Origin: a virus
Direction: 5' to 3' (one strand)
UHGV virus genome: UHGV-1353888
DNA length: 64,000 nt
In this document: positions 1-64,000 of the stretch, one piece after another
How the letters are laid out: each line of letters starts with the position of its first letter
How positions within the stretch are numbered: position 1 is the stretch's first letter
Notes under the pieces: generated by a model
The model's input: the letters and a program-made list of their open reading frames with translations, nothing else
Database searches by the model: none
Told to the model about the DNA's origin: nothing
Position numbers and translations under genes: made by a program

Positions 1-242
1 ACACCCATTTCCTTTTTGCGTGCTTCTCCTGCTATACTCCCTTCAATCTTTCCGAAATAGACCAGACGAAACTGTGTTGCCCAATATGCGGAGACGAAGT
101 AGACTACAAGCAAGACCCTGGGGATGTCGTAGAATATAAAACCCCGCTCACATGCTTCGAGCAGGACCCTCCCATATCCACTAGGGTAACTTACCAGTGC
201 CCCCATTGCCAAGCTCCTTTATCTGAACTACCCAAACTCTAA
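1..242 (+). CDS. 3' end of a cysteine-rich (zinc-ribbon-like) protein; start lies outside the window
   Basis: Phase-3 frame is open from position 3 to the TAA at 240-242. C-terminal Cys pairs CPICGDE...CPHCQAP. Confidence 0.4.
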   Translation, partial: THFLFACFSCYTPFNLSEIDQTKLCCPICGDEVDYKQDPGDVVEYKTPLTCFEQDPPISTRVTYQCPHCQAPLSELPKL

Positions 243-263
243 CAAACCAAACAGAACAAAACA

Positions 264-563
264 ATGTTGCCAGAAATCAGCCCGCTCGAATTGCAAATCC
301 AGACGATGACTTCCGAACTGGAACGTCTCCCTCAAGACAAGTCTATTTGGTCCCTCACCCCTACAGGTAAAGGAGGACAGCTTGCTCTTGACTTGAAGCT
401 TAAAGTAAACGAGAACCAGTACCTGGATGCCAGCAGGGTATATGAGATGGACGAAATTCCCACCGCAAACGAAAGCATCAAGCGCATTGTGGATGCTTAC
501 CTACTCAATATTTCTCTCCTGGATTATCAAAAGGATTTCCTCAAATCAGCAGAAGTAGAATAG
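264..563 (+). CDS. hypothetical protein (99 aa)
   Basis: ATG-initiated ORF in the co-directional gene string upstream of the polymerase. No recognisable motif. Confidence 0.45.
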   Translation: MLPEISPLELQIQTMTSELERLPQDKSIWSLTPTGKGGQLALDLKLKVNENQYLDASRVYEMDEIPTANESIKRIVDAYLLNISLLDYQKDFLKSAEVE

Positions 564-649
564 CATGCAAGGTATTAACCTCTTCTTTTATATCCTTTGT
601 TCAATCCTCTGTTTAGTCATATTCGTTTTCGCCCTATTCATAGAACATA

Positions 650-2539
650 ATGACGACCCCTACGCCTAACACTACACCTAAGCCAACAAGGAATAGCCTG
701 ACTCCACGCAAGGTAGCCGATTGCCATGAACTTAATGGTGATACGATTGCTATTGACTTTGAAACGTATTACGACAAAGACTATAGCTTGAAGAAGACCT
801 GCTACCATCATTACTGCAATGACCCCCGGTTTGATGCGTACATTATGTCCGCGGCGACCGACGAGGAAGTATGGGTGGGACACCCGAGGGATTTCGACTG
901 GGAAGTAACGAGGGGTAAGACCGTCATCTCCCATAACGCCGCATTTGACCGGACGGTATACGAGATTGGTTTGAAAGCCCCCGGAGACTGGCCTATGCGT
1001 AGCTGGATGTGTTCGATGGCCGCGTGCAACTACTTGAACATCCGTGGCAACCTTGCACAGATTTCTTGGAAGCTCCTGAATATCTCCATGAGTAAAGAAG
1101 TTCGTGAAGCCGCACAGGGTGTAGACTTTAGCAAGATGGAAGAAATCCCGGAGGACATGATAAACTACGTGGCCTTCGATAGTATTTCCTGTCTTGCCGT
1201 CTGGTATGCCATTGAAAAGTATTGGCCCTCTGATGAAAGATACCTGTGGAGTCAGACGGTGGACATGGGCGTAAGGGGCATTCCCACCAACAAGAAATGG
1301 CTCCAGGCCGCATTGAAGCGTTTGGAGGAGAGGGTGGCCTATCACGAAAGCCAGATTCCATTACAGAAAACACAATCCAGAAACGAGCTCATTGCCTATT
1401 GCAAAGCCAACGGAATCGAACCCCCCACCACTACCGCAAAAACCAATCCCCTGTGGGAGAAGTGGCTGGATGAATGGGGCCAGAGTGTCCCCTGGATTCG
1501 GCATCTGGCTTTACAGCGTTCAGCCAATCGTGTCCGTTCTATTTTCTCCACTGCTCTGGAACGACTCTATACCGACGAGAATGGCGTAGACCGGGTTCCC
1601 TTCACCCTTCGTTATATGGGGGCTGGAACAGGAAGGTGGTGTGCGGGAGGAGATGGCCTGAACTTACAACAGTTTAACAGAGAACGAGTTGAGGGAATTA
1701 ACACCCGTCACATGATTCAAGCAGGTAAAGGATTCCGTCTTGTCGTAGCCGACTTCGCCGCCGTTGAGGTACGAGTAGTTATGTGGCTATCAGGTCAGAC
1801 GGAGATTTTCGATTACTTAAAGCAAACCCCTGACCTCTATGAAGCTTTTGCACGATTCCTTGGGCAGATGCCAGCAGGTGCCAAGACGCTAAAAGGATGG
1901 TGTGAAGAAAACCATAGTCCCCTTCGACACCAGATTAAATCTCAGGTTTTGGGGGCGGGCTTCTGCTTGGGCCATAAAGGACTTCACAAGAACAACCCCA
2001 ACATCCCTCTTGAACGGTGCAAGGAACTGATTGATGGTTTCCGTGCGAAGTGTCCCAAAGTGGTAGCTATGTGGCATAATCTAGAACGAATCATGAAGCG
2101 AGGTATTGCGTCCCCCAACCGTTGCTTTGCTTTGACTCTCCCCTCCGGGCGAAAGGTTTGGTATCGAGACATCCACCGTGAACTGATTACACCGAAGGAC
2201 AAAGATAAAAAACCTTTCACCGCATGGGTTGCAAGCACTCCTGATGATAACGGAAAACCAGGGAACGTAATCCTCTCGGTTGCCCTACTCACCAATAACA
2301 TCGTTCAGGCTACCGCCCGCGACCTCATGAAGAACGCTATTGTGAAGGCTGGGATTCAGGGGGAGAACTTCGAACTCGTTCTTCCGGTGCATGACGAACT
2401 GGTTGTACGATGCCGGAAGGAGGATGCCCCCGCTGTGGAGAAAGCCTTGTCCAAATTCATGACGGAACAACCTTCCTGGGCTTCAACCCTGGAGCTTTCT
2501 GCACCTCCTTCTACCTTCTATAACTACACAAAGGATTAA
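650..2539 (+). CDS. family-A DNA polymerase with N-terminal 3'-5' proofreading exonuclease
   Basis: Exonuclease motifs IAIDFETYY, HNAAFD, YVAFD. Polymerase motif A DFAAVEVR, motif B RHQIKSQVLGAGFCLG (R-x3-K...F-x-x-G, Taq-like F), motif C PVHDELVV. Confidence 0.85.
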   Translation: MTTPTPNTTPKPTRNSLTPRKVADCHELNGDTIAIDFETYYDKDYSLKKTCYHHYCNDPRFDAYIMSAATDEEVWVGHPRDFDWEVTRGKTVISHNAAFDRTVYEIGLKAPGDWPMRSWMCSMAACNYLNIRGNLAQISWKLLNISMSKEVREAAQGVDFSKMEEIPEDMINYVAFDSISCLAVWYAIEKYWPSDERYLWSQTVDMGVRGIPTNKKWLQAALKRLEERVAYHESQIPLQKTQSRNELIAYCKANGIEPPTTTAKTNPLWEKWLDEWGQSVPWIRHLALQRSANRVRSIFSTALERLYTDENGVDRVPFTLRYMGAGTGRWCAGGDGLNLQQFNRERVEGINTRHMIQAGKGFRLVVADFAAVEVRVVMWLSGQTEIFDYLKQTPDLYEAFARFLGQMPAGAKTLKGWCEENHSPLRHQIKSQVLGAGFCLGHKGLHKNNPNIPLERCKELIDGFRAKCPKVVAMWHNLERIMKRGIASPNRCFALTLPSGRKVWYRDIHRELITPKDKDKKPFTAWVASTPDDNGKPGNVILSVALLTNNIVQATARDLMKNAIVKAGIQGENFELVLPVHDELVVRCRKEDAPAVEKALSKFMTEQPSWASTLELSAPPSTFYNYTKD

Positions 2540-2542
2540 CCC

Positions 2543-3274
2543 ATGCAAGAAGAAATCTGGAAAAAGATTGAAGGATACCCTCACTACAGCGTCTCAAACA
2601 AAGGACGTGTTCGGAATGATACTAGAGATAAGTTACTCCAACTCGTAAGGCATCGTTGTGGTTATATAGTCGCTCGATTGAATAGAGAAGGAGTACAAAA
2701 GACCCATTATATTCATCGACTTGTGGCTATGGCTTATATTCCTAACCCCCTCAATAAATTCGAAGTTAATCACATAAATGAGGATAAGACTGATAACCGA
2801 GTAAGTAATTTAGAATGGGTAACTCGGTCTGAAAATATATTACACGGGACAAGGAATTTACGGGTTTCCCAAGCATTGACAAACCACCCCAATATTAGTA
2901 AACCAATCCTACAGTTCAACCAAAGAGGAGAATTATTAGAAGAGTATCCCAGTAGTAGGGAAGCTTCCCGAACCACCAAAATAAGCTGGAAATATATTTC
3001 ATCTTGTTGCCTCGGTAAGATAAAGACGGCAGGAGGTTACATTTGGAAATACAAAGAAGATATGGAGTTAGGGCCTCCTGAATCCGTAATTCCACCATTA
3101 ACCATTATATCCAAATACAGTAGAGATGGACAACTACTGTGGATATATTCCTCAATATATGAAGCCGCAGAGGATGTGGGAACTACAGCAACACATATCT
3201 CCGGATGTATACTCGGAAAAAGGAAATCTGCCGGAGGATACCTCTGGAAAAGAGATACAGTACAATCACTATGA
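2543..3274 (+). CDS. HNH homing endonuclease (NUMOD4-like N-terminus, HNH core, C-terminal NUMOD-like repeats)
   Basis: WKKIEGYPHYSVSNKGRVRN, then VNHINEDKTDNRVSNLEWVTRSENI. Duplicated GGYIWKYKE / GGYLWKR modules. Immediately 3' of the polymerase. Confidence 0.8.
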   Translation: MQEEIWKKIEGYPHYSVSNKGRVRNDTRDKLLQLVRHRCGYIVARLNREGVQKTHYIHRLVAMAYIPNPLNKFEVNHINEDKTDNRVSNLEWVTRSENILHGTRNLRVSQALTNHPNISKPILQFNQRGELLEEYPSSREASRTTKISWKYISSCCLGKIKTAGGYIWKYKEDMELGPPESVIPPLTIISKYSRDGQLLWIYSSIYEAAEDVGTTATHISGCILGKRKSAGGYLWKRDTVQSL

Positions 3275-3558
3275 ATCAACGAAAGAAACTTCAAAAAGAA
3301 CTTACAGCCAATAGGATTTCAATGCGCCACCTGAGACGGTTGGCGTATAGTCTTGAAGCCAAGGGAGATTTAACCGCTACGCAGTGCATCATTGTCAACA
3401 ACAAGATTCCCCTTTTCTTCAATTTCTCTCCTTCCATTCCCATCAACTTCAAACCCATCTACCCCTTCATTTACAATCACGCTTATTGGATGAAGGACAA
3501 AAAGGACTGGGCTTTGACCTGCTACGAAGACGATAGTTATGCTTACACCGTATCCTAA
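3271..3558 (+). CDS. hypothetical small protein (95 aa)
   Basis: Its ATG overlaps the HNH gene's TGA (ATGA). The track's longer ORF 3205-3558 trimmed to this start. Overlaps the helicase start by 20 nt. Confidence 0.35.
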   Translation: MNQRKKLQKELTANRISMRHLRRLAYSLEAKGDLTATQCIIVNNKIPLFFNFSPSIPINFKPIYPFIYNHAYWMKDKKDWALTCYEDDSYAYTVS

Positions 3559-4891
3559 GCAAGTTGAGGCCATCAATAAGATGGTTGAGATTATCCGTAA
3601 TCGTCGCTTCGTGTTGAATTGCAGTGGATTAGGCTCAGGTAAAACTCTCCAGGCTATCGAGACCGCACGTATCCTCAAACTTACACCCTTGGTAGTAGCA
3701 CCCAAGTCCACTCTCACTTCATGGGAACGAACCCTCGACGAGCAGGGGGTGGACTACTACGACATTCTGTCGTGGGAGAAAATGAGACGCGGGGATACGA
3801 AGTGGTATAAGAAAGTCAACCAGAAAAGTCGGAACGGAAAGTGGAACCTTCCTAAGAATGCCCTGCTGATACTTGATGAAGTGCACAAAGCAAAAGCAGG
3901 TTCTCTCTCTCAGCAAGGGAGGATGGTGATTCATGCGGCCATGCAGAACATTCCCATCCTGGCCATGTCAGGGACCCCATTCGTCAATCCCCTGGATATG
4001 GAATTCATCGCTATCGCCACCAAGCAGATACGGGATTCCTTTTCCTTCCGTCGCTGGTGCAAGCAACATGGGTGCACTCAGAACTGGTTCAACGCTTGGG
4101 AATTCAACCCCAGGACACCAGGAGGGGAGAAGGGATTGAAGGACATCAGGGAACTTCTCTACGGGAAGAGTCCCACCGCTGTTCAGATTACTCGCCAAGA
4201 CTTGAAGGAGTTCTTCACGGACTCAACGCTCTCAGAGGTCTTGGTGGACTTTGATGCCAAGGTGCTCAAGAAAATGAAGGAGCTTGAGAAGTTCGTTCTG
4301 AAACAGGACCAGCAACGAATGGAAGACTTGGAAAGGGATGAAGCCAAGGTTAGGGAGGCCCTCGCCAAAGGAAAGGAAGCGAACGTTTCTTCCACTCTAC
4401 GGGAAATCCTTCGAGTTCGACAGGAGATTGAACTCCTGAAAACCCCCGTCATGTCAGAGTATATCCAGAATCTTCTTGACGAAAACAAGAGTGTCGTGGT
4501 ATTCGTTTCATTCAAGGAAACAATCAATGCCCTGCTCGAAGCATTCAAGGAAGTTCCGAGCGTAGTAATCGACGGTTCTGTAACCGGGAAAGACAGGCAA
4601 AGGGCTATTGACCAGTTTCAGGCTGATGAAGCTCACCTTGCCTTCGTTAACTTCCAGGCGGGAGGTGCAGGTATTTCCCTGCATGACACCCGTGGAGAAA
4701 GGCCCCGTGCTTCCGTCCTGAATACCACGTTCAGCATTACAGATACGCTCCAAGCTCTCGGACGAATTGACCGAGCCGGAGCTAAGAGCAATACCGAACA
4801 GTATGTTCTAGTTGCCGCAGGCACCTACGAAGAAGAGGTATTCAAATCAGTGAAGGATAAACATTACTCTATGACTCAAGCAGTTTTATGA
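3539..4891 (+). CDS. SNF2/Rad54-type SF2 DNA helicase/translocase
   Basis: Motif I GLGSGKT, motif II LILDEVHKAK, motif III MSGTPFVN. C-terminal domain QAGGAGISLHD and QALGRIDRAG (motif VI). Confidence 0.8.
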   Translation: MLTPYPKQVEAINKMVEIIRNRRFVLNCSGLGSGKTLQAIETARILKLTPLVVAPKSTLTSWERTLDEQGVDYYDILSWEKMRRGDTKWYKKVNQKSRNGKWNLPKNALLILDEVHKAKAGSLSQQGRMVIHAAMQNIPILAMSGTPFVNPLDMEFIAIATKQIRDSFSFRRWCKQHGCTQNWFNAWEFNPRTPGGEKGLKDIRELLYGKSPTAVQITRQDLKEFFTDSTLSEVLVDFDAKVLKKMKELEKFVLKQDQQRMEDLERDEAKVREALAKGKEANVSSTLREILRVRQEIELLKTPVMSEYIQNLLDENKSVVVFVSFKETINALLEAFKEVPSVVIDGSVTGKDRQRAIDQFQADEAHLAFVNFQAGGAGISLHDTRGERPRASVLNTTFSITDTLQALGRIDRAGAKSNTEQYVLVAAGTYEEEVFKSVKDKHYSMTQAVL

Positions 4892-6120
4892 AAGAACCAA
4901 TCGAAACAGAAGTTGACGGACACAGTAAGTACAGTCCCTCTTCCATAGCCAGTTATGCAACATGTCCAGGCTATTCCCCAAAAGAGAAGGAAGAAGTTAA
5001 TGACGAAGAACCAACTGAGATGGACCCCGCGAGCGTAGGCTCTCGAATCCACGAAGCTCTGGAAAAAGATGACCCTTCAATTCTTCTTTCCAGTCAGGAA
5101 CACTGGATGTACAACAAGTGTAAATCTGAAATGGAAGAGCTCATTATCTTGTTCTCCAAGGTGTGTGACGTTAAACCAGAAGAGATTGAGGTAATACCTG
5201 AACACAAGTTCCCCGGAGTATCTATGCCACTTGTTGGTATCCAGACCGGAACCACTGACGTTCTTCTCAGGTGTGGGGAAGCCAGCCTCATTGCTGACTA
5301 TAAGACAGGTATGATTGAAGTGGGGCATCCCAAGACTAACAGTCAAACCGCGGTCTATTCCCTGTATGAATTCAGTGAGCGTCCGGAATGTAACATGATT
5401 ATCGTCGCCACTATTCAACCCCAATCAGAGCAGTGTACGAAGGTAGCCATGATTCTCCGGAACAAGGAAGATAAAGACATCTACACTGTACCGGACATCC
5501 CGATGTATGAGAACGGGGATATGAGTGATATATCCCTGCTCTATGCTTCCACCATAGAAAGGGCTGAAAAATTAATAGCCCATACCTCTGAATACCGTGT
5601 AAGTCCTGATGTTTGCATTCATTGTAGACGACTTCCCGTTTGTCCGAATATTGCCAAGTTGACTTCTCGATTCGGAAAAGAAATTCTCCATCTTGAAGAA
5701 GACGACAAGCTTATTGTAGATATGAATGAAGCTATTGACTCTCCTGAAAACATTGGAAGGTTAATGAGCTTCTATAAAATTGCCCTTGAAAGCGAGAAAG
5801 AGATTAAGAAAATTGCACGAGGGCTCTTCAACATGAATGTGGAAATCCCCGGATGGAAAGCATCCAAGGGAGCTAGGACCATAAGTGTTGACAAGGAGAG
5901 GTTTAAAGAGTACGCCCGAAACCGATTAGAGGATTCTGAGATTGTTGAAATCCTGGGTTCCCTTCCTGTAGGAAAGATTCTCAATGCTATTATTGATAAG
6001 TTTGACTCGGACATGGAGAAGGACGAACGGAATGAAATTAAGGACACTATGATTTCCGACCTCGAAGATTCCGGAGTAGTGAGAGGAGTAAATACTGGAG
6101 TTCGAATTATTCGTTCTTGA
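4888..6120 (+). CDS. Cas4/RecB-like PD-(D/E)XK exonuclease with Fe-S cysteine cluster, plus a ~170-aa C-terminal extension
   Basis: Core D...E-x-K (DVLLRCGEASLIADYKTG). N-terminal Cys (ATCPG) plus C-x2-C-x5-C (CIHCRRLPVCP). ATGA overlap with the helicase. Confidence 0.6.
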   Translation: MKEPIETEVDGHSKYSPSSIASYATCPGYSPKEKEEVNDEEPTEMDPASVGSRIHEALEKDDPSILLSSQEHWMYNKCKSEMEELIILFSKVCDVKPEEIEVIPEHKFPGVSMPLVGIQTGTTDVLLRCGEASLIADYKTGMIEVGHPKTNSQTAVYSLYEFSERPECNMIIVATIQPQSEQCTKVAMILRNKEDKDIYTVPDIPMYENGDMSDISLLYASTIERAEKLIAHTSEYRVSPDVCIHCRRLPVCPNIAKLTSRFGKEILHLEEDDKLIVDMNEAIDSPENIGRLMSFYKIALESEKEIKKIARGLFNMNVEIPGWKASKGARTISVDKERFKEYARNRLEDSEIVEILGSLPVGKILNAIIDKFDSDMEKDERNEIKDTMISDLEDSGVVRGVNTGVRIIRS

Positions 6121-6309
6121 CATCCAGAAAAACATATAGTATAAGAATCTCACCACAGCCCCTCCACCTCTGCCCACGTAACTAATAGAAACTCGCATGT
6201 GTAAATGAGGGGCTTATTTCCCCGCTACGTCCTTTCTCGCCTCTGATTCAAGCGCATCTAGAGAGGACATCAAAACAAAAAGAACCAACCAAAAACAAAA
6301 CAGAACATT

Positions 6310-7053
6310 ATGGCTAAGATTGAAGAACCCGAAATTGTTGATACCGAAGTCAATTGCGAACTGACCCCTGAACCCTGCGAACTTGCCACCACGGGCACCG
6401 ACACCAAGCTCCCTGCTTTTGAAGGGGAGATTACCGCCCAGGACGTTCGTCTTGAAAAACTGAAACTGTTCCATCCTCTCAGCGGTGAAGCTGGCCAGGG
6501 TATCGGCAAGATGGGTCAGGCCCTTTTCTCCAACGTTGTCGTTGCTGATGAAAATACCCCGGTATCTACCATCATTCTTTCTTTTGTAAAGACCTACGTA
6601 GAACGCCTCCCCTATGGTGTCGAAGAACGTCCTCGCATCTACAAGACTCAGAAGGACTATGTGGCTGATGGCCTCACCTTCAAGGATGTTGACGAGACCG
6701 CTAAAATGAGTGTTCTTATCCGTAAGCCTGAGAAACCTCTCGACCAGACTTCCGAAGATGACATGGACTTCCTGTTCAACATCGACCTCGCTGGTGAGAA
6801 GTGGGCATTGGGATACATGTACGTCCGAGGCGTGGCCTTCAAGGAAGCCATCACGCCGATTACTTCCTTCATTGCCCATAAGGGTTTTGAGAATGGGTTC
6901 CGTCCGTACCGTGTTAACTGGACTCCCGTAATTTGCTCAAGAAAGGCTAGTCCCAATACGAAGTACGCGAAGTGGAAAACCTCCATTACCCGCGGCAGTG
7001 AAGGTCAACTTGATGAAGTCCTGGCACTTCCTTTTGCTGATGCTCTCGCTTAA
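6310..7053 (+). CDS. hypothetical protein (247 aa). Its position between nuclease and resolvase suggests an ssDNA-binding or annealing role, but this is context only
   Basis: Clean ATG ORF with an acidic N-terminus. No diagnostic motif recognised. Confidence 0.5.
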   Translation: MAKIEEPEIVDTEVNCELTPEPCELATTGTDTKLPAFEGEITAQDVRLEKLKLFHPLSGEAGQGIGKMGQALFSNVVVADENTPVSTIILSFVKTYVERLPYGVEERPRIYKTQKDYVADGLTFKDVDETAKMSVLIRKPEKPLDQTSEDDMDFLFNIDLAGEKWALGYMYVRGVAFKEAITPITSFIAHKGFENGFRPYRVNWTPVICSRKASPNTKYAKWKTSITRGSEGQLDEVLALPFADALA

Positions 7054-7074
7054 AATCCTTGACTAACCGAGGTC

Positions 7075-7112
7075 TCTAACTGTAAACTGTGAACACGATT
7101 AAGAACGTGTTC
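7075..7112 (+). terminator. hairpin: 13-bp perfect stem AACTGTGAACACG/CGTGTTCACAGTT, 8-nt loop, weak T tract. Could also be a palindromic operator
   Basis: Inverted repeat read directly at 7075-7087 and 7096-7108, followed by TTTTACTTTAT. Confidence 0.5.
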
Positions 7113-7132
7113 ACAGTTTTACTTTATACCCC

Positions 7133-7693
7133 ATGACAAAAAAACTTACTAAAAGAATCGTCGCATGCGACCCCGGTAAAAGCGGAGGTCTCGTTCTCCT
7201 TTCCCCCAGCAATACGACGGTTTACTATGCCGCGATGCCAGAAGACTTGAACCATGTACTCAAGTTTTTTAACATCGTGGATAAACCAAAGAATGCGGTA
7301 TATTGGTATGAATACCTTACTTTCGCCCAACAGGCCAGGGGCAAGGATGGAGAAGTACTCAGGTTCTCTAATCCCCGTGCCATGGGTATACTCGGTAAGA
7401 ATTCTGGTCACATTGAAGGTATCGCAAAGGCAAAGGGTTTTGATGTTAAGTCCGTTGTACCTCAACGATGGATGGCCGAGATTGGAGCGCACGAAGCGGG
7501 CATTACGTACTTAGAGAAAACTAAGTGGAAGAATAATCTCAAATCAATTGCACAGCGCGAATTCCCCAAGGCTAAGGTAACGCTCAAGATTGCTGACGCT
7601 TTGCTGATTGCTCTCTACGCTTGCCGAACGGAACTTAATGACCCAACATATAGTCTTACCGATTGGGAATGTGTTAAAGTAATTTTCGATTAA
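7133..7693 (+). CDS. RuvC-like Holliday junction resolvase
   Basis: N-terminal IVACDPGKSGGLVLL (catalytic Asp). C-terminal IADALLIALYA (RuvC DAADAL-like). Confidence 0.7.
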   Translation: MTKKLTKRIVACDPGKSGGLVLLSPSNTTVYYAAMPEDLNHVLKFFNIVDKPKNAVYWYEYLTFAQQARGKDGEVLRFSNPRAMGILGKNSGHIEGIAKAKGFDVKSVVPQRWMAEIGAHEAGITYLEKTKWKNNLKSIAQREFPKAKVTLKIADALLIALYACRTELNDPTYSLTDWECVKVIFD

Positions 7694-7695
7694 TC

Positions 7696-9519
7696 ATGGC
7701 TCGCACATTCACCAAGTATGGTCTCTCCTGGCCTATTGGAACGAGTGCAGTAGATATTGAACTGTACTGTTTCAAGTACGACCACCCCACGGAAAAGGGA
7801 GGACTCAACCGATATGGCCACGCAAAGAATGCGATTGACCTGCTCTGGAATTACCAGGACTCCCCTACTCCAATCATATGGAACCCTTGGCTTGAGATGG
7901 GCCTAGAGGCATGTTGTAAAAACGATGTGTGCATCATGGGGGGTGGTTCCTCCTGTGGGAAGAGCATGATGATGGCTATTATGGCCCTATTGTTCTACCT
8001 TGCGGACCCAGTAAATACCTTATGCCTCGTTACCTCCACAACCATTGATGGCGCGAAACAGCGTATCTTCAAGGATATTAAACGATTTTGGAGAACATCC
8101 TTTCCAGGCAAGCTGGTAGATGGCAGGGGACAGATTAAAGGCATCAACGAAGAAGGTCTTCTGGACGATTCCCGCGGTATCAAGATTGTCCCCTGCGCGA
8201 ACATTGGCGACCCGAGCTCCAGGTTCATTGGTATCAAGGCAAAGAACATGCACGTATTTTATGACGAGCTTTCCGAACTTCCGATTGAACTTGTAGATGT
8301 CTGGCGAAGCAACCTTCGAACCAACGCCGTTGATACTCCCCCGACTCTTATGGCCGCCTCCAACCCGAAGAGCAAGATGGACGCTTTTGGCCTTCTGGCA
8401 AAACCACGACTTGGGTGGAACAGCTTAGACATCACGGAGGTAGATACGTGGGAAACTACTGATGGCATTTATGTCAGGTTTGATAACACTAAGAACCCCC
8501 GTATTTCTCTTGGACGTGAAGACTGGTCTTGGTTTACAGATTACCAAACTATTCAGGATGCAATTGATACCTACGGGGAGAACTCTCCCCAGGTTCTCCG
8601 ATTCTACAAAGCGACCTTTTCGGACGATGTGGAAGAAGGGTGCCTAATCTCCGAGAATGAGATTATCGCCGCGGCATGCGACACTCGCCCCATTTGGGGT
8701 TCGGAAGAGCCTGTGAAGATTGCGGCTATGGACCCTGCCTACACCAACGGCGGGGACTTGACTGTTCTTAAAACAGCCTTCGTTGGTCTCACGATTGAGG
8801 GGAATCTCGCCCTCTGCCAGGACAGAACGGTCGTACTCAAGGCTCCGAGCGCAAAGTCCTCTACGATGAACAAGAAGGACCGGAGCTTTGTAATCGCAAG
8901 ACAGGTAAAGGAAATCCTGGAAGAAGAAGGTATCCCTGCTGAGAACTTCATTGTGGACATTACTGGTGGGGTTAGCTTCGGGGACGTGCTCAGTTCTTTC
9001 ATTGATTCGGATTTCATCTCTCTATCCTATGCTGGCAAGGCTTCGACCGCGGCCATATCAGCGAAGGATTCCGCAAGGGCCTGTGACGTTTACCACAACA
9101 AGGTATCCGAACTTTGGGGTTCCATGCAACAGGCTATCAAGGCGCGTCAGCTTTTTGGTCTTGACCCAACTACCATCAACGAGATTAAATCTCGAAAGTA
9201 CACCCTCGTTGGTAACAGGATTAAGATGGAAGAGAAGGCTGATATGAGAAAGAGGCTTCGAAAGAGTCCGGATAACGCTGATACGGTAGCCATGCTTTGC
9301 ATGCTTGCCCGCCGTAAGTTCCCAGCACTATTCGGGAAGATTGCAAGGAGGAGCTACACCCCTACGCCTACGGTGGAAAGCCAAGTTGAAGTGAATAGCA
9401 ATGGGGTTAAAGTAATCCGAGGACCCTATCTCAAAGCCTACCTAAAAGATGTAGAGGTAGTTCCGGATAAAAGAGACTGGCGGGATGAAGCCCTACGTTT
9501 AAGAAATTTAAAACTCTAA
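7696..9519 (+). CDS. terminase large subunit
   Basis: 607 aa. Walker A GGGSSCGKSMM, Walker B HVFYDELSE. First gene of the morphogenesis string. Confidence 0.8.
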   Translation: MARTFTKYGLSWPIGTSAVDIELYCFKYDHPTEKGGLNRYGHAKNAIDLLWNYQDSPTPIIWNPWLEMGLEACCKNDVCIMGGGSSCGKSMMMAIMALLFYLADPVNTLCLVTSTTIDGAKQRIFKDIKRFWRTSFPGKLVDGRGQIKGINEEGLLDDSRGIKIVPCANIGDPSSRFIGIKAKNMHVFYDELSELPIELVDVWRSNLRTNAVDTPPTLMAASNPKSKMDAFGLLAKPRLGWNSLDITEVDTWETTDGIYVRFDNTKNPRISLGREDWSWFTDYQTIQDAIDTYGENSPQVLRFYKATFSDDVEEGCLISENEIIAAACDTRPIWGSEEPVKIAAMDPAYTNGGDLTVLKTAFVGLTIEGNLALCQDRTVVLKAPSAKSSTMNKKDRSFVIARQVKEILEEEGIPAENFIVDITGGVSFGDVLSSFIDSDFISLSYAGKASTAAISAKDSARACDVYHNKVSELWGSMQQAIKARQLFGLDPTTINEIKSRKYTLVGNRIKMEEKADMRKRLRKSPDNADTVAMLCMLARRKFPALFGKIARRSYTPTPTVESQVEVNSNGVKVIRGPYLKAYLKDVEVVPDKRDWRDEALRLRNLKL

Positions 9520-9521
9520 TC

Positions 9522-10181
9522 ATGAACATACAAGACGCAAAGAACACGACTACTCTTCAATCAGAAAGGACCAGCAAAATGGAAAGGCTGGCTCAGAAGG
9601 CGGTAGCTTTCTACAGGAATGGTGCCCCCATGGATGTCATCGAAAAGGTGACTGGCCTTAAAGGGAAAGACCTTGACAATATCCTTTCGGAAGTTGAGCT
9701 TACTCCTGATGAACTGAGGGTGAGAGACGAGCTGGCCATGGCCTATCTCTCTAACACCACCAGCAGGATTCAGAAAAGGAGGGACGAAATCTCAAAGGAG
9801 AAGTCCCGAATTCTGGAAGCAATCTCCGGGAAGGCATCCAACCTTTTGACGAGCGGTGTGTCCAAGCTACTGAACTTTGTAGAGGATGTTGAACTCTTCG
9901 ATATGAAGGATGCCGAGAAGCTTATACATGTCCTCGAAAAGGTGAATGGACTGACAGATAAGCTCCATGAAGGACTTATCAGAGCGGACCAGAATATCCT
10001 CAGTGACATTGTTGAGAGTATCCGAATTGAACAGACGGATACCACACGCCAGATGATTCTGGACGATACTGATGAAGATGGAAGGGTTCTGCTTGATGGA
10101 GATGGCAGGAGGAAAAAGACCCGCGTCGTAGAAGAAGAAAGTGTTCAACGAGTGGTCGGCGTAAACGTTAAACCACTTTAA
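9522..10181 (+). CDS. hypothetical coiled-coil protein (219 aa)
   Basis: ATG 2 nt after the terminase stop. Charged, helical composition. Confidence 0.55.
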   Translation: MNIQDAKNTTTLQSERTSKMERLAQKAVAFYRNGAPMDVIEKVTGLKGKDLDNILSEVELTPDELRVRDELAMAYLSNTTSRIQKRRDEISKEKSRILEAISGKASNLLTSGVSKLLNFVEDVELFDMKDAEKLIHVLEKVNGLTDKLHEGLIRADQNILSDIVESIRIEQTDTTRQMILDDTDEDGRVLLDGDGRRKKTRVVEEESVQRVVGVNVKPL

Positions 10182-10190
10182 CAGGAGAAG

Positions 10191-10220
10191 CCCCGTCTAG
10201 TAGGCGGGGTTTCTTTTTTG
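10191..10220 (+). terminator. rho-independent terminator
   Basis: GCCCCG ... CGGGGT stem followed by TTTCTTTTTT. Confidence 0.55.
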
Positions 10221-10265
10221 TATGACACAACACAATATTGATAGAATCTATTTCTATGGTATAAC
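10220..10265 (+). promoter_or_regulatory. promoter: GTATGACACAAC box, -35-like TTGATA (10238-10243), 16-nt spacer, -10-like TATAAC (10260-10265)
   Basis: Same architecture as eight other sites in the window. The CTATGGTATAAC block is identical to the promoter at 56775. Confidence 0.45.
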
Positions 10266-10275
10266 TCAACAAGAC

Positions 10276-11121
10276 ATGGCCATTTCAAAAGCTGAACAAC
10301 GAAAGAAAGAACGGATAGCCAAGAGCAAGGCCCGAAGGAACCGTGGCATAAAAAAACATGATGTAGACAAGAGTGACCTTCGACCCCGGAATTTTCAGGA
10401 GCTTATGTACAAGTGGCTCCCCGCTACCCTTGAATTTAATTACAGGGGAGAAGACTTTGATGTATATGATTACTACGCCGCAGGAACAAGCGGAGGTGGA
10501 CAGAACCACCTTGCTATCGGTTCTACAAATGGGGCATTAGAAATCATTGGGTACACCAAGTTCCCAAGTACCCCCTATGCAGTAAGATGTGTATGTGGTC
10601 GAGTAATGAAGCTGAATATTAAGGACTTCAACGAACACCCCCACTGTGGGTGTTTTTTCCGTGCTGTCCGAACAGCCTACCTGATTCGCACCCGCATTGA
10701 AGCAGTTCGCTCCTGGCTGAATAATGTGGGAGACTGGTTACTTGACCTTGAAGTTATCGAGGATTATATGGTAGACTTCATTGATAAGTCCCGAGGTCTG
10801 GACCAAAGGAAAACCCCCTATGTGAGAAAGTCCCCCGCTGAACCATTCATCAATTTACTTCACGGGAAAACTGACCCAATGCCGCAGGAATTTCTTGATT
10901 TCTTCCTGCTCATTTCTACGACGAAAAGCTATAAAAAGCTCCTTACAGAACTCGTTGATAAGAACAGCGAATACCCTTTGTGGGAAGCTATTCCTCTTAG
11001 CGACATGTCCGAGTATGAGAGGGTGAGCAATTCCCTCCCGGAGTTTGATGCGGCAACCTTTATTAATCTTATCCACCATCTCAATGAAACAGAAGCTTCC
11101 AAGTTTACGGAGGGTAGTTAA
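10276..11121 (+). CDS. hypothetical protein with a basic N-terminus and a Cys/His cluster (CVCGRVMK...HPHCGC)
   Basis: The track ORF starts at 10222, inside the promoter box. The ATG at 10276 sits 10 nt after the -10, so 10276 is the preferred start. Confidence 0.55.
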   Translation: MAISKAEQRKKERIAKSKARRNRGIKKHDVDKSDLRPRNFQELMYKWLPATLEFNYRGEDFDVYDYYAAGTSGGGQNHLAIGSTNGALEIIGYTKFPSTPYAVRCVCGRVMKLNIKDFNEHPHCGCFFRAVRTAYLIRTRIEAVRSWLNNVGDWLLDLEVIEDYMVDFIDKSRGLDQRKTPYVRKSPAEPFINLLHGKTDPMPQEFLDFFLLISTTKSYKKLLTELVDKNSEYPLWEAIPLSDMSEYERVSNSLPEFDAATFINLIHHLNETEASKFTEGS

Positions 11122-11188
11122 CTCCGATAAGACTTCCAAGAACAAAGACCTTACAGCCAATGGGTGGAGAACCAAGACTGGAAAGTGT

Positions 11189-11620
11189 ATGGATGCCGGA
11201 ACATGGGGAGATGCCTATAGATTCCAGAAGGTCTTCTTTACCTTCGTAAAATCCAATCAGAAGATGCAACCTCTTCTAGGTGAGAGTGCTCCACATTACA
11301 GTCCGTATTCCCCTACGTGTCCCGTCACCATAGCTCGTGGAACGAAGGTCGAGGTAGTTGATGCTTTTCGAATAAATATTTTCAGTAGTGAACGGAACCA
11401 TCCTCCGTTTGAATTAAAACCCAATAACCTAACCACCAACCAATTCTTTCCCCTGCTTTACCACCCCTTCATTGAGGCCCAGCTTTATTATAGTTGGTAT
11501 CCTATGATGCGCTTAATGTGTCAAGATAGAGCATTTTTATTGACACCACTGGGGTGTGTAACGTATGGTAAGAACCAACCAACTACGGTTAACACAGAAC
11601 AACGTAATCAAATTATCTAA
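11189..11620 (+). CDS. hypothetical protein
   Basis: Track ORF 11045-11620 overlaps the upstream gene by 77 nt. An internal ATG at 11189 is more plausible. Its TAA overlaps the next ATG (TAATG). Confidence 0.35.
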   Translation: MDAGTWGDAYRFQKVFFTFVKSNQKMQPLLGESAPHYSPYSPTCPVTIARGTKVEVVDAFRINIFSSERNHPPFELKPNNLTTNQFFPLLYHPFIEAQLYYSWYPMMRLMCQDRAFLLTPLGCVTYGKNQPTTVNTEQRNQII

Positions 11621-12570
11621 TGTCTACGACACTAATCATCCCCTGCGAACCGAGAGTAGTAGCTAATGCTGATGCCATTATCCAGTCTATTCTGGATTCC
11701 CACGAAGAAGAACAGTTGAAGAGGCACAACCTCGTTATCATTTCTCCATATCTTGGTGAATACAAAGCAGAGAAGTTCCTGGAAGAACTTACTCCTGTGT
11801 TCGGCAATACCTACCATCATGTTCTTAAGACCCCCTGCGCTGAACCCTTCGGCTTTATCAATGCCGCCTTCTCCGATACCCTCGCCTATCTTGACCTCAA
11901 TTATTCCAAGGATTCTATCTCCCCTGTTATTTGGTATGACGAGAAAGGCCAGGACCGTTTTCAGAAAGATGCGCTCGACATCATCGAAGCGGTCTACTAC
12001 AAGAAGAGTTCTTTCCAGCTTTACGGACCCGAAAATAAGACCATCGCAAAGAAGGGCACTCCCGGTACAATGTCCGCGGGAACCCCTGAGAAAAAGTTCC
12101 CGGACCATTCATTTGTGTTCAGTTCCGACTTTATCAGCCGTTACCCTCACACCGCCCCATATGTCCGCTCCTTGTCAAGCAACTCCCACTTTAGGCCCTT
12201 CCTCGCCGAAGCCTTGATTAATGACAAGTCTGAAAAACTGAACTCCTGGGACTCTATTTTCCAGGTAGATGCGAATCCTGCGGTTCCGGAAGAAGTTACC
12301 GTAAGTTCTGTTCAGGTTGCCTCAACCCCGTCTAATACTCCTGTAGCCAACTTCTCCCGAACCAACCCCCCTGTTGTTTCCGGAGCCTCCCCCATCCCCG
12401 TTAACGAGCCTATGACCAGCACCATACCCGAAGGAAAGGCAGACGAACTCCGTTCATTCCTGCTTGGTAAAGGACAGACCTCCGATACTGAGAAACAGGA
12501 ATCTCCCGACCCCAAAACCAGCGGTAAAAAAAAGAAGGCTACTGGGGAAGATAAGGAATCCTCAATTTAA
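11620..12570 (+). CDS. hypothetical protein with a Pro/Ser/Thr-rich, lysine-rich C-terminus
   Basis: 316-aa ATG ORF. Low-complexity tail SGKKKKATGEDKESSI. Confidence 0.6.
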   Translation: MSTTLIIPCEPRVVANADAIIQSILDSHEEEQLKRHNLVIISPYLGEYKAEKFLEELTPVFGNTYHHVLKTPCAEPFGFINAAFSDTLAYLDLNYSKDSISPVIWYDEKGQDRFQKDALDIIEAVYYKKSSFQLYGPENKTIAKKGTPGTMSAGTPEKKFPDHSFVFSSDFISRYPHTAPYVRSLSSNSHFRPFLAEALINDKSEKLNSWDSIFQVDANPAVPEEVTVSSVQVASTPSNTPVANFSRTNPPVVSGASPIPVNEPMTSTIPEGKADELRSFLLGKGQTSDTEKQESPDPKTSGKKKKATGEDKESSI

Positions 12571-12579
12571 TAAACCCTG

Positions 12580-14865
12580 ATGCAATACTCCACGTCTCCC
12601 GATAATCCCAGTTATGGGACAGCCATGGTCTCTGTAATTGACCAGCAAGGAAACTTCCTAAAGCTTCGTGTTCCTAATGCTGTGATTGCACGAGGATTAT
12701 ACATGAATGCGTTGAGAGCCGATTTGGAGTCCCGGAGCAACCGCAACACCGCCCAGGAAGAACTGGACGGTGTTGCCCCCTTCGACGATGCCACTCTACA
12801 GGCATTAGGACAGTCTAACCGTACCAACAATAACTTTAGGTACATGAGGCTATTCCACAGTAAGGTAATGGCGGCTCTGAACGACACCATTGAATCGACT
12901 CCCTATCTTCTCTCCGTGAGAACGAAGGCTGGAAACAAGCAAGCCCAGGTAAGATATTCCGAGAGGCTTTCCTTCCACCTTACCAAACTCATTAGGAACA
13001 TGGAAGGATACCATAGCATCATGAACTACCTGCTTCACAATTTCGCGTATCACGGGTTTGCCGCCGCTTACTTCGATGATAAGGATACGTGGTATTGGAA
13101 TGCGGGGGGACTTGATGACTTCGCTTTTGAACGAAAGACTAAGCCAGACCCCAAGACGATTGAAATCGTTTTTGCCAGCCGGACCCTTCGGGTTCACGAA
13201 CTCTTGGATTTTATCCGAGATAAAGAAACGGCCAAGATGGCAGGGTGGAATCCGGAAGTAGTCGAACAGGTTTGCAAGACAGCCTCTTATTCTCTTCCGA
13301 ACTATCTCAAGAGTGAAACAACTATTGAGACAATGGAGAAGAATGGAGACCTTACTATGGCTGACATGACTGGGACGAGCATTCCCATTGTTCACGCATG
13401 GATTAAGGAATTTGATGGAACTGTTACCCATGCTGTGTTTTATGAAATGAACCAGCAAACCCCCAACTCTTCTCAAGATTCTTCTTTTGAAGTGAAGGAG
13501 GATATTGTAAATGAGTTCCTCTACATGAAAGAGAAGGCATATGACAGCATGGAACAGGCATTCGTTATGTTCCCCTATGGGACCAGCACGAACGGGTTTA
13601 TTCACAGCCTCCGAGGATTTGGTAATGACATTCTCCCTCAGACTAAGGTAGCTAACAAGCTGACCTGCGTAGGTGTGGATGCCGCTATGCAGAACCTTTC
13701 CATCACTCTCCAAGCAACCAATGAAGCCGCAAGGCTGGATGCCGCGGTGAACCCTATTGGGAACTACACCATCATTGATGGCAACTTTCAAATATCCAAC
13801 TCCGCCAATGTAGATATTCCCAAAGGTATGGGCGGAATCATGGACATGATGCAGTCCTCCATCCGGGATTATCTCGGTGAGATTGACACCCAGGCCGATG
13901 GAAGTATGGGTAAGACCCAGTTTGAAACAGAAGTCATGTTGGGTAACGCTACCCGCCTTGCTCACCGGGTTCAAGCTCGCTTGATGGAGTGCCTCACTAA
14001 ATTGTTCCGCGAGATTGTGAGACGAGTAATTTCCCCCGAACTTGACGAGCACGTAAAAGGATATGAAGAAGTCAAGGCTATGATTGAAGACCTGGACTAC
14101 GAAGGGGTCCCCATCGAAGCTCTACGTGCCATTGACCCGCGGTACACCATTGCTACTCCTGCCATTGGGGATGGTTCCCCTGTACGACGAAAGCTGATGT
14201 TGAATGACATGTTCAAATACATGCAGTTTCTTCCCAAGTCTGGTCAGGACAACCTCATGCGAATGATAACGGTTGAGAACATGACTCCCTTCCTGGGCGA
14301 CCTAGTTTATCCTGAACCCGGTTCTGAGTTTGGTCAACCGAACGTCGAGGCTATTGCCGCCATGCAGAACAATCAAATGATTCAAGGGATGGAAGTTCCC
14401 GTATTACCCAACGAAGACCACAGGGTACACGCGGATGTTCACGCCAACGAAATCCTTGTACTCATTCCTGAACAGGAACTTACCAAGGAACAGATGGCGG
14501 AACTCGCCCCCACTCTTGAAATCCTCGCATCACACTTGCAGGAACATATGCAGTATCTTGCTGTGAAGAAGGAAATCATTCCTGAATACGCACAGTATGA
14601 AAGGCTTCTGCGTAGATGTAATGAAATCATTACTAACGGAATGCGAGCCTTAGAAGCTATGGAGCGGGATGAAGGGGGTGCCCCAGGTGAACAACAGCCG
14701 GGTGAACCTACCGAAGACCAGATTGCCATGATGAAAGCACAAGCCGAAGAAGAAAGAAAGAATGCGGCTTTTCAGGCAGAACAGGGTAGACTCGACAGGG
14801 AATCTACAGCGGAGATAGCTCGAAAGAGCGCGGAAGCGGCAGAAAAAATTATCTCTGGACTATAA
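12580..14865 (+). CDS. probable portal protein
   Basis: 761 aa. Position between terminase and the scaffold/capsid pair. A long antisense ORF artefact indicates strong codon bias. Confidence 0.55.
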   Translation: MQYSTSPDNPSYGTAMVSVIDQQGNFLKLRVPNAVIARGLYMNALRADLESRSNRNTAQEELDGVAPFDDATLQALGQSNRTNNNFRYMRLFHSKVMAALNDTIESTPYLLSVRTKAGNKQAQVRYSERLSFHLTKLIRNMEGYHSIMNYLLHNFAYHGFAAAYFDDKDTWYWNAGGLDDFAFERKTKPDPKTIEIVFASRTLRVHELLDFIRDKETAKMAGWNPEVVEQVCKTASYSLPNYLKSETTIETMEKNGDLTMADMTGTSIPIVHAWIKEFDGTVTHAVFYEMNQQTPNSSQDSSFEVKEDIVNEFLYMKEKAYDSMEQAFVMFPYGTSTNGFIHSLRGFGNDILPQTKVANKLTCVGVDAAMQNLSITLQATNEAARLDAAVNPIGNYTIIDGNFQISNSANVDIPKGMGGIMDMMQSSIRDYLGEIDTQADGSMGKTQFETEVMLGNATRLAHRVQARLMECLTKLFREIVRRVISPELDEHVKGYEEVKAMIEDLDYEGVPIEALRAIDPRYTIATPAIGDGSPVRRKLMLNDMFKYMQFLPKSGQDNLMRMITVENMTPFLGDLVYPEPGSEFGQPNVEAIAAMQNNQMIQGMEVPVLPNEDHRVHADVHANEILVLIPEQELTKEQMAELAPTLEILASHLQEHMQYLAVKKEIIPEYAQYERLLRRCNEIITNGMRALEAMERDEGGAPGEQQPGEPTEDQIAMMKAQAEEERKNAAFQAEQGRLDRESTAEIARKSAEAAEKIISGL

Positions 14866-14868
14866 TAA

Positions 14869-15192
14869 ATGAGAAGACCATTAGAAAGAAAAGAAGACTT
14901 CCGTAGAGACGAGGTGAAGGTCAATGAATTACATCGACTTTTACAGAGCCCCGTCATGAGAGAAGCCATCGACCTAATCCATGATTTGGCCTGCCCCACT
15001 ACGGTGGCAGGTTCCATGGAAGTAGCGGCACTCCAAGGAAGTTATTATGCAGGATGCAATTTTGCAATAAATACCTTGCTTGAGTTAACAAGTTTGGATA
15101 TGCTATCCAATACCTCAACCACCAAAACCCCTATACAAGACCCTCTCTTAGATAAGATTGAGAGGATTAGAGCATTCAATTCTAGACCTTAA
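14869..15192 (+). CDS. hypothetical protein (107 aa)
   Basis: ATG ORF between the portal and scaffold candidates. Confidence 0.5.
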   Translation: MRRPLERKEDFRRDEVKVNELHRLLQSPVMREAIDLIHDLACPTTVAGSMEVAALQGSYYAGCNFAINTLLELTSLDMLSNTSTTKTPIQDPLLDKIERIRAFNSRP

Positions 15193-15197
15193 TTCAC

Positions 15198-16358
15198 ATG
15201 AGCGACGTAGTAATCATTCCCTCCAACGAAGTACCTATCCCCACCAATGGTGGAAGCGATAACCTCCTCTCCAACCTGATGGAACAGGCCGCAGGGACCG
15301 TGGTATCAGACCCCACGCCTTCACCTCAGTCAACTCCAGCCCCAGCTCCGGCCCCACAGGATTCTCCAGAACCAGCTCCTGTTGAAACTATTGAGGACAA
15401 CACTCTTCCCGAAGACGAAGAGAATCCTTCCCCTGAAAACGAACCAACGGAACCTAAGGTAGAAGAGGATAAGCCTCGTGGACAACATCAGAGTGCCGCG
15501 GCGGGGAAAAGGTTCGCTGAGATGCGTGTTCAACTTCGTGAGCAGACGAAGACCATATCTGAACTGACATCCAAGCTCGAAGCACTTAAAGAGAACCCCC
15601 CTGCTTCCGAAGACGTAACTAATCTGAAAAAGGAAGTAGAAACCTACAAGGGGGTCCTCAATGCGTTTGCCTATCAAACTTCGGACCAGTATAAAACCGA
15701 AGTGTCCCAACCGTTCGAAAAAGCCTCAACGGCTATATCGTCCCTTGCCCCCTCAGTCACCCAGGATGCCTTGAATGAGGTAGCCCTGAATGGGGACCTG
15801 GATGACTTTGACCGGGAGAATGCCTATGAAGAGATTGCTACCGAAGCGGGCTTACAGGCCAATGAGATTAGCAAGTTCGTCAGGCTCGCCAAGGTACGTG
15901 ATGCCGCTATCGCTAAGGCTACCGAGTTCAAAGAGAAAGCTGATACCTTCCGTGAGAAATTCCTTTCCGAGATTAAGGGAGACGGAAAGTACGAAGTGGA
16001 CTTAACGAACTATACGAACGATGCGTTCAAAGCGGAAGCTGAAAGCTTTGGTCTCAAACTGGACGACGAGGGTTTGTCAGAAATCGTGAAACAAGGTAGG
16101 CACCTTGCTCATAAAATTGACAACGCTTCCTTTATGAAAGCGGCCATCCTTCCGAAGGTTGTGGACGCATTGGAAGATGCCCGTTCAGAGATTGCAGAAC
16201 TCAACAAAAAGATTGCAAAGCTCAGAGCATCAAATCCTTCTGCTACAAAGGGGGTCTCCTCTAATACGGCCCCTGCTCCAGCGAAGGCACCTGAGAGCAA
16301 GAGTCCTAGAAGTGTTGAAGACCTATTTGGTGAAGCAATGAAAATGTCGGGGTTTTAA
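15198..16358 (+). CDS. scaffolding protein candidate
   Basis: Pro/Glu-rich N-terminus, coiled-coil core, directly upstream of the capsid gene, followed by a strong terminator. Confidence 0.5.
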   Translation: MSDVVIIPSNEVPIPTNGGSDNLLSNLMEQAAGTVVSDPTPSPQSTPAPAPAPQDSPEPAPVETIEDNTLPEDEENPSPENEPTEPKVEEDKPRGQHQSAAAGKRFAEMRVQLREQTKTISELTSKLEALKENPPASEDVTNLKKEVETYKGVLNAFAYQTSDQYKTEVSQPFEKASTAISSLAPSVTQDALNEVALNGDLDDFDRENAYEEIATEAGLQANEISKFVRLAKVRDAAIAKATEFKEKADTFREKFLSEIKGDGKYEVDLTNYTNDAFKAEAESFGLKLDDEGLSEIVKQGRHLAHKIDNASFMKAAILPKVVDALEDARSEIAELNKKIAKLRASNPSATKGVSSNTAPAPAKAPESKSPRSVEDLFGEAMKMSGF

Positions 16359-16390
16359 AATAGCTTGACATAATCAACCTAAAAAGTGTA

Positions 16391-16431
16391 AAGAAGGTAC
16401 ATCAATTAACGATGTACCTTCTTTTGCTTTT
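16391..16431 (+). terminator. rho-independent terminator: 13-bp perfect stem AAGAAGGTACATC/GATGTACCTTCTT, 7-nt loop, TTGCTTTTC tail
   Basis: Read directly from the sequence. Confidence 0.7.
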
Positions 16432-16568
16432 CATCGTTGGCAAAACTTTTATCTAGTAGGAGCACCCGGTTTCCCTACGGCCACCAGACAGACAACATTA
16501 AGTAGTTAAATCTACCCTGGCCTTGACAAAGCCAGACAAAACAAACCTTATTTTTTCTATCTATTTTT

Positions 16569-17843
16569 ATGGCTACTCCTACTAACCCCTCCGAAATCGC
16601 CGCAGGGGATACCATCATGGTAAATATGAGCAACCTCCTGAAAAAGGAGATGTTCAAAACTCAAGTCCGTATTTCTCCCTGGAACAGTCAGATGGTCCAG
16701 CAGATTGCGTGGGAAGACGGCGTGGGTGATACGGGCCGAGTCAACGTGTTCGGTGCGTCCTTCCTCCCGGCTCAGTGGAATCCGGTAACTCTCCAGTCCA
16801 CCTCCTACGACCCTGGTCTCCAGGTGAACGAAGTTGGTTCTACGGAATACTCCTTCTCCCGCGACATCACGATGCTGGCCTCTCAGAAGATTGACGTGAC
16901 TCGTCTCCGTCAGTCCTGGCAAGCTCGTCAACAGGCTGTTGCCATCGCGGAAGGTCTTGCCTCCATGGTGGGTTACAACTGGTCTGTGCGTTACCGCGAC
17001 AACTATTCCTCCTGCGCTACCTACAAGCTGGTGCTGACCGCTAACGGCATTGTTGGCCTGGACGCTATTACGTCCGATATTACCTCCTTCCCGGAAGTCC
17101 AGCCCGAAGCGGCCCTGAACTCCGCGGTCATGGACATGGTTTACAACGATGTTCTCCAATTTGAAGGCGCGTTTGAATCTGCTGATGGTATGACCAATGG
17201 TGCTCCGGTGTTCACGGTTATGGCCTCTCGTAACACGATTGACTTCATTACCCGTGGCTCCGACGTTTCCCATAACGACTGGCGATGGGCTGAGGCAACC
17301 TACGGCGAAAAGTCCTTCCTCATGAACCAGCTTGGTGCAAAGAAGGCTTACAAGAACTTCATGTATGTTCTTGACTCTCTCGCCCCGCGTTACACCTTTG
17401 ATGCCACGAAGCCCGCTGGCCAGAAGTGGATTCGCGTTGAACCCTATATCCTGGTCCCCACCACGAACGGCACCCGTGCTATTCAGAACCCGGCTTACCG
17501 TGACGCTCCCTTCGAAGACACCATCGTGTTCGTGAAGGACGTGTTCAAGTCCATGGTGGTCAACCCGTACACGGGCGATGACCGAGCCACGTTCAATCCG
17601 CAGACCTTCTCCGGTGAACTGGAATGGGTAAACAACCGAGACATGGATAAGAACTACCTTGGCACTCAGGGCCTGTTCATTGCTTCCCTGTCCAATGGTG
17701 TGATGCCCGTCAAGCCCCGTCATGGCGTTGTGATTCGTCACGTTCGCGCCCTGGCTAACGCTGAACTGGTGGACGCTAACGGCAATCCGATTGGCTCCCT
17801 GGCTTCCACGCCCGCTGTTGCTCTGACCGCTAACGGCCTGTAA
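16569..17843 (+). CDS. probable major capsid protein
   Basis: 424 aa. Follows the scaffold candidate. Extreme codon bias produces a 436-aa antisense shadow ORF. A TTGACA-containing untranslated region lies upstream. Confidence 0.6.
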   Translation: MATPTNPSEIAAGDTIMVNMSNLLKKEMFKTQVRISPWNSQMVQQIAWEDGVGDTGRVNVFGASFLPAQWNPVTLQSTSYDPGLQVNEVGSTEYSFSRDITMLASQKIDVTRLRQSWQARQQAVAIAEGLASMVGYNWSVRYRDNYSSCATYKLVLTANGIVGLDAITSDITSFPEVQPEAALNSAVMDMVYNDVLQFEGAFESADGMTNGAPVFTVMASRNTIDFITRGSDVSHNDWRWAEATYGEKSFLMNQLGAKKAYKNFMYVLDSLAPRYTFDATKPAGQKWIRVEPYILVPTTNGTRAIQNPAYRDAPFEDTIVFVKDVFKSMVVNPYTGDDRATFNPQTFSGELEWVNNRDMDKNYLGTQGLFIASLSNGVMPVKPRHGVVIRHVRALANAELVDANGNPIGSLASTPAVALTANGL

Positions 17844-17903
17844 TCTAACCGGGGGTAGGGAATACACTTAGTATCCCTACCCCCATTCTCTTTTAAGAAC
17901 ACA

Positions 17904-18170
17904 ATGAAGATTCCTTTTAATGTAGACAGCTTCCCGGATGCAAAGCCGGGTGACATCGTTGACCTCGTAGCCTCTGGTGTTGTGAGCGACGACGGGAAGG
18001 TCATCAAGATTACCTCCATTGAAGATACGGAGATTGACGAGGATGACGATGAAGAAGATGACGAGGAAGGCAAGGGCAAAGAAACCGAAGAAGTAACGGA
18101 AGAAACCGAAACGACTGGCTCCCCTGCTGACCTCTCTATGGCTATGGAACAATTCGCAAAACAGGCTTAA
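17904..18170 (+). CDS. highly acidic small protein (88 aa)
   Basis: EIDEDDDEEDDEEGKGKETEEVTEETETTG. Confidence 0.5.
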   Translation: MKIPFNVDSFPDAKPGDIVDLVASGVVSDDGKVIKITSIEDTEIDEDDDEEDDEEGKGKETEEVTEETETTGSPADLSMAMEQFAKQA

Positions 18171-18174
18171 CACC

Positions 18175-18783
18175 ATGTCAAATCAAGTTGTACCCCCTTA
18201 TCCCAGTGAAGTAACAACCGTTACTCTCGCTCAAGCTCAGGCTGGAATTCAGATTGCGGTTAATCAACCTGTTTCTATTACCGGGTTGACCGCCAATACC
18301 CGGTATCGAGTCACCTGTATTACCGACAAACACAGTACTATCAAAGTAGCTACCGATGGGTCCACTGTAGCCGATGGACAGATTAGCGGCATTCCCGCTT
18401 ACATTTCTCCCGCCGCAACTACGGCCACCATTACTGTAACCACGTTCGCTACTACGGTCGCCACGTTAACGGTGGAAGCCGCTCCTATTGCCGCCCCAAC
18501 AGACGTAACCCTCCCCTCCCTTCTTACCCCCAATGTAAGGTATAAAGTCACTGGTGCCCCCGGTGCCAACGTTCCTTTCATACTTTCTTTGAAGGCACCC
18601 ACCATTGTCTCCCTTTTTGTGTCATACCTTTCCTCTGATGGGAGTGTGGTATTCAGGGATGTTGTCATTGGTATGAATGAGTTACGAAATTTAACGAACC
18701 TCGGCAAGGGGGACATCCTCCTCTATGTTGATGGAGACAGTCAGGCCGAAGTGAATTTTTCCTTTACACCTGCCGCTCCGTAA
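18175..18783 (+). CDS. Thr/Ala-rich structural protein with two Ig/FN3-like repeats
   Basis: ITGLTANTRYRVT and LLTPNVRYKVT repeats. Paralogous to the next gene. Confidence 0.5.
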   Translation: MSNQVVPPYPSEVTTVTLAQAQAGIQIAVNQPVSITGLTANTRYRVTCITDKHSTIKVATDGSTVADGQISGIPAYISPAATTATITVTTFATTVATLTVEAAPIAAPTDVTLPSLLTPNVRYKVTGAPGANVPFILSLKAPTIVSLFVSYLSSDGSVVFRDVVIGMNELRNLTNLGKGDILLYVDGDSQAEVNFSFTPAAP

Positions 18784-18814
18784 TATACTATAACATCAAT
18801 TCTTTTACTGAAAA

Positions 18815-19762
18815 ATGACTGCCATTCCTATTCCAGCTACTGACGTTACCCTCCAGGCGGGGGTAACGTATCAGCTTACAGGTCTTACGGCCTCCACAAA
18901 GTACACCCTAACAGTATCTTCGGACAAGTTCTGCGAAGTCCTGGTAACTACCGACGTTAACGAGAATCCTACCGTTCTTGCTCAGGGCCAGCTCTACAAC
19001 GCTCCGTTTACTTTCACCGAACCTGCGGCTCAGACAACCGCTCGTATCACGGTATATGCCCCCACTGGTGCCAACCTGAAACTTACGGGCGCGGCCACCC
19101 CGGCAACTCCCGCCGCAGTTGAGCTGGTTTCCCCCGCTCTCCCTAATACGGCTTACAAGAAGACGGGACTCACCGTAGGTAAAACCTACGTCGTACAGAT
19201 TAGCGGGAACACCCCTAGCTGTGTTGGTCTTGGTTGGGAGGGAGGTACGGAACTCGAACCGCTCATTGCTACCAATGGCAAGGCTATTATTGTGGCCGAA
19301 GCTACCCAGCTAAATCTTTGGCTGGACAGTGCGGAATCTGCCACCATTACTGTAACGGAAGCCACGTCTCTTCCCCCGTGTTATATCCCAACCGTAACCG
19401 TTGATTTAGCTGAGGCCACCAAGGTAGTATCCCTGCCCGCTGGCTCCCCTGCTGGATTATACAGGGTGGATATTTCTGTGGATGATAAATCCGCAACGGC
19501 TCATGACTCCACCATTACCGCAACTCCTACAAATTCTATCTTATTGAATTCTGTATTGGGCTATGCTGACGCAGGGGACTACATGGCTCCTTCCACTCTT
19601 GCCGCTGGAGTAATTTCTGGAGTGAGCGACATGAAGGGTAGCCTCGTTATTACCTCTCCGTATCAAGCCCAGGCAACTACGGTACTCACCTATAAGCCTG
19701 CAACGGGTGCAACAGGTTGGAGTGGCAAGGCGGTTCTCTCGTACCTCGGTCCGATTTCCTAA
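18815..19762 (+). CDS. Thr/Ala-rich structural protein, paralogue of 18175-18783
   Basis: LTGLTASTKYTLT and ALPNTAYKKT repeats. Confidence 0.55.
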   Translation: MTAIPIPATDVTLQAGVTYQLTGLTASTKYTLTVSSDKFCEVLVTTDVNENPTVLAQGQLYNAPFTFTEPAAQTTARITVYAPTGANLKLTGAATPATPAAVELVSPALPNTAYKKTGLTVGKTYVVQISGNTPSCVGLGWEGGTELEPLIATNGKAIIVAEATQLNLWLDSAESATITVTEATSLPPCYIPTVTVDLAEATKVVSLPAGSPAGLYRVDISVDDKSATAHDSTITATPTNSILLNSVLGYADAGDYMAPSTLAAGVISGVSDMKGSLVITSPYQAQATTVLTYKPATGATGWSGKAVLSYLGPIS

Positions 19763-19818
19763 AACAAAAAAAAGGGTAGGAGCTAACCCCTCCTACCCTA
19801 AACCTTTCTCAAAAATCT

Positions 19819-21708
19819 ATGGCATTTACGATTCAACCTTACACCCTAGGGAGTTCTATTACGCCGAATACGACATATAGCCTCCCCTCGCTGACACATT
19901 CTGCCGCGGCCCTAACTTCTACATATCCGAAGGTAGTCCTTGAAGTGGTTACAAAGGCCCCCGCTGACGAAGCGTGGAGCAACATTCTACCTGCTGATTA
20001 TCTCGTTCAGGGAGAAGTCATCCGTACTATGCTCGACTTCACCGCAGGTACTTCTCAAATGTTATATTTCCGAGTCCCCGTTACTGACCCTGCTGTTAAG
20101 TACGCCACCACAAAGCTCGATACGCTCGGCTTCAACTATCCGAACGTAGGGGAAATTAAGACCTATGTGGACGCTTCGGGCGCAACGAGCGGGTACTGGG
20201 ATATTACCTCCCTCGTAGAAAAGGGAAGCGTTCATACTCTCAGCGTGGTACAGGCCAACCTCGGCGTATCAGACCCAAACATTACCCAACCTGTCATCAA
20301 TATCCTCGGTGTAGGTTCTGACTCGAATGTCCGTTCAGTAATGAGAGAGGGTCAGCAAGGCCCCGCTCAGTTTCCCTTCCTCCCTGATAGCCTGAGAACG
20401 GTGGTTCATCTATCTGCTCCGGAGGGATTTACTTATAAGTTTACTGTTCAGAAGGTAAATTTTGGTGGAGCATCTGGCGGTAGCTTCGACCCCACGCAAG
20501 ATGCTGATATTACTGGGACTTGGAGTTTCAGTAACGTATCGGGGTTGACTATGAAGGATGAAGCGCAGATTCTTCTTGGACAAGGAGAAAATGCTCTTAA
20601 AATCCACGGCACAGGTGCAGGCAAGGCAGTAATCGAAGGTGGTAATGCAACTAATCTGGATGTAGCTATACCTACTAATTTTCAGTATGCTATAACCGCA
20701 CACGAGACAGTTACCTTTGATAGTCATACGATTTCTACGCATAAAGATATTCTAAATTTTGTTGGGCCTAGCCTGACAATGAGAGTAGCTCAAAGCGCAG
20801 ATGGGAATATTCACATCGGTCCAAACACTGGGGGAGGTTTAAGTATCGGCTCTGGTGGTGCTTGTGCTTTTTCCAACCACGTCTATTTTGCAGGCTCTTC
20901 GTTTAGTAGTGCTGTAACCATGGCACGCACGCTCACTGTTGCAGATTTGTCTACCTTTAATAAAGGTGTAGCTATTCCTTCTACAGGGCTTGCTTACTTC
21001 GGAACTAGAGTAAACCTCTCTGGCACAGAAGAGGGTGATTTCGTAATCAATGGTGAACCCGGAAGGGAGTTCGTTACAAATCTTGTTTTTACCAAGAGAG
21101 TCTCTCCAGACCAAGTTACGAAGATTTTCGATATTACCCACACGACAGTAGATAGATATGGGTGTTATCTACAGTATACCAGCAACAATGGTTATCTTCA
21201 GTTCTACAATAAGTATAACTTAGGAAGTGTTCCCGATAACCTTGTATTTACTATGGAACCGTTAGGCCAGCTTACTTTCAAAAAGCAAATTACCTTTGCT
21301 GGCCCCACCTCTTTCACTAATGCTGTCACCTTTGGTAACACCATTACTGTTGCTGGGCTGGCTACGCTTAGTGGTCATGTAAAAATCAAAGGTCACATTG
21401 GTTTGGGAGCTACAGATGGTTCTCCAGAAATCAATATCACCCCTAAATCTCCGAACCAACTTACTCTATTAGGGGACCAAGGGGCACATATTGACATCTA
21501 TACTCCTCCTGAATCCAGTGGCGGTGCTCCCCTGATGGCTAAGGATAAACTTCTTACCCAGGGGGAGTGTGACGCTAGATATGTCTTGTTCGTTCAGACT
21601 ACTCAAGCAGACTATGATGGACTTGCTGTGAAGAACCCCGGCACCATCTACCACACTCAGGACACTGGGATATTCTACATTGGAGACAAACAACTTACCA
21701 CCGCTTAA
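19819..21708 (+). CDS. fibre/appendage-like protein (629 aa)
   Basis: Gly/Thr/Ser-rich beta-type composition with short repeats. Lies in the structural operon. Confidence 0.5.
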   Translation: MAFTIQPYTLGSSITPNTTYSLPSLTHSAAALTSTYPKVVLEVVTKAPADEAWSNILPADYLVQGEVIRTMLDFTAGTSQMLYFRVPVTDPAVKYATTKLDTLGFNYPNVGEIKTYVDASGATSGYWDITSLVEKGSVHTLSVVQANLGVSDPNITQPVINILGVGSDSNVRSVMREGQQGPAQFPFLPDSLRTVVHLSAPEGFTYKFTVQKVNFGGASGGSFDPTQDADITGTWSFSNVSGLTMKDEAQILLGQGENALKIHGTGAGKAVIEGGNATNLDVAIPTNFQYAITAHETVTFDSHTISTHKDILNFVGPSLTMRVAQSADGNIHIGPNTGGGLSIGSGGACAFSNHVYFAGSSFSSAVTMARTLTVADLSTFNKGVAIPSTGLAYFGTRVNLSGTEEGDFVINGEPGREFVTNLVFTKRVSPDQVTKIFDITHTTVDRYGCYLQYTSNNGYLQFYNKYNLGSVPDNLVFTMEPLGQLTFKKQITFAGPTSFTNAVTFGNTITVAGLATLSGHVKIKGHIGLGATDGSPEINITPKSPNQLTLLGDQGAHIDIYTPPESSGGAPLMAKDKLLTQGECDARYVLFVQTTQADYDGLAVKNPGTIYHTQDTGIFYIGDKQLTTA

Positions 21709-21718
21709 TTAACACGCC

Positions 21719-22093
21719 ATGTTTATTCACATCGTTTACAACAACACCGTAAAGGAAGAATTCAAGCCCTTCGAAGGGACCATCTCTTTTATCGGCCCCA
21801 AGGCTGATGAATGGACTTATCCCTCCACAATGAAACTGGATGAACTCCCGGAACCGCAGAAGTCCGTATATACCGGGATTGCTCAGGCCATTCAGGGCGA
21901 CAAGCAACCTTGGGTGGCTTCCCAAATTCACGCTTTCCCCGCTAAGAAGGATGGCAAGAATGCGGTGAGGCTACATCTTGAAGCCATTCACGATGAAACG
22001 AAAGCTATCCGTACTTTCACGGATGAAGATAATCCCGACCTGCTTATTGTAGGTGATGAAGCTTTCGCGTTCTTTGACTACTTCAAAAAGTAA
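21719..22093 (+). CDS. hypothetical protein (124 aa)
   Basis: ATG ORF. Confidence 0.5.
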   Translation: MFIHIVYNNTVKEEFKPFEGTISFIGPKADEWTYPSTMKLDELPEPQKSVYTGIAQAIQGDKQPWVASQIHAFPAKKDGKNAVRLHLEAIHDETKAIRTFTDEDNPDLLIVGDEAFAFFDYFKK

Positions 22094-22098
22094 AGGCT

Positions 22099-22152
22099 AT
22101 GAAGAAAGGTAAAGGAAAAGGTAAAGGAAAAGGTAAGGGTTGCGGTAAGTAA
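22099..22152 (+). CDS. 17-codon mini-ORF MKKGKGKGKGKGKGCGK, built on 3.5 copies of the 12-bp unit GGTAAAGGAAAA
   Basis: ATG 5 nt after the previous stop. TAA at 22150-22152, directly before the terminator. Confidence 0.25.
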   Translation: MKKGKGKGKGKGKGCGK

Positions 22153-22172
22153 TCCGACCTTATAAAAATTCA

Positions 22173-22212
22173 GCAACCCCGCTTTGTATGACACAGAGCG
22201 GGGTTGCTTTTT
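22173..22212 (+). terminator. rho-independent terminator: 11-bp stem GCAACCCCGCT/AGCGGGGTTGC. The 13-nt loop is the GTATGACACAG promoter box, and the T tract runs into the -35
   Basis: Read directly. TTTTT at 22208-22212. Confidence 0.7.
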
Positions 22213-22231
22213 ATCTATATTGCATTATCCT
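22185..22231 (+). promoter_or_regulatory. promoter: TGTATGACACAG box, -35-like TTGCTT (22204-22209), 16-nt spacer, -10-like TATCCT (22226-22231)
   Basis: Same box, spacing and distance to the ATG as the other copies. Confidence 0.4.
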
Positions 22232-22237
22232 CAAACC

Positions 22238-22879
22238 ATGTCCGAACTAATTGATGTAATCGAACAAAGTGTAGAAATGTGGACTCCACCCCCTCTGCTT
22301 GAACAGCAACTTGAGTTAGCCGCAAGGGCTGGACGAGTATGTTACCAAAGTGAAGGTAAAACCCCCAAGGAAGAATTTTTACGCCGCATTATTAAGATGG
22401 GACATGAGAGCGTACTTGAACACGCTTCCGTCACTTTCTCTATCATCACGAACAGGGCAGTAACTCACCAGCTTGTTCGCCATCGTATCGGAGTAGCGTA
22501 TAGCCAGGAAAGCCAGCGTTACTGCAACTACCAAGGAAAGCTACAGATTATTCGTCCCGCTGAATACATGGACAAGAATGCCTATATGGATTGGGAATAT
22601 TCCATGAAGACGTGCGCTCAAACCTATAATTGGCTGGTATGCAAGGACAATGAGTTCCGAGTTAAGCCGGAGGTAGCCCGCGGTGTTCTCCCCAACGATA
22701 CCAAAACACAGATTGTCGTGACCTTCAACATCCGTTCACTTCGTCACTTCCTAACTCTCCGTCTGGATACTCATGCCCAGCACGCCATCCGGGACATCGC
22801 CAGTAAAATCTACAAGCTAATAGACTTGCATGGCTTTGGTTATCTGCTCGAAGGAATTAACACCAAGGGATTAATCTAA
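22238..22879 (+). CDS. thyX: flavin-dependent thymidylate synthase ThyX
   Basis: HESVLEHAS and RHRIGVAYSQESQRY signatures. The track start 22184 is a TTG inside the terminator loop, so the ATG at 22238 is preferred. Confidence 0.85.
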   Translation: MSELIDVIEQSVEMWTPPPLLEQQLELAARAGRVCYQSEGKTPKEEFLRRIIKMGHESVLEHASVTFSIITNRAVTHQLVRHRIGVAYSQESQRYCNYQGKLQIIRPAEYMDKNAYMDWEYSMKTCAQTYNWLVCKDNEFRVKPEVARGVLPNDTKTQIVVTFNIRSLRHFLTLRLDTHAQHAIRDIASKIYKLIDLHGFGYLLEGINTKGLI

Positions 22880-23601
22880 TGAAGAAAGAACAACACACAG
22901 TAAAGCTCGTCGCCGAACTACAGAAGGCATACGATTACTTTAATGAACACCTTTTCAAGGACGAACTCCCTGATTGCATCATGGGGTTGTGCAATGCAAA
23001 TAAAAGAACCTTGGGGTATTACCACCGTAGTCAATACCTGACTACGGAAGGAGCTATCAAAGTAGATAAGATTTCCCTAAACCCATCATACTTTGTATCC
23101 CAAGGTGTTAAAAAAGTCATGGGGACTCTCGTCCATGAGATGTGCCACCTTTGGCGTGAACGAATGTGTGACAAGCCATCTCGTGGTGGGTATCATGACC
23201 GTAAGTGGGGAAGCAAGATGAAAGAGGTGGGGTTGTACCCTTCCAATACCGGGGAAGAAGGTGGAAAAGAAACAGGGAATCAGATGACCCACTACATTAT
23301 TGTGGATGGACCATTCGATAAATTCTTCAAGAAGCTTAAGGAAGAGCACAATATAACTCTTCCCTATATTCATAAGACCCAACTGGGGTTTCTAGGAGGA
23401 GTCAACAATCCCATGCTCAAAGAGAATCCTGAACTTCTGGAAGCTATTGAAAGGGAAAATCCTTTTGGAAGCATCTCCAAGAACCGTTCCAACCGGGTCA
23501 AGTACATTTGCCCTGTATGCAACTCCAAAGTATGGGGAAAGAAAGAGCTCTATATTGTATGTGGGGCCTGCAAAGTAACTATGGACCCGGATGATAATTA
23601 G
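22879..23601 (+). CDS. SprT-like zinc metallopeptidase with C-terminal zinc ribbon
   Basis: TLVHEMCHLW (HExxH). CPVCNSKVW...CGACK. TAATG overlap with thyX. Confidence 0.7.
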   Translation: MKKEQHTVKLVAELQKAYDYFNEHLFKDELPDCIMGLCNANKRTLGYYHRSQYLTTEGAIKVDKISLNPSYFVSQGVKKVMGTLVHEMCHLWRERMCDKPSRGGYHDRKWGSKMKEVGLYPSNTGEEGGKETGNQMTHYIIVDGPFDKFFKKLKEEHNITLPYIHKTQLGFLGGVNNPMLKENPELLEAIERENPFGSISKNRSNRVKYICPVCNSKVWGKKELYIVCGACKVTMDPDDN

Positions 23602-23638
23602 CATTGACACGCACATAACCATATACTAAACTACATAG

Positions 23639-24016
23639 ATGGAAAACGAAAATCAAAAGAGCCTTGCCGAAACTCTGTATTACGCCGCTGGCAACACCTC
23701 TCCCTATGATAAAGCAACCTATGAACAACAGCGTCCCTTCATTCATCAAGCTACCTATATTCATGCCCATAAGGATGAAATTGCCGCAGAAGTTCTCGGT
23801 GAAACTATCTCCCGATTTGGAGCCAACAACAAAGTAGTTGAAGTGGTAAAGGGCATTATCATTGCTGGGCTTGGTGTAGCCGCGGCTCTCGGATTACAGG
23901 GTTGCACTACTACCTCTTTTTCCTATGATGCTGATACCGGACTTTTCTCTGTGTATGGCTCTAGCCAGGAAGTAGAACAGACGGATGTTCCTCCGGCTGT
24001 CCAGGAATCCCATTAA
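23639..24016 (+). CDS. hypothetical protein with an internal hydrophobic, lipobox-like segment
   Basis: GIIIAGLGVAAALGLQGC at residues 62-79. Confidence 0.5.
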   Translation: MENENQKSLAETLYYAAGNTSPYDKATYEQQRPFIHQATYIHAHKDEIAAEVLGETISRFGANNKVVEVVKGIIIAGLGVAAALGLQGCTTTSFSYDADTGLFSVYGSSQEVEQTDVPPAVQESH

Positions 24017-24017
24017 C

Positions 24018-25049
24018 ATGTTAGAGGACAAACAACCACTTAGCGAGAGGACGGGGGAAGTTATTCCCCCTCCTCTTCCTGCCCTCCCACCTCTTCCTGA
24101 ATTAAATACAGAGGGGATAAATTGGCCTGGAATTCAATCCCCGTTCTACGGGAATGAAGGAATCCAGACCGAACCCCCTTTTATTGATTCTTACATTCCA
24201 TCCCTCCGTAATAATCCGGGGCATTACTTCCAGGTATTTTATGACCCCGAGGAAGATGGAACATGGCCCCAACTTCGTTTTACTCAGGGACTTATCATTG
24301 ATGGGAACGAAAAATTCACCATAGGTTCTCAGCCATATAGTAGCCCCAGGGGGAACCCTGTAACAGGAAGATCTTCTGGTTCAAACCCTTCCAATAAAAA
24401 AGTTTGGCTAAACGTACTAAGTGACCGAAGTGCTTCTACTGTAAGTCTGGACGAAGACACAAGCTCCGACTATAGCTTTGAGATTGCAAGGATTGATGAC
24501 AACGGAAATATCCAACAGCTTCATGATGGTGCTCTCGTTATTGGCGGTGGCGGTGGTTCTTTCCCATTCCGAGTAACTACCCGCCGCCAGCAGAATCCCG
24601 TCACTCAGGCTTGGGAAACATTTGCTGTAGTAGATAAGGGGGGATTCCGGGATACTAAGAGGACTACTGTTCCGCTCACCCAGTTTGGGACTACGGGGAA
24701 GGTAGAAATACCTATCGTTACTACCGGAACTTTACCTGTCCAACTGGAATGGAATTACACATGGCCCTATGCTCCCATTACGGGCGCAACGGTCGTTGTG
24801 GACGATTCGCCCTGGGATGGCAAAACGGTCGTTACGCCCATTACGAGCGGTACGATAACCGGGAAAAGCAAATGTGTTCTGGCCCTGCTCGAAGTAACCG
24901 CTAACCCGCAAGGTGGATTTGATGCCACTGTTAAATCCCAGCTCGTAACCACGGGCCTCAGAGCGATGTGGTATTCTGCTTACGTGGATGACATCTCTGG
25001 CCAGATGGGACAGTATGCAGAAGCTTCAATAACTAATCCAGATGCCTAG
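24018..25049 (+). CDS. hypothetical structural protein (343 aa)
   Basis: ATG at 24018, 1 nt after the upstream stop. The track's 23985 start overlaps the upstream gene. Confidence 0.5.
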   Translation: MLEDKQPLSERTGEVIPPPLPALPPLPELNTEGINWPGIQSPFYGNEGIQTEPPFIDSYIPSLRNNPGHYFQVFYDPEEDGTWPQLRFTQGLIIDGNEKFTIGSQPYSSPRGNPVTGRSSGSNPSNKKVWLNVLSDRSASTVSLDEDTSSDYSFEIARIDDNGNIQQLHDGALVIGGGGGSFPFRVTTRRQQNPVTQAWETFAVVDKGGFRDTKRTTVPLTQFGTTGKVEIPIVTTGTLPVQLEWNYTWPYAPITGATVVVDDSPWDGKTVVTPITSGTITGKSKCVLALLEVTANPQGGFDATVKSQLVTTGLRAMWYSAYVDDISGQMGQYAEASITNPDA

Positions 25050-25857
25050 TCTATTAACCTTTCCTGAACCCATTGAGGGAAACTCTGGCAATGGGATTCT
25101 TTCCAAATGGTATAATCAGTATGCCTCTCCCCTAACCCCCGACAACTGGCTATGGTATAATACTGGTGGTCCTACGCTTGAAGGAATGCCTACCCCAGGG
25201 GGGATGGCTTGCTCAATTCAGCAAGGAGCCATGTATAGGCCGGGTGTGAGGTGTTCCAACATAGTAGATGCTTGGAAGATATACAACGCTTTGGGGAATA
25301 TTAACACACCTGCTCTCGCCGCATCTACTGGTTCTACAGGATGGAAGACCAATATTAACGCGGAGAAAAGACAAAGAATTTTTAATCCTCGTGTTTGGAG
25401 TGTGTGGAATCCCGGCTCTCCCCAGCACGTCATGGCAGGATACGAAATCCCCACTTGGCCTGTTGGGTTTCCCCCGGGTGTAACAGGGGACCTAGCCGCT
25501 ACTCTTGAATCAGACCAGACAGTCGTGCGCTACAACCTGCTTGGCCCCTGGTACATTGAGAAAGATACAGGTGCAGTATATCTTGATTTTACCATATCCC
25601 TTGGGGGAACCTATGTTCGAAGCATTGGAGGACAACGTCAAACCCTTCTCATTAAGGCCAAGATGGGAAAGACACAATATGTCAGGTCCGGAACAAACCC
25701 ATCTGCCGTAAGGAATATTACATGGAGTACTACCATAGCTGGTATTCCAGTAGATTGCCTCGCTACATATTGGTGTTGGAGCCCTATTACTGTCCCAGTA
25801 CCCTTACTCACTGTTGTTGAGAATTGGTTTAAAGGTATTCAATTCGATTCATTATGA
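25042..25857 (+). CDS. hypothetical protein (271 aa)
   Basis: ATG ORF, 8-nt overlap with the upstream gene. Confidence 0.5.
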   Translation: MPSLLTFPEPIEGNSGNGILSKWYNQYASPLTPDNWLWYNTGGPTLEGMPTPGGMACSIQQGAMYRPGVRCSNIVDAWKIYNALGNINTPALAASTGSTGWKTNINAEKRQRIFNPRVWSVWNPGSPQHVMAGYEIPTWPVGFPPGVTGDLAATLESDQTVVRYNLLGPWYIEKDTGAVYLDFTISLGGTYVRSIGGQRQTLLIKAKMGKTQYVRSGTNPSAVRNITWSTTIAGIPVDCLATYWCWSPITVPVPLLTVVENWFKGIQFDSL

Positions 25858-26585
25858 CACAACCTGCTCTTGTAAATCCAGACGAAACAGATACAGTAAA
25901 ACGCATGGAAACGAAAAGCACCGAGGATTGGCTCGATGGAGACTTCAAAGTATTTGTCCTCGTGGAGTCTTACATAACACCGCTCTACCCCTCAAGGGAC
26001 GTGGACCTGCTCCACCTCAGTATTAACTATCTTAGGAATATTGGTGTAAAGCAGGAGGATATTGTTATTGTTGGGGACGAACCACAAGCCCTCGCATATG
26101 GTGAGCAGTATGGAATGAAGACCTATAATACTTTGGAATATGATAGGACCAAGCGTAATTTGGAACCTATGGAACGAGCCTATGCGAAGCATGGGGAAGG
26201 GAAGAACCTTATTCTCCTCGCTAGGCCTTCCATATGTCCCTACCGGGAACATAACTTTCTTCGTCAGTTCCAGAATGAAGTATTAGCTAATCCGGATAGC
26301 CAGTGCGTCTCCTTCGTGATGGACCCCTATCGTAAGAAAGATACCTACACGGGAGTTATGGGGTTCAATAAGAAGATGTTGAAGGAGTACTCTCTGGACA
26401 ATCTTCTGATGGGAATCATCCCTGAAAGAAATGTATACCATAACCTGTTCTGCTCATACCGTATTATAACCCCTGACCAGCTTGGGAATGAAGATGTCAT
26501 CAGAGCCATGACCAATCACGCCTACAATCTTAACATCTATGAATCTCCAGTACCCCTTAACTATTCTTACAGCATTCCTCTCTAA
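25854..26585 (+). CDS. hypothetical protein (243 aa)
   Basis: ATGA overlap with the upstream gene. Confidence 0.5.
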   Translation: MTQPALVNPDETDTVKRMETKSTEDWLDGDFKVFVLVESYITPLYPSRDVDLLHLSINYLRNIGVKQEDIVIVGDEPQALAYGEQYGMKTYNTLEYDRTKRNLEPMERAYAKHGEGKNLILLARPSICPYREHNFLRQFQNEVLANPDSQCVSFVMDPYRKKDTYTGVMGFNKKMLKEYSLDNLLMGIIPERNVYHNLFCSYRIITPDQLGNEDVIRAMTNHAYNLNIYESPVPLNYSYSIPL

Positions 26586-26698
26586 GGACATATTGGATGT
26601 AGCAGAAAATCTGAGAGAGTATATTCAAAACCAACCCACTAGAAGTTATTCCTATTACCGGGAACAGTGGGAGGAAAGTATCAAACAAAAGGAAAACT

Positions 26699-26929
26699 AT
26701 GAATACTAAAGACCCAACGCGGGAGAAACGGTTCGTACATATCTTGGATGAATTCGTTGAAGTAGACCCCTACATTACTATCCGTTTAAACGTAGGTCCT
26801 CATAAAGGAGAACTAAGATATGTCCCTAATCCAGATTATTTCCATGCTGAATATATCCAGGAGGGTAGGGAATACAAGAAGAGAAAGAAATACTTACCTA
26901 GACAAACCTCTAACCCAAAAACGCTATAA
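26699..26929 (+). CDS. small basic protein, copy 1 (76 aa)
   Basis: MNTKDPTREKRF...KTL. Identical copy 280 bp downstream. Confidence 0.5.
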   Translation: MNTKDPTREKRFVHILDEFVEVDPYITIRLNVGPHKGELRYVPNPDYFHAEYIQEGREYKKRKKYLPRQTSNPKTL

Positions 26930-26978
26930 CCTCTTAGAACTTATTAGAACCATGGAAAAAGAAAACAAAAGGAAAACT

Positions 26979-27209
26979 ATGAATACTAAAGACCCAACGC
27001 GGGAGAAACGGTTCGTACATATCTTGGATGAATTCGTTGAAGTAGACCCCTACATTACTATCCGTTTAAACGTAGGTCCTCATAAAGGAGAACTAAGATA
27101 TGTCCCTAATCCAGATTATTTCCATGCTGAATATATCCAGGAGGGTAGGGAATACAAGAAGAGAAAGAAATACTTACCTAGACAAACCTCTAACCCAAAA
27201 ACGCTATAA
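26979..27209 (+). CDS. small basic protein, copy 2. Fused in frame to the duplicated MEKENKRKT start at 26952
   Basis: Identical to copy 1. 280 is not a multiple of 3, so the two copies sit in different phases. Confidence 0.45.
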   Translation: MNTKDPTREKRFVHILDEFVEVDPYITIRLNVGPHKGELRYVPNPDYFHAEYIQEGREYKKRKKYLPRQTSNPKTL

Positions 27210-27231
27210 CCTCTTAGAACTTATTAGAACC

Positions 27232-27687
27232 ATGGAAAAAGAAAACAAACAATATGTCGAAGCCATCACGAAAGAAATCCGTTATCCCTACGGTCCCGGT
27301 ATCCAGAAACTCGACGACGGGTCGTTCAAAATCACTGTATGTCGTTCTGAATGTAGGGCTGTTGCTAAGGCTGATAACCTTGAAGTGGCTAAGGCCATCC
27401 AAGACAAACTGAAAACTGATTCAGGATATTTCCTTTCTTGCGTATCTAGTATTCTCCACAAGGAGGTTACGAAGATTCGGAACCAGGATATTGAATCCAA
27501 GTCAGCCTCCATTATACGATTGGTCAATGAGATTATGGGACTTGTGGAAGAAGGGAGGATGCTATTTCAACAAGCTGTGTCCCAAGGCATTGAGGGAGAC
27601 GTTCTCACCCGAGCCTATTCGGGGCTTGCTGAGTTATATCCCGGGAATCCGGAAGTACCCCTTCTCCATCTAATCTCTGAGGATTAA
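27232..27687 (+). CDS. hypothetical protein (151 aa)
   Basis: MEKENKQYVEAITKE... The track ORF 27100-27687 extends upstream only through the duplicated segment. Confidence 0.5.
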   Translation: MEKENKQYVEAITKEIRYPYGPGIQKLDDGSFKITVCRSECRAVAKADNLEVAKAIQDKLKTDSGYFLSCVSSILHKEVTKIRNQDIESKSASIIRLVNEIMGLVEEGRMLFQQAVSQGIEGDVLTRAYSGLAELYPGNPEVPLLHLISED

Positions 27688-27724
27688 TCTTGTCATACCG
27701 TACTAAACGTACTACACTTTCGAT

Positions 27725-28201
27725 ATGGACTGGAACAACCTATATTATGATGCAGGACGGAACTCGTGGATTACCCAGCAACAAGCTAGCTGGCCTTCCG
27801 TCTCCGTCCCTCCTCCGGCTGTAGTAGCCGATGCAAGCCTAATCCTTTCTTCCCCGGACGTTACTCAAGCTTTAACCATCACTGTTAAGAATGTTCCTAC
27901 AGGTGGGAGTGTGTCAACCCATGCTGTCTTCGATATAGCCATGGTGAGTAAAAATGGAGAGGTAGTTTATAATAGTCAGAAACCCTTTAAAGTAGATATG
28001 AGCGGAAATACTTATACTGTTTCAGGAGCTTTCTCACTTATTGATTCTTACCCCACTATCATCTCCATTCTTGAAGATTACCCCTACATTGATGTAGACA
28101 TGACCTTAAAGGATACCACCAACTTTAAATTCATAACCTCCCCTGTTCGTGTACGAATCTACAATGAACTCTCTAATGTAAAGAAGCCCTATGGAAACTA
28201 A
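27725..28201 (+). CDS. hypothetical protein (158 aa)
   Basis: ATG ORF. Confidence 0.5.
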   Translation: MDWNNLYYDAGRNSWITQQQASWPSVSVPPPAVVADASLILSSPDVTQALTITVKNVPTGGSVSTHAVFDIAMVSKNGEVVYNSQKPFKVDMSGNTYTVSGAFSLIDSYPTIISILEDYPYIDVDMTLKDTTNFKFITSPVRVRIYNELSNVKKPYGN

Positions 28202-28202
28202 T

Positions 28203-28619
28203 ATGGAAACAGATTTATTTGATACCTATTTCTCTGGAAAGACCCTCAATCTTCGTGCCCTATATGAAGTGAGGAATGCTATTCGGCTTTCCCATTATGG
28301 AACCAAATCGGGATTCCATCACCTCAAGTACGACAAGGTAACGAAGATTGTTGATGATTACCTGGACAAGTATGTTGAGGCCACCATCGGTCTCGATGGG
28401 ACCACTGCGAACTTGGTGTACGAAGACCTGGATACAAACCCATTTGGTACGATAAGTCCGAATAGTACGGAAAGAGCTAAGGAACAATTCGAAAACGCAA
28501 TCACCTTCTTCAAGAAAACTCTGGAAGAACACAGTTCCCACCGTGTCCAGCGAACTATCATTGAGAGCTTTGAAGAGGATATGGAACCATACATTGGTGT
28601 AACTGACCAGTATGTCTAA
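28203..28619 (+). CDS. hypothetical protein
   Basis: ATGGAAAC occurs twice, at 28191 and 28203. 28203 follows the upstream stop and is preferred. Confidence 0.5.
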   Translation: METDLFDTYFSGKTLNLRALYEVRNAIRLSHYGTKSGFHHLKYDKVTKIVDDYLDKYVEATIGLDGTTANLVYEDLDTNPFGTISPNSTERAKEQFENAITFFKKTLEEHSSHRVQRTIIESFEEDMEPYIGVTDQYV

Positions 28620-29115
28620 TATTGTCTATCCCCCTGCTAATGGAATTGGCATCTGCTCCAATACCCCTTCTCTAACTAAAAGCATCTTGAGGCATCCTGT
28701 TCCCCAGCTAACCAAGAAAGCCAACAAGGAAGAGGATGCTTGGTTCTACATGTGGTACTACCGGGAAGGTCTTTACCTTCCTTTCGGCATTGCTCTTGAA
28801 TCCATGAGGATTGGGATGGCCGCAAGGTTTGGTGGCATGGAACCAGGGTGGCTTGTCGTAACCACTGAAAAAGACGAAGATGAAGACGAGCCGGAAGCAT
28901 GGGAAGGAAAGGAAGCTACGGGAGGAAAGGGAGACGACTGGTGTTTCCGCTATATGATTCCCTGTGAGAATCCCCCTGCGGATACTCCAAGCTTCATAAT
29001 CCAGGGCTTGAGGTATATCATCGAAGAGGAATCTGAATTTTTCCCCGACTACAAACACCTCATGGATTTAAAATGGGAGATTGCTGAATGCACTCCCTAC
29101 AACCAAACACAATAA
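28612..29115 (+). CDS. hypothetical acidic protein (167 aa)
   Basis: ATG ORF with an EKDEDEDEPE stretch. Confidence 0.5.
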   Translation: MSNIVYPPANGIGICSNTPSLTKSILRHPVPQLTKKANKEEDAWFYMWYYREGLYLPFGIALESMRIGMAARFGGMEPGWLVVTTEKDEDEDEPEAWEGKEATGGKGDDWCFRYMIPCENPPADTPSFIIQGLRYIIEEESEFFPDYKHLMDLKWEIAECTPYNQTQ

Positions 29116-29919
29116 ATGACCTTATCTGAACTAACAAAGCTTATTCAAAAGCACGTAGGCGTAACTGCTGATGGCATTTACGGGAAGAACACCGCCTCCG
29201 CTGTTATCCAGTCCCTTGGGATTGAGCAGGAGGAGCCCAAGGAAGAAGCTAAGGAATACCCTTCTGCGTATAGTCTTGAGCCAAAAGACATGAAGGATGA
29301 TTGGGAACTACTGACCCAGTGCATGATTCTCAATATCGTCAATTTGGAAGACCCCAAGTGCGTCAACCCGGAGACCATCCGAGTGACCAAGCTCCCTGCG
29401 GCGGACCGCGGTGGAGATTGGGAAGTAGCTGGATTGAGCGATGGGTTTGAGCCGGGTATCGTAAACAACATCAGAAATCTTATCAACAAGGGAAACAAGA
29501 TACAGGCATGGCATGAAATGATTCGGGCCATTGATGGCAAGTCCCTATCCCCCAAAGTGGCTGATGTTATGAGGGCCCTGGATATTCCTGCTATCGAATA
29601 CCGTTGCCGTTCCTTTGGATTTAATGCTGGATTGAGTGCGGCTATTAAGTGCCTACAGCGAGCCCTTGTATTTGTTTCAGGAATATCCATGGTGATTGAT
29701 GGGAAGTGGGGACCGGACACACGTCAGTTCCTTGTCTCGTACACCACCCTGGATTCCGAGAAGAAAAGACTCCTTGCACAATACAATCTTGAAATCCAGA
29801 AATATTATAAGTCTCTCAAGCAATACAAGGATGGGACCTTCGCTAAGGGTTGGACCCGGAGGTGGACAGAAGACGAGAGAGTTGCTAATAAATTTCTTGA
29901 CTTAGGGCCTATTAAATAA
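29116..29919 (+). CDS. protein with two peptidoglycan-binding-like motifs; possible cell-wall hydrolase (endolysin)
   Basis: N-terminal VGVTADGIYGKNTASAVIQSLGI and C-terminal VIDGKWGPDTRQFLV (PG_binding_1-like). Central ~150 aa unassigned. Confidence 0.5.
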   Translation: MTLSELTKLIQKHVGVTADGIYGKNTASAVIQSLGIEQEEPKEEAKEYPSAYSLEPKDMKDDWELLTQCMILNIVNLEDPKCVNPETIRVTKLPAADRGGDWEVAGLSDGFEPGIVNNIRNLINKGNKIQAWHEMIRAIDGKSLSPKVADVMRALDIPAIEYRCRSFGFNAGLSAAIKCLQRALVFVSGISMVIDGKWGPDTRQFLVSYTTLDSEKKRLLAQYNLEIQKYYKSLKQYKDGTFAKGWTRRWTEDERVANKFLDLGPIK

Positions 29920-30016
29920 TATATTGAGGGTAGCCAATTTCCCCTCCTTTCTCTAAAACTATGAGGGCGTACTCTAAACACTGGGTACGCCCTCATTTTG
30001 TTTACTCTTCTATGTT

Positions 30017-30313
30017 ATGTGTCAGTTCAATCTATACACCCTAGCTCAGGCTAGTCCACAGGGTCTTTCCCTGTATGACAAAATACTTTCCGAGGCCACC
30101 CCGTTCGCGGCGGTTGTCCTCGTCGCTGTCGTATTAGGTATCCGATTAGCATACAAGTATTTGTCTCAGCGTATGCAACAGACACTAAAGAAGGATGAAC
30201 AGTTTATTGAATTGACAAAAGAATCTCTCAATGCTATACACGAAGTAGGGGAGGGCCTCAACAACCTTAATCGGAAACTGGATTACCTGCTCCGTTCCAA
30301 GCGTGAAAATTAA
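30017..30313 (+). CDS. holin-like small membrane protein (98 aa)
   Basis: Single TM AAVVLVAVVLGIRLAY with a charged C-terminus. Adjacent to the peptidoglycan-binding protein. Confidence 0.4.
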   Translation: MCQFNLYTLAQASPQGLSLYDKILSEATPFAAVVLVAVVLGIRLAYKYLSQRMQQTLKKDEQFIELTKESLNAIHEVGEGLNNLNRKLDYLLRSKREN

Positions 30314-30324
30314 CTCGACTCATT

Positions 30325-30813
30325 ATGAAATCACTAATCTCCAAGGTTTTAAAACGCGAAAACGCTTTAACAGAAGCGGCTAGTAGCCTCGTTAGAAAAT
30401 ACAGAGAGGAGACCCATCAGATTCGGAATCGAGCAAGAACTTTTTGTGTCATCCCTTTTTGGAACATGCACAATCACATGGATATGCTAACCGAATTACC
30501 CCAAGGGGAATGGGTTACTGACAACTATGACATTTCCATGTTCTATGTTGGAAGAGATAATCAGTCCACCAAGATTTTAATTAGGGCGGATGGAGACCTC
30601 CCACCTGTGTATACCGACAAACACACCCGAACTATATGGGTGGTCGAAGGGATTCTTATCGACACCGAGACAAAAAAGAAATACTGTCACAAAGATGTGT
30701 TGACCATTGGCAAGGGAGATGCTAAAAGATTAACCCTACACGGAACCATTGCTGTAATTTTTGTACCACCTGTAGAAACCAAGACACGAGAAACAAATGG
30801 CCATACCATTTAA
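30325..30813 (+). CDS. hypothetical protein (162 aa)
   Basis: ATG ORF. Confidence 0.5.
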   Translation: MKSLISKVLKRENALTEAASSLVRKYREETHQIRNRARTFCVIPFWNMHNHMDMLTELPQGEWVTDNYDISMFYVGRDNQSTKILIRADGDLPPVYTDKHTRTIWVVEGILIDTETKKKYCHKDVLTIGKGDAKRLTLHGTIAVIFVPPVETKTRETNGHTI

Positions 30814-33646
30814 CACCCCTGCTGTGAGACCCGGAGTTCCGTCTATTCCCATTAGCGCAACTGACCGGACTGCCCAGCCTTTCCAACACGAGACATCCCT
30901 TGGACTAGAACCAATTCTGTCTTTCCCTTATCCTATTCTCAAGAACTTAATGTTCTATGTGGACGAGATGGTCGAACCTAACTCTCTCCCCAAGAAGGAG
31001 ATTGGAAGTCGATTTGTTCCCAAATCCGGTATTGGCGCAGGTCTTACCGATGGTATGAGGGCCGCTATTCTGACACATATTGAACCCGTAAAGACTTCCG
31101 ACACGAAGATGATTTACAGGTTCTTCTATGTTGTTCCCCCTTCTGAACAGCACCTCTATAACATCCTGAGCATTAAGAAGGACAAGGATGGATTTACATT
31201 GAACTCCACAGCGAGTACGGGCAAGTTCTTTGATGGGACCCAGGACGAGAACGAGCTCAAGACTTTCTATGAAATCCAGCGCACCTTTGTGTATCTCCGG
31301 AACGAAGTTCCCCCTGCTCCGGTAATTGGTAGTTTCGACCCGAGCAATGAAAGCACGGACCCCTCTGTTGCTGACTTTAGCCAGGACCATGCGTATCAAT
31401 ACTATGATGCCCAATTAGTCCATGAAGAACAGGTTCAGTTTGAAGAAGAATATCTGAACAAAGTTTTTGTACGTGTTGTTCGGATTTACAAAACCCTCCC
31501 CGGTCCCGTCGTAAAGGAACTCATTCCTATCTCGAACTGGACTTTGGGACAGACGGTATTTGAACAAGGCGGACCTGGAACTACTGGGGAATGGAAGGCT
31601 CAGAATGCCCAGCGTTGGAGCCGTGAAGTGTGGGCTTACCCCGAAGATAGCACCGCCCCTCGGACTGCTTTCATTCCTCACATGCCTCCAGAAAGTCTGA
31701 CTGCAAACCCCTCCAATGATGGGTGGGATAAGGGCTCTTTCCCTGCTACGCAGATGTACACCTTGACGGGAATGATAAAGCAGTACAGTAATCTGGTTCT
31801 GAGTTCCGCTTCGGAAAATGAATCCGGAGACTGTTGCAATCCTCCTTCCCAGTTCATTCGTTGCACTAATACCTCCAAGTCCTCTTCCCAAACGATTGAC
31901 TGGACGGCTAATGGAGACCTGCCCCCCGTGAATCCTCCCGGAAGTCAGTGTAGTAAATGGTCCACCTCTTCCGAGGTTATGGTTCGTGAATCCCATAGCA
32001 ACAAGGAGACTGCTACTACGTGCGTGACCTATGATACGGTTGGGCAACTGTGGGAGAGCCAAGTAGACCAGCTTACCGGAAACGTGTTCCCGGTCCCACG
32101 GACCCTTGTTCCCAATCCCACTACGGATTTCTATGCCAACTACGAACAGGAGGGATACACCAAGGAGGTGGATGCTATAGGGAATACGTACTACGTGCGT
32201 AGGCCCAAAATGAGTATTGTCCAGTCTCCCTATACTGTTCCGGATGATGTGTGGTCCAGCATCCCTTTCTCGGTAAATGATTTTACTGTTGAGCAGGATG
32301 GTGCATCCAGACCCGATTGGGCTATCCTTGGGAGCACTTCGATTCTTCAATCTCCGGACCCGCATGCGGGATATATGGGGGTGGACGTGTCCTATACTAC
32401 TTCTCTTCCTTCTCAGGATACAAGATATTTTGTAGCCACCCTCAAGTACAATAACACGCGCCTGTGGGGAATGAGTTTTGCGAATGCCTATCCTGACTCT
32501 GCTCATGCTCCTGGAACTATTAATCTTACGTGGCAGTACACTGCACCGAACCCTACTGGTCCGTGGTTTTCTCAAGATGGAAACTATAAGCTGGTTGGGG
32601 AAATGTCCGCTATTACTACGCTGTGGGCGGAGGGTGCATCCTCAGGATGGAAGTTCCCAGTGGGTGTTGTGGAAAACATATACCAGAAGGTCCCCACTAG
32701 GTCTGAGGTGAATTTTACAACAAGCAATGCCCCCACAAATGTAAAGGTATTTCTTGATGTAAATACTCAAAATTTGAACTTCACCGTATGGCTCTCAGAC
32801 CCAACTGGATGTTCTACGACTGGTGGAACTTTTGAGTTACGTGTTAATGGTCAAGTAATTAAGACCATCTCTATCGTACTTAAAAAAACTTCTGGTGTTG
32901 TTCCTACCATGAGAATAACCCAGGGGAGTTATCAGGAGTACACTGTAGGTTCATACGTTGTCAAGGGAACTCTTCCTGATTCTATTGAGTTGGAATATGA
33001 TAACGAAGTGTATAGATACATTCAGCTTTCCAGTATTCTACTTCCTCTCAAAGATAACGTGTTCAAGGTAGAGCAGACGGCGGACGTACCCACTCTGGTA
33101 GTCCGTCAGTATGTAAATCCTTGCTTTGCTGTGGACTCCTACATGCAGATTCCCGGAGAGGGGTACTACAGGAAGTACACTTCCGTCGAGAACTTTTCCT
33201 TCCCAGGAGTATTGGGGGGATTCCAGATTTACCCCTGGAATACTCGCCCTGCTCTTAACGGACAACAGGGAGGGAAGTATTTCGTAAATTCAGCCATGTC
33301 CAAGAATGGATATAGTGGGCCCTGCACAGCTATCATCGAAGAGTTGTTTAGCCCCAATGGGGTTCTTCCGGCATCCTGGAGTACAGGGGTTGATGTCCAG
33401 TATATCACCAACAGCGGGAGTTTTCAATCTCCCCTTGTAACTTGTAACTTCCCCTCGTGTCTGCACCCCTCCATTACGGTTCAGGTAAGCGTTGGCAATA
33501 ATGATGCTACATGGCTTCCTGGTGTAACCTCTTACACATGGCCGAGAACTAATCACACTACCTGGAAACCAGTGACCATGGTTTATGTTCAACCTAGAGG
33601 CGTTGGCATTATCGCCCGTCGAGTAACTATTCAACCCCCCGCTTAA
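30797..33646 (+). CDS. large structural (tail/receptor-binding-type) protein (949 aa)
   Basis: Long beta-type sequence with many Trp/Tyr/Asn/Thr. Antisense shadow ORFs indicate biased codons. Confidence 0.55.
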   Translation: MAIPFNTPAVRPGVPSIPISATDRTAQPFQHETSLGLEPILSFPYPILKNLMFYVDEMVEPNSLPKKEIGSRFVPKSGIGAGLTDGMRAAILTHIEPVKTSDTKMIYRFFYVVPPSEQHLYNILSIKKDKDGFTLNSTASTGKFFDGTQDENELKTFYEIQRTFVYLRNEVPPAPVIGSFDPSNESTDPSVADFSQDHAYQYYDAQLVHEEQVQFEEEYLNKVFVRVVRIYKTLPGPVVKELIPISNWTLGQTVFEQGGPGTTGEWKAQNAQRWSREVWAYPEDSTAPRTAFIPHMPPESLTANPSNDGWDKGSFPATQMYTLTGMIKQYSNLVLSSASENESGDCCNPPSQFIRCTNTSKSSSQTIDWTANGDLPPVNPPGSQCSKWSTSSEVMVRESHSNKETATTCVTYDTVGQLWESQVDQLTGNVFPVPRTLVPNPTTDFYANYEQEGYTKEVDAIGNTYYVRRPKMSIVQSPYTVPDDVWSSIPFSVNDFTVEQDGASRPDWAILGSTSILQSPDPHAGYMGVDVSYTTSLPSQDTRYFVATLKYNNTRLWGMSFANAYPDSAHAPGTINLTWQYTAPNPTGPWFSQDGNYKLVGEMSAITTLWAEGASSGWKFPVGVVENIYQKVPTRSEVNFTTSNAPTNVKVFLDVNTQNLNFTVWLSDPTGCSTTGGTFELRVNGQVIKTISIVLKKTSGVVPTMRITQGSYQEYTVGSYVVKGTLPDSIELEYDNEVYRYIQLSSILLPLKDNVFKVEQTADVPTLVVRQYVNPCFAVDSYMQIPGEGYYRKYTSVENFSFPGVLGGFQIYPWNTRPALNGQQGGKYFVNSAMSKNGYSGPCTAIIEELFSPNGVLPASWSTGVDVQYITNSGSFQSPLVTCNFPSCLHPSITVQVSVGNNDATWLPGVTSYTWPRTNHTTWKPVTMVYVQPRGVGIIARRVTIQPPA

Positions 33647-34384
33647 ATGGCAATCGCATCCTACATTAACCTCAAGTATGGGAACCTCCGTGACGAGCTA
33701 ATGAAGCTCGTCATGGGGGACATCCCCACTGGTGCGGAATATGTTTTCCGCAGAATGTTGAAAGAGGCTCAGAACCTTCTTATCAACGAAGCAACCGTAG
33801 CCCCTGACTCAATCTCTCAAAGAACAGTAACTGTAGAGAAGTCAGGAGAGACATTCTCTCTATCAAATGGTGAACAATCTGTAGTCCAAGCAAGGACAGG
33901 TTCCGGGAGAACCTACACCATCGTGGACGTGTTCTCTTATACTTCTGTAACAAGCCGAAGCTCAGTAGGTTATCCCATACCATTACTTGTGGACCTGGGG
34001 TCTAATGAAAATGGTCTTCGTTCCTACAGGGTATTGAACGGGGAACACGCTCGGCAAGTACCGGGAGGGCCCGGAGTGGCATCGGAAAACATAACCCTCT
34101 ATTTACAAATTGCACAGGCTCCTCTCTCCGGAAATATTTTTGATGACAATTATTGGACGAACGACCTTGTTGTTATCCCGAATTGCTATCCTGCTTTTAA
34201 ATCTATGCTTCTGTATGTTAGGTTCATGGAGCTTGGAAATACCGCTCAAGCATTGGATTATTACAACATGGCAGTCAAAACGCTGAATGACCATCTCCGG
34301 AAGAACCGACAGGGAACTCTGATTACTCCCAAGATTGTAAATAACTTGGGGCCTGGGCAAGCAAACCCCTTTATTCCTATGTAA
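33647..34384 (+). CDS. hypothetical protein (245 aa)
   Basis: ATG 1 nt after the upstream stop. Confidence 0.5.
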   Translation: MAIASYINLKYGNLRDELMKLVMGDIPTGAEYVFRRMLKEAQNLLINEATVAPDSISQRTVTVEKSGETFSLSNGEQSVVQARTGSGRTYTIVDVFSYTSVTSRSSVGYPIPLLVDLGSNENGLRSYRVLNGEHARQVPGGPGVASENITLYLQIAQAPLSGNIFDDNYWTNDLVVIPNCYPAFKSMLLYVRFMELGNTAQALDYYNMAVKTLNDHLRKNRQGTLITPKIVNNLGPGQANPFIPM

Positions 34385-34392
34385 TATAAGAC

Positions 34393-35721
34393 ATGGCTAC
34401 TGAAAACATTACAAAGAAAGAAGACCCCGCCGCCGCGGCAAACGTGGCTACAGGAAAAAGAAATCGTGAGGCTGTGTTGAAGGACATCGCACCCGCTACC
34501 AATCCTAATGTCCCCATCCGACCCACGACAAACAATGACCCAGGAAAACCCCTGTCTCCGGAACAGCAAGCTCCTATCGCTCAATCTAATTCTAACATGG
34601 GGATTCGTCAAGGTCTATCCCCTGCTCCTACTGTTCCTACTCGGCCAGCGGGTTCCCCCAGCAGAGAACCTCTCAACCAAGCAAGCCAAGGAATAACTCC
34701 TGCTCCTGGGACAGCACCAGAAGATGAAGGAGACAGGGACGTAATCATGACTATGGATAGAGCCACCCTGAATGAGTACCGAAGAAACACCAAACTCACC
34801 GAAGCTCAGAAAGCTATTGCCGATGAAGCCGCCTTCAAGTTCATGGAAGGGTCTCACCCCCTCCAAAGCCAGCAGGATAAAGAACTTCTTTCCAGTGCTG
34901 TCAATCCTAATACTCCTGAATACGCGAGGCAACAGCAACTTACATACCAGCAGGGTATTCAAAGGGCGGCCAGGGAGGGGTTGAGGCCAGGAGAAGTGGA
35001 AGCTCTTACCGGGTTTGACCAAGTAGTAACTCGCCAGAAGCCTTCCCCTCTCCCCACCATTCCTGGAACTTCTCCTATTACAGATACGATTCCGCCCCCG
35101 AGTACGGGACTTCCCAGCGACGAAGTGTTGCTAAGTGACCTAAGCGAACTAGTCAAAAAACAGGGGAAGGATATTGCTACCCTCAGCGAAGGGGCAAGGA
35201 ATGAGCTGTTTGCACAATACAAAGCTATGAGGAATCGTCAGGCTCAGGCCGTTGAGAGGGGGAGGGGCACTACGCCCGCTACGCCCGCTACGCCCGCTAC
35301 GCAACCTGTCGTACCTACCGTTCCCCAGGTTCCTACGAGAGGTAGGACGGGCCCGGTTCAGAGAGACTATGACTACTTCCAAAAAGTATTCAACGATAGC
35401 GATGCTAGTGCAGAGGACCAGGAGATGGCAAAGGGCTACCTGCTGGTGGACCAGATTAAAAATAACCCCAATCTCTCTGCTCGGTATGGCCGAATGTTGG
35501 AAAGGGACATCAGAACTTTTGAAAGGTCGCTTCGTTCCCAAGCAAGAACCGAGAAGGCGCAAGCCCCCCATATCCGTAAGGCCCGAGGTCTTGCAGGAAC
35601 TCAAGCTGAGAGCATGAGGAATTTGAAGAAAACAAATCCGAAAGCTTATCAACTTGCGGTATGGAGAGAAGTTCTGAAACAACCTCAGTATCAAGGGCTA
35701 ACTCTACAGCTTGGTTTTTAG
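34393..35721 (+). CDS. Pro-rich hypothetical protein (442 aa) with an internal TTPATPATPATQP repeat
   Basis: Tandem ACGCCCGCT x 3.5 at 35273-35303. Terminator follows. Confidence 0.5.
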   Translation: MATENITKKEDPAAAANVATGKRNREAVLKDIAPATNPNVPIRPTTNNDPGKPLSPEQQAPIAQSNSNMGIRQGLSPAPTVPTRPAGSPSREPLNQASQGITPAPGTAPEDEGDRDVIMTMDRATLNEYRRNTKLTEAQKAIADEAAFKFMEGSHPLQSQQDKELLSSAVNPNTPEYARQQQLTYQQGIQRAAREGLRPGEVEALTGFDQVVTRQKPSPLPTIPGTSPITDTIPPPSTGLPSDEVLLSDLSELVKKQGKDIATLSEGARNELFAQYKAMRNRQAQAVERGRGTTPATPATPATQPVVPTVPQVPTRGRTGPVQRDYDYFQKVFNDSDASAEDQEMAKGYLLVDQIKNNPNLSARYGRMLERDIRTFERSLRSQARTEKAQAPHIRKARGLAGTQAESMRNLKKTNPKAYQLAVWREVLKQPQYQGLTLQLGF

Positions 35722-35763
35722 GACATATTTTCTTCTTGCAATAGTAAATATTCATGGTACAAA

Positions 35764-35801
35764 AAGGGCACAGTCTTTACGGGCTGTGTCCTTTTCTCTT
35801 T
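35764..35801 (+). terminator. rho-independent terminator: 12-bp stem with two G-U pairs, TTTAC loop, TTCTCTTT tail
   Basis: AAGGGCACAGTC TTTAC GGGCTGTGTCCTT. Confidence 0.5.
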
Positions 35802-35837
35802 ACAAGAGAGGGATTAACCAACATACTATACGCATCT

Positions 35838-38800
35838 ATGCCAAATGACACTAACCAAGAACCCTTGACTTATAGGAGTTTCGGACCCAAGAATCCGCAA
35901 ACTGAATACTATAAGCAGTTGAGGCGAGAACAAAGCCAGACTAGATGGCAGGAAGGAAGACAGGAGAGAGCGCAGGAAGCCCAGCAGACTCCTCTTTCGG
36001 AGGAAGCCAAGTTTCTTGATACACTCAACAAGATCTTCAAACAGGAAGAGGAGGCCAGCTATACTCAGGAACAGCGAGCCTATACTCAGGAACAAAGGGC
36101 TATCTCTGCTGAGGATAGAGGAATCCGTAAGAAAGAAAAGGAGGATTCCAAGAAAGAGAAACAGGCTTCGAAGCGAGACAAGCAAATCAGAGACTGGCTT
36201 TCTGGTATCAATACCCGTACACCTGGAAAGTCTTTGGGCTTTTCTACAGAGGCGGAGTATGAAGACTACCTCACCAAAACTAAGCCTGAAACCCTCGTAG
36301 ACATTACCAAGTTCAAGGCCAACGACCCCGAAGAAATCAGGCGCGCCCGCTCTGCTGTTGAAGAGATGGGAGCCTCCCTTGTTCTTAGTGGGGAACATCC
36401 TCAAGTGGCCGAAGGTTCTTTCCGTAGTCTGGAACCGCAGGATAAAGCCAACAGGCTTCTTTCCAAATCCAAGTACGGACTCACCAAAACCGAAGATGGT
36501 TCTTATGTGGTAGACGAACGCTTCCTTGCTAGAGTTAATGACCCCTCCACCGCTGGCATGAGGAACGAGAATATCGCTCGTGCCATTGTAAACAATCTTA
36601 AATCCATTATTTCCAAGGAAGATGAAAGAGGCCGCAGTGATTACCTTATCCCCGACGTTGAAGAAGTTACCAACCTCGTCAGAAACGCACGAGCAAAGAA
36701 CAGGGAAACCTACCAAGAGTACGAAAAAATCAGGGAGAGATTCGCAGTACCAAAGGGTGAAGAAGAACAAAAGGCTGTAGCCCCTGAAAAGGTGGGGGAG
36801 CAAAATGGTGGAGACTCTTCTAGGACTCAACCTACTCTGGTGCAACATGTGCTGAGTGAGGTTGACAGGTTCTTCACCGTCAACCCGGAAGCTATGGAGT
36901 ACCTCAACACTCTTGGTGCCAAGACGGATGAGGAAATTCCCGGAGCTATCGAAGACCAAAAGTTTAGAGAGCAAGCCCGTAGGGGTATTGAACTCAAGGA
37001 CCAACTGGCTCGTGCTATCTCCGAAGCCAACCCCGCCATCGACCTGAGAACCGTTCGAAATGAACTAGACGACGATGCGCTCCTGTACAGGGAAGCGGTC
37101 AGCCAGTTCTATGGTGGAGAGATTCCCGAAGAAGTTTCCTCTGCTATCCTCAATCGAACCACACAACTCGCCCAGCAGAGGCAAGCCCTTGTGGCCAGCG
37201 ACTATGCCAAGGCCGAGAAGGATGCTATCGCTGAACACCTCAAGTCTCTTGGCTTGGATGAAGGGGTAGCCCTTAGCATGGGTATATCTGGATTAACCAA
37301 TCGCCATATCGCTGAGAGTGATACGGGGATGGGTACGATGCGTAGTGCCGTGAACGAAGCACTTCAACAGTATCAGTCAGGTGCGGGACAGCTTGCCGCA
37401 TCCATGAGCTTCGGTGAACAGAAAGGCTATCGAGACCCCCTCTCCCACATGCAGTGGGTGAACATCGGGGATGGCAAGATGGCTTATGCTTTCGTTGACC
37501 CCGGCACAAATGAACGTGTCGGGAATGGGTTCATTGTAGACTTTGGTAACGTAGACCAGCAAGCCAAGGCTCTTGGTGTTAGTAGGGAAGCCTACCTTGA
37601 CAACCTCGCTCTTCCCTTCAAGATGGGCAACCTGAACGCAACGGACGAAGCGAACTCCTTGTTCGCTTGGGACAAGTTGAACGGTAAGCTCGTTGAGAAC
37701 GCTACGGCGGAAAGCACAGGGGGTCTTGCCTACTACGACAATGACCTTATTGAACGAAGTGTCCTTCGTGCAGTTGAAGCTGGGGCCCCTGCTGAGGTGG
37801 TAGATAAGTACCGGGAGAACCTTCTCCAACTCCAGAAGCAGAATGCCAAGGATATGATTGACCAGATGCTCGGGCAGTATGAAGCTGTAGCTAATCTTGT
37901 GGCTTCTGATAGCAAGACTCTGGACACTCTGTTCCCCGGAATCCGTCTCGCAATGAAGGCAATGCACAATGACTTCCGGGATTACTATGCAGAGAACAAG
38001 GGAAAGATGACCAACGAGGAAATCATTTCTTCCTTCCTTGCTGACGAGCAGAACCGACAGGGCTTCCTTGCCATCACTATGGCGGGAGCTAAGACCGTAG
38101 CCCGTTACAAGGCCGCGGCTATTGGTGCTTCCCAGTTCGTGAGTGAAGGCTCTCGTATCATAGGCCTTGGAACCGGAGACCCCGCTAAGTACAACAACAT
38201 GTGGGAGAACCTTCACAAGGAGGAGCAGGCCATTAACACCATCACTACCCGTGCTGGTGGGGTTGCTGAATGGGGTGCTGAAATTGGGAACGTCCTGTTG
38301 CAGACTGCAGAGACCACAACCACTGGTGGTATCGGTGGGGTTAGCGGAAGAGTTGGTACTATGACTGGTAGGCTTGCCAAATTATTTGGTGAAGCTGTTG
38401 CCCTCAAGGCCGCTACTCCCGGAACCATGCGTCTCGGTCAGGTAATCACGAAGCTCGGTGGCGGGGTTGAACGTCTGGTCTCCGGACCCGGCAAGTCCGC
38501 CCTCACTCAGGCTTCCTCCCGTGGTTCCAGTCTGGCTATCTCTGCCAAGCTCTTCACGGATGCCGCGGCTCCTACCTTCGGGGAAGTGTCCAACGCAACC
38601 TACAATGAAGAGATGGCACGGCTCGCCAAGGACCCGGAAACATCGGGTCTTTCCGAAGCCATCCGTATGGAGATGGCACAGAACGTCGCCACCACCAAGG
38701 GAAGTATTGCGGGTATCGGATATGGTATCTTCTCTACTATCCTCAACAACCGCGCTGGTTTCAACCGCATGATTCGTAAGGCCACGGGTGCTACCACCAA

Positions 38801-41800
38801 GGCCCCCGGTGTTTTCGGAAAGCTGGAAAGCTCTCTTGAAGGACCCGGCATCTTCAACCTCAAGGGTCTTCCTGGGAAGGAAAAGGCTATCTCCATTGCT
38901 AAACAAGTTGGTCGTCTCTCCGCCTCCGCCGTTGAAGGTGGCACGGAAGAACTGGCTGATGAAGCTTTGCAGTGGGCATGGCAGACCCTTACTCAGCATG
39001 GAGAAATCCGTGAAGAAGATATTGCCAGCGAGCGGGATGTATGGAATGCCGCCAGCAAGATTTTCATCCTCGGTGCAATCGGGGGTGAAGTCGGCCACGG
39101 GATTCAGGCCATGACTGCCCTGCCTCCGGAAGCTTCCAACCGAAGAGACCAAGCCATCCAGGCTCAGACTCTCTACGGAGAAGCCATGAGGAATGCCCTG
39201 GATAGCGACGTGGAAGGTGCCAACACTACTCTGATTGAAGCATTGAAGGAAGGTCTTGACAAGAGTTCTGCCCTTGCTGATGCCGCCATCACGAGTAAGG
39301 AAGCCGCCATGTCGGTCGCCCGTAACGGGAACATCCAAGCTGACGAGAATGTCATCAACGAATGGTCCTCCATGATTAGCCAGTTGCCGGACGGCACTAG
39401 TGTTCAACTCAATAACTTCTCTGCTGAATACAGCAGGTTGAATAGGATTGGGGATGAAGCAGGTGCGGCTTCCCTGCATCAGGCTTTTGTTGAGGACATC
39501 GCGGCGAGCGATACCCTTACGGACACCCAGCGTCAGATTGCGGGGGAACTTATCCTACAGCTTACGCAGGGTACTCCCACCGCTGAGTTCGTGGAAGATG
39601 TTTCTACTCAGGTAGTTCTTCCAGAAGGCATTGAAGAGTTGGCCGCAGTTGAAGTAGAAGAAGCCCCCGCCCCGGTAACGGAAGAACTGAAGCCAGAGGG
39701 AGACCTTGTTGAGCAGGAGGTTGAGGAAGAAGTTGTTCAGATTGGGGAACGCGACTACGGGTATAATGCCCCGAACCCGGTTCCCTTTGTTCAGATGCTT
39801 TCCGATTGGTATACCAGTGAGACTCCCATTACCCCTGAGATTCGTGGGGAAATGAACGCCCTGCTTACTGACCTTGAGCTTGAAGACCCGGACATCTATG
39901 ACTTCATCACTGATGGTAAGGAAGATGTGGACCGTGCCACGGTTCGCCGACTTCTCACCGTGGCTAACATGACGGGACCCGATGGCCCCCTCGCTGTTGA
40001 TATGAAGGGGAACACTGAAATTCAGAAGGGGAATGCCCTGCTGACGGACAAGACGGTATGGAGCAAGTATGACAAGGATGTCGAGATACAGGATTCCAAC
40101 TGGGCCGCAGATGTGTTTAATATGGTGGGCGAAGGAATGCAACCTATTCAAAACGTGCTCGACGATGTTCTCAATACTGTTCAGGATGAAAGAACCCGGA
40201 ACAATATTAAAGACATTGTAGAGTTCCTTGAGGAACGTGGAGTTCCGGTGAGCGTGGCTACCATTCAGGGGGACAGCAACATTGCTGGTCTCACGATGAT
40301 GGACCCGTCCTCTCCAGAACAGCATATCGCTCTGAACTTTAGCGCGAAGAATGTAAAATCCTCCCCTGCTGATGTCCTGCTCCACGAACTAACTCACGTT
40401 CTGGACAACCATCTGAGGGAGACAGACCCCCTGTATGCAGAACGCGTAGCAAGCATCGAAGAAATTGTCCGCTCCAACTGGGCCAACATCCAGAAGGAAG
40501 CGGAACGGGTGGCTCGCACTGCTGTAACTGAGGAGGAGCAGGCTGAGATTGACCAGTTCATTGCTGAGATGGAACAGGCTTTGTTCAATAAGCAGACTGA
40601 GTTCGAGGGTGGACGTGAGTTCCTTCCTAATGTAATTACCAACCCCATCATGGGAGAGGTGATTGCACAAGGCAATCTCCCGTTTGACCAAGCTCTCGAC
40701 CAGTGGGCCTCCCCCAACAACCTTGCTCGAATCTCTCAGATTGGCAGAGGCAAGGTGAGCAGGATTGTTCATAACCTCATTAATGCTGTGTCCTCCATCC
40801 TCAAGGGTGCCCAGGTTGTTGAAGGGAAAGTTAATCCCAACGCCGCGGTTATTCGTGTGGAAGAAGGAACCCTGGCTGACCCGACAAGGATGAAGATTGT
40901 TTCTCCGAAGCTGGCTGAATACAAGCCGGGAGTTGAAGACGAGAACGTATTCATTACGGACCGCGGCGTTGATGCCGCCCTCTTCTCGTCCTCTGAGAAC
41001 TTTGTCGGAGCAGGGAAGAGACTATTCCGGACGGCGAATGTCAAGGGTGGATTCACCGCTGACAAACGTACTGGGAAAAAGGTTAAGGAATTCGCTGGTA
41101 ACTTCCAGACTTACGTTAATGAACTTGTCGCACGAAACGAACGAACCAAGCGATATGTAACTCAGCAAACGAAGGGAATGGAAGACTCCGAACGGGCTAC
41201 CGTCATCAACTCCATCGTGAACTACACGGGCGATTTGGGCAACACGCTCGACCCGAAGGTTACTCGCCGTATCTTTGCGGAGACTAACAACAAGGTCGAA
41301 CAAGCCAGGGTGGCCAGGGAGGCTGAGGTGGACGCGGCGAACAATGAGTACGCCAAGTTCATTGCGGACCGGAGGAAGGCTATCATCCAGGCGGAGGCCA
41401 GGGTGAACGCCCTTGCCGGGACTCAAGCATTGCAGAATGTTGGAGTAGCTATTACCCAAGCTGTTCAGGTAGCTAAGGAAGTCCCCCAGGTGGACGAGAA
41501 GAACCCGATGGCTGTAGCCGCGGCTCGTTTCAGGAAGGCTCAGGAAGAACTCAACCCCGTGATGAAAGAGATTTACAGCACGTTGGACGAGGATGCTAAG
41601 GCCGAAATGAACGAAGCGTATGATAAGACCATGAAGGCCATTGCGGAAGACTTGGCTCAGGACTTCGACAACCCTGCTGAAATCGTACCGGGCCTTCTCA
41701 GTATCGGTGGGCTTCAAAACGTTCCCAGTGTGGACGACTTGTCCGCAATGTTCACTTCGGTCATCAAGGCCAACAGGCTTGGATGGTTGAAGAAGGATGC

Positions 41801-44800
41801 CGATGCTGTGCGTGCCGCCAAGGATATAACCATAGCCCAGCAAGCCCGTAGAGAGCGCATAGCCCAAGCCGAAAAGAACTACCAGACGAAGGTAGGACGA
41901 GGAGGCATGAAGAATGGGGTATGGACTTCTCCTGGAACGGTATGGCTTGAGCGTGATGCGGCATTGACTGCGGAGAAGAACCGGATGGAAACGGTATACG
42001 CCATGAAGAGAAATGAAGCCCGTAAGGAACTTCTCAAATATCCTTTTGGTGCCCGCCTGCTCAATGTGCTGGATGACAACCGAAGAGCTATTGCTACCAT
42101 GGAAGCTAACCTGATGCACCGCCGCGGAGCCATTGGCCTCGGAACAAAGGTGAGGGACTTTACCTACCTTTCCCGAACGTTTGCCGCGGTAGGCAAGGAG
42201 TCCATCAACTTCCGTAAGGCTATGATGGAACTACTGGACAGCAACGGCGAAGTGAAGCCGGAGTTTACCCACCTTGTAGGTATCCTAAACAATGCAATCC
42301 AAAGCTACATGAGAGAAAACATCTCCCGTTACAACCAGGGTATTTCAGAAACCCTCGACAACATGCTTGCTATGAGCAAGGTGGCTGATGAACTTGGTCT
42401 GGACGGTAGTGAATACCTTGGCTTCAAGGGGAAGGACGTATGGAAGAATGTAAGTGAATACCTGACGAAGGACCCGGCCCTGGCTGAGAGTGCTCTGAAC
42501 ACAATCAACAATGGTCACTGGAACGAGATTGCCAAGATGAAGGATGGCTCGGTTGAACTCCGTCTCATTATCAACAAGGCGAGCCAGCTAGATAACCTGC
42601 TCGCCTCTGCTGATGGTGGGGAGAAGAGCCGACTCCGTAGCAAGATGCGTAAGGCGAAGGCAGACCTGATGAACAAGGCGGCGGAAGACTATGTGCTTTC
42701 CAGTATGGGAGTAACCGATACTGACCTCCGCTCCTTCCTCCTCGGTCTAAATTCTCCGGAACAAATCACGGAAGCATTCAAATCAACTCCTTACCTGGAC
42801 TCAAGCGTAATCTCCAACCTGATGGGAACGGACGAAAACCTCCGAACCCGCATCAGCAACACCTTGGATTATGTGAGAAAGTCCACCGCTATTGAAATGC
42901 AGAAGCAGGGGGTAAACCTGACCGCTAACCAGCGGGACATGTCCCTTCTTGCTGATGGTGAAGTAGCGGATGCCCTGATAGCTACCGCTCGGAATGTGTT
43001 CAAGGAGACCCTATCCAAGGAGCGTAACGAAGAAAACATCTTCGCCAATCGTAAGAACCTGATGGATAGTGAACTTCAAATTCTTGGAGTTCGCGGATTC
43101 AGCAATCTCACGGATGCCTTCGGTGTTATTCAAAACACCCTGTCCTCCCAGGGCAGAGCCTATGTCAACCAAGTAATTACGCATGACGTAGCAAGGAGCC
43201 TTGAGAGGCACGGGGTTGTTACCGGGGAGAGGACGAAGGAGAATACTCACCTTCTGGAATTCCAGAACAAGGCCAACCCGCTGAACGGAATGTACGCAGA
43301 AAGGGACATCGCCCTTGTCCTCTACCAAGCCATGCGACCTGACGAAGCAATTATGCGGGGTAAGGAATTTGGGAAGAAGTTACAGAGCCATTGGGGTAAC
43401 AACTGGGGAATGCTGAGAAGCATCGGTGGATTTGTTTCCATGCTGACCCTGGTCCGTACTCCCTCCGCTACCCTCCGTAACATGGCGGGGACCGTGGGGC
43501 AAAGCCTGAACGCAGGTGCTCTCCCGTTTGACAAGGGGGTTATCAAGGGATATGGAGAAGTGTACCAGCTTGCCCAGGACTTCGTTGTTGCGAACATCCT
43601 AAGTTCCGCGGGTTCCGTTGGTGTGAGAGGTGCAGTGAACAGTGAGATTATGGCGAACGCTGAGAAGCGATTCAACCAGTCCATGCAGAGGTATCGTGAC
43701 CTGGGCCTGCTCGACGCGGGCGCGGCGAACTTCATGAAGGAACAGTGGAAGCAGGGGCTTAATGAAATGAGCCAGAAAGAGGGCAGTGAAATCAGCTTGC
43801 CCGACGAGGACGCAATGTTCTCTTCGCTCGTATCGGAACTAGGAGACCGGAGCACTGCAAAGAAAGCGATGGACCTCGCCAAGCGCATTGCGTATGGTAC
43901 GTTCGTTTCGCCTATGAGCGTTGCCGCTTCTGCTTACTCCGTCCCTGACGTTATCGCCAAGATAATCCTCTTCAATGGGGAGAGCCACAAGGTAAGCAAG
44001 GTAGTGAAAGCTGAGCTCGCACAAGCTGAGAAGCTGAGTAGAGCAGGGAAGGAAGACAAGCTGACAAGCTACATGAAGGACGCTTTGGCCGCTAAGAAGG
44101 AGGGGACTCTTACTTCCTACATTGAACGTAGGGCGGCGGACAGGACGAAGAACCTTCTTCCCACGGGTGCAAGAACTCCTGACTGGGTGAATAAGGTAAG
44201 CATCTTTGGGATGCCCTTCTTCTCCTTCATGTACCACACTTGGCAGAGTGTCCCTTACAGCATTGGCTATGGGATGGAAGAACTTCGCGCCGCAAGGTTT
44301 GCAACCAATACGGCAGATAAAGTCTCCCTCTACATGGATGCCACCCAAAAGTTTGGGGGGGCTATCCTGGGCCAGTATGCTATGATGGAACTGATGCGGT
44401 TTGCCCTTCCGATTGTTACTCAAGCAATCATGGGTATGGTCACGGGTGATGACGAAGAAGACAAGATGCAGATGCTCGAAGCAAGTTCGTTTACCCGTTG
44501 GCTTGCACGGAATGCTGGACTCTCCGCGGACTACGACCAGAACGGAGAACTCTTTTTCTGGTTTGACAAGGATAATGAAACCTTCATAGTCCAGGATGGT
44601 CAGTACCTTCTGCCCTATAAGAGCCTTGGTGAAACCCTGGGTGCTATTATCAACCTTGCTGGATTGAATCCTTTCTCTGACAAGAGTGAGGCTAACCAAT
44701 TCGAGGATGACTACACCGCCCAGCTTCTGGATTATGTTCAGAGCACGGCTGGCTCTCCCTCCATGTGGATTCAAATGCTCATTGATATGGGTTCAAAGGA

Positions 44801-45608
44801 ACCCCGTCAAAGCGCAGACCTGAAACAACTGGGTGGGGTATCAGCAATCCCGGAAGCCTTTGGGAATGCCCTGCTCATGAGCTTAGGACTCCGCCCTTCT
44901 GCTGAACTTGCGGGCGGTAGGACGCTCGACTGGATGGAAAGGATAGCCACGACTGTAAAGGATAACCTCCCCCTATGGCCTACTCTGGTTCAGGGGGTGC
45001 AGACCTGGACAGGAATGAACCCGGATAGTGAAAAGGCAGGGTGGTTGTTGAAGAACCTTGGCTTCGGTGTTCGTCGCCCCAAGAATATTAATGATGTCCT
45101 CCGGGACAGTCTTGCTAAAGGTAACAAGGACCTCTCCAATTCGTTGAAGAACCAGCGCATCATGGATACCAACCTTTACACGGCTGACCTTAGCGATGCA
45201 GAGTATGACAAGATTATCGAGGCTGATAAGGCTATGGTAATTGAGCAGAGTATTTCCCTCGCTAATAGGTTCCTGGCGTTGAAGGGGTTCCTCAAGGGGA
45301 TGGGAGTCAAGGACGTTGACACGGTTCTTGAAGCATCTGCTCAGGAAGCGGGCATATCGTTGAAGGCTATGGATGACCTTATCTCTGGCCGGGCCAAAGA
45401 CTTCATCTCTAACCAGAGGTTTGACAAGATTGAAGAGACGAGAGACCGCTTGCTTAACAGGCCCGGTATCACTCCGGAAGCTAAGAAAGCCATCCTCCGC
45501 CAGTTCCAACAAGCTGAGAAGGTGTATGACATCGACGCAGTAGATATTACTTCCAGCTTGATTGAGCCGGATAATGTGGAGCAGGAGGTGAAGAGCCAGA
45601 AGAGATAG
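35838..45608 (+). CDS. giant virion-type protein (3,256 aa). Possible T7-RNAP/Pol-A-like palm motifs in the C-terminal third, a possible N4-like virion RNA polymerase
   Basis: Preferred start is the ATG at 35838, after the terminator; the track start 35754 lies inside it. Motifs at 43.1-44.5 kb: SSQGRAYV, ALPFDKG, RSTAKKAMDLAKRIAYG. HELTH at 40381. Confidence 0.7.
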   Translation: MPNDTNQEPLTYRSFGPKNPQTEYYKQLRREQSQTRWQEGRQERAQEAQQTPLSEEAKFLDTLNKIFKQEEEASYTQEQRAYTQEQRAISAEDRGIRKKEKEDSKKEKQASKRDKQIRDWLSGINTRTPGKSLGFSTEAEYEDYLTKTKPETLVDITKFKANDPEEIRRARSAVEEMGASLVLSGEHPQVAEGSFRSLEPQDKANRLLSKSKYGLTKTEDGSYVVDERFLARVNDPSTAGMRNENIARAIVNNLKSIISKEDERGRSDYLIPDVEEVTNLVRNARAKNRETYQEYEKIRERFAVPKGEEEQKAVAPEKVGEQNGGDSSRTQPTLVQHVLSEVDRFFTVNPEAMEYLNTLGAKTDEEIPGAIEDQKFREQARRGIELKDQLARAISEANPAIDLRTVRNELDDDALLYREAVSQFYGGEIPEEVSSAILNRTTQLAQQRQALVASDYAKAEKDAIAEHLKSLGLDEGVALSMGISGLTNRHIAESDTGMGTMRSAVNEALQQYQSGAGQLAASMSFGEQKGYRDPLSHMQWVNIGDGKMAYAFVDPGTNERVGNGFIVDFGNVDQQAKALGVSREAYLDNLALPFKMGNLNATDEANSLFAWDKLNGKLVENATAESTGGLAYYDNDLIERSVLRAVEAGAPAEVVDKYRENLLQLQKQNAKDMIDQMLGQYEAVANLVASDSKTLDTLFPGIRLAMKAMHNDFRDYYAENKGKMTNEEIISSFLADEQNRQGFLAITMAGAKTVARYKAAAIGASQFVSEGSRIIGLGTGDPAKYNNMWENLHKEEQAINTITTRAGGVAEWGAEIGNVLLQTAETTTTGGIGGVSGRVGTMTGRLAKLFGEAVALKAATPGTMRLGQVITKLGGGVERLVSGPGKSALTQASSRGSSLAISAKLFTDAAAPTFGEVSNATYNEEMARLAKDPETSGLSEAIRMEMAQNVATTKGSIAGIGYGIFSTILNNRAGFNRMIRKATGATTKAPGVFGKLESSLEGPGIFNLKGLPGKEKAISIAKQVGRLSASAVEGGTEELADEALQWAWQTLTQHGEIREEDIASERDVWNAASKIFILGAIGGEVGHGIQAMTALPPEASNRRDQAIQAQTLYGEAMRNALDSDVEGANTTLIEALKEGLDKSSALADAAITSKEAAMSVARNGNIQADENVINEWSSMISQLPDGTSVQLNNFSAEYSRLNRIGDEAGAASLHQAFVEDIAASDTLTDTQRQIAGELILQLTQGTPTAEFVEDVSTQVVLPEGIEELAAVEVEEAPAPVTEELKPEGDLVEQEVEEEVVQIGERDYGYNAPNPVPFVQMLSDWYTSETPITPEIRGEMNALLTDLELEDPDIYDFITDGKEDVDRATVRRLLTVANMTGPDGPLAVDMKGNTEIQKGNALLTDKTVWSKYDKDVEIQDSNWAADVFNMVGEGMQPIQNVLDDVLNTVQDERTRNNIKDIVEFLEERGVPVSVATIQGDSNIAGLTMMDPSSPEQHIALNFSAKNVKSSPADVLLHELTHVLDNHLRETDPLYAERVASIEEIVRSNWANIQKEAERVARTAVTEEEQAEIDQFIAEMEQALFNKQTEFEGGREFLPNVITNPIMGEVIAQGNLPFDQALDQWASPNNLARISQIGRGKVSRIVHNLINAVSSILKGAQVVEGKVNPNAAVIRVEEGTLADPTRMKIVSPKLAEYKPGVEDENVFITDRGVDAALFSSSENFVGAGKRLFRTANVKGGFTADKRTGKKVKEFAGNFQTYVNELVARNERTKRYVTQQTKGMEDSERATVINSIVNYTGDLGNTLDPKVTRRIFAETNNKVEQARVAREAEVDAANNEYAKFIADRRKAIIQAEARVNALAGTQALQNVGVAITQAVQVAKEVPQVDEKNPMAVAAARFRKAQEELNPVMKEIYSTLDEDAKAEMNEAYDKTMKAIAEDLAQDFDNPAEIVPGLLSIGGLQNVPSVDDLSAMFTSVIKANRLGWLKKDADAVRAAKDITIAQQARRERIAQAEKNYQTKVGRGGMKNGVWTSPGTVWLERDAALTAEKNRMETVYAMKRNEARKELLKYPFGARLLNVLDDNRRAIATMEANLMHRRGAIGLGTKVRDFTYLSRTFAAVGKESINFRKAMMELLDSNGEVKPEFTHLVGILNNAIQSYMRENISRYNQGISETLDNMLAMSKVADELGLDGSEYLGFKGKDVWKNVSEYLTKDPALAESALNTINNGHWNEIAKMKDGSVELRLIINKASQLDNLLASADGGEKSRLRSKMRKAKADLMNKAAEDYVLSSMGVTDTDLRSFLLGLNSPEQITEAFKSTPYLDSSVISNLMGTDENLRTRISNTLDYVRKSTAIEMQKQGVNLTANQRDMSLLADGEVADALIATARNVFKETLSKERNEENIFANRKNLMDSELQILGVRGFSNLTDAFGVIQNTLSSQGRAYVNQVITHDVARSLERHGVVTGERTKENTHLLEFQNKANPLNGMYAERDIALVLYQAMRPDEAIMRGKEFGKKLQSHWGNNWGMLRSIGGFVSMLTLVRTPSATLRNMAGTVGQSLNAGALPFDKGVIKGYGEVYQLAQDFVVANILSSAGSVGVRGAVNSEIMANAEKRFNQSMQRYRDLGLLDAGAANFMKEQWKQGLNEMSQKEGSEISLPDEDAMFSSLVSELGDRSTAKKAMDLAKRIAYGTFVSPMSVAASAYSVPDVIAKIILFNGESHKVSKVVKAELAQAEKLSRAGKEDKLTSYMKDALAAKKEGTLTSYIERRAADRTKNLLPTGARTPDWVNKVSIFGMPFFSFMYHTWQSVPYSIGYGMEELRAARFATNTADKVSLYMDATQKFGGAILGQYAMMELMRFALPIVTQAIMGMVTGDDEEDKMQMLEASSFTRWLARNAGLSADYDQNGELFFWFDKDNETFIVQDGQYLLPYKSLGETLGAIINLAGLNPFSDKSEANQFEDDYTAQLLDYVQSTAGSPSMWIQMLIDMGSKEPRQSADLKQLGGVSAIPEAFGNALLMSLGLRPSAELAGGRTLDWMERIATTVKDNLPLWPTLVQGVQTWTGMNPDSEKAGWLLKNLGFGVRRPKNINDVLRDSLAKGNKDLSNSLKNQRIMDTNLYTADLSDAEYDKIIEADKAMVIEQSISLANRFLALKGFLKGMGVKDVDTVLEASAQEAGISLKAMDDLISGRAKDFISNQRFDKIEETRDRLLNRPGITPEAKKAILRQFQQAEKVYDIDAVDITSSLIEPDNVEQEVKSQKR

Positions 45609-45634
45609 TAAATAAAACACAGGCATAGAACAGA

Positions 45635-45676
45635 ATACCCCCTTGACCTTCGCGGGTTAAGGGGGTATATTTTATC
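45635..45676 (+). terminator. rho-independent terminator: 10-bp stem ATACCCCCTT/AAGGGGGTAT, 14-nt loop, ATTTTAT tail
   Basis: Read directly. Confidence 0.55.
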
Positions 45677-45677
45677 C

Positions 45678-46283
45678 ATGAAGAAACTCAAACAACACTA
45701 CGGCACTATCCCCCCTGGGGGTTGGTCATTCACCATACCGCTCGAAATGAGCGAAGTGCTCGTAGGGACCAAGATGATTGCTCCGACCTTGTGGCAGTTG
45801 AAGGACGAATTGAACAAGCTGTTCATCCGTAATCAGGAAAGCTTTAATGAAACCCTGTTTGAACAGTTCATGTGCAGGGATTTGCCGGAGGACTGGTGTG
45901 AAACGTGTGGAGATGAAGGGGACCCGTGGATGGAAGAGAGACCCTTCGATGCGAAGAAGATTGCCGCCTTCTTTATTACCCTGCTCAGATGGCTACGCAA
46001 TGGGAAGAAGTTTGTGAGCAAGGAGGAAGCCCAGCGGAGGTATTCGAAGTGCCTGTCCTGTCCGTTTAGTACACGGGATGTCCCACCGAGTCTTCGCCTG
46101 GAAGGGTGCAAGAGTTGCGAGGTGGAGAAGGCCGCGAGGGGAACCATCCTGGAAGCGACGAAGAAGTATGGTTCCGTGGACGAGGGAGAGGAGGAACAGG
46201 GATTGTCTCCCCTCTATTGCAAGGTATGTGGATGCGAGTTAAGAGCCAAAGTCTGGTTTGATATACAGACCAAGTGTTGGTAA
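45678..46283 (+). CDS. Cys-rich (multi zinc-ribbon) protein (201 aa)
   Basis: CETCGDEGD, CLSCPFS, CKSCE, CKVCGCE. Confidence 0.55.
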   Translation: MKKLKQHYGTIPPGGWSFTIPLEMSEVLVGTKMIAPTLWQLKDELNKLFIRNQESFNETLFEQFMCRDLPEDWCETCGDEGDPWMEERPFDAKKIAAFFITLLRWLRNGKKFVSKEEAQRRYSKCLSCPFSTRDVPPSLRLEGCKSCEVEKAARGTILEATKKYGSVDEGEEEQGLSPLYCKVCGCELRAKVWFDIQTKCW

Positions 46284-46293
46284 GAACAAATAC

Positions 46294-46337
46294 AAAAAGC
46301 CCCGAAGAGAACTGGAAAAACTCTTCGGGGCTTTTTG
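46294..46337. terminator. bidirectional rho-independent terminator: 12-bp stem AGCCCCGAAGAG/CTCTTCGGGGCT, with A-run before and T-run after
   Basis: Lies between convergent plus-strand and minus-strand gene blocks. Confidence 0.7.
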
Positions 46338-46401
46338 ATTGACAACAATAAGTGAGGGGGCGTAACCCTCTTGACATGTTGAATATACTATATAGGGAGG
46401 A

Positions 46402-46881
46402 TTATGTCAAGGACAAAATTCCGTAGATAGGTAGACGGTGAAAGAGTTGCAGGGTGAATGGCAATCCTCTTCCTCTATCATCTATCTCAAAGATGATACC
46501 ATTCTTATAAGCGAAAAGGAAGAGGCAGGTGTCGAGAGCTTCTGATAGTTTCCTTGGTCGTGGAATGCCCTGGGGATTTTCCCTGAATAAGAGAACCATC
46601 CCCCCTTCATTCATTTCCTCCATAGCTCTGGCAAGGGAATTTTCCCACACGATAGTTGCTTCTACTTCTTCAAGCTGGGTGAGTGCAGGGATAGTATGTG
46701 TAAGGTGTTGTATATGGTTGTCCCTTAAATCCCAATCAAACATGAGGAACATAGCTGGGTGGAATTCTTTCCGGGGACATACCAGCACAGTCCCCTCCTT
46801 GCTCAGGAAAATAAAGTTTGATTCATCGTCTTTGAAACGATAGATGGTCTTAGGTGAGAGGGATAAGTGGATGTTGTTCAT
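46402..46881 (-). CDS. hypothetical protein (160 aa), paralogue of 47092-47574
   Basis: Shared CPRKEFHPAMF motif and a shared 17-nt GAACATAGCTGGGTGGA. The track start 46971 is TTG; the ATG at 46881 is preferred. Confidence 0.5.
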   Translation of the reverse strand: MNNIHLSLSPKTIYRFKDDESNFIFLSKEGTVLVCPRKEFHPAMFLMFDWDLRDNHIQHLTHTIPALTQLEEVEATIVWENSLARAMEEMNEGGMVLLFRENPQGIPRPRKLSEALDTCLFLFAYKNGIIFEIDDRGRGLPFTLQLFHRLPIYGILSLT

Positions 46882-46882
46882 A

Positions 46883-47092
46883 TTATTTCCATTCAAATTT
46901 TCCAAAGTAAAGAGAGGTGTGTAGTCCCATCGGAACAACCTGTTCTTCTGTTCTGATGAAGAAGGAATCAACGCCTCCGCCGTAGAAGATAGGGTTGCTC
47001 AAGGGTTCCTGTCTGTTGCTTGGGGTGAAGAGAATGAGTCTTCCCCAATTGTTCTGGTCCTTTAGTTCGATGATTAGTTCGTGATAGTTCAT
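46883..47092 (-). CDS. hypothetical small protein (69 aa)
   Basis: ATG ORF packed between the two paralogues. Confidence 0.35.
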   Translation of the reverse strand: MNYHELIIELKDQNNWGRLILFTPSNRQEPLSNPIFYGGGVDSFFIRTEEQVVPMGLHTSLYFGKFEWK

Positions 47093-47574
47093 TACTTTGA
47101 GGTGGGTAGAATTACTACTTTGAAAAGTTGAAGGTAGTGATGATAGGTGAAAAGGATTATGTCCATCCAGTCGTCATCCTCCTTGTTGTACAGGGTAATC
47201 CTACCATCAGGCTCAACCCGTATCACATCCAAGGTGTTCCCGCAAAGCTCCAGGGTTGGGGAAGGAACATTTTCGTATGTGCAAAACATAGACTTTGCGA
47301 ACCCGATGTCGAGTAAGGCCAGTCCCTCGTCGAAAGAAAGGGGAAGAGAAAGGATGGGGTCAATCGTCGTGCTGTGAATGTACCCATTAATATTTTCACT
47401 GCATCCCTCCTGGAGAAGTTTTTTCCTGCTAGAAAAGAACATAGCTGGGTGGAAGGACTTCCGTTCACAGGAGAATATCTTCTCGTGGTGGTTCTTGAAA
47501 ACCAGCTTGCTTGAATCCGTGGTCTCATACAAGGTGTATGGCTTGAGGATTGTTTCGATAATTGTGTCGCTCAT
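47092..47574 (-). CDS. hypothetical protein (160 aa), paralogue of 46402-46881
   Basis: CERKSFHPAMF. The track start 47679 lies inside the upstream terminator/promoter, so the ATG at 47574 is preferred (9 nt after the -10). Confidence 0.5.
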   Translation of the reverse strand: MSDTIIETILKPYTLYETTDSSKLVFKNHHEKIFSCERKSFHPAMFFSSRKKLLQEGCSENINGYIHSTTIDPILSLPLSFDEGLALLDIGFAKSMFCTYENVPSPTLELCGNTLDVIRVEPDGRITLYNKEDDDWMDIILFTYHHYLQLFKVVILPTSK

Positions 47575-47583
47575 TGTTACTGG

Positions 47584-47666
47584 ACTATAGCAGGGGAGAT
47601 TAAAATGTAAGGGGTCTCTTGTGTCATACAAAATAAAACCCCAGGAACGCGCCAACGTTCCTGGGG
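47584..47666 (-). promoter_or_regulatory. terminator hairpin (47639-47666, 11-bp stem), T tract, then promoter: box 47618-47629, -35 TTACAT (47605-47610), -10 TATAGT (47584-47589)
   Basis: Minus-strand reading: CCCCAGGAACG...CGTTCCTGGGG TTTTATTTT GTATGACACAAG AGACCCC TTACAT n15 TATAGT. Confidence 0.5.
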
Positions 47667-47823
47667 TAGGTGTATTCATGTATTAGCCGCAAAAATTTTA
47701 GTGTAACAATTCGTCAACTAGTTCGTAGCAATAGGGGGTATAAAGATGGTTGAACTCAGGTGAGGTGTTGAGTAAGTGCAGAGGGAAAGGGTTGGGTGGA
47801 GCCGATGGATTCAAGAAACTGTT

Positions 47824-48318
47824 TCATGATACTAAATGGAATAAGGTTTTTGTATGTTTGGCCACGGGGAAAGCATTTGCTTCATCATGCACGGGTTCGA
47901 GTACACCTACTTCATTTACAGTCAGGTCCCTCACTTCCCAAAGGAAGCCATCTCTACCCACGTAAACAAAACGATAACGAATATCCTTATAGTCTGGTGG
48001 CTTAGGTACAGAGTTGGATTCCGGAGAATAGGTATCGTATGCAAAGATTCCTTTATTGGAATTAATGACATCATTCAAGGTCTTGTTAAAATCCCAGGAA
48101 GGTTTCTGTGTGCGGTATTCAATATTCCCTTGAAGGATAGACCAATAGATATACCCTGTGAAAGTGTCATGTGGTTTCCCAGCTATGACTTTAATTACAT
48201 TCTTTTCCATATCATACTGATATACTACGCTGGGGTCGCCAGTGATATGGAAGGGACCCAGGCTTGCATAAAGCAATTGAAGGGCACGAGCTATTTTCTT
48301 AGGGTCTTCTCTAGACAT
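47824..48318 (-). CDS. hypothetical protein (164 aa)
   Basis: ATG ORF. Confidence 0.5.
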   Translation of the reverse strand: MSREDPKKIARALQLLYASLGPFHITGDPSVVYQYDMEKNVIKVIAGKPHDTFTGYIYWSILQGNIEYRTQKPSWDFNKTLNDVINSNKGIFAYDTYSPESNSVPKPPDYKDIRYRFVYVGRDGFLWEVRDLTVNEVGVLEPVHDEANAFPVAKHTKTLFHLVS

Positions 48319-48829
48319 TGTGGCTGGAATAAATTTGAGTTGAAGCGGGCGAAGCGTTCGTATCGTCCTCCATCAGTTTGATTTTATTTACTAGAGCGGT
48401 GAGGTCACGTCGTACATTTCGGAATTCCTGGCTGATATTAATCGTGTCACTCTCCATATCGAGATACATGGCGTGAACCATGCGAATAATAATCAGGTCC
48501 TCCGCTCGCTTGTCAATAGAAGGGGAAGCCATTGAGCGGAGGAACCGAGCCATGTTCATCATGAACTTTGAATTGCTCTTGATTCCCTGCCAGTGGTTCA
48601 TGAAATCGTTCAGGTAGAATAGGGCCTTGCTCACATCTTCCCTACGCTTACGTTGTCCACCCTTGAGTCCACTCCGCCAGAGATACTTGATGCAGTTGCC
48701 CATATCAAAGGGAAGGTAACGGGTAAGCTCAATACATTCCATGCCCGAGGGGTGGGAAGTGTAGTGGCTGGGATGGTTAACGATAGACTGGTTGTCAAGG
48801 ATAGATTCGATTACGTCTTTTTGATTCAT
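48311..48829 (-). CDS. conserved phage protein, DUF3310-like by motif recall
   Basis: HPSHY...GMECIE...IKYLWRSGLKGG...EDVSKALFYL pattern. Confidence 0.45.
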   Translation of the reverse strand: MNQKDVIESILDNQSIVNHPSHYTSHPSGMECIELTRYLPFDMGNCIKYLWRSGLKGGQRKRREDVSKALFYLNDFMNHWQGIKSNSKFMMNMARFLRSMASPSIDKRAEDLIIIRMVHAMYLDMESDTINISQEFRNVRRDLTALVNKIKLMEDDTNASPASTQIYSSHNV

Positions 48830-48860
48830 GTATTATTGTTTGGTTGAGTAGGGGAAAGTA

Positions 48861-49022
48861 TTAGTCGTGAATTCCGAGGGCTTCTCCGATTAGGCAGGAG
48901 CAGGTCCCCATGAATAAAAGGAGACAGAAGGCCGTCTGATTATAGGGGAGGTCTCCCGAACGGGCATCCATTAATGTTAGGGATACGCCCGTTAAGAGAA
49001 GGATATGCAGGGTTTTAGCCAT
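48861..49022 (-). CDS. small membrane protein (53 aa from the ATG at 49022)
   Basis: Hydrophobic LHILLLTGVSLTL...CLLLFMGTCSCLIG. The track's longer ORF overlaps the upstream gene. Confidence 0.35.
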   Translation of the reverse strand: MAKTLHILLLTGVSLTLMDARSGDLPYNQTAFCLLLFMGTCSCLIGEALGIHD

Positions 49023-49323
49023 TAACGTAGTTGTCAATATCTTCCTGGATAGCCCAGGCTTCCTCATAATAACGGATTTGAATATTGCAAAGCTTCTTGA
49101 ACGCGAAGAACGTTAAGACCAAATAGAGCGCATAGGCCGAGACGAACGTTACGTAAGAGATGAAGTTCTTAGGGGTCATAACGAGTATAAGAAACACTAC
49201 GATGAAGATGGTAACATCCAGGAGAGCCAGCATGGACATCCAGTCTCCAATTTTACGTGCTCTCATTTCGTGTTGTTCCTTGAGCTTTACTTTGTTGTCA
49301 ATGATTGATTGGTTGGTTGTCAT
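49015..49323 (-). CDS. two-TM membrane protein (102 aa)
   Basis: WMSMLALLDVTIFIVVFLILV and VTFVSAYALYLVLTFFAF. Confidence 0.5.
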   Translation of the reverse strand: MTTNQSIIDNKVKLKEQHEMRARKIGDWMSMLALLDVTIFIVVFLILVMTPKNFISYVTFVSAYALYLVLTFFAFKKLCNIQIRYYEEAWAIQEDIDNYVNG

Positions 49324-49378
49324 TTCGAGGTAACTTTATCAGATGGATTTAATATTGCAAGACTTTTCTTTGTCAATT

Positions 49379-49636
49379 TTATAACTTACTAAGATTTAAT
49401 TGGAAGGATAATATTCCCAGGCGAGGGAGAAATAGTCTCACCCCATTGCACCTATCTAAAATAGGATTGAGCAGATGAATCTTTGTGAGGGCCTTATTAA
49501 TTGAAAGGGTTGTTATTGACCACCCTATTCTATACATGGCTTCATCAATTTTTTCAATGTGGTCTGGCTGAGGGAATCCTATTCCCGTTAATGAGTTGGT
49601 AATCTTTTTTGTTGCTTTCTCTTTATCGGTATTCAT
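49379..49636 (-). CDS. hypothetical protein (85 aa)
   Basis: ATG ORF. Confidence 0.4.
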   Translation of the reverse strand: MNTDKEKATKKITNSLTGIGFPQPDHIEKIDEAMYRIGWSITTLSINKALTKIHLLNPILDRCNGVRLFLPRLGILSFQLNLSKL

Positions 49637-49659
49637 AGAACCTCTATTCTACCACAGTT

Positions 49660-50019
49660 CTAATCATCATTCAATTCTTTTGTTATGATGTCAATGCTTG
49701 TTTTGCAGTCAGACAATAATACTTTCTTTTCATCAGCCATTTCCTTGGGAACCTGCGTACCCCGGACCTTGGCTTCGAGACTAGTAACCCTGTCGAGTAT
49801 GGAACGAAGGGATTTGATTGCCGCAGGAGTGTCCAGGTTGGCCTTCCACATTTGCTCAGTCTCTGCTATCTTAATGACATAGATGAACAGGTCAGACCGG
49901 AGGGTGTAGAAATACCGGGCTTGGTTGGCTTGGGATATTACTTCTTCAAGATGGTCCGCATGAAGGGGGCCAGAAAGAAGAATGGCTATAGCTGATATTA
50001 GTGGGGTTGGTTTCTTCAT
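49660..50019 (-). CDS. secreted/periplasmic protein (119 aa) with N-terminal signal peptide
   Basis: MKKPTPLISAIAILLSGPLHA. ATGA overlap with the upstream gene. Confidence 0.5.
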   Translation of the reverse strand: MKKPTPLISAIAILLSGPLHADHLEEVISQANQARYFYTLRSDLFIYVIKIAETEQMWKANLDTPAAIKSLRSILDRVTSLEAKVRGTQVPKEMADEKKVLLSDCKTSIDIITKELNDD

Positions 50020-50468
50020 TTTCGGTGTGCTTGTAAAATGGCTAGTTCGTGGGATTCAAAGTATGAGGTATTTACGTGGGAACATATTTCTCCATCAGTG
50101 ATTTCAGTCCATGCCAACTCATAACCGCGGGCCTTGTCGAGAGCTTCTTCCATTGCTTCTTTGTCTTCCCCAAACTCACTGGGTTTATCTATGTATTCCT
50201 TTGAGTTTCGTATTATCTCAATGGCAGTCCATAAGGAATCAGTGATGGTAAAGTAACGAAGTTCCTGGTCGAAATCCATCTTTCCAAATCCGCTATAGAG
50301 AGCAACTACGTAGTTTCCTGGAAGTCCCGCGGCTCTGGTCAACAGGAAAGTAATCTTCGGTTCGCCTGGAATGGGGGCCTCTTCTACTTCCTGCTCCAGG
50401 CTGGGCTTAAACTGAATGTCTAGTTCAATCATCTTTGAGCAGTGGGGACACGGTATTTGATTTGTCAT
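50016..50468 (-). CDS. paralogue-family member with an N-terminal CPHC zinc-ribbon extension
   Basis: KITFLLTR...NYVVALY...FTITDSLWTAIEIIRN aligns to the family core. Confidence 0.5.
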   Translation of the reverse strand: MTNQIPCPHCSKMIELDIQFKPSLEQEVEEAPIPGEPKITFLLTRAAGLPGNYVVALYSGFGKMDFDQELRYFTITDSLWTAIEIIRNSKEYIDKPSEFGEDKEAMEEALDKARGYELAWTEITDGEICSHVNTSYFESHELAILQAHRK

Positions 50469-50827
50469 TGTGCTTCCTCCTTTTGTTTGAGTTCTTCCAG
50501 GAGAACCTCCTCATTGCCCACCTGTATATTTTGAGTGTTCAGGTTGATAATCTTCCTATGCCCATCACCTGTGTAATTTAGTTCAGCCAGATAGATGTCA
50601 TGTTCGAATAATTGCCATGCTCTTTTCCTCTTTTCATAGGTTCCAAAGATGTCACTAGGCCAGTTGCCTACATTCTCTCGGTCTTCAACAAGAGAGATAG
50701 CTTCCTCCAATGTATTCACAACCGTCAGGTATTCTAGTTTAATAATGCGGCCTACCTCTTTGTAGATGACTACACGGAAATAATTACCTGGGGTACGATA
50801 GATTGAAAATGTAAGTTGTGGGTTCAT
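50465..50827 (-). CDS. paralogue-family protein 1 (120 aa)
   Basis: LTFSIYRT..NYFRVVIYKE...VNTLEEAISLVEDR. ATGA coupling on both sides. Confidence 0.6.
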   Translation of the reverse strand: MNPQLTFSIYRTPGNYFRVVIYKEVGRIIKLEYLTVVNTLEEAISLVEDRENVGNWPSDIFGTYEKRKRAWQLFEHDIYLAELNYTGDGHRKIINLNTQNIQVGNEEVLLEELKQKEEAQ

Positions 50828-51183
50828 TTCTTGCTCAGTTCTCTCTTTTTGAATTCCATGAGAAGGTCAAACTCTTTTTCATCCATAAGGTTTACGGCGA
50901 TGTTATAGACTACTCCCCGGCCAGCGTAGATGCAAGCTTCCATGAGAAGTGCCGCGTCATCATTAGGTACATTCTTAAAGAAAATCCATCTGTCTTCATC
51001 ATCATCAAACCCATCGTCTGGTCGTTTCTTGTAGTTATTCCTGTCTTCCGCTACCTGGATAGCTTCCTCCAGTGTATCAACTACTTCAATATGTTTAGTA
51101 AGGAAAACCAGGGTGTCTTCTTTGAAAATACTTACCCTGAACTTGTTCTTTTTGGTTCGGTGAATTGAAAAAGTTAATATCAT
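50824..51183 (-). CDS. paralogue-family protein 2 (119 aa)
   Basis: LTFSIHRT..NKFRVSIFKED...HIEVVDTLEEAIQVAEDR...DGFDDDEDR. Confidence 0.6.
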   Translation of the reverse strand: MILTFSIHRTKKNKFRVSIFKEDTLVFLTKHIEVVDTLEEAIQVAEDRNNYKKRPDDGFDDDEDRWIFFKNVPNDDAALLMEACIYAGRGVVYNIAVNLMDEKEFDLLMEFKKRELSKK

Positions 51184-51536
51184 TTATTCTCTCCTTCCAT
51201 TTCGGCTTGACATTTCATAAGTAGGGAAAGCTCTTTCCGGTTTACATGGCTCTCGTATAGAGCGTATTGTATTTCTTTGTTGTGGTCTACATAGCATTCC
51301 AAGAGAGCACGGTCATACTCAGTGCGTCTCCAGAATTCACGTCTATCTTCATCCGTTTCAAAGCCGTCACTCAGTCGGTTCTTATAATGCTTCCTGTCCT
51401 TGGCCAAGGCGATAGCTTCCTCTAGCGTATCAACCACCTCAATGTGTTTGATGGCGAACGAGAGAGCGTCTTCTTTGAAAACAATGACCTTGAATTTATT
51501 ATCGTTGGTCCTATAGATTGTAAAAGTTAATTTCAT
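51180..51536 (-). CDS. paralogue-family protein 3 (118 aa)
   Basis: LTFTIYRT..NKFKVIVFKED...HIEVVDTLEEAIALAKDR...DGFETDEDR. Confidence 0.6.
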   Translation of the reverse strand: MKLTFTIYRTNDNKFKVIVFKEDALSFAIKHIEVVDTLEEAIALAKDRKHYKNRLSDGFETDEDRREFWRRTEYDRALLECYVDHNKEIQYALYESHVNRKELSLLMKCQAEMEGENK

Positions 51537-51868
51537 TTGTCTAGTAGGGTTTTAAGGAGGGAGTATTCATTAGAGTCAAGAAGGTAGTCACCGTAGATTT
51601 TATATTCTAAATCCCCTTCGTCATTAATCCAGGTTACTATTAGGGGTGGGTCTGTATTTGTCATCCAGAAACTATTTCGAGCAGGGTCCGTTTTGAATTT
51701 ATCATCAGGTTTCTTCTCCAAGCTATCCCATTCTTTCACCAGTTGAACAGCCTGTTTCAAGGTATCAAATTCATCAATGTATAGGGGGTAGGACTGATAC
51801 CTGTCTTCTTCGAAAATAATTACTCGGAAGTTGCCTTCATCAGTTCGTAATATATCGTAGGTTTTCAT
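51533..51868 (-). CDS. paralogue-family protein 4 (111 aa)
   Basis: YDILRT..GNFRVIIFEED...FDTLKQAVQLVKE. Confidence 0.55.
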   Translation of the reverse strand: MKTYDILRTDEGNFRVIIFEEDRYQSYPLYIDEFDTLKQAVQLVKEWDSLEKKPDDKFKTDPARNSFWMTNTDPPLIVTWINDEGDLEYKIYGDYLLDSNEYSLLKTLLDK

Positions 51869-52215
51869 TGGGGTAATTCTTTCTCTATAAATTCAATAAG
51901 CTTGGTAAGTTCGTCAGGGTCTACTCTAGACTGATACAGGTTACATGCAATTTGGTTGTCCGTATTCACATAAAATTCCAGAAGCTCCACATCTCTGAGT
52001 AAACTTCTCCATATGTCTTCCCTTTCATCATCAGATTCATAGCCATCATCCAGCAGGTCCCGATAATCTTCCCTGTGTCTGGCTATCCATAATGCTTCAT
52101 CCAAGGTATAGGTTGTTGCCATGTGCTTGACATAGAAGTTCCTACTATCTTCTTTGAAAATAAAAACCCGGAACCTATTGTTAGGGGTTCTATAAAGGGT
52201 GAATGTAATTTTCAT
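51865..52215 (-). CDS. paralogue-family protein 5 (116 aa)
   Basis: ITFTLYRT..NRFRVFIFKED...YTLDEALWIARHRE...DGYESDDER. Confidence 0.6.
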   Translation of the reverse strand: MKITFTLYRTPNNRFRVFIFKEDSRNFYVKHMATTYTLDEALWIARHREDYRDLLDDGYESDDEREDIWRSLLRDVELLEFYVNTDNQIACNLYQSRVDPDELTKLIEFIEKELPQ

Positions 52216-52550
52216 TTTAAAAAGGCATCTGCAATTTGTTTTCTTTGAGTGAGCTTAACCTCCCGAATAGTGAAGCCAAGTCTTTCCTTAAACGTATATA
52301 CCGTGGAATAGGCCATCTTGTTTTTGCAGGGATAATAAGTAAGAAGCGTTCCCATTCTTGAGACATTATCAAAGCCGTCACTCGGCCACTCCTTGTAAGT
52401 ATCCCTACCCTTAATGAGCGAGATGGCCTCCTCGAACGAATCCATATACTGGACGAGATGGACACAGTTTCGATGGGTAGCCGTCTCTTCGAACAAGAAA
52501 ATACTATAGTACGAATCGTCCATTTCGTACAGTTCAAACGTTATGTGCAT
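52212..52550 (-). CDS. paralogue-family protein 6 (112 aa), most divergent
   Basis: ITFELYEMDDSYYSIFLFEE...MDSFEEAISLIKGR...DGFD. Confidence 0.55.
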   Translation of the reverse strand: MHITFELYEMDDSYYSIFLFEETATHRNCVHLVQYMDSFEEAISLIKGRDTYKEWPSDGFDNVSRMGTLLTYYPCKNKMAYSTVYTFKERLGFTIREVKLTQRKQIADAFLK

Positions 52551-52554
52551 TAGA

Positions 52555-52859
52555 TTAAAGAAGGGGTTTAAGGGATTTATAAATACTGGAATTAACCGCG
52601 GCGGGATAAATATGTTTGACTATTTTGGTAAATCCCATTGCTGGTTTAACGCTAGTCTGAACAAGAAACTTTGTACTTCTCCTGGAGTATAACCTCTGCA
52701 CATTAGCAGGATAGATTACATCGGGGAGGGTAGTGTTTACGTCAAAGGTAGAGTATAGATTCTTAATGTACGTAATGGCCTCTTCGAGCGAATAGGTCTA
52801 TAGCCATCCTTAGCCGTCAAGAGCAAATCGTAGGTTAAGTATTTTTCTTCTTCGTTCAT
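52555..52859 (-). pseudogene. frameshifted, N-terminally truncated remnant of the paralogue family
   Basis: ATG at 52859 gives MNEEEKYLTYDLLLTAKDGY then a stop. The adjacent frame reads SLEEAITYIKN...KFLVQTS through to the TAA at 52555. Confidence 0.4.
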
Positions 52860-52906
52860 ATGTCTTACTATAGTATGTGATTTTTAAATGTCGAGATTAT
52901 TTTTTG

Positions 52907-53704
52907 TCATTCTCTTTCAAGAAACTTAATCTCGTCGTATTTTGATTTGACTTTTTCAAGGAAGGATTTGAGCATAGTTCTTTCTAATTTGGTAGCCGTC
53001 CTTGGGAGCCTAAAGTGATTCAGGGTTTGTCCTGTATGTCCTTTCTTTCCAGAGTTCTCATTAACAAGAGATACCATAACAGGAATACGGGAGGTGTTGC
53101 TTACCCTGAAATAGGTGTGTTGGTCAGGTGTCCCGTTAATATCTACAAAATTTATATCCTCAATCCTTTTCATAACTTCCTCCAATGTTTTGAAGATACT
53201 ACTCTCGATAGCTTGGGAAGATGTGGTCGTTTCCCTGTAGAAAGTGAGAGCATACTTGTCTTCTAGCTGTAGATAATGCACGGAGAAGGTTACATGGATT
53301 CCATTATCCTTACGGTTTTCCCTCTCAATAAAAGCCTTGGTTTCATCATATAGTTCGGTTACTTTCAGCCATTCGTCAAGAGAAGGAGGGCCCTCCTGGT
53401 ATTCACCTATGAATACTTCGAGTTGTCCTATGTCGCTAAGACAAAGCTCAACCAGAACATGAAGATTCTTAAAACGAAGGAATTCTTTGGTGGCTTCTAT
53501 CTCGCTTCCATATGTACAAAAAGTAATGAGGTTCCTGCTCTTGCAAAACTTAATGACATAATCCAGTTTCTTATGGCTTATAATCCCCAAAACTTTGAAG
53601 GAATACATGGCGGAAGAAGTCGTCTCTTCGGTTGCTACCCCCACATACTTTTTTGATTGGGGGTGATAGTACAGGCCAAAGGTAATGTGTTTCAAGTTCT
53701 TCAT
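52907..53704 (-). CDS. protein with two tandem copies of the paralogue-family domain (265 aa from the ATG at 53704)
   Basis: HITFGLYYHPQSKKYVGVATEE and HVTFSVHYLQLEDKYALTFYRE...FKTLEEVMKRIED. The track start 53818 overlaps the upstream gene by 109 nt. Confidence 0.5.
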   Translation of the reverse strand: MKNLKHITFGLYYHPQSKKYVGVATEETTSSAMYSFKVLGIISHKKLDYVIKFCKSRNLITFCTYGSEIEATKEFLRFKNLHVLVELCLSDIGQLEVFIGEYQEGPPSLDEWLKVTELYDETKAFIERENRKDNGIHVTFSVHYLQLEDKYALTFYRETTTSSQAIESSIFKTLEEVMKRIEDINFVDINGTPDQHTYFRVSNTSRIPVMVSLVNENSGKKGHTGQTLNHFRLPRTATKLERTMLKSFLEKVKSKYDEIKFLERE

Positions 53705-53709
53705 TTTAA

Positions 53710-54291
53710 TTATAGGGGCATTCTTGAAACGATGGTGAGTTCCTTGGAAAGAATAACGGAGGCCCATGAGAGGCGCATATACTTTGCAAGTTCCGTCAGG
53801 AGGTTGAGGCTCAAACAAGCGGTATTTCCAAGCCGTCTTTCGGGCTCTACTCCGTTCTTGTCCAGACTGATACTAAGGTGAAGAGCAAGGAAAGCCAGGG
53901 CCAGCTTTGGAAGATTCTCACATTCCTTTAGAAGGCTTGCCACCTGCTTTTTGTCCAACGTTGAATAAGAACTCCTGTTCTCCATGTCAATACCATGGCC
54001 GTGAATCTTGGCAAGGTTTTTATTGTAGCAATGCAAGGCGCGGGTGAATGAAGAGTTGAATACATGGTTCAAGTCCTTCCGGTGTTCACTACAGAACTCA
54101 ATGGGGTTCTCAACCCGGCACAAAGTAATAGCATCCTGAATCAGAAATGCCTTAGAAGTTGCGGGAACCATAAGGCCAAACAATACATTTTCAGGCGTTG
54201 TTTTTTCAGTATAGGCCCGTTCAATAAGAGCCTTGCTGGTTCCTTCTTCGGTAAAGGTGAATTCGTTTTCGGAAATATTATCGTTCATCAT
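53710..54291 (-). CDS. hypothetical protein (193 aa)
   Basis: ATG-ATG start, no motif recognised. Confidence 0.5.
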   Translation of the reverse strand: MMNDNISENEFTFTEEGTSKALIERAYTEKTTPENVLFGLMVPATSKAFLIQDAITLCRVENPIEFCSEHRKDLNHVFNSSFTRALHCYNKNLAKIHGHGIDMENRSSYSTLDKKQVASLLKECENLPKLALAFLALHLSISLDKNGVEPERRLGNTACLSLNLLTELAKYMRLSWASVILSKELTIVSRMPL

Positions 54292-54450
54292 TTTTGTATA
54301 GGTTATTAAGTAGGTTAATGTTGCTTTTAGGATTCTGTAGTTGCAGGATGGATTTTCTAAAAAATAGAATGAGGGCTAGGCTAGCTGGAATCAATACCGC
54401 CAGAATGGACATGAATGCTATTAACAGTAGAACCAAGAAAAGAATCTTCA

Positions 54451-55029
54451 TCATAGAGTTATCTTGCTTGTGTCAAGTTTGTTCTTCAAATAATCCAGTT
54501 CACGGGGGGTTAACTTGTTAAATTGGAACACCTTAATTCTTTGTTCGTCAAGCATAAGAGGCTCTTTATCATTAACAATAAGCCTTCTCTCCTTGTTGAG
54601 GGGTTTCCGGGTTATGGTGTTGATTTGTGAAAGAGTCCGCATAGCCACCCCGAAAGATTGCGCTTGAAAATGCCTGATTATTTTGTAAGTTGTACTATTA
54701 TAAATCTGGACATACAATTTAGAGTCAGGCAAGCGGTGAATGCTGAAACTCTTTTCCGGAGACATAGGCGTAATTTGGTAGTCAATAATTAGGGAATCCC
54801 CTTCACGGACTACAAAGCCGTCAGTCAAATTCTCCAGCATTAAGTGCGCCATGGAGATAATGCAAGGTACTGGATTGGCAAACCACACTTTCATTTTGTA
54901 ATGGCAATTATATTCAGTCTTCATCTGCGTGCAACTAGGACCATATACCCTCACATCCTTACTACTGAAATAACAGAGGGTTAGAAGTTGAGACTGCCAT
55001 GCACGAAGGCAGTTCATTTTATTTGTCAT
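54451..55029 (-). CDS. protein with an N-terminal Cys/His-rich extension and a C-terminal paralogue-family domain
   Basis: KSFSIHRLPDSKLYVQIYNS matches LTFSIHRTKKNKFRVSIFKE. Confidence 0.5.
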   Translation of the reverse strand: MTNKMNCLRAWQSQLLTLCYFSSKDVRVYGPSCTQMKTEYNCHYKMKVWFANPVPCIISMAHLMLENLTDGFVVREGDSLIIDYQITPMSPEKSFSIHRLPDSKLYVQIYNSTTYKIIRHFQAQSFGVAMRTLSQINTITRKPLNKERRLIVNDKEPLMLDEQRIKVFQFNKLTPRELDYLKNKLDTSKITL

Positions 55030-55312
55030 AATTTTTATTGAGTAGGCTATAAAGTTCTGTCCAGGTTTTTACTTCGTTGATAAGTTCCTTTTTGAAGAAG
55101 GCAACCCTTGCATAGGTTGGAGTGGCGATTAAGACCGCCATGCGGTGAGGTGAATGAAAAAGCCGTCTCTGAAATGTGGGGAAGAGTTCTTCCCTGTTAA
55201 TGTGATAAAGCTCCACATAGACCACGGGAAAGGCATTGGAGATTTGTTTTTCTCTGCTCTCCTTCTTCCGGAACCCTATGCTTTCAAGCTCTAAAATGTA
55301 GCCGTCAATCAT
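55019..55312 (-). CDS. hypothetical protein (97 aa)
   Basis: ATG ORF. Confidence 0.45.
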   Translation of the reverse strand: MIDGYILELESIGFRKKESREKQISNAFPVVYVELYHINREELFPTFQRRLFHSPHRMAVLIATPTYARVAFFKKELINEVKTWTELYSLLNKNYDK

Positions 55313-55986
55313 TTTGCAAAGAAGTTAGACGTTGACCGGATATAGGGGCGGGTATAGTGCAGTCTCATGCTAGGGTAAACTTCCTTTTCCAATACGTCTT
55401 CCAACTCATAAGAGCTTTTCAAAACTTTCTGAATAAGGACTTTGGCTTTTTCTACCGCTTTAGAATGGTTCTTGAAAGCTTCTTCAATCTTGACAAGCTC
55501 ACTATTCACGAAGTTTATGCACTTGTCCAGTTCCGTTTTAAAGTTAGGGTTAAGCCGTCCATTTTGAGAAGTGGTAATACCCTCCAGAACATACCGTTCA
55601 TAACGGGAACTCCATGTGTCTTCCCCGTAAATATCCTTAACTCCGGTAGGGAGCATGACGCGCAGGGAAATAGCGGGGAAGAAGGTGCGTGAAGAATAGT
55701 TGTCTACGCTTCCCGGAGCAAGGACGCTTGCCCCTCTAACATAATCATCTCCTCGGAAGTGCCTATTGAGAATATGACTAACATTACTCCAATCCTTTTC
55801 CCTCATAACCTTAAATTCGCCTGACTTTGTTTTAAAATCTGGACTGTCAAAAACGACTTTGAGATATTCAAGTGCATCCTTAAGCCGTTCATAGAAATAT
55901 TGAAGTCCTTTCAAGTCACGCATGGCATTATCATCTTCTTCAACGAATTTCCGAATAAAGTAGTTCATCATATCATTATTATTCAT
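55309..55986 (-). CDS. hypothetical protein (225 aa)
   Basis: ATG ORF with the conserved leader ATAGAAAGACAAAAAGAAATG. Confidence 0.5.
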   Translation of the reverse strand: MNNNDMMNYFIRKFVEEDDNAMRDLKGLQYFYERLKDALEYLKVVFDSPDFKTKSGEFKVMREKDWSNVSHILNRHFRGDDYVRGASVLAPGSVDNYSSRTFFPAISLRVMLPTGVKDIYGEDTWSSRYERYVLEGITTSQNGRLNPNFKTELDKCINFVNSELVKIEEAFKNHSKAVEKAKVLIQKVLKSSYELEDVLEKEVYPSMRLHYTRPYIRSTSNFFAK

Positions 55987-56018
55987 TTCTTTTTGTCTTT
56001 CTATTTTTGTTTGTAGTT

Positions 56019-56711
56019 TTAGAGATTGTAGAATTTAATATATTCTTCCCTGCTTTTAAATGTCCTCACCTTCCCCCCGTGACCGTTGTATACGATTGTT
56101 TCAATTCCTTCGCCATTCGAACGGTTGTCATAAACATGAATAGTAGAGCCGTCTTTTAAAGTAAAAGCCGTAGCAATTCCCTTATACTTAGGGTTTTTAC
56201 GGGAGACTACACTGCGTGCGAGGTTGTAATTAGTATACACACGCCCCATTTTTTGAGGCCACGGGTATGGGGTGCTATCCAGGCTCATAAACACAAGGTC
56301 CATGCCGTTAGGATAGGAAAAGAAGTCCCATTTTTCCGGAGCTAGTTCGGCATCCCATTTGACTAGGTGAGTTAGCGAAAATTGGAACTGTGCATAGAAC
56401 GGAACCAAATCCTCAAAGGCGAAAAGGAAACGTGCTCCCTGCTCAATAGCGTACTTAACCATTTTTTTACCAAATCCTTTCCCCCGGAATAGGTGAGAGA
56501 CTATGAGGGAAACAAGTTCCCCCTCCGCGGTTATCGAAAATACTCCGACGATGGAGCCGTCATTTACTAGCCTGAAACACTTGCATCCATTATCCCTGTA
56601 CCAGTCACCGGGGTAAACGTCAACATGTGCTTTCTCCATGTCTGACAGATAATGGCGCAGTTCCCCTGCAAGGCTCTCCATTGCATAAGGATTTATCTTT
56701 TCAATATACAT
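56019..56711 (-). CDS. GNAT-family N-acetyltransferase domain fused to a ~120-aa C-terminal domain of unknown function
   Basis: GNAT motif A VGVFSITAEGELVSLIVSHLFRGKGFGKKMVKYA. Conserved leader AAATAGAAAGACAAAAGAAAATG. Confidence 0.6.
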   Translation of the reverse strand: MYIEKINPYAMESLAGELRHYLSDMEKAHVDVYPGDWYRDNGCKCFRLVNDGSIVGVFSITAEGELVSLIVSHLFRGKGFGKKMVKYAIEQGARFLFAFEDLVPFYAQFQFSLTHLVKWDAELAPEKWDFFSYPNGMDLVFMSLDSTPYPWPQKMGRVYTNYNLARSVVSRKNPKYKGIATAFTLKDGSTIHVYDNRSNGEGIETIVYNGHGGKVRTFKSREEYIKFYNL

Positions 56712-56774
56712 TTTCTTTTGTCTTTCTATTTGTTGTGCCGGACGTTTTGGCCTCCGGCTCGCCTTACATGAACA

Positions 56775-56830
56775 GTTATACCATAGGAGCGGGGAAAAAC
56801 AAGACTAATCTTTTTTGTCTTGTGTCATAC
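56775..56830 (-). promoter_or_regulatory. promoter: box 56819-56830, -35 TTGTTT (56797-56802), 16-nt spacer, -10 TATAAC (56775-56780)
   Basis: Minus-strand reading: GTATGACACAAG n16 TTGTTT n16 TATAAC. The leader carries a GCCGGAGGCC...GGCACAAC hairpin. Confidence 0.45.
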
Positions 56831-57644
56831 ACCAATTAAACGCCGCTTTACCTTGTTCAGAAATGGCCCATGGACTAAAAGAACGGTGGACAATACGGGG
56901 GCGGGTAACCACTTCTGCTAGAATACATCCATCTTCTTCCGTGCTTTTATCACAATTGCATGGCATAGGGGTTCCCTTGCATTCTCCTCCCCTGTTTTTA
57001 CGAATATGGCTCTCATAATCCATTGTTAGTAGCAATTCCTTTAACTCTTTCATGGCCTTATAATTATGGAAAGGGTAAGCCATTCGCAAAGAGGTAGAGC
57101 TAAAATTCTCTGACTCTAAATAGATTGTGAGATAAAACTCCTTATTCTCCGTGTTTTCCGTAACGTGTGCAGTATACACGGCTTCCTCACCCTCCAAAAT
57201 GTTCACAACGTCAGCCTCATACTCAATATATTGAGTTTCATGGAGTTCTTCCGTTTTTGCAGGTTGTTTCGGAGCGTCCTTAACGGGCGTAGCGTACACA
57301 TCAACCGTTGCACAGGGGAGGCCAAAACAGGGATATTGATTAAAAGAATCCTCCGTTCCCTCAATTTCGACAATTACCTTCCATTCAGCGCGGAAATCGT
57401 CAAGTTCAGCGCGGTCTTCCTCGCTAAGTTCGCCTTCATCATCTCCATACCCCATTAAATAAGGGAATGCCCATTGAGGAACGCCCTCAACCCTTTCGTA
57501 ACTGTCTGACGTTTCGTCCATTTCGGTCAATACAAGATAGGTACTTCCGCAATGGGGGCATAGTCCGTTTAGAGGCGTAACGCTTCGGTTATCGCATTCC
57601 ATGCAGTCATATTTTTCGTTTTCGTCGATAATAACAGTGCTCAT
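56805..57644 (-). CDS. acidic Cys-rich protein (279 aa)
   Basis: CMECDN...CPHCGS N-terminus and PCNCDKS C-terminus. Conserved leader. Confidence 0.5.
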   Translation of the reverse strand: MSTVIIDENEKYDCMECDNRSVTPLNGLCPHCGSTYLVLTEMDETSDSYERVEGVPQWAFPYLMGYGDDEGELSEEDRAELDDFRAEWKVIVEIEGTEDSFNQYPCFGLPCATVDVYATPVKDAPKQPAKTEELHETQYIEYEADVVNILEGEEAVYTAHVTENTENKEFYLTIYLESENFSSTSLRMAYPFHNYKAMKELKELLLTMDYESHIRKNRGGECKGTPMPCNCDKSTEEDGCILAEVVTRPRIVHRSFSPWAISEQGKAAFNWCMTQDKKD

Positions 57645-57804
57645 TTTTCTATGTTTTCTATTTTAGTTTGTTGGTTGGTTGCGGGGTTGTGTTCCCCTTA
57701 CGCAATCCTTTATATTATATTAGAGGGGAAACGCAAGGGAAATGTTCATGCCTTGTGTCATACTTAACTGTTAAGGAGTTATGAAAATGTTCCACGTGGA
57801 ACAT
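57645..57804 (-). promoter_or_regulatory. repeat element A: promoter (box 57752-57763, -35 TTGCGT, -10 TATAAA 57709-57714), CTTAACTGTTAAG palindrome, 20-nt palindrome AATGTTCCACGTGGAACATT
   Basis: About 85% identical to elements B, C and D. Confidence 0.5.
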
Positions 57805-57805
57805 T

Positions 57806-58375
57806 TCAGGCGATTACAGTCTTTTTGACGGATAAGGTCAAATGATAGCAGGGGGAAAAGGTTTCAGAACTTATGTCATAGGAGCAGGTGGCCCGCAACT
57901 CTTCATGTTCTGCTTCAACCATTTCCGCTAGTTCGTTAGGCGAACAATCCAGAACAGGGGTGTACGCCTCAATCTTGGTGAGGAAAAAATTGGCTTTAAT
58001 TTCTTTTATCTTCCCTCCATTCTTTTTAACAAGGTCTTCAACGGTGGCCAGAGCGGCGGTTAAAATTTCCTTTCGTTTGTCCTGCAAAATAGTAATGATT
58101 GCAAGGTCTTTTCCGTCAATGTTTTGGATGCGGGAACAGACAAGAAAACCTTGTTTATGCAGAGCATTAAGAGCTTTATCTCTCTTGTCCACCGGAACGG
58201 CAATGCGTCGAATGTTGTGCTCTACCTGCTTCTCCGTTGCTGATTGCAGGTCATAAACCTTACAACCTAAACCGTTTAGAGATTGCAAGATAATTTTTGA
58301 TAATAAATCTTTAGGCATCTTTTTTAATAAGCCATGTTGTTTCAGTAGTTTCCCGGTCAAATCCAATGCTTGCAT
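57806..58375 (-). CDS. hypothetical protein (189 aa; alternative ATG at 58318)
   Basis: ATG ORF. Overlaps the ORF at 58311-58544. Confidence 0.5.
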   Translation of the reverse strand: MQALDLTGKLLKQHGLLKKMPKDLLSKIILQSLNGLGCKVYDLQSATEKQVEHNIRRIAVPVDKRDKALNALHKQGFLVCSRIQNIDGKDLAIITILQDKRKEILTAALATVEDLVKKNGGKIKEIKANFFLTKIEAYTPVLDCSPNELAEMVEAEHEELRATCSYDISSETFSPCYHLTLSVKKTVIA

Positions 58376-58544
58376 AGGACGGCCCTACAAAGTCACTGAC
58401 TTCACGGACGATTTTAACGTCTGGACCTGCTTTAGCTAAAACCCTTAATAGCAAGTTCTTTCCGGGTTTAAAAGAGAGTTCTACTTTTTCAACCTCTTCC
58501 CGGTTGTTCAAATGACTTAATGCTTCAAATAATTTCTTGTTCAT
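58311..58544 (-). CDS. hypothetical small protein (77 aa)
   Basis: ATG ORF. Confidence 0.4.
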   Translation of the reverse strand: MNKKLFEALSHLNNREEVEKVELSFKPGKNLLLRVLAKAGPDVKIVREVSDFVGPSYASIGFDRETTETTWLIKKDA

Positions 58545-58549
58545 GTTTT

Positions 58550-58966
58550 TTATACGTTAAAGTTAAAGGATTTTTGAACATTTCTACCCTGTACAGTTAC
58601 AGAGGTGAGGGCATACATTTTATACTGCAACATGTACGTGTTTTGTTCGGATTTTAAGGCCTGAATTTTGGAATCATACTTGTTTGTATTGTCAATCGCA
58701 ATCTCTACCATGATACAATATGCAAACCACAATAGAGTTAAAGCACTTGCATAAACTCCAACAATACAAAAAAGTTCTGTTATGCTAGTCCCATTGTAAA
58801 TTTTTATTGCTAAAATAACCACAAGAATAAAGGCAAGCCATGCGGAAATTCTTTCAAAGTTCAATCCATCCAAGGCCCTATATATTCCCCTCCACCTTTT
58901 AAATGAGCGGGTGAGTTCCGAAATCTCACGGGCGTGAACAAAGCTAGCGTAAAAAGCGTATTTCAT
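58550..58966 (-). CDS. membrane protein (138 aa, 2-3 TM)
   Basis: WLAFILVVILAIKIY and LFCIVGVYASALTLLWFAYCIMV. Confidence 0.5.
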   Translation of the reverse strand: MKYAFYASFVHAREISELTRSFKRWRGIYRALDGLNFERISAWLAFILVVILAIKIYNGTSITELFCIVGVYASALTLLWFAYCIMVEIAIDNTNKYDSKIQALKSEQNTYMLQYKMYALTSVTVQGRNVQKSFNFNV

Positions 58967-58971
58967 AAATG

Positions 58972-59172
58972 TTAGAAGTTAAGGGATGATACAAAACGCT
59001 TCATTTCGGCGATTGAGGCACATTCAAAAGTTAATGCCGGGTTCCAGTTTGAGCGGAAAACATAGCCATCTTCCTTTTTCTGGACATAGGCGAACGTAGA
59101 AATTAGCTCTTCCCGGTCATTCACAAAACTATTCTTCAACCTATCTAATGCTTCCATATCTGTTTTATTCAT
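58972..59172 (-). CDS. hypothetical small protein (66 aa)
   Basis: Conserved leader AATTAGAAAGACATAAGAAAATG. Confidence 0.45.
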   Translation of the reverse strand: MNKTDMEALDRLKNSFVNDREELISTFAYVQKKEDGYVFRSNWNPALTFECASIAEMKRFVSSLNF

Positions 59173-59290
59173 TTTCTTATGTCTTTCTAATTTTTGTTGT
59201 TATTACGGGGTTGTGTCTCCCTTACGCATTTCTTTATACCATTTTTGAGAGAGGATGCAAGGAGAAATGTTGAAACCTTGTGTCATACAG
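59173..59290 (-). promoter_or_regulatory. repeat element C: promoter (box 59277-59288, -35 TTGCAT, 16-nt spacer, extended -10 TGGTATAAA)
   Basis: Conserved blocks CCCTTACGCA and CTTTATA, as in elements A, B and D. Confidence 0.5.
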
Positions 59291-59492
59291 AAGATTGTGG
59301 TTCTTTCGGAACCGTTATCATGCCATACTTTTCAGGGTTGTAAAAGTCCTGCCAAGTGAGATACTCCTTGCTTTTACAATTGGGGCAAGTCTCCTCATTA
59401 AGGGGTACAAGTCCTTTCCATCCGCAACCATTGCACACAACGCAATCACCTAAGCCGAAATAAGTTGTAAATTCCATGGTGATTAAAGACAT
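59283..59492 (-). CDS. small zinc-ribbon protein (69 aa)
   Basis: CVVCNGCGW...CPNCKS. Confidence 0.45.
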   Translation of the reverse strand: MSLITMEFTTYFGLGDCVVCNGCGWKGLVPLNEETCPNCKSKEYLTWQDFYNPEKYGMITVPKEPQSSV

Positions 59493-59749
59493 TCGATTAC
59501 ATGGTCACTTTCCGGAATGCGGAGAATGGGAACAGGGGAATCATCCAAATTTTCAATGTCATACTCTTCCAAAAAATCTTTAATGGGGTATTCTAAAAAC
59601 ATGAGTTTTATGTCCATTAGGGATAACGCTTCTCCCTGCATTTCTTCAATATATTCAAAAATAACTTTGGCCCCCATAGGGGAAAAATCACAACCCGCTT
59701 GAACTAAATAATTATGAAATGGTTGATAGCTATTTATTTTTAAATTCAT
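59483..59749 (-). CDS. hypothetical small protein (88 aa)
   Basis: ATG ORF. Confidence 0.45.
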   Translation of the reverse strand: MNLKINSYQPFHNYLVQAGCDFSPMGAKVIFEYIEEMQGEALSLMDIKLMFLEYPIKDFLEEYDIENLDDSPVPILRIPESDHVIECL

Positions 59750-59767
59750 TATTTTAGGTCTTTCTAA

Positions 59768-60097
59768 TTATTTTTTATTTTTCAGTCTCATTTTATATCC
59801 TTTCAAAACAAGCTTTTCAAGTGGTCCAGATATGATATAATAATTTCTATTTTCATCATTAATTCCGGAGTGAAAAATATAGTTCCCGGATTGGCCATTC
59901 TTCACTAGTTCTTCCTCAAAAGCTCTAAGAATTAGAAGAGTATACCTGTTTTTATCTTCGGCAATCTTCCTAGCGTTAAAACCTGTAACGGCGTTCCAAT
60001 CTTCCCACTCTACAATATGCCCTTTAAGGTATACAGGCTTTAAATTTAACTTGCTTGCACGGATAATGCCAGATGGCGTTTTTATAGTTGTTTTCAT
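59768..60097 (-). CDS. hypothetical protein (109 aa)
   Basis: Conserved leader and ATG. Confidence 0.5.
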   Translation of the reverse strand: MKTTIKTPSGIIRASKLNLKPVYLKGHIVEWEDWNAVTGFNARKIAEDKNRYTLLILRAFEEELVKNGQSGNYIFHSGINDENRNYYIISGPLEKLVLKGYKMRLKNKK

Positions 60098-60207
60098 TTT
60101 TCTATTTTATGTTGGAGAAATGCCCCTTACGCAATCCTTTATATAATATTAGAGGGATTATGCAAGGAAAATGTTCATGGCTTGTGTCATACTTAACTGT
60201 TAAGGAG
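60098..60207 (-). promoter_or_regulatory. repeat element B: promoter (box 60181-60192, -35 TTGCAT 60160-60165, -10 TATAAA 60138-60143), CTTAACTGTTAAG palindrome
   Basis: Near-identical to element A across about 100 bp. Confidence 0.5.
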
Positions 60208-60546
60208 TTATGAAGAAATATATGATTCCAGCATGCGGGGGTGCGTGGTAAATTTCAGCTCTCTCCCTTCATAAATGATAAAGCCTTTTATGGTGCTGTC
60301 CTGATTCATCCTTCTTTTTAACTCCACAACTAGCTCAAAAAGAACGGTATGCCCACATAAACACCACGCTAGCAGGGGGTGAGTTACAAAATCGCCCGCC
60401 TCATTTTGAGTAACCGGGCAGATACGTATAATATCTCTGTCATCATTTTCATCATATAAGTCCCAGAACATAAATGTGTTATCATACACAACACATTCCT
60501 GAAAAATGTCTCTCAATTCCTGCAAATATTCACTCACTTCTTTCAT
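60208..60546 (-). CDS. hypothetical protein (112 aa)
   Basis: ATG ORF. Confidence 0.5.
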   Translation of the reverse strand: MKEVSEYLQELRDIFQECVVYDNTFMFWDLYDENDDRDIIRICPVTQNEAGDFVTHPLLAWCLCGHTVLFELVVELKRRMNQDSTIKGFIIYEGRELKFTTHPRMLESYISS

Positions 60547-60560
60547 TTTCGTATTCCTTT

Positions 60561-60872
60561 CTAAGCCATAAACTTACATAATTCCCGCTCATTTACTCTC
60601 ACAACACTATAACCATAACGGGAGGCCATTAGTTCCACGCCATTTTGATGATTCCGTGTCGTCAAAGAGTATTTTTCATCGCTAAGGTATACTATTTTAG
60701 TACAGTCATCCTTGTAAGCGATTGGCGTTAGATAGCTATACAGGACGGATTCTGAAAAACTAAGGCGAATAACGGTGCCGTAAGTGTAACTGGATTCACA
60801 TTTAGGAGATTTTCCTTCCTGCTTTTCTCCGTCAAAATACTTTTTCAAAAGGTCTTCAATGTATTTTCTCAT
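60561..60872 (-). CDS. hypothetical protein (103 aa)
   Basis: ATG ORF. Confidence 0.5.
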   Translation of the reverse strand: MRKYIEDLLKKYFDGEKQEGKSPKCESSYTYGTVIRLSFSESVLYSYLTPIAYKDDCTKIVYLSDEKYSLTTRNHQNGVELMASRYGYSVVRVNERELCKFMA

Positions 60873-60924
60873 TTTTCTTTAAGATTGCGGACGGGAGAAC
60901 CATTATCTCCCGCCCTAATTGTTA

Positions 60925-61318
60925 TTAACCAAGATAAGCTTCTTTTCCAGCGGCCCCCATTTCGGAATAATTAATGTCACGCCAAAGACCATGATTAGGT
61001 TGCACGTAGGTTTCATCTATGACATTGCAAGTTCTGAACAATTTGGAGTCTTCGTAACCAATGTCCATGTTTTCTTTGTTAAACCTAAGCACGATTCCTT
61101 CCCAATTTGTAAAATCTTCCAAATCCTCAATGCAATCCTTAATATCGAAGGGTTGAACATCAAAACAAATACCCCGGATAAGCGCGGAATTTTCATCCTC
61201 CGTGTAAATCGCAATATGCAACCTCCCCCCCGCTATTATCTTCGTAAACCCTGTAGGTATATGCTCCTTTGCACAATTCATCAAGGATAATCACTTCATC
61301 ATTCATTTCTTTGTTCAT
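60925..61318 (-). CDS. gene interrupted at a G7 homopolymer (C7 on the plus strand at 61226-61232): the 61318 frame (42 codons) and the 61284 frame (119 codons) would fuse with a 1-nt slip
   Basis: The conserved leader GGCACAACAACTAATAAAAATATACAATATCATG and promoter E sit in front of 61318. Removing one G gives ...YEDNSGG-RLHIAIYTEDENS... Confidence 0.4.
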
Positions 61319-61372
61319 GATATTGTATATTTTTATTAGTTGTTGTGCCCCCTTCTTGGGAGAACAAGGTCA

Positions 61373-61426
61373 ATTTAGCATAGGGCACATGTTATGCAAG
61401 AAAAAACTTCATCATTTTTGTCATAC
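61373..61426 (-). promoter_or_regulatory. promoter E: variant box GTATGACAAAAA (61415-61426), -35 TTGCAT (61394-61399), 15-nt spacer, -10 TAAATT
   Basis: Same architecture with a degenerate box. Confidence 0.35.
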
Positions 61427-61431
61427 TAGCT

Positions 61432-61704
61432 TTAGTGTTGCACGTCCCTTACTTCGTAATAACGGGGTAAAACAATGACTTGTGAGGTTTCTTTCTTAAA
61501 GTCCATGTAACAGGGGTTCAATCTGTCTAAATTATCTCCTAAATCAATATTCTCAATGAGTTGACAGAGATTATCCCAATTTATAATACCGTGAGTAAAT
61601 CCTAAAAACGTTCTCTTTCCCTCCTTAGAGTCATAAACGGCAAGCAAAAAACTTCCTTCCGTTCTGTTTTCAAAAATTTGATACTCCTTTTCTGCTTTTT
61701 TCAT
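61432..61704 (-). CDS. hypothetical protein (90 aa)
   Basis: Leader AAATTAGAAATACATAAGAAAATG. Confidence 0.5.
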   Translation of the reverse strand: MKKAEKEYQIFENRTEGSFLLAVYDSKEGKRTFLGFTHGIINWDNLCQLIENIDLGDNLDRLNPCYMDFKKETSQVIVLPRYYEVRDVQH

Positions 61705-61741
61705 TTTCTTATGTATTTCTAATTTAATCTGTTATAAATAT

Positions 61742-61987
61742 TCAGGGCCTAATCTCTTCGTGAGTTTTATACACGGCCCGCCATGAAGATGAAGAAGCGT
61801 CATAAATCACAAACCCAGAATAGCCGGACTTGTTAAGGGTATTTCTTCTTTTCAATTCTTCCCATGCGTCCATTTTAAGGCGAGATAAAGTGTGTCGTCC
61901 ATCATCATAATAAGAGTCTGTACTTCCGCAAATAGGCATGATTCTTCCAGATAAATCTGGCTTGCAAAATGTAATTACTGGCTTCAT
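61742..61987 (-). CDS. hypothetical protein (81 aa)
   Basis: ATG ORF. Confidence 0.45.
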   Translation of the reverse strand: MKPVITFCKPDLSGRIMPICGSTDSYYDDGRHTLSRLKMDAWEELKRRNTLNKSGYSGFVIYDASSSSWRAVYKTHEEIRP

Positions 61988-62009
61988 TTTATTATTATTA
62001 TTTAAGGGT

Positions 62010-62315
62010 TTATACTAAGTCGATAGCGCGTAAAAACAAACGCTTGTCATGGTCAAAATAGGTCCACCCGTACTTTCCGGGGTTATATCCGATTACTTTC
62101 CGGTTCCCGTGTATCTGGTGAGGCATCCATTCGACACTGATATTTTCCTCCCCTACCCCGTGGATGACGGCATGAGTTCCTTCCTCCATCAATTCCCGGA
62201 GGGTTCCGAAACGGACAAAACTGCGGGCAACTTGGTAGTGTGTATGACCTTCCTTTTTGCAATACTCTTCTGCAAACTTATGCAGGCCCTTGCTTGGTTT
62301 TTGTATGATTATCAT
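62010..62315 (-). CDS. hypothetical protein (101 aa)
   Basis: The track start 62345 is TTG. The ATG at 62315 follows the leader GGAAAGACATAAAACATG. Confidence 0.5.
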   Translation of the reverse strand: MIIIQKPSKGLHKFAEEYCKKEGHTHYQVARSFVRFGTLRELMEEGTHAVIHGVGEENISVEWMPHQIHGNRKVIGYNPGKYGWTYFDHDKRLFLRAIDLV

Positions 62316-62334
62316 TGTTTTATGTCTTTCCAGT

Positions 62335-62556
62335 TTATTTTCCAAGGGATATTTTAGTAAGGGCCTCCCTCATTTTCTCCATGCTAGCGGCGTATATAAA
62401 ATGACGCACAAGGGGAGTTGCATCCGTGCGGGTTGCAAGATAACCTAACCCTGTTTTATCAATCCAATAAGGCACTGATTCCAGAGTTATCCTTGCCCCT
62501 TCTGCCCCTAATTTTTCCAGCTCCAATAGTGCTTTTAAATCGTTGGATGTTAACAT
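62335..62556 (-). CDS. hypothetical small protein (73 aa)
   Basis: The track start 62622 lies inside promoter element D. The ATG at 62556 follows the leader AATAGAAAGATACAAGAAAATG. Confidence 0.45.
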   Translation of the reverse strand: MLTSNDLKALLELEKLGAEGARITLESVPYWIDKTGLGYLATRTDATPLVRHFIYAASMEKMREALTKISLGK

Positions 62557-62700
62557 TTTCTTGTATCTTTCTATTTTAGTTCGTTGCTTGGTTGGTTGTA
62601 GGGTTGTGTTCCCCTTACGCATTCTTTATAGCATCTTTGAGCAGGGGAGCAAGCTTTTTCTTTTAGGCTTGTGTCATACAAAATTGTCCCACGTGGAACT
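62557..62700 (-). promoter_or_regulatory. repeat element D: promoter (box 62668-62679, -35 TTGCTC, 16-nt spacer, extended -10 TGCTATAAA 62625-62633) plus CCACGTGG hairpin
   Basis: Conserved blocks shared with elements A, B and C. Confidence 0.5.
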
Positions 62701-62702
62701 TT

Positions 62703-63386
62703 TTATCTCTCCGCATGTTCTTTTACCTTGTCACGTTTAACCAACGGCAAGACGGGAGGAAACACCCCGCTTGCGTAGTCCTCCCGGCTAACTCCCTGCC
62801 AAGCATAACCTTTGTATGTAGGCTGACGGCGTTTTACTACGTTGTTAATTCCAGCCGCTAACCCCTTTACCGCCCGCGCCGCTTCCCAGTAACTAGGATA
62901 TATGGTGATAGGCTCCAGGGTTTCCCGGTTTATCTGCATGACGGGCCGCGCGGATTTGTGCAATCCCTTTTCAATGTTCCCCTTCAATGTCTTTTTCCGT
63001 TTTTTCACGCAGTTACCGTAACGTATGTTTTCCCGGTGAGTACACCATTGCAGATTCTCCGCACGGTTGTTCATGGGGTTTTCATCTAAATGGTTTACAT
63101 CTAACTCGCTTATTTTGTACCCTTTAAGATGCGCGCCTAACGGCACAAACGCACCTGCAACAAGGCGATGAACATAATATTTATAGTGCCATCCTCCCTT
63201 TTCATCCAGCAAGGGAACATATTTATAACCGTTCCGGCTAGTCTGGATGCGTAAAAGCCTGTTGACAAGCTTGCTCCACACCGCGCCCATGTTACTCACA
63301 AGGTACAATTCCCTGCAACCTTTCAGTGGTACAGGTTCCCACAGTTCCCCCGGTCTGGTACATTCAGCCAGTGTCTTCTTCTTCAT
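62703..63386 (-). CDS. HNH homing endonuclease (NUMOD4-like N-terminus)
   Basis: WEPVPLKGCRELYLVSNMGAVWS, then VNHLDENPMNNRAENLQWCTHRENI. The track start is GTG; the ATG at 63386 is preferred. Confidence 0.75.
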   Translation of the reverse strand: MKKKTLAECTRPGELWEPVPLKGCRELYLVSNMGAVWSKLVNRLLRIQTSRNGYKYVPLLDEKGGWHYKYYVHRLVAGAFVPLGAHLKGYKISELDVNHLDENPMNNRAENLQWCTHRENIRYGNCVKKRKKTLKGNIEKGLHKSARPVMQINRETLEPITIYPSYWEAARAVKGLAAGINNVVKRRQPTYKGYAWQGVSREDYASGVFPPVLPLVKRDKVKEHAER

Positions 63387-63391
63387 CTTCT

Positions 63392-63580
63392 TCACTTGTC
63401 AATCCCTTTCCTGCTTTTAATCCCTTTCAATTTCTCTCCTAATTCTTTAAGCCGCGCTTCCTCTTCCGTAAGCTTTCGATTTCCCTGCTTAATCCCTCGG
63501 TTTATGCGCCTAAAATCCTCGGAGAGTTTATCCAGTTTCCGCCTCAACTCTATAAACTGTTCGGTACTGTTAATTGCCAT
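63392..63580 (-). CDS. small coiled-coil protein (62 aa)
   Basis: ATG ORF. Charged heptad-like sequence. Confidence 0.4.
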   Translation of the reverse strand: MAINSTEQFIELRRKLDKLSEDFRRINRGIKQGNRKLTEEEARLKELGEKLKGIKSRKGIDK

Positions 63581-63959
63581 GTCTCCTTTATATAGTAGGC
63601 ACGCCGTTTTTCAAGCTTTTTGTGCGCCATTTCCCCGCTTTTCAAGCTTTTTACAGTGTACCGCAATTGTTGCGTTAGCCCTAAAAACTGCACCATTACT
63701 GTTACTTCTGGCTTTCTTTGGACTTTCTCCCGAAAATCGTCGCACAGAAAGGGGCCTAAAAGGGCCTTTTGAGCAGGGAGCCTTACTATTATACCCGGCG
63801 ATTTTGCCCGCCCGTATACGCAAACCTCATGCGTTTTATTTTCGCCAATTCCGCACTTTTCGCCCTAAACGTACTAAGTGCACCTAAAATGGTACATAAA
63901 TCCTCCATTCGTAACGGAAAGAGTACTATTCACTTTTTATACAACTGTATACATTCTAG

Positions 63960-63983
63960 AAAGAATACAACGTTGTATTCTTT
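63960..63983. repeat. 24-nt perfect palindrome AAAGAATACAACGTTGTATTCTTT
   Basis: Read directly. Lies in a 420-bp non-coding stretch with direct repeats of TTTTCAAGCTTTTT (63620-63660). Confidence 0.6.
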
Positions 63984-64000
63984 TCGTACCGTTATAGGTA

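Follow-up and report, generated by a model that had tools for sequence, protein, structure and literature searches.

Viral genomes can carry tandem multigene families, or “gene accordions”, of which MGF110/360/505 of ASFV and the amplification of K3L in poxviruses are examples. In such families an accessory region is locally amplified into diverging paralogues, copy number shifts between close relatives by deletion or recombination between those paralogues, and the family endures even though single copies are dispensable. The same features are found in the locus described here, in which an uncultured gut phage encodes one small (~110-aa) domain at least ten times over, in diverged copies arranged head to tail. 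Phages also carry anti-defence loci (anti-CRISPR and other islands), some of which have been recognised by a shared regulatory sequence (PMC11065993), and variable phage regions are enriched in anti-defence genes (PMC12028318). The array resembles these loci, and anti-defence operons in general, in consisting of small orphan accessory genes in a variable region that turns over quickly and carries a repeated, class-specific promoter-like element.

The window, that is, the whole stretch of DNA analysed, comprises 64,000 nucleotides of the viral genome UHGV-1353888. We found that the core of the array consists of seven minus-strand genes, g1-g7 (50016-52550), each encoding one ~110-aa domain and joined by ATGA overlaps (Table 1). 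The six genes and ATGA junctions reported in the preliminary description were confirmed at their coordinates, and g1, which has ATGA overlaps at both ends, brings the chain to seven; between 52215 and 50016, each of the seven junctions is a start/stop translational overlap. When the window was translated in six frames and searched with an HMM of the six core genes (50465-52550), g1 was recovered at E=2e-7, which bears out the claim that this gene carries the family domain. The “CPHC zinc ribbon” ascribed to g1 fared less well: CPHC is present, but as a single CxxC knuckle only, for which the sole Pfam hint was DUF7575 (E=0.077). The protein encoded immediately after g1 falls outside the family (hhalign P=0.089). 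In a distant clade, represented by the genome L004, a signal-peptide-like protein likewise follows the array (10347-10796), the likeness being one of position and signal-like N-terminus. Overlaps are kept in both clades, as ATGA in the window and as overlaps of 4-38 nt in L004.

Table 1. Features of the array and its surroundings in the window.
Position	Strand	Feature	Remarks
47638..47667	-	Strong hairpin with T-run	13-bp stem with 8 GC pairs, then TTTATTTT
49660..50019	-	119-aa non-member, signal-peptide-like N-terminus	Coupled through ATGA to g1, the last gene of the array
50016..50468	-	g1, 150 aa	35-aa N-terminal extension with one CxxC (CPHC), then the family domain
50465..50827	-	g2, 120-aa single-domain copy	Core-chain gene
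50824..51183	-	g3, 119-aa single-domain copy	Copy chosen for the AlphaFold2 model
51180..51536	-	g4, 118-aa single-domain copy	Core-chain gene
51533..51868	-	g5, 111-aa single-domain copy	Core-chain gene
51865..52215	-	g6, 116-aa single-domain copy	Core-chain gene
52212..52550	-	g7, 112-aa single-domain copy	Most divergent in the core chain
52555..52859	-	Pseudogene of a divergent 119-aa member	Frameshifted by a 55-bp internal deletion; end-points by blastn
52907..53299	-	Double-domain protein, C-terminal family domain	Iterated HMM domain E=5e-18; hhalign P=3.7e-6
53300..53704	-	Double-domain protein, N-terminal family domain	hhalign P=5.6e-6, full domain length
54451..54759	-	Probable divergent family domain, C-terminal ~100 aa	hhalign P=1.7e-4, co-linear across the whole domain
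56745..56835	-	Nearest upstream copy of the promoter-like element	GTATGACACAAG, ~14 nt, CTTG-type -35, 16-17 nt, (TGn)TATAA
60925..61318	-	Extra 130-aa member, outside the range first described	Frameshifted by one extra G in the G-run 61225-61231 (DNA alignment)
61432..61704	-	90-aa partial member, outside the range first described	hhalign P=7e-5; HMM E=0.02

The common ancestry of the copies, which the array interpretation presupposes, is upheld by HMM and hhalign statistics with controls. In the profile-profile comparisons, 20 genes of the same block served as controls and all gave P of at least 0.022; against these, both halves of the double-domain protein (52907-53704; 265 aa counted from the ATG) were recognised as family domains, in agreement with the proposed tandem arrangement. 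Pairwise identity had been put at roughly 35-45%. We measured 17-46%, with values of 31-46% reached only among g2, g3, g4 and g6, while g7 shares 17-24% with the other copies. Those four genes group together to the exclusion of copies from the distant clade, which are 10-25% identical to them, and the copy expansion is lineage-specific. The remnant at 52555-52859 had been described as both N-truncated and frameshifted; the frameshift is real, but the gene is not N-truncated, because its N-terminus is retained. Intact orthologues were found in the related genomes L001 (5259-5618, 119 aa) and L013 (9433-9792), and a neighbouring 120-aa paralogue in L001 is wholly deleted in the window. The gene at 54451-55029 encodes a conserved 192-aa protein whose C-terminal half had been assigned to the family. 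Although hhalign supports this assignment, that half scores only E=0.38 in the iterated HMM and the AlphaFold2 model is of low confidence (pLDDT 48.7; b-b-b-a predicted at residues 93-133, pLDDT 62-67), and we regard it as probably a member. The array of at least ten related copies is thus real and slightly larger than described, with two more genes near 61 kb. One of these is frameshifted in the window, and its intact orthologue (L002 1543-1935) scores E=4.5e-8 by HMM and P=1.9e-7 by hhalign; the other covers the N-terminal ~80 profile positions, which span the b-b-b-a module and run into the beginning of the C-terminal part.

The domain had been said to match no nameable family, and this holds across Pfam, PHROGs, NCBIfam, PDB sequences, PDB folds and BFVD. 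Of 21 members, no two matched the same curated family in Pfam, PHROGs or NCBIfam, and the lowest E-value (0.0045) was sub-threshold. When 1.84 billion representative proteins were scanned exhaustively with HMMER, there were 10 matches, nine from the clade of this phage and one a repeat artefact, and indexed searches agreed with this result. The relatives form one clade of metagenomic phages of 62-73 kb, at least some of them from human faeces. No integrase was recognised among the proteins scanned, and the phage may be virulent, as the preliminary description supposed. A 3284-aa orphan protein is another feature of this clade, as is a distinctive promoter-like element.

AlphaFold2 modelled g3 with a pLDDT of 90.5 and a pTM of 0.85 and the topology b1-b2-b3-a1-a1'-a2-b4-b5-a3, so that the domain is confidently predicted to be a compact alpha/beta fold. 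A structure search with this model returned no convincing match in the PDB or BFVD. Small phage proteins in BFVD (e.g. Vibrio phage ICP1 ORF13, A0A3S8G659) superpose over ~53 residues, with a TM of 0.64 on the target and E of at least 0.29, presumably through the N-terminal b-b-b-a module; these proteins are uncharacterised, ~55-70 aa long, without the C-terminal subdomain and not arrayed. Start methionine aside, only T4 and E22 are near-invariant among 21 diverse members. The conserved parts are the N-terminal sheet-helix module and the P-x-D(G)F loop, and variation is concentrated in the C-terminal subdomain. Among nine distinct orthologues of g5, variable sites cluster in the b2-b3 loop and in a2-b4-b5.

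The exact 12-mer of the promoter-like element occurs six times in the window, always on the minus strand and between 47.6 and 62.7 kb, where 0.3 occurrences are expected by chance; the element is restricted to the block that contains the array. The hairpin at 47638-47667 is likely the end of a ~9-kb transcription unit holding the array. The array genes are apparently expressed together as one chain with overlapping translation, and the block is probably an early one. A non-systematic look beside the array recognised no Aca-like HTH regulator.

The number of domains in the syntenic array is 7, 9 or 11 in related genomes, and 6 where a g5::g2 fusion has taken place. Near-identical genomes differ by whole-copy deletions, by the 55-bp frameshifting deletion and by this fusion, the background of the changes being mostly 95-100% identical DNA. 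L001 has two additional copies relative to the window, which lost one of them and frameshifted the other. In L002 and L003 the double-domain gene has also been lost, being largely deleted. The fusion in L013 joins the 10 opening codons of g5, through two junction codons (QE), to the complete g2, and g3 and g4, removed with it, are wholly missing. Each examined copy is absent from at least one genome, and individual copies are dispensable. The preliminary description had suggested checking copy-number variation, and the fast accessory turnover expected of host-directed effectors is indeed directly seen between near-identical genomes. Divergence is mosaic, because g3 is 99% identical to its L001 orthologue but g4 only 63% identical to its own. 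The retained copies are under purifying selection, with dN/dS of 0.06-0.7 for most; no copy exceeds 1 (g7 is at ~1.0, at low divergence), and positive selection is therefore not demonstrated. Two deeply diverged clades, whose copies are just 10-25% identical to one another, share the position of an array of 6-9 copies, which has thus been kept over the long term.

Our best explanation, to which we assign a probability of about 40%, is that the array is a diversifying, lineage-specific family, carried in an accessory block, whose products bind or inhibit host proteins without being enzymes. Such a multigene family would evolve through duplication, divergence and loss, and its products would be small cytoplasmic alpha/beta proteins made from an accessory, probably early transcription block of a gut phage. 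The conserved scaffold would consist of the N-terminal three-stranded sheet with its LEEA helix, the acidic P-x-D(G)F loop and the helix at the C-terminus, while the b2-b3 loop and a2-b4-b5 subdomain would make up the variable surface. The proteins would act stoichiometrically on host proteins, most likely in counter-defence or host takeover, with separate paralogues covering separate target variants. An anti-defence function is plausible. Because no member matched a known anti-defence protein by sequence or fold, it is from genomic behaviour by itself that the host-directed assignment is drawn. Against this assignment, long-term retention in two clades fits a phage-internal role equally well. 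The acidic loop is conserved, not variable, which fits a common partner as well as diverse targets.

Other readings have to be weighed against host-directed binders. The domain partially resembles the RNase H-like fold (RuvC, the terminase nuclease, the actin/Hsp70 ATPase subdomain), but the b4-b5 connectivity differs and Foldseek found nothing significant. Nor are the catalytic acids of RNase H (D in b1, D/E in b4, D/E after b5) conserved: the 21 members share no DEDD-like set and no His, Cys or Asp constellation, and b1 lacks acidic residues, its invariant residue being a Thr. With enzyme-like residue signatures absent across this set, it is extremely unlikely that the proteins are enzymes, whether diverged nucleases of the RNase H-like or RuvC-like kind or others. 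The preliminary description had also suggested DNA mimics, which, like Ocr or ArdA, would titrate restriction enzymes or other DNA-binding proteins. The core copies do have an acidic net charge and keep the D/E-rich loop DGFxxDEDR. However, the proteins it called strongly acidic are only mildly to moderately so in the core (pI 4.4-5.9, net charge -2 to -13), and two extended members are basic (pI 7.7-9.4). Since the charge is modest and the fold is compact alpha/beta, not an elongated, mostly helical or repeated one like those of known mimics, mimicry is very unlikely. We give just as little credence to the array being mostly decaying or neutral duplicated DNA without present function. Relics do exist (52555-52859, the frameshift at 61225-61231, a truncated relic at 59283-59492), but the intact copies hold open frames, overlaps and dN/dS well below 1 in independent assemblies, the predicted fold is confident, and the family is kept in two deeply diverged clades.

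The paralogues could alternatively be subunits of a hetero-oligomeric phage complex (e.g. regulatory or replication-associated), the overlaps fixing its stoichiometry. The unbroken coupling of seven genes, the overlaps kept in the distant clade, the natural two-domain fusion and an array position held across deep divergence would all suit such a complex, but a composition that ranges over 7, 9, 11 or 6 domains, with g3 and g4 missing from L013 and the double-domain gene from L002 and L003, would not, and the duplications are lineage-specific, not 1:1 orthologous between clades. We therefore consider it unlikely. A similarly low probability attaches to immunity or antitoxin-like proteins that neutralise host abortive-infection or toxin-antitoxin effectors, or the toxins of competing elements, which is a special case of our best explanation. 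The architecture of tandem, overlapping, diverged small paralogues in variable copy number, without catalytic-type residues, fits this idea, and polymorphic toxin systems offer an analogue in their orphan immunity genes arrayed in tandem. Yet the only match to a Pfam Imm family was weak (Imm32, E=0.78, one member), the flanking proteins scanned in the block revealed no toxin domain or gene, and the exhaustive search found the family in no bacterial genome.

Returning to host-directed binders, a more specific version is tentative, and we think it possible but rather less than probable. The domain would represent a new superfamily of phage proteins for counter-defence or host takeover, in which a conserved b-b-b-a scaffold and acidic loop present a fast-diversifying C-terminal subdomain. 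The array would be a small, recombining inhibitor “library”, expressed from a single coupled operon and keeping pace with variable defence or target proteins in the gut host, its 6-11-domain variants corresponding to different host-strain ranges. If the proteins are host-directed inhibitors, the array would be a small, naturally occurring set of related binders that differ in specificity, which could be used to find new gut-bacterial defence systems or targets and to study how counter-measures diversify through duplication, fusion and loss. Between near-identical metagenomic genomes, the observed deletions and fusion provide natural “knock-outs” that can be correlated with host strains. Whatever its function, this is a confidently folded domain without structural or sequence relatives in an uncharacterised clade of gut phages.

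Compared with known systems, anti-defence loci usually consist of unrelated small genes, whereas this array consists of 7-11 paralogues of one domain. In the homology of its adjacent copies, its copy-number variation and its lineage-specific duplication, it behaves as a viral tandem multigene family. The ASFV MGFs and poxvirus K3L belong to eukaryotic viruses; the present array lies in a ~70-kb bacteriophage and is made of unrelated ~110-aa single domains linked in a start/stop-overlap chain. The domain family is therefore new, while tandem viral multigene families are already a known kind of system.

The seven array genes g1 to g7, each encoding one domain of about 110 residues, are collinear open reading frames of 111-150 aa, and an ATGA overlap was read at 7/7 junctions of the chain, g1 included, as the preliminary description had noticed for the core. 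The core copies align over their full length, and a profile built from the six core genes (g2-g7) detected g1 (E=2e-7) when the window was translated in six frames, so that the domain proposed there stands. Other details of that description required revision. Pairwise identity spans 17-46% rather than roughly 35-45%, acidity is modest rather than strong (the extended variants are in fact basic), and the supposed CPHC zinc ribbon of g1 is a single CxxC, short of a full zinc ribbon.

For the extended copies, we iterated the profile over the window and related loci and compared candidates by hhalign, taking 20 other genes of the block as controls, none of which gave P below 0.022. Both tandem domains that had been proposed for the double-domain gene were recovered against these controls, and a 130-aa gene and a 90-aa gene were also matched (see table). 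Membership of the C-terminal half of the 192-aa protein, likewise proposed earlier, is probable: hhalign supports it, and the HMM (E=0.38) does not. An indexed protein search gave just two close orthologues of this protein; the AlphaFold model built with them reached a pLDDT of 48.7, with b-b-b-a predicted at residues 93-133, and because of this low confidence structural confirmation of membership failed. The stretch once called an N-truncated, frameshifted remnant is indeed frameshifted, through the loss of 55 bp inside the window copy, but its N-terminus is still present; by comparison with the intact 119-aa gene found in two relatives, L001 and L013, it is proven to be a pseudogene. The confirmed domains in the window number 11 (seven, plus two, plus one pseudogene and one frameshifted copy) and two further domains are probable, which bears out the claim of at least ten related copies. 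The 130-aa member is intact in L002 (1543-1935) and is frameshifted in the window by one extra G at a G6/G7 homopolymer; genuine decay, slippage of a phase-variation-like kind and an error of assembly are all possible causes.

Coordinates of the array, its neighbours and other features of the window
Feature	Position	Strand	Remark
HNH homing-endonuclease-like gene	2543-3274	+	
Giant ORF	35754-45608	+	3284 aa
Terminator-like hairpin	47638-47667		strong
GTATGACACAAG, exact copies	47618-47629, 56819-56830, 57752-57763, 59277-59288, 60181-60192, 62668-62679	-	
GTATGACACAAG, degenerate copy	near 61402-61426		
Predicted membrane protein	49015-49323	-	small
Signal-peptide-like protein	49660-50019	-	119 aa
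g1	50016-50468	-	
g2-g7	50465-52550	-	
Alternative frame within g7	52217-52537	-	106 codons
Remnant	52555-52859		
Double-domain gene	52907-53704		hhalign P=5.6e-6 (N-terminal domain), 3.7e-6 (C-terminal domain)
orf193	53710-54291	-	193 aa
192-aa protein	54451-55029		hhalign P=1.7e-4 (C-terminal half)
A-rich leader AGAAAGACAnAAGAAAATG, examples	55987-56010, 56712-56735, 59173-59196		
69-aa protein	59283-59492	-	
130-aa gene	60925-61318	-	hhalign P=1.9e-7
G-run in 130-aa gene	61225-61231		
90-aa gene	61432-61704		hhalign P=7e-5
HNH homing-endonuclease-like gene	62703-63395	-	

The AlphaFold2 model of g3, made with an 11-row paralogue alignment (pLDDT 90.5, pTM 0.85), consists, in this order, of three strands (b1, 2-10; b2, 15-22; b3, 27-35), three helices (a1, 38-46; a1', 48-53; a2, 62-71), two further strands (b4, 77-86; b5, 90-95) and a last helix (a3, 102-117). 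Among 21 diverse members, two positions besides the start Met are near-invariant, Thr4 (b1) and Glu22 (end of b2); conservation is strong, though short of invariance, for the LEEA helix, for an Arg beyond this helix and for Pro55-x-Asp57, which heads the acidic loop. No catalytic-type residue constellation is conserved across these members. Foldseek searches with the g3 model found nothing below E=0.19 in the PDB and nothing below E=0.29 in BFVD, where the top matches were alignments of about 53 columns to tiny uncharacterised phage proteins; we presume that these cover the N-terminal module of the model. YegP/DUF1508, considered for the b-b-b-a half, was dropped because it had no Pfam support.

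No consistent match came from scanning the window proteins and the 21 diverse members against Pfam, PHROGs and NCBIfam, and a sequence-profile search of the PDB gave no match. When 1.84 billion cluster representatives were searched exhaustively with HMMER, ten proteins came out at E<=1e-3; the matches include eight clusters of paralogues belonging to this phage lineage, one variant copy and one protein (P0020) from a more distant phage clade, and P0021 was rejected as a repetitive false positive. The same distribution emerged from indexed searches of 5.8 billion proteins, first with a narrow profile and then with a broad one, and none of their matches carried a name or a Pfam domain. To all libraries searched, the family is new; the earlier impression that it has no nameable relatives was upheld, as neither profile nor Foldseek searches gave a consistent or convincing match. 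The distant clade (L004-L011 and L014-L016) has 6-8 overlapping copies in a syntenic array and more members upstream of it, including one with a zinc ribbon fused at its C-terminal end. In a 69-aa protein of the window, a b1-like start (EFTTY) runs straight into a CxxC...CxxC zinc ribbon; since the distant-clade homologue of this protein (L004, 3359-3832) has 157 aa and combines the full family domain with the zinc ribbon, the gene in the window seems to have arisen by internal deletion.

Array content varies among relatives of the window, with variants of 6, 7, 9 and 11 domains. The L001 array holds 11 domains, in the double-domain gene, a 120-aa copy, a 119-aa copy and g7 to g1. The window has lost the 120-aa gene, through a deletion whose junction lies in a 12-bp stretch common to the 5' ends of two paralogues, and its 119-aa gene is frameshifted. 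L002 and L003, elsewhere 99-100% identical to the window, have lost the double-domain gene too. In L013 the 119-aa gene is kept, g5, g4 and g3 are deleted, and codon 10 of g5 is joined, through two junction codons (QE), to a complete g2. It follows that each of the copies examined can be dispensed with in one genome or another. By their dN/dS against L001 (0.06-0.7; g7 about 1.0 at low divergence), the retained copies are still constrained. Divergence from L001 is mosaic, with protein identity of 99% for g3 and only 63% for g4. In a neighbour-joining tree, g2, g3, g4 and g6 group together, with g1 nearby, separate from all distant-clade copies, which indicates lineage-specific duplication. Orthologue substitutions concentrate in two regions, the b2-b3 loop and a2-b4-b5, and conservation is seen in b1, b2, a1, the P-x-D(G)F loop and a3. 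Within g7 there is an open alternative frame on the gene's own strand, and L001 has it open as well (5636-5956); by a rough estimate it is probably open by chance at such divergence, dual coding being conceivable.

The 12-mer GTATGACACAAG occurs in six exact copies, on the minus strand only and only in the 46-64 kb block, against a chance expectation of 0.3. It is followed after about 14 nt by CTTGC(A/G)T, a -35-like box, and 16-17 nt further on by (TGn)TATAAA, which is extended -10-like, and it is embedded in a conserved intergenic element of ~90 nt with a GGGG(N7)CCCC hairpin. This arrangement probably marks the promoters of the small-gene block or an operator site. Because the closest copy upstream of the array lies at 56.8 kb and the next strong terminator-like hairpin lies near 47.6 kb, the array is probably in a unit of ~9 kb. 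The block would fit a separately regulated gene class, plausibly an early one. Coupled by ATGA to the last array gene is a protein with a signal-peptide-like N-terminus, after which comes a small predicted membrane protein; a signal-peptide-like 149-aa protein also follows the distant-clade array (L004, 10347-10796), the likeness being one of position. Just upstream of the array lies orf193, which is better conserved than any other gene in the block (98-100% identity within the clade, about 50% to the distant clade; dN/dS 0.10), and its protein has no family match.

The plus strand from 0.6 to 46.3 kb encodes a DNA polymerase, helicase, exonuclease, large terminase, endolysin-like protein and a giant orphan ORF, and the rest of the window, from 46.4 kb on, carries ~35 small genes on the minus strand, among them a GNAT acetyltransferase, DUF3310, DUF6926 and an HNH endonuclease. 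Searches of 50,697 phage records gave no cultured-phage match for the region (megablast) or for one copy (tblastn), the terminase match covers only 14% of terminase length, and the DNA polymerase is ~25% identical to polymerases of Bacteroides and Phocaeicola phages; on this evidence the phage stands well apart from all cultured phages. Its relatives, close and distant alike, are exclusively metagenomic contigs of 62-73 kb. Used as a query for related loci, orf193 yielded four IMG/VR contigs, whose source, dataset 3300045988, is described as co-assembled from samples of human faeces (bioRxiv 10.1101/2023.07.31.550844). Since orf193 had no match in 185,579 species genomes, neither binning nor prophages gave a host clue. 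A Shine-Dalgarno-like motif precedes ~10 of the 67 genes (~15% of start codons, whole window), and several block genes share the A-rich leader AGAAAGACAnAAGAAAATG; taken together with the human-faecal relatives and the nearest polymerases, this hints at a Shine-Dalgarno-poor host, e.g. Bacteroidota. The Bacteroides-type promoter TTTG..TAnnTTTG had no match in the window. The giant ORF, which is situated at the end of the structural module and is conserved in all relatives (3232-3284 aa), has no Pfam or PDB-sequence match, and its first 2000 aa have none in cultured phages. It is possibly a virion-associated giant protein; with no DxDxD motif, we do not claim a (virion) RNA polymerase. The two HNH homing-endonuclease-like genes, one of them placed between those for DNA polymerase and helicase, are mobile elements inside the phage genome.

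We propose, with a probability of roughly 0.4, that the array proteins are diversifying, stoichiometric binders of host proteins with an accessory role. Binding of host proteins is their most likely role; they would act without enzymatic activity, in counter-defence, toxin neutralisation or takeover, and their specificity would diversify among copies. Were the paralogues instead subunits of a fixed hetero-oligomer, a constant array would be expected, and the variable composition disfavours this. A nuclease is similarly disfavoured by the missing catalytic residues. Both charge and fold count against the DNA mimics suggested in the preliminary description, and an array of junk DNA fits poorly with the constraint on its copies and their retention across clades. 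As host-protein binders or otherwise, these genes form a tandem viral multigene family with gain and loss of copies, which is a kind of phenomenon already known.

Follow-up and report, generated by a model that had tools for sequence, protein, structure and literature searches.

On the minus-strand arm of an uncultured phage of about 69 kb, each short operon of small genes is probably headed by a composite cassette that would start both transcription and translation. In the window, the whole stretch of 64,000 nucleotides that was analysed (UHGV-1353888), six full cassettes (D, E, B, C, A and F) are present on the minus strand at the head of such operons, as direct repeats spaced 0.6-1.5 kb apart. 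Each is 100-125 bp long and has a 12-bp upstream box; a putative promoter comes next, then a small hairpin at the predicted 5' end and an A-rich leader that may serve for ribosome loading:

Cassette D, 62554..62679, minus strand: box 62668-62679, A-tract, TTG 62650-62652, TGC plus TATAAA 62625-62630, predicted +1 near 62618, hairpin 62600-62615, leader, ATG at 62556
Cassette E, 61316..61426, minus strand: box variant GTATGACAAAAA 61415-61426, T-tract, TTG 61397-61399, TGC plus TAAATT 61372-61377, predicted +1 near 61365, hairpin 61346-61366, ATG at 61318; orthologous to the single box-type promoter of a sister clade
Cassette B, 60095..60192, minus strand: box 60181-60192, TTG 60163-60165, TATAAA 60138-60143, predicted +1 near 60131, weak hairpin 60114-60126, shortened leader, ATG at 60097
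Cassette C, 59170..59288, minus strand: box 59277-59288, 16-nt spacer, TTG 59258-59260, TGG plus TATAAA 59233-59238, predicted +1 near 59226, hairpin 59207-59221, leader, ATG at 59172
Cassette A, 57642..57763, minus strand: box 57752-57763, TTG 57734-57736, TATAAA 57709-57714, predicted +1 near 57702, hairpin GGGGAACACAACCCC 57683-57697, leader, ATG at 57644
Cassette F, 56709..56830, minus strand: box 56819-56830 (within the last codons of a DUF6926 gene), A-tract, TTG 56800-56802, TGG plus TATAAC 56775-56780, predicted +1 near 56768, hairpin 56737-56758, leader, ATG at 56711

All six have the order GTATGACACAAG, 15 or 16 nt, TTG, 19 nt and TA(T/A)A(A/T)N. A G/C hairpin lies downstream of the -10, and a C/A-rich stretch without structure separates it from the leader AAATAGAAAGACAnAAGAAA-ATG. 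Box, TTG and TA at these distances (15/16 nt and 19 nt) were found together six times, whereas 200 Markov simulations gave 0.005 on average.

The original prediction described four near-identical elements, A to D, and a degenerate fifth, E. The blocks that it quoted were found again at their positions, but the number of full cassettes is six and near-identity is limited to A and B, which according to a repeat search have a stretch of 92 nt in common with 92% identity. The remaining cassettes have blocks in common, the stretch common to A, C, B and D being 48-60 nt long with 71-85% identity. The ACGCA(A/T) direct repeats, proposed as a general feature, form a true repeat in A only, where they correspond to a TTGCGT at -33 and a second TTGCGT at +1 on the minus strand. 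The earlier description listed the 12-bp box merely as a conserved block and missed the 5' hairpin.

The upstream box and the promoter

The box, which reads CTTGTGTCATAC on the plus strand, has six exact matches in one orientation, each on the same strand as the gene downstream of it. When up to two mismatches are allowed on both strands, 16 matches are found versus 4.1 expected by chance. For CCCTTACGCAWTYCTTTATA there are 3 matches versus 0.03 expected, and for the leader 6 versus 0.00. The box, an invariant and asymmetric element at about -62 to -51, is as judged from sequence the best candidate for protein binding. It may act as an activator or recruiter site or as a distal UP-like element, and would compensate for a weak -35 element; no candidate box-binding protein was found among the about 30 early proteins. 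Downstream of it, an A/T-rich or CATGAACATTT stretch leads to a putative -35/-33 element cTTG(C/T) and, exactly 19 nt further, to a -10 element TA(T/A)A(A/T)N, usually preceded by TGn. Transcripts would start some 7 nt downstream of the -10, near (G/A)YGTAAGG, and would probably be made by the host sigma-70-family RNA polymerase holoenzyme.

Comparable elements are also present in relatives, at three to six copies, and every relative found keeps the architecture, with the same spacing in 26 distinct elements (from the window, L001, L003/L004, L008, L005, L129, L130, L132, L133, L136, L138 and L139). In four orthologous pairs no differences were found in TTG (0 of 12) or the -10 hexamer (0 of 24), while 6 of 48 box positions (12%), 28-33% of the spacer and 23-40% of the downstream sequence differ. 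In the sister clade, a cassette family of identical layout, without the box, has the form AAAAAAGTA-TTGACA-N16-(TGC)TAYTAT, followed by a hairpin, then by a CA-rich leader and finally by ACTAAAAATATG; four copies of it lie within some 5 kb. Box-type promoters always carry TTGC or TTGT, versus TTGACA in these cassettes. The existence of parallel cassettes with a consensus promoter supports the promoter reading, and the proposal that the repeats are composite promoter-plus-leader units for minus-strand genes is supported by the invariant architecture, the unchanged promoter positions and the sister-clade layout.

Other putative promoters in the window were found with or without the box:

Short-spacing box promoter, 47572..47629, minus strand: exact box, 6 nt, CTT, 19 nt, TGC plus TATAGT, 9 nt, ATG at 47574
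Short-spacing box promoter, 10220..10278, plus strand: GTATGACACAAC, 6 nt, TTG, 19 nt, TGG plus TATAAC, 10 nt, ATG at 10276
Box-less first promoter of the minus arm, 63578..63621, minus strand: AAAAAGCTTGAAAA (tandemly repeated 31 nt upstream), then TATAAAGG, 6 nt, ATG at 63580 (leaderless)

The short-spacing class has 4 matches versus 0.007 expected, and two of the four come directly after strong terminator hairpins (-22.9 kcal/mol at the minus-strand promoter, -21.9 kcal/mol at the one on the other arm). The matches at 25852 and 22186 are doubtful, the box overlapping an ATGA stop/start overlap in the former and lying within a terminator stem of -29 kcal/mol in the latter. The mRNA from 47572..47629 would be nearly leaderless, and the sister-clade homologue of the gene at 10276 is preceded by TTG-19-TATTTT-6-ATG without a box. 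The box may function at either of two distances from TTG, 15/16 nt or 6 nt upstream, which differ by one helical turn.

The canonical -7 motif of Bacteroidia is TAnnTTTG. The cassette -10 elements lack its TTTG, which counts against the promoter reading if the host belongs to the Bacteroidia; no canonical TTG-N19-TAnnTTTG promoter was found on any coding strand within the whole window, and a scan of bacterial and archaeal genomes with the phage terminase gave no match that would identify the host. With an E. coli-type promoter scanner, a -35 score of 3/6 and the missing final T of the -10 keep the cassettes below threshold. A precedent comes from the crAss-like phage phi14:2, whose promoters for the host RNA polymerase have an extended motif in three parts that includes -35-like and -10-like blocks (bioRxiv 10.1101/2020.03.07.982082).

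The 5' hairpin, the leader and alternative signals

The short G/C hairpin would be located at the very 5' end of the mRNA, where it may protect this end, attenuate read-through, or both. The first 32 nt of 13 distinct predicted 5' UTRs fold better than shuffles, with individual p values of 0.002-0.05 in 12 of the 13; a combined p value is nominal only, since the sequences are related. For B, the hairpin fails to reach significance (p = 0.23). This place in the cassette is filled by at least five unrelated hairpin sequences, and because they do not align to a common fold, covariation gives no proof of structure.

The last 28 nt of the predicted 5' UTRs have an MFE of 0.0 in all 13 cases, and the structure-free C/A-rich leader ending in AAATAGAAAGACAnAAGAAA-AUG would load ribosomes that ignore Shine-Dalgarno sequences. 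The view that this leader functions without a Shine-Dalgarno sequence agrees with the genome: 62 gene starts were all found to lack one, and peaks of A occur at -6 and -13/-14. The leader has A at -3, -6, -12 and -13, and A at these positions plus low structure was reported to determine translation in Bacteroidia (PMC7797042). It is shortened in B (AAAATAGAAAAATG), carries a 1-nt deletion in A, and also occurs before genes without a promoter (starts at 55986, 59749, 61704 and 62315):

Leader-only copy AAATAGAAAGACAAAAAGAA-ATG, 55984..56006, minus strand: before gene 55309-55986, no promoter
Leader-only copy AATTAGAAAGACCTAAAATA-ATG, 59747..59769, minus strand: before gene 59483-59749
Leader-only copy AATTAGAAATACATAAGAAA-ATG, 61702..61724, minus strand: before gene 61432-61704
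Weaker leader-only copy CTGGAAAGACATAAAACA-ATG, 62313..62335, minus strand: before gene 62010-62315

Since every cassette has a hairpin, with GTAAGG kept directly 5' of it in the A-D and F types, box and hairpins might act mainly at the RNA level, as processing sites, attenuators or nut-like antitermination signals, so that linear GTAAGG plus hairpin would control a few long early transcripts instead of many separate promoters. Stem-loops in a comparable place in the PeSLs of T4-type phages are terminators or attenuators (PMC2839356), and some cassettes lack an obvious upstream terminator, which makes read-through likely. However, the distances from box to TTG (15/16 nt) and from TTG to TA (19 nt) are fixed in all lineages, which implies a constraint on double-stranded DNA, and the hairpins, which have no T-runs and an unconserved sequence, speak against recognition by a single dedicated RNA-binding protein. 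A comparison with Rfam gave no matching family. We consider a mainly RNA-level function unlikely; it could be added to the promoter reading but would not replace it.

It is quite unlikely that the blocks serve as promoters to an RNA polymerase encoded by the phage or delivered with the virion (T7-like single-subunit, N4-like hairpin-dependent or crAss-like two-barrel). Such an enzyme would recognize the -10 to +10 block TATAAAGnAnTGCGTAAGGGG or the G/C hairpin, and the likeness to TTG/TA would be incidental. N4-like phages come to mind because the genome of about 69 kb encodes a 3284-aa protein beside the structural genes. There is also a superficial likeness between TATAAAGRAWTGCGTAAGGGGA in A-D and T7-/T3-type promoters ending in TA-GGGAGA, and the hairpin, like that of N4 early promoters (PMC4496689), lies near the start region. 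The N4 hairpin, however, is one specific structure with a 3-nt loop, whereas those of the cassettes vary in sequence, stem and loop length (4-10 nt). The -10 to +10 block is absent from E, F and the sister clade, where the cassettes have consensus TTGACA/TGnTAYTAT promoters, while TTG-19-TA is invariant. The giant protein has an HExxH motif and lacks both a DxDGD/DFDxD motif and T7-like motifs; it gave no match in PDB, Pfam, PHROGs or NCBIfam and an hhalign probability below 1% against N4 vRNAP and phi14:2 gp66, and it is predicted to be all-helical, although the model (pLDDT 39.6) is too poor for a fold, so that a very divergent virion polymerase keeps a slight probability. No gene for a phage RNA polymerase came up in searches with Pfam, PHROGs, NCBIfam, PDB and hhalign.

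Copy variation, palindromes and recombination

The copy number varies from three to six among close relatives, an HNH endonuclease gene adjoins D, and two such genes adjoin the box promoter of the sister clade, as might be expected if the repeats were selfish or passively spreading DNA (MITE-like or homing-endonuclease-associated) without regulatory role. This is highly unlikely, since terminal inverted repeats and target-site duplications are absent, all copies are oriented with the genes they precede and stop precisely at the start codon, the best-conserved positions are those of the promoter, and variation between copies is modular, with different hairpins at the same spacing.

Palindromes, which had been regarded as general to the family, are present in subsets of the cassettes, CTTAACnGTTAAG being limited to A and B and GTTCCACGTGGAAC to A and D. 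In some copies they look like upstream terminators, which would close the preceding unit:

Palindrome GTTCCACGTGGGAC followed by AATTTT, 62686..62699, minus strand: directly after the HNH gene stop codon, terminator-like (-6.9 kcal/mol)
Palindrome AATGTTCCACGTGGAACATT followed by TTTC, 57786..57805, minus strand: directly after the stop codon of gene 57806-58375, terminator-like (-11.0 kcal/mol), kept in L003, L004 and L008
Palindrome CTTAACTGTTAAG, 60192..60204, no strand assigned: between the stop codon of gene 60208-60546 and the box of B, also in A at 57763-57775, RNA hairpin negligible (-0.9 kcal/mol)

The Shine-Dalgarno-led mini-ORFs noted on the plus strand exist as written, but they are apparently non-conserved, mirror-image by-products: reverse-complementing TAAGGAGTTATGAA gives TTCATAACTCCTTA, whose TCA-TAA represents, in B, the last codon and stop codon of the minus-strand gene upstream. 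That A and B encode micro-peptides (MKMFHVEHFRRLQSF, MKKYMIPACGGAW) or an upstream-ORF-type regulator is barely credible, for although both ORFs have TAAGGAGTT-ATG, the genome does not use Shine-Dalgarno sequences, the motif mirrors the last codon, stop codon and flank of a minus-strand gene, the peptides are unrelated beyond the first two residues, and, of four homologous copies examined, three (L001:9884, L001:8066 and L004:9879) have lost the Shine-Dalgarno sequence or the ATG and only the near-identical L008 has kept them.

The suggestion that the repeats supply homology for recombination is supported by three indels or hybrid elements between relatives, with junctions within the leader or promoter. 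L004 lacks window positions 61685-59200, with a crossover within the common leader (the copy at 61702..61724 is one arm of it); L001 has a B/C hybrid element and misses the three genes between B and C; and hairpin modules were swapped between orthologous cassettes of L005 and L130. These junctions mark the cassettes as recombination points; directly repeated at intervals of 0.6-1.5 kb, they offer substrates to homologous recombination. By comparison of relatives, recombination is seen to delete, insert and reshuffle the small-gene units between the cassettes. T4-type PeSL cassettes are recombination points likewise, and the cassette design is already known from these phages; what is new is the upstream box and the phage group.

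Probable promoter cassettes of the minus-strand arm

Six elements of the window, cassettes A to F, have one common architecture, and all of them lie on the minus strand, like the genes they serve. From 5' to 3' they consist of a 12-bp box (GTATGACACAAG, with the variant GTATGACAAAAA in cassette E), 15 or 16 nt, TTG, a gap of exactly 19 nt that usually ends in TGn, a -10 hexamer (TATAAA, TAAATT or TATAAC), a G/C hairpin, a C/A-rich stretch and, just before the ATG, the leader AAATAGAAAGACAnAAGAAA. A/T tracts are present in cassettes D, E and F. The full pattern gives 6 matches in the window, as compared to a mean of 0.005 in simulated sequence.

Cassettes and leader copies in the window
62554-62679, minus strand, cassette D
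61316-61426, minus strand, cassette E
60095-60192, minus strand, cassette B
59170-59288, minus strand, cassette C
57642-57763, minus strand, cassette A
56709-56830, minus strand, cassette F
55986, 59749, 61704 and 62315, promoterless copies of the leader, each before a gene

The sequence blocks quoted in the original prediction are all present, in numbers far above chance, and of its overall interpretation the promoter/leader role and the role in recombination stand, whereas the mini-ORFs and the palindromes do not hold as features of the family.

The window covers about 64 kb out of a phage genome of about 69 kb, and contig IMGVR_UViG_3300045988_146009 (68,815 bp) is 97-98% identical to it across most of the region. 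The plus strand encodes a family A DNA polymerase, a helicase, a terminase, structural proteins and a 3284-aa ORF. The minus-strand arm, from about 63.6 kb down to 46.4 kb, contains some 35 small genes, very few of which can be assigned to a family (one each of GNAT, DUF6926, DUF3310 and HNH), and among the cassette-served genes (41-279 aa) almost none has a family match. Gene content differs between genomes that are otherwise 97-98% identical, which marks the arm as a variable region whose small genes have no known function. Queried with the region and with the terminase, the INPHARED phage set gave neither near-identical sequences nor protein matches, and the terminase found no host match in the bacterial and archaeal genomes scanned. 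The group, with genomes of about 69-73 kb, is uncultured and nearly devoid of annotated genes.

Several other repeats occur in these genomes. A perfect 280-nt tandem duplication at 26683-27242, with two copies that are 100% identical, doubles the 5' end of gene 27100-27687 and is either a real recent event or an assembly artefact. At 49660-52550 (minus strand) about eight paralogous genes of 111-150 aa form a tandem array with repeat families D2, D3 and D7 and a period of about 350 nt, which is also found in relatives (contig L003, 6397-9524). A frameshift at a C7 tract (61225-61231) splits the gene 3' of cassette E into ORFs of 41 and 119 aa, the homologue in contig L005 being a single 130-aa protein; the frameshift may reflect either an error in sequencing or phase variation at the tract. 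Near the divergent control region of the sister clade (L005, about 1330-1430) an iteron-like tandem repeat, GTACTAAA(C/T), is present in at least 8 copies, with related single copies in the window at 27702-27720 and about 63868-63880. These may be replication-origin or protein-binding repeats.

Promoter recognition and the upstream box

Relatives were found by means of the DUF6926 protein and a pattern scan of metagenome contigs. The comparison set comprises the clade of the window (L001, L008 and L003/L004) and a sister clade of about 70-kb genomes (L005-7, L129, L130 and L132-139). The claim that the repeats combine a promoter with a translation leader is supported by this comparison, since the spacings of 15/16 and 19 nt are kept in 26 of 26 distinct elements of the two clades and four orthologous pairs show no difference in TTG (0/12) or in the -10 hexamer (0/24). 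In the same pairs 6 of 48 box positions differ, as do 28-33% of the spacer positions and 23-40% of those past +1. An IMG/VR scan for box-15/16-TTG yielded only single chance matches among the matches listed, and a stricter pattern applied to metagenome contigs returned the sister-clade phages together with chance matches.

The sister clade possesses cassettes of its own, four within about 5 kb, that read AAAAAAGTA-TTGACA-N16-(TGC)TAYTAT and continue with a hairpin, a CA-rich leader and ACTAAAAATATG. This family is a predicted consensus promoter of the sigma-70 type with extended -10, identical in cassette layout and lacking the box.

Sister-clade TTGACA cassettes
L005, positions 7228, 9295, 10052 and 12340
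L130, positions 9925, 11764, 12522 and 14589

All box-type promoters, including the single one of the sister clade, have TTGC or TTGT and never TTGACA. Because of this division between box-type TTGC/TTGT and box-less TTGACA, the cassettes are read as predicted promoters for a host sigma-70-family holoenzyme, in which the box would compensate for the weak -35. The canonical Bacteroidia promoter has TTTG at -33 and TAnnTTTG at -7. A TTG about 19 nt upstream of TA, which is the Bacteroidia -33 spacing, is found in all class I copies (those with 15/16 nt between box and TTG). The -7 motif is not matched, the elements carrying TATAAAGG, TAAATTGA or TATAACTG, and TTG-N18-20-TAnnTTTG does not occur on the coding strand anywhere in the window. 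The elements also score under the threshold of an E. coli-type promoter scanner. Falling short of both TAnnTTTG and this threshold would fit promoters that need a further contact.

The box lacks symmetry and is strand-specific, with 6 of 6 exact copies and 1 of 2 single-mismatch copies facing the gene they precede. A literature search with the 12-mer retrieved unrelated primers only and matched no known site. A second spacing class, in which the box is followed by 6 nt, (T/C)T(G/T), 19 nt, TAnnnT, 6-10 nt and ATG, has 4 matches against 0.007 expected.

Short-spacing box matches in the window
10220, plus strand, promoter directly 3' of a strong terminator (-21.9 kcal/mol)
47629, minus strand, promoter directly 3' of a strong terminator (-22.9 kcal/mol)
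22186 and 25852, doubtful matches

The two box spacings are 9-10 bp apart, which is about one helical turn and would be expected for a protein site that has to face the polymerase. The sister-clade homologue of gene 10276 is preceded by TTG-19-TATTTT-6-ATG without a box, and this indicates that the box is an accessory to the core promoter and not the promoter itself. The use of ATGACA within the box as a -35 was rejected for want of a -10 at a suitable distance. A parallel is offered by the class I and II promoters of CRP and the middle promoters of T4 MotA, which combine a weak -35 with an upstream activator site at helically phased positions. The box promoters resemble these in having a specific upstream site, a sub-consensus -35 and two spacings 9-10 bp apart, and the consensus TTGACA of the box-less sister-clade promoters fits the same parallel; in contrast to the CRP and MotA sites, the box has no symmetry and corresponds to no known site, and it may activate, repress or bind the alpha subunit.

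Tentatively, and as a proposal that we consider rather doubtful, GTATGACACAAG may be the site of an undescribed dedicated factor that brings the RNA polymerase of the host to promoters whose -35 is below consensus, acting from two helically phased positions (about -57 and about -47). Such a factor could be phage-encoded, delivered with the virion or a host protein. Searches of about 30 minus-arm proteins for sigma factors, activators and helix-turn-helix domains found none and gave no box-binding candidate, and the 62-aa product of the first gene of the arm is poorly conserved. If the proposal is correct, an uncultured phage group with hosts that translate independently of Shine-Dalgarno (SD) sequences would have a phage-specific promoter code, which in the lineage of the window would largely have displaced the consensus TTGACA cassettes of the sister lineage.

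Box-type sequences also occur elsewhere. At 57870-57881 (minus strand), inside the 3' end of gene 57806-58375 and about 120 nt 5' of cassette A, the box-like CTATGACATAAG is followed by CCCCCTGCTATCAT; the site resembles the promoter at 47629, is kept in L003 and L008 and might act as a promoter within the gene. In the sister clade (L005:12248, L129:11278 and L138:87) an intergenic gap contains a conserved promoter of the box type, GTATGACAAAAG-16-TTG-19-TATAGG, that is antisense to the surrounding early genes, and in L130 a 236-aa gene neighbouring this site is inverted. Past the right end of the window, on the other arm, a further promoter of the box type, GTATGACAAAAA-15-TTG-20-TAGGGT (L001:173 and L004:800), has two palindromes on its 5' side, all of these downstream of a VapE-like primase gene; the box is thus used on both genome arms.

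The polymerase that reads the cassettes

An RNA polymerase gene was not found, and for that reason reading by the host polymerase is the default, although it is not proven. The 3284-aa protein (35754-45608) is unlikely to be a virion RNA polymerase: it has no match in PDB, Pfam, PHROGs or NCBIfam, motif searches detected neither two-barrel nor T7-like polymerase motifs, and hhalign gave no profile similarity to the N4 virion RNA polymerase or to gp66 of the crAss-like phage phi14:2. Its homologues are confined to this phage group, those of the sister clade being 49% identical. Near residue 1544 an HExxH motif, HELTHVLDNH, is conserved, and the protein is predicted to be all-helical, although the model (AlphaFold, pLDDT of 39.6 for residues 1301-2400) is unreliable. 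It may be a polyvalent virion or ejection protein.

Phage phi14:2 and its relatives have extended tripartite promoters that are read by the host polymerase, and in vitro by the E. coli enzyme; they are middle and late promoters, and phi14:2 possesses a virion RNA polymerase (bioRxiv 10.1101/2020.03.07.982082). This is a precedent that matches reading of the cassettes by a host polymerase. The likeness extends to genes without SD sequences and to an extended motif before several operons, built of a -35-like cTTG block, a -10-like block and, further upstream, a third one. The sequences that we extracted from phi14:2 have an A-tract, CTTGAC or CTTGCA, and TAnnTTTG, whereas the third block of the cassettes, GTATGACACAAG, lies upstream of the A-tract position by one to two helical turns, and their -10 is TATAAA, TAAATT or TATAAC, leaving only the cTTGC -35 common to both. 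With third block and -10 block both different, the cassettes are not tripartite promoters of the phi14:2 type.

The N4 virion polymerase recognizes a specific hairpin with a 5-7 bp stem, a 3-nt loop and conserved bases at -11, -10 and -8 (PMC4496689). Small G/C hairpins near starts, a genome of about 70 kb and a protein of more than 3000 aa are reminiscent of N4, but the hairpins found here are heterogeneous in sequence and loop size and sit 3' of the -10, and the giant protein has no polymerase signature, motif or profile similarity, which argues against hairpin promoters of this type. Promoters of T7-like polymerases have about 23 bp, from -17 to +6, conserved in all copies. Such promoters are not indicated, as only cassettes A-D share a conserved block from -10 to +10 and the large ORFs include no PF00940-type protein.

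Early modules such as the SPO1 terminal redundancy, T7 A1-A3 and the T5 pre-early region are host-takeover modules with many strong host-consensus promoters. The minus-strand arm is similar in its dense promoters, its short operons of small genes near a genome end and its optimised translation starts; it differs in the additional specific box, and its temporal class is assigned from position alone.

Hairpins and translation starts

With +1 placed about 7 nt past the -10 hexamer, the 5' untranslated regions (UTRs) are 34-62 nt long. Because their hairpins are not homologous, an alignment-based consensus fold found no common structure among them, and each sequence was folded separately and compared with its own shuffles. 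Within the first 32 nt, 12 of 13 distinct UTRs fold into a better hairpin than do shuffles of the same UTR, and the minimum free energy of the last 28 nt is 0.0 in every one of the 13. The hairpin position is occupied by at least five unrelated sequences, among them GGGG...CCCC, and Rfam gave no matches in the 54-64 kb region. The cassette hairpins have no T-run; separate terminator-like palindromes occur only 5' of A and D. The 5' hairpin might protect the mRNA end, attenuate read-through, or both, and it would be followed by an initiation region optimised for SD-independent translation. A strong hairpin without T-run, GGGCGGGAGA-N7-TCTCCCGTCC (60880-60910, minus strand, -19.8 kcal/mol), is located just 5' of gene 60561-60872, for which no promoter is recognisable.

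None of 62 gene starts is preceded by an SD sequence. Upstream of the starts G is depleted and A peaks at -6 (61%) and at -13/-14 (55-58%), and the leader consensus has A at -3, -6, -12 and -13, all four positions reported for Bacteroidia. The 16S rRNA ends at its 3' terminus in CUUUCU. Pairing of AGAAAG in the leader with this end, as a 'half-SD', is unlikely in view of the Bacteroidia 3' tail being wholly platform-bound (PMC7797042). Bacteroidia ribosomes ignore SD sequences, and initiation is determined by A at these four positions and by low structure (PMC7797042); the region before the cassette-served genes, without SD, with A at all four positions and with low structure, has the make-up of such an initiation region.

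The SD-led plus-strand mini-ORFs noted earlier do exist, but they are the mirror image of the end of a minus-strand gene (last codon, stop codon and flank); they would depend on an SD sequence in a genome that uses none, and SD or ATG is gone in 3 of 4 homologous copies examined. The palindromes likewise are not family features, GTTCCACGTGGAAC being present in A and D and CTTAACnGTTAAG in A and B only. GTTCCACGTGGAAC has a stop codon before it and a short T-run behind it, and therefore resembles a weak terminator.

Box-less promoters 6 nt before the ATG were also observed (TATAAA-GGAGAC-ATG, TAGGGT-ATCGAC-ATG and TATTTT-CCTCGC-ATG), and their sequence suggests truly leaderless mRNAs. The promoter in the window contains a tandem repeat of AAAAAGCTTGAAAA with 31-nt spacing.

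Box-less promoters near the ATG
window, 63578-63652, minus strand
L005, about 2625-2663
L150, about 9960-10003

Recombination between cassettes and the relation to PeSLs

Genomes of the window clade have three to six cassette copies. Alignment shows that L004 lacks window positions 61685-59200, with the crossover within the shared leader and first codons, and that in L001 three genes, those between B and C, are missing and position 8066 has an element that is B-like at its 5' side and C-like at its 3' side, a hybrid promoter. Between L005 and L130, hairpin modules of two types have been swapped in orthologous cassettes. These three cases substantiate the proposal that the repeats provide homology for recombination; two further junctions fall outside cassettes. 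Judged from the alignments, indel and replacement junctions in cassettes are the behaviour described for the promoter-early stem-loop cassettes (PeSLs) of T4-type phages.

A PeSL consists of a stop codon, an A/T tract, -35 and -10 elements, a stem-loop with a G-run and a C-run, a ribosome site and a start codon (PMC2839356; PMC4122927), and in one subclass the stem-loop is downstream of the -10 (Arbiol et al. 2010, PMC2839356; Comeau et al. 2014, PMC4122927). The elements described here have the corresponding parts, namely a predicted sigma-70-like -35/-10 with an A/T stretch, a stem-loop, a position in a variable region of small genes and junctions in the cassettes. As with PeSLs, they are repeated intergenic cassettes in regions rich in unknown small genes, the order of parts is alike, and recombination among copies accounts for indels and replacements in close relatives. 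Since the T4-type phages are unrelated to this group and the sequences share no homology, the likeness is one of analogy; unlike PeSLs, which have an SD sequence, the cassettes have an A-rich SD-less leader, an additional invariant 12-bp upstream box, a weak -35 and hairpins without T-runs.

On this comparison the cassettes are probably best described as PeSL-like composites, each made up of promoter, hairpin and leader; both the phage group and the upstream box are new. Current understanding is not overturned by these findings, which give precise predictions of promoters, start sites and translation leaders for phages with almost no annotated genes. For hosts whose ribosomes ignore SD sequences, the cassettes could serve as expression parts that combine a strong promoter with a 5' hairpin and a leader, and the box provides a handle for fishing out a transcription factor. 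For the biology of these phages, the PeSL idea would be extended beyond the T4-type phages to a lineage with SD-independent translation, in which regulatory cassettes may have a double role, driving early genes and acting as crossover points for gene shuffling.
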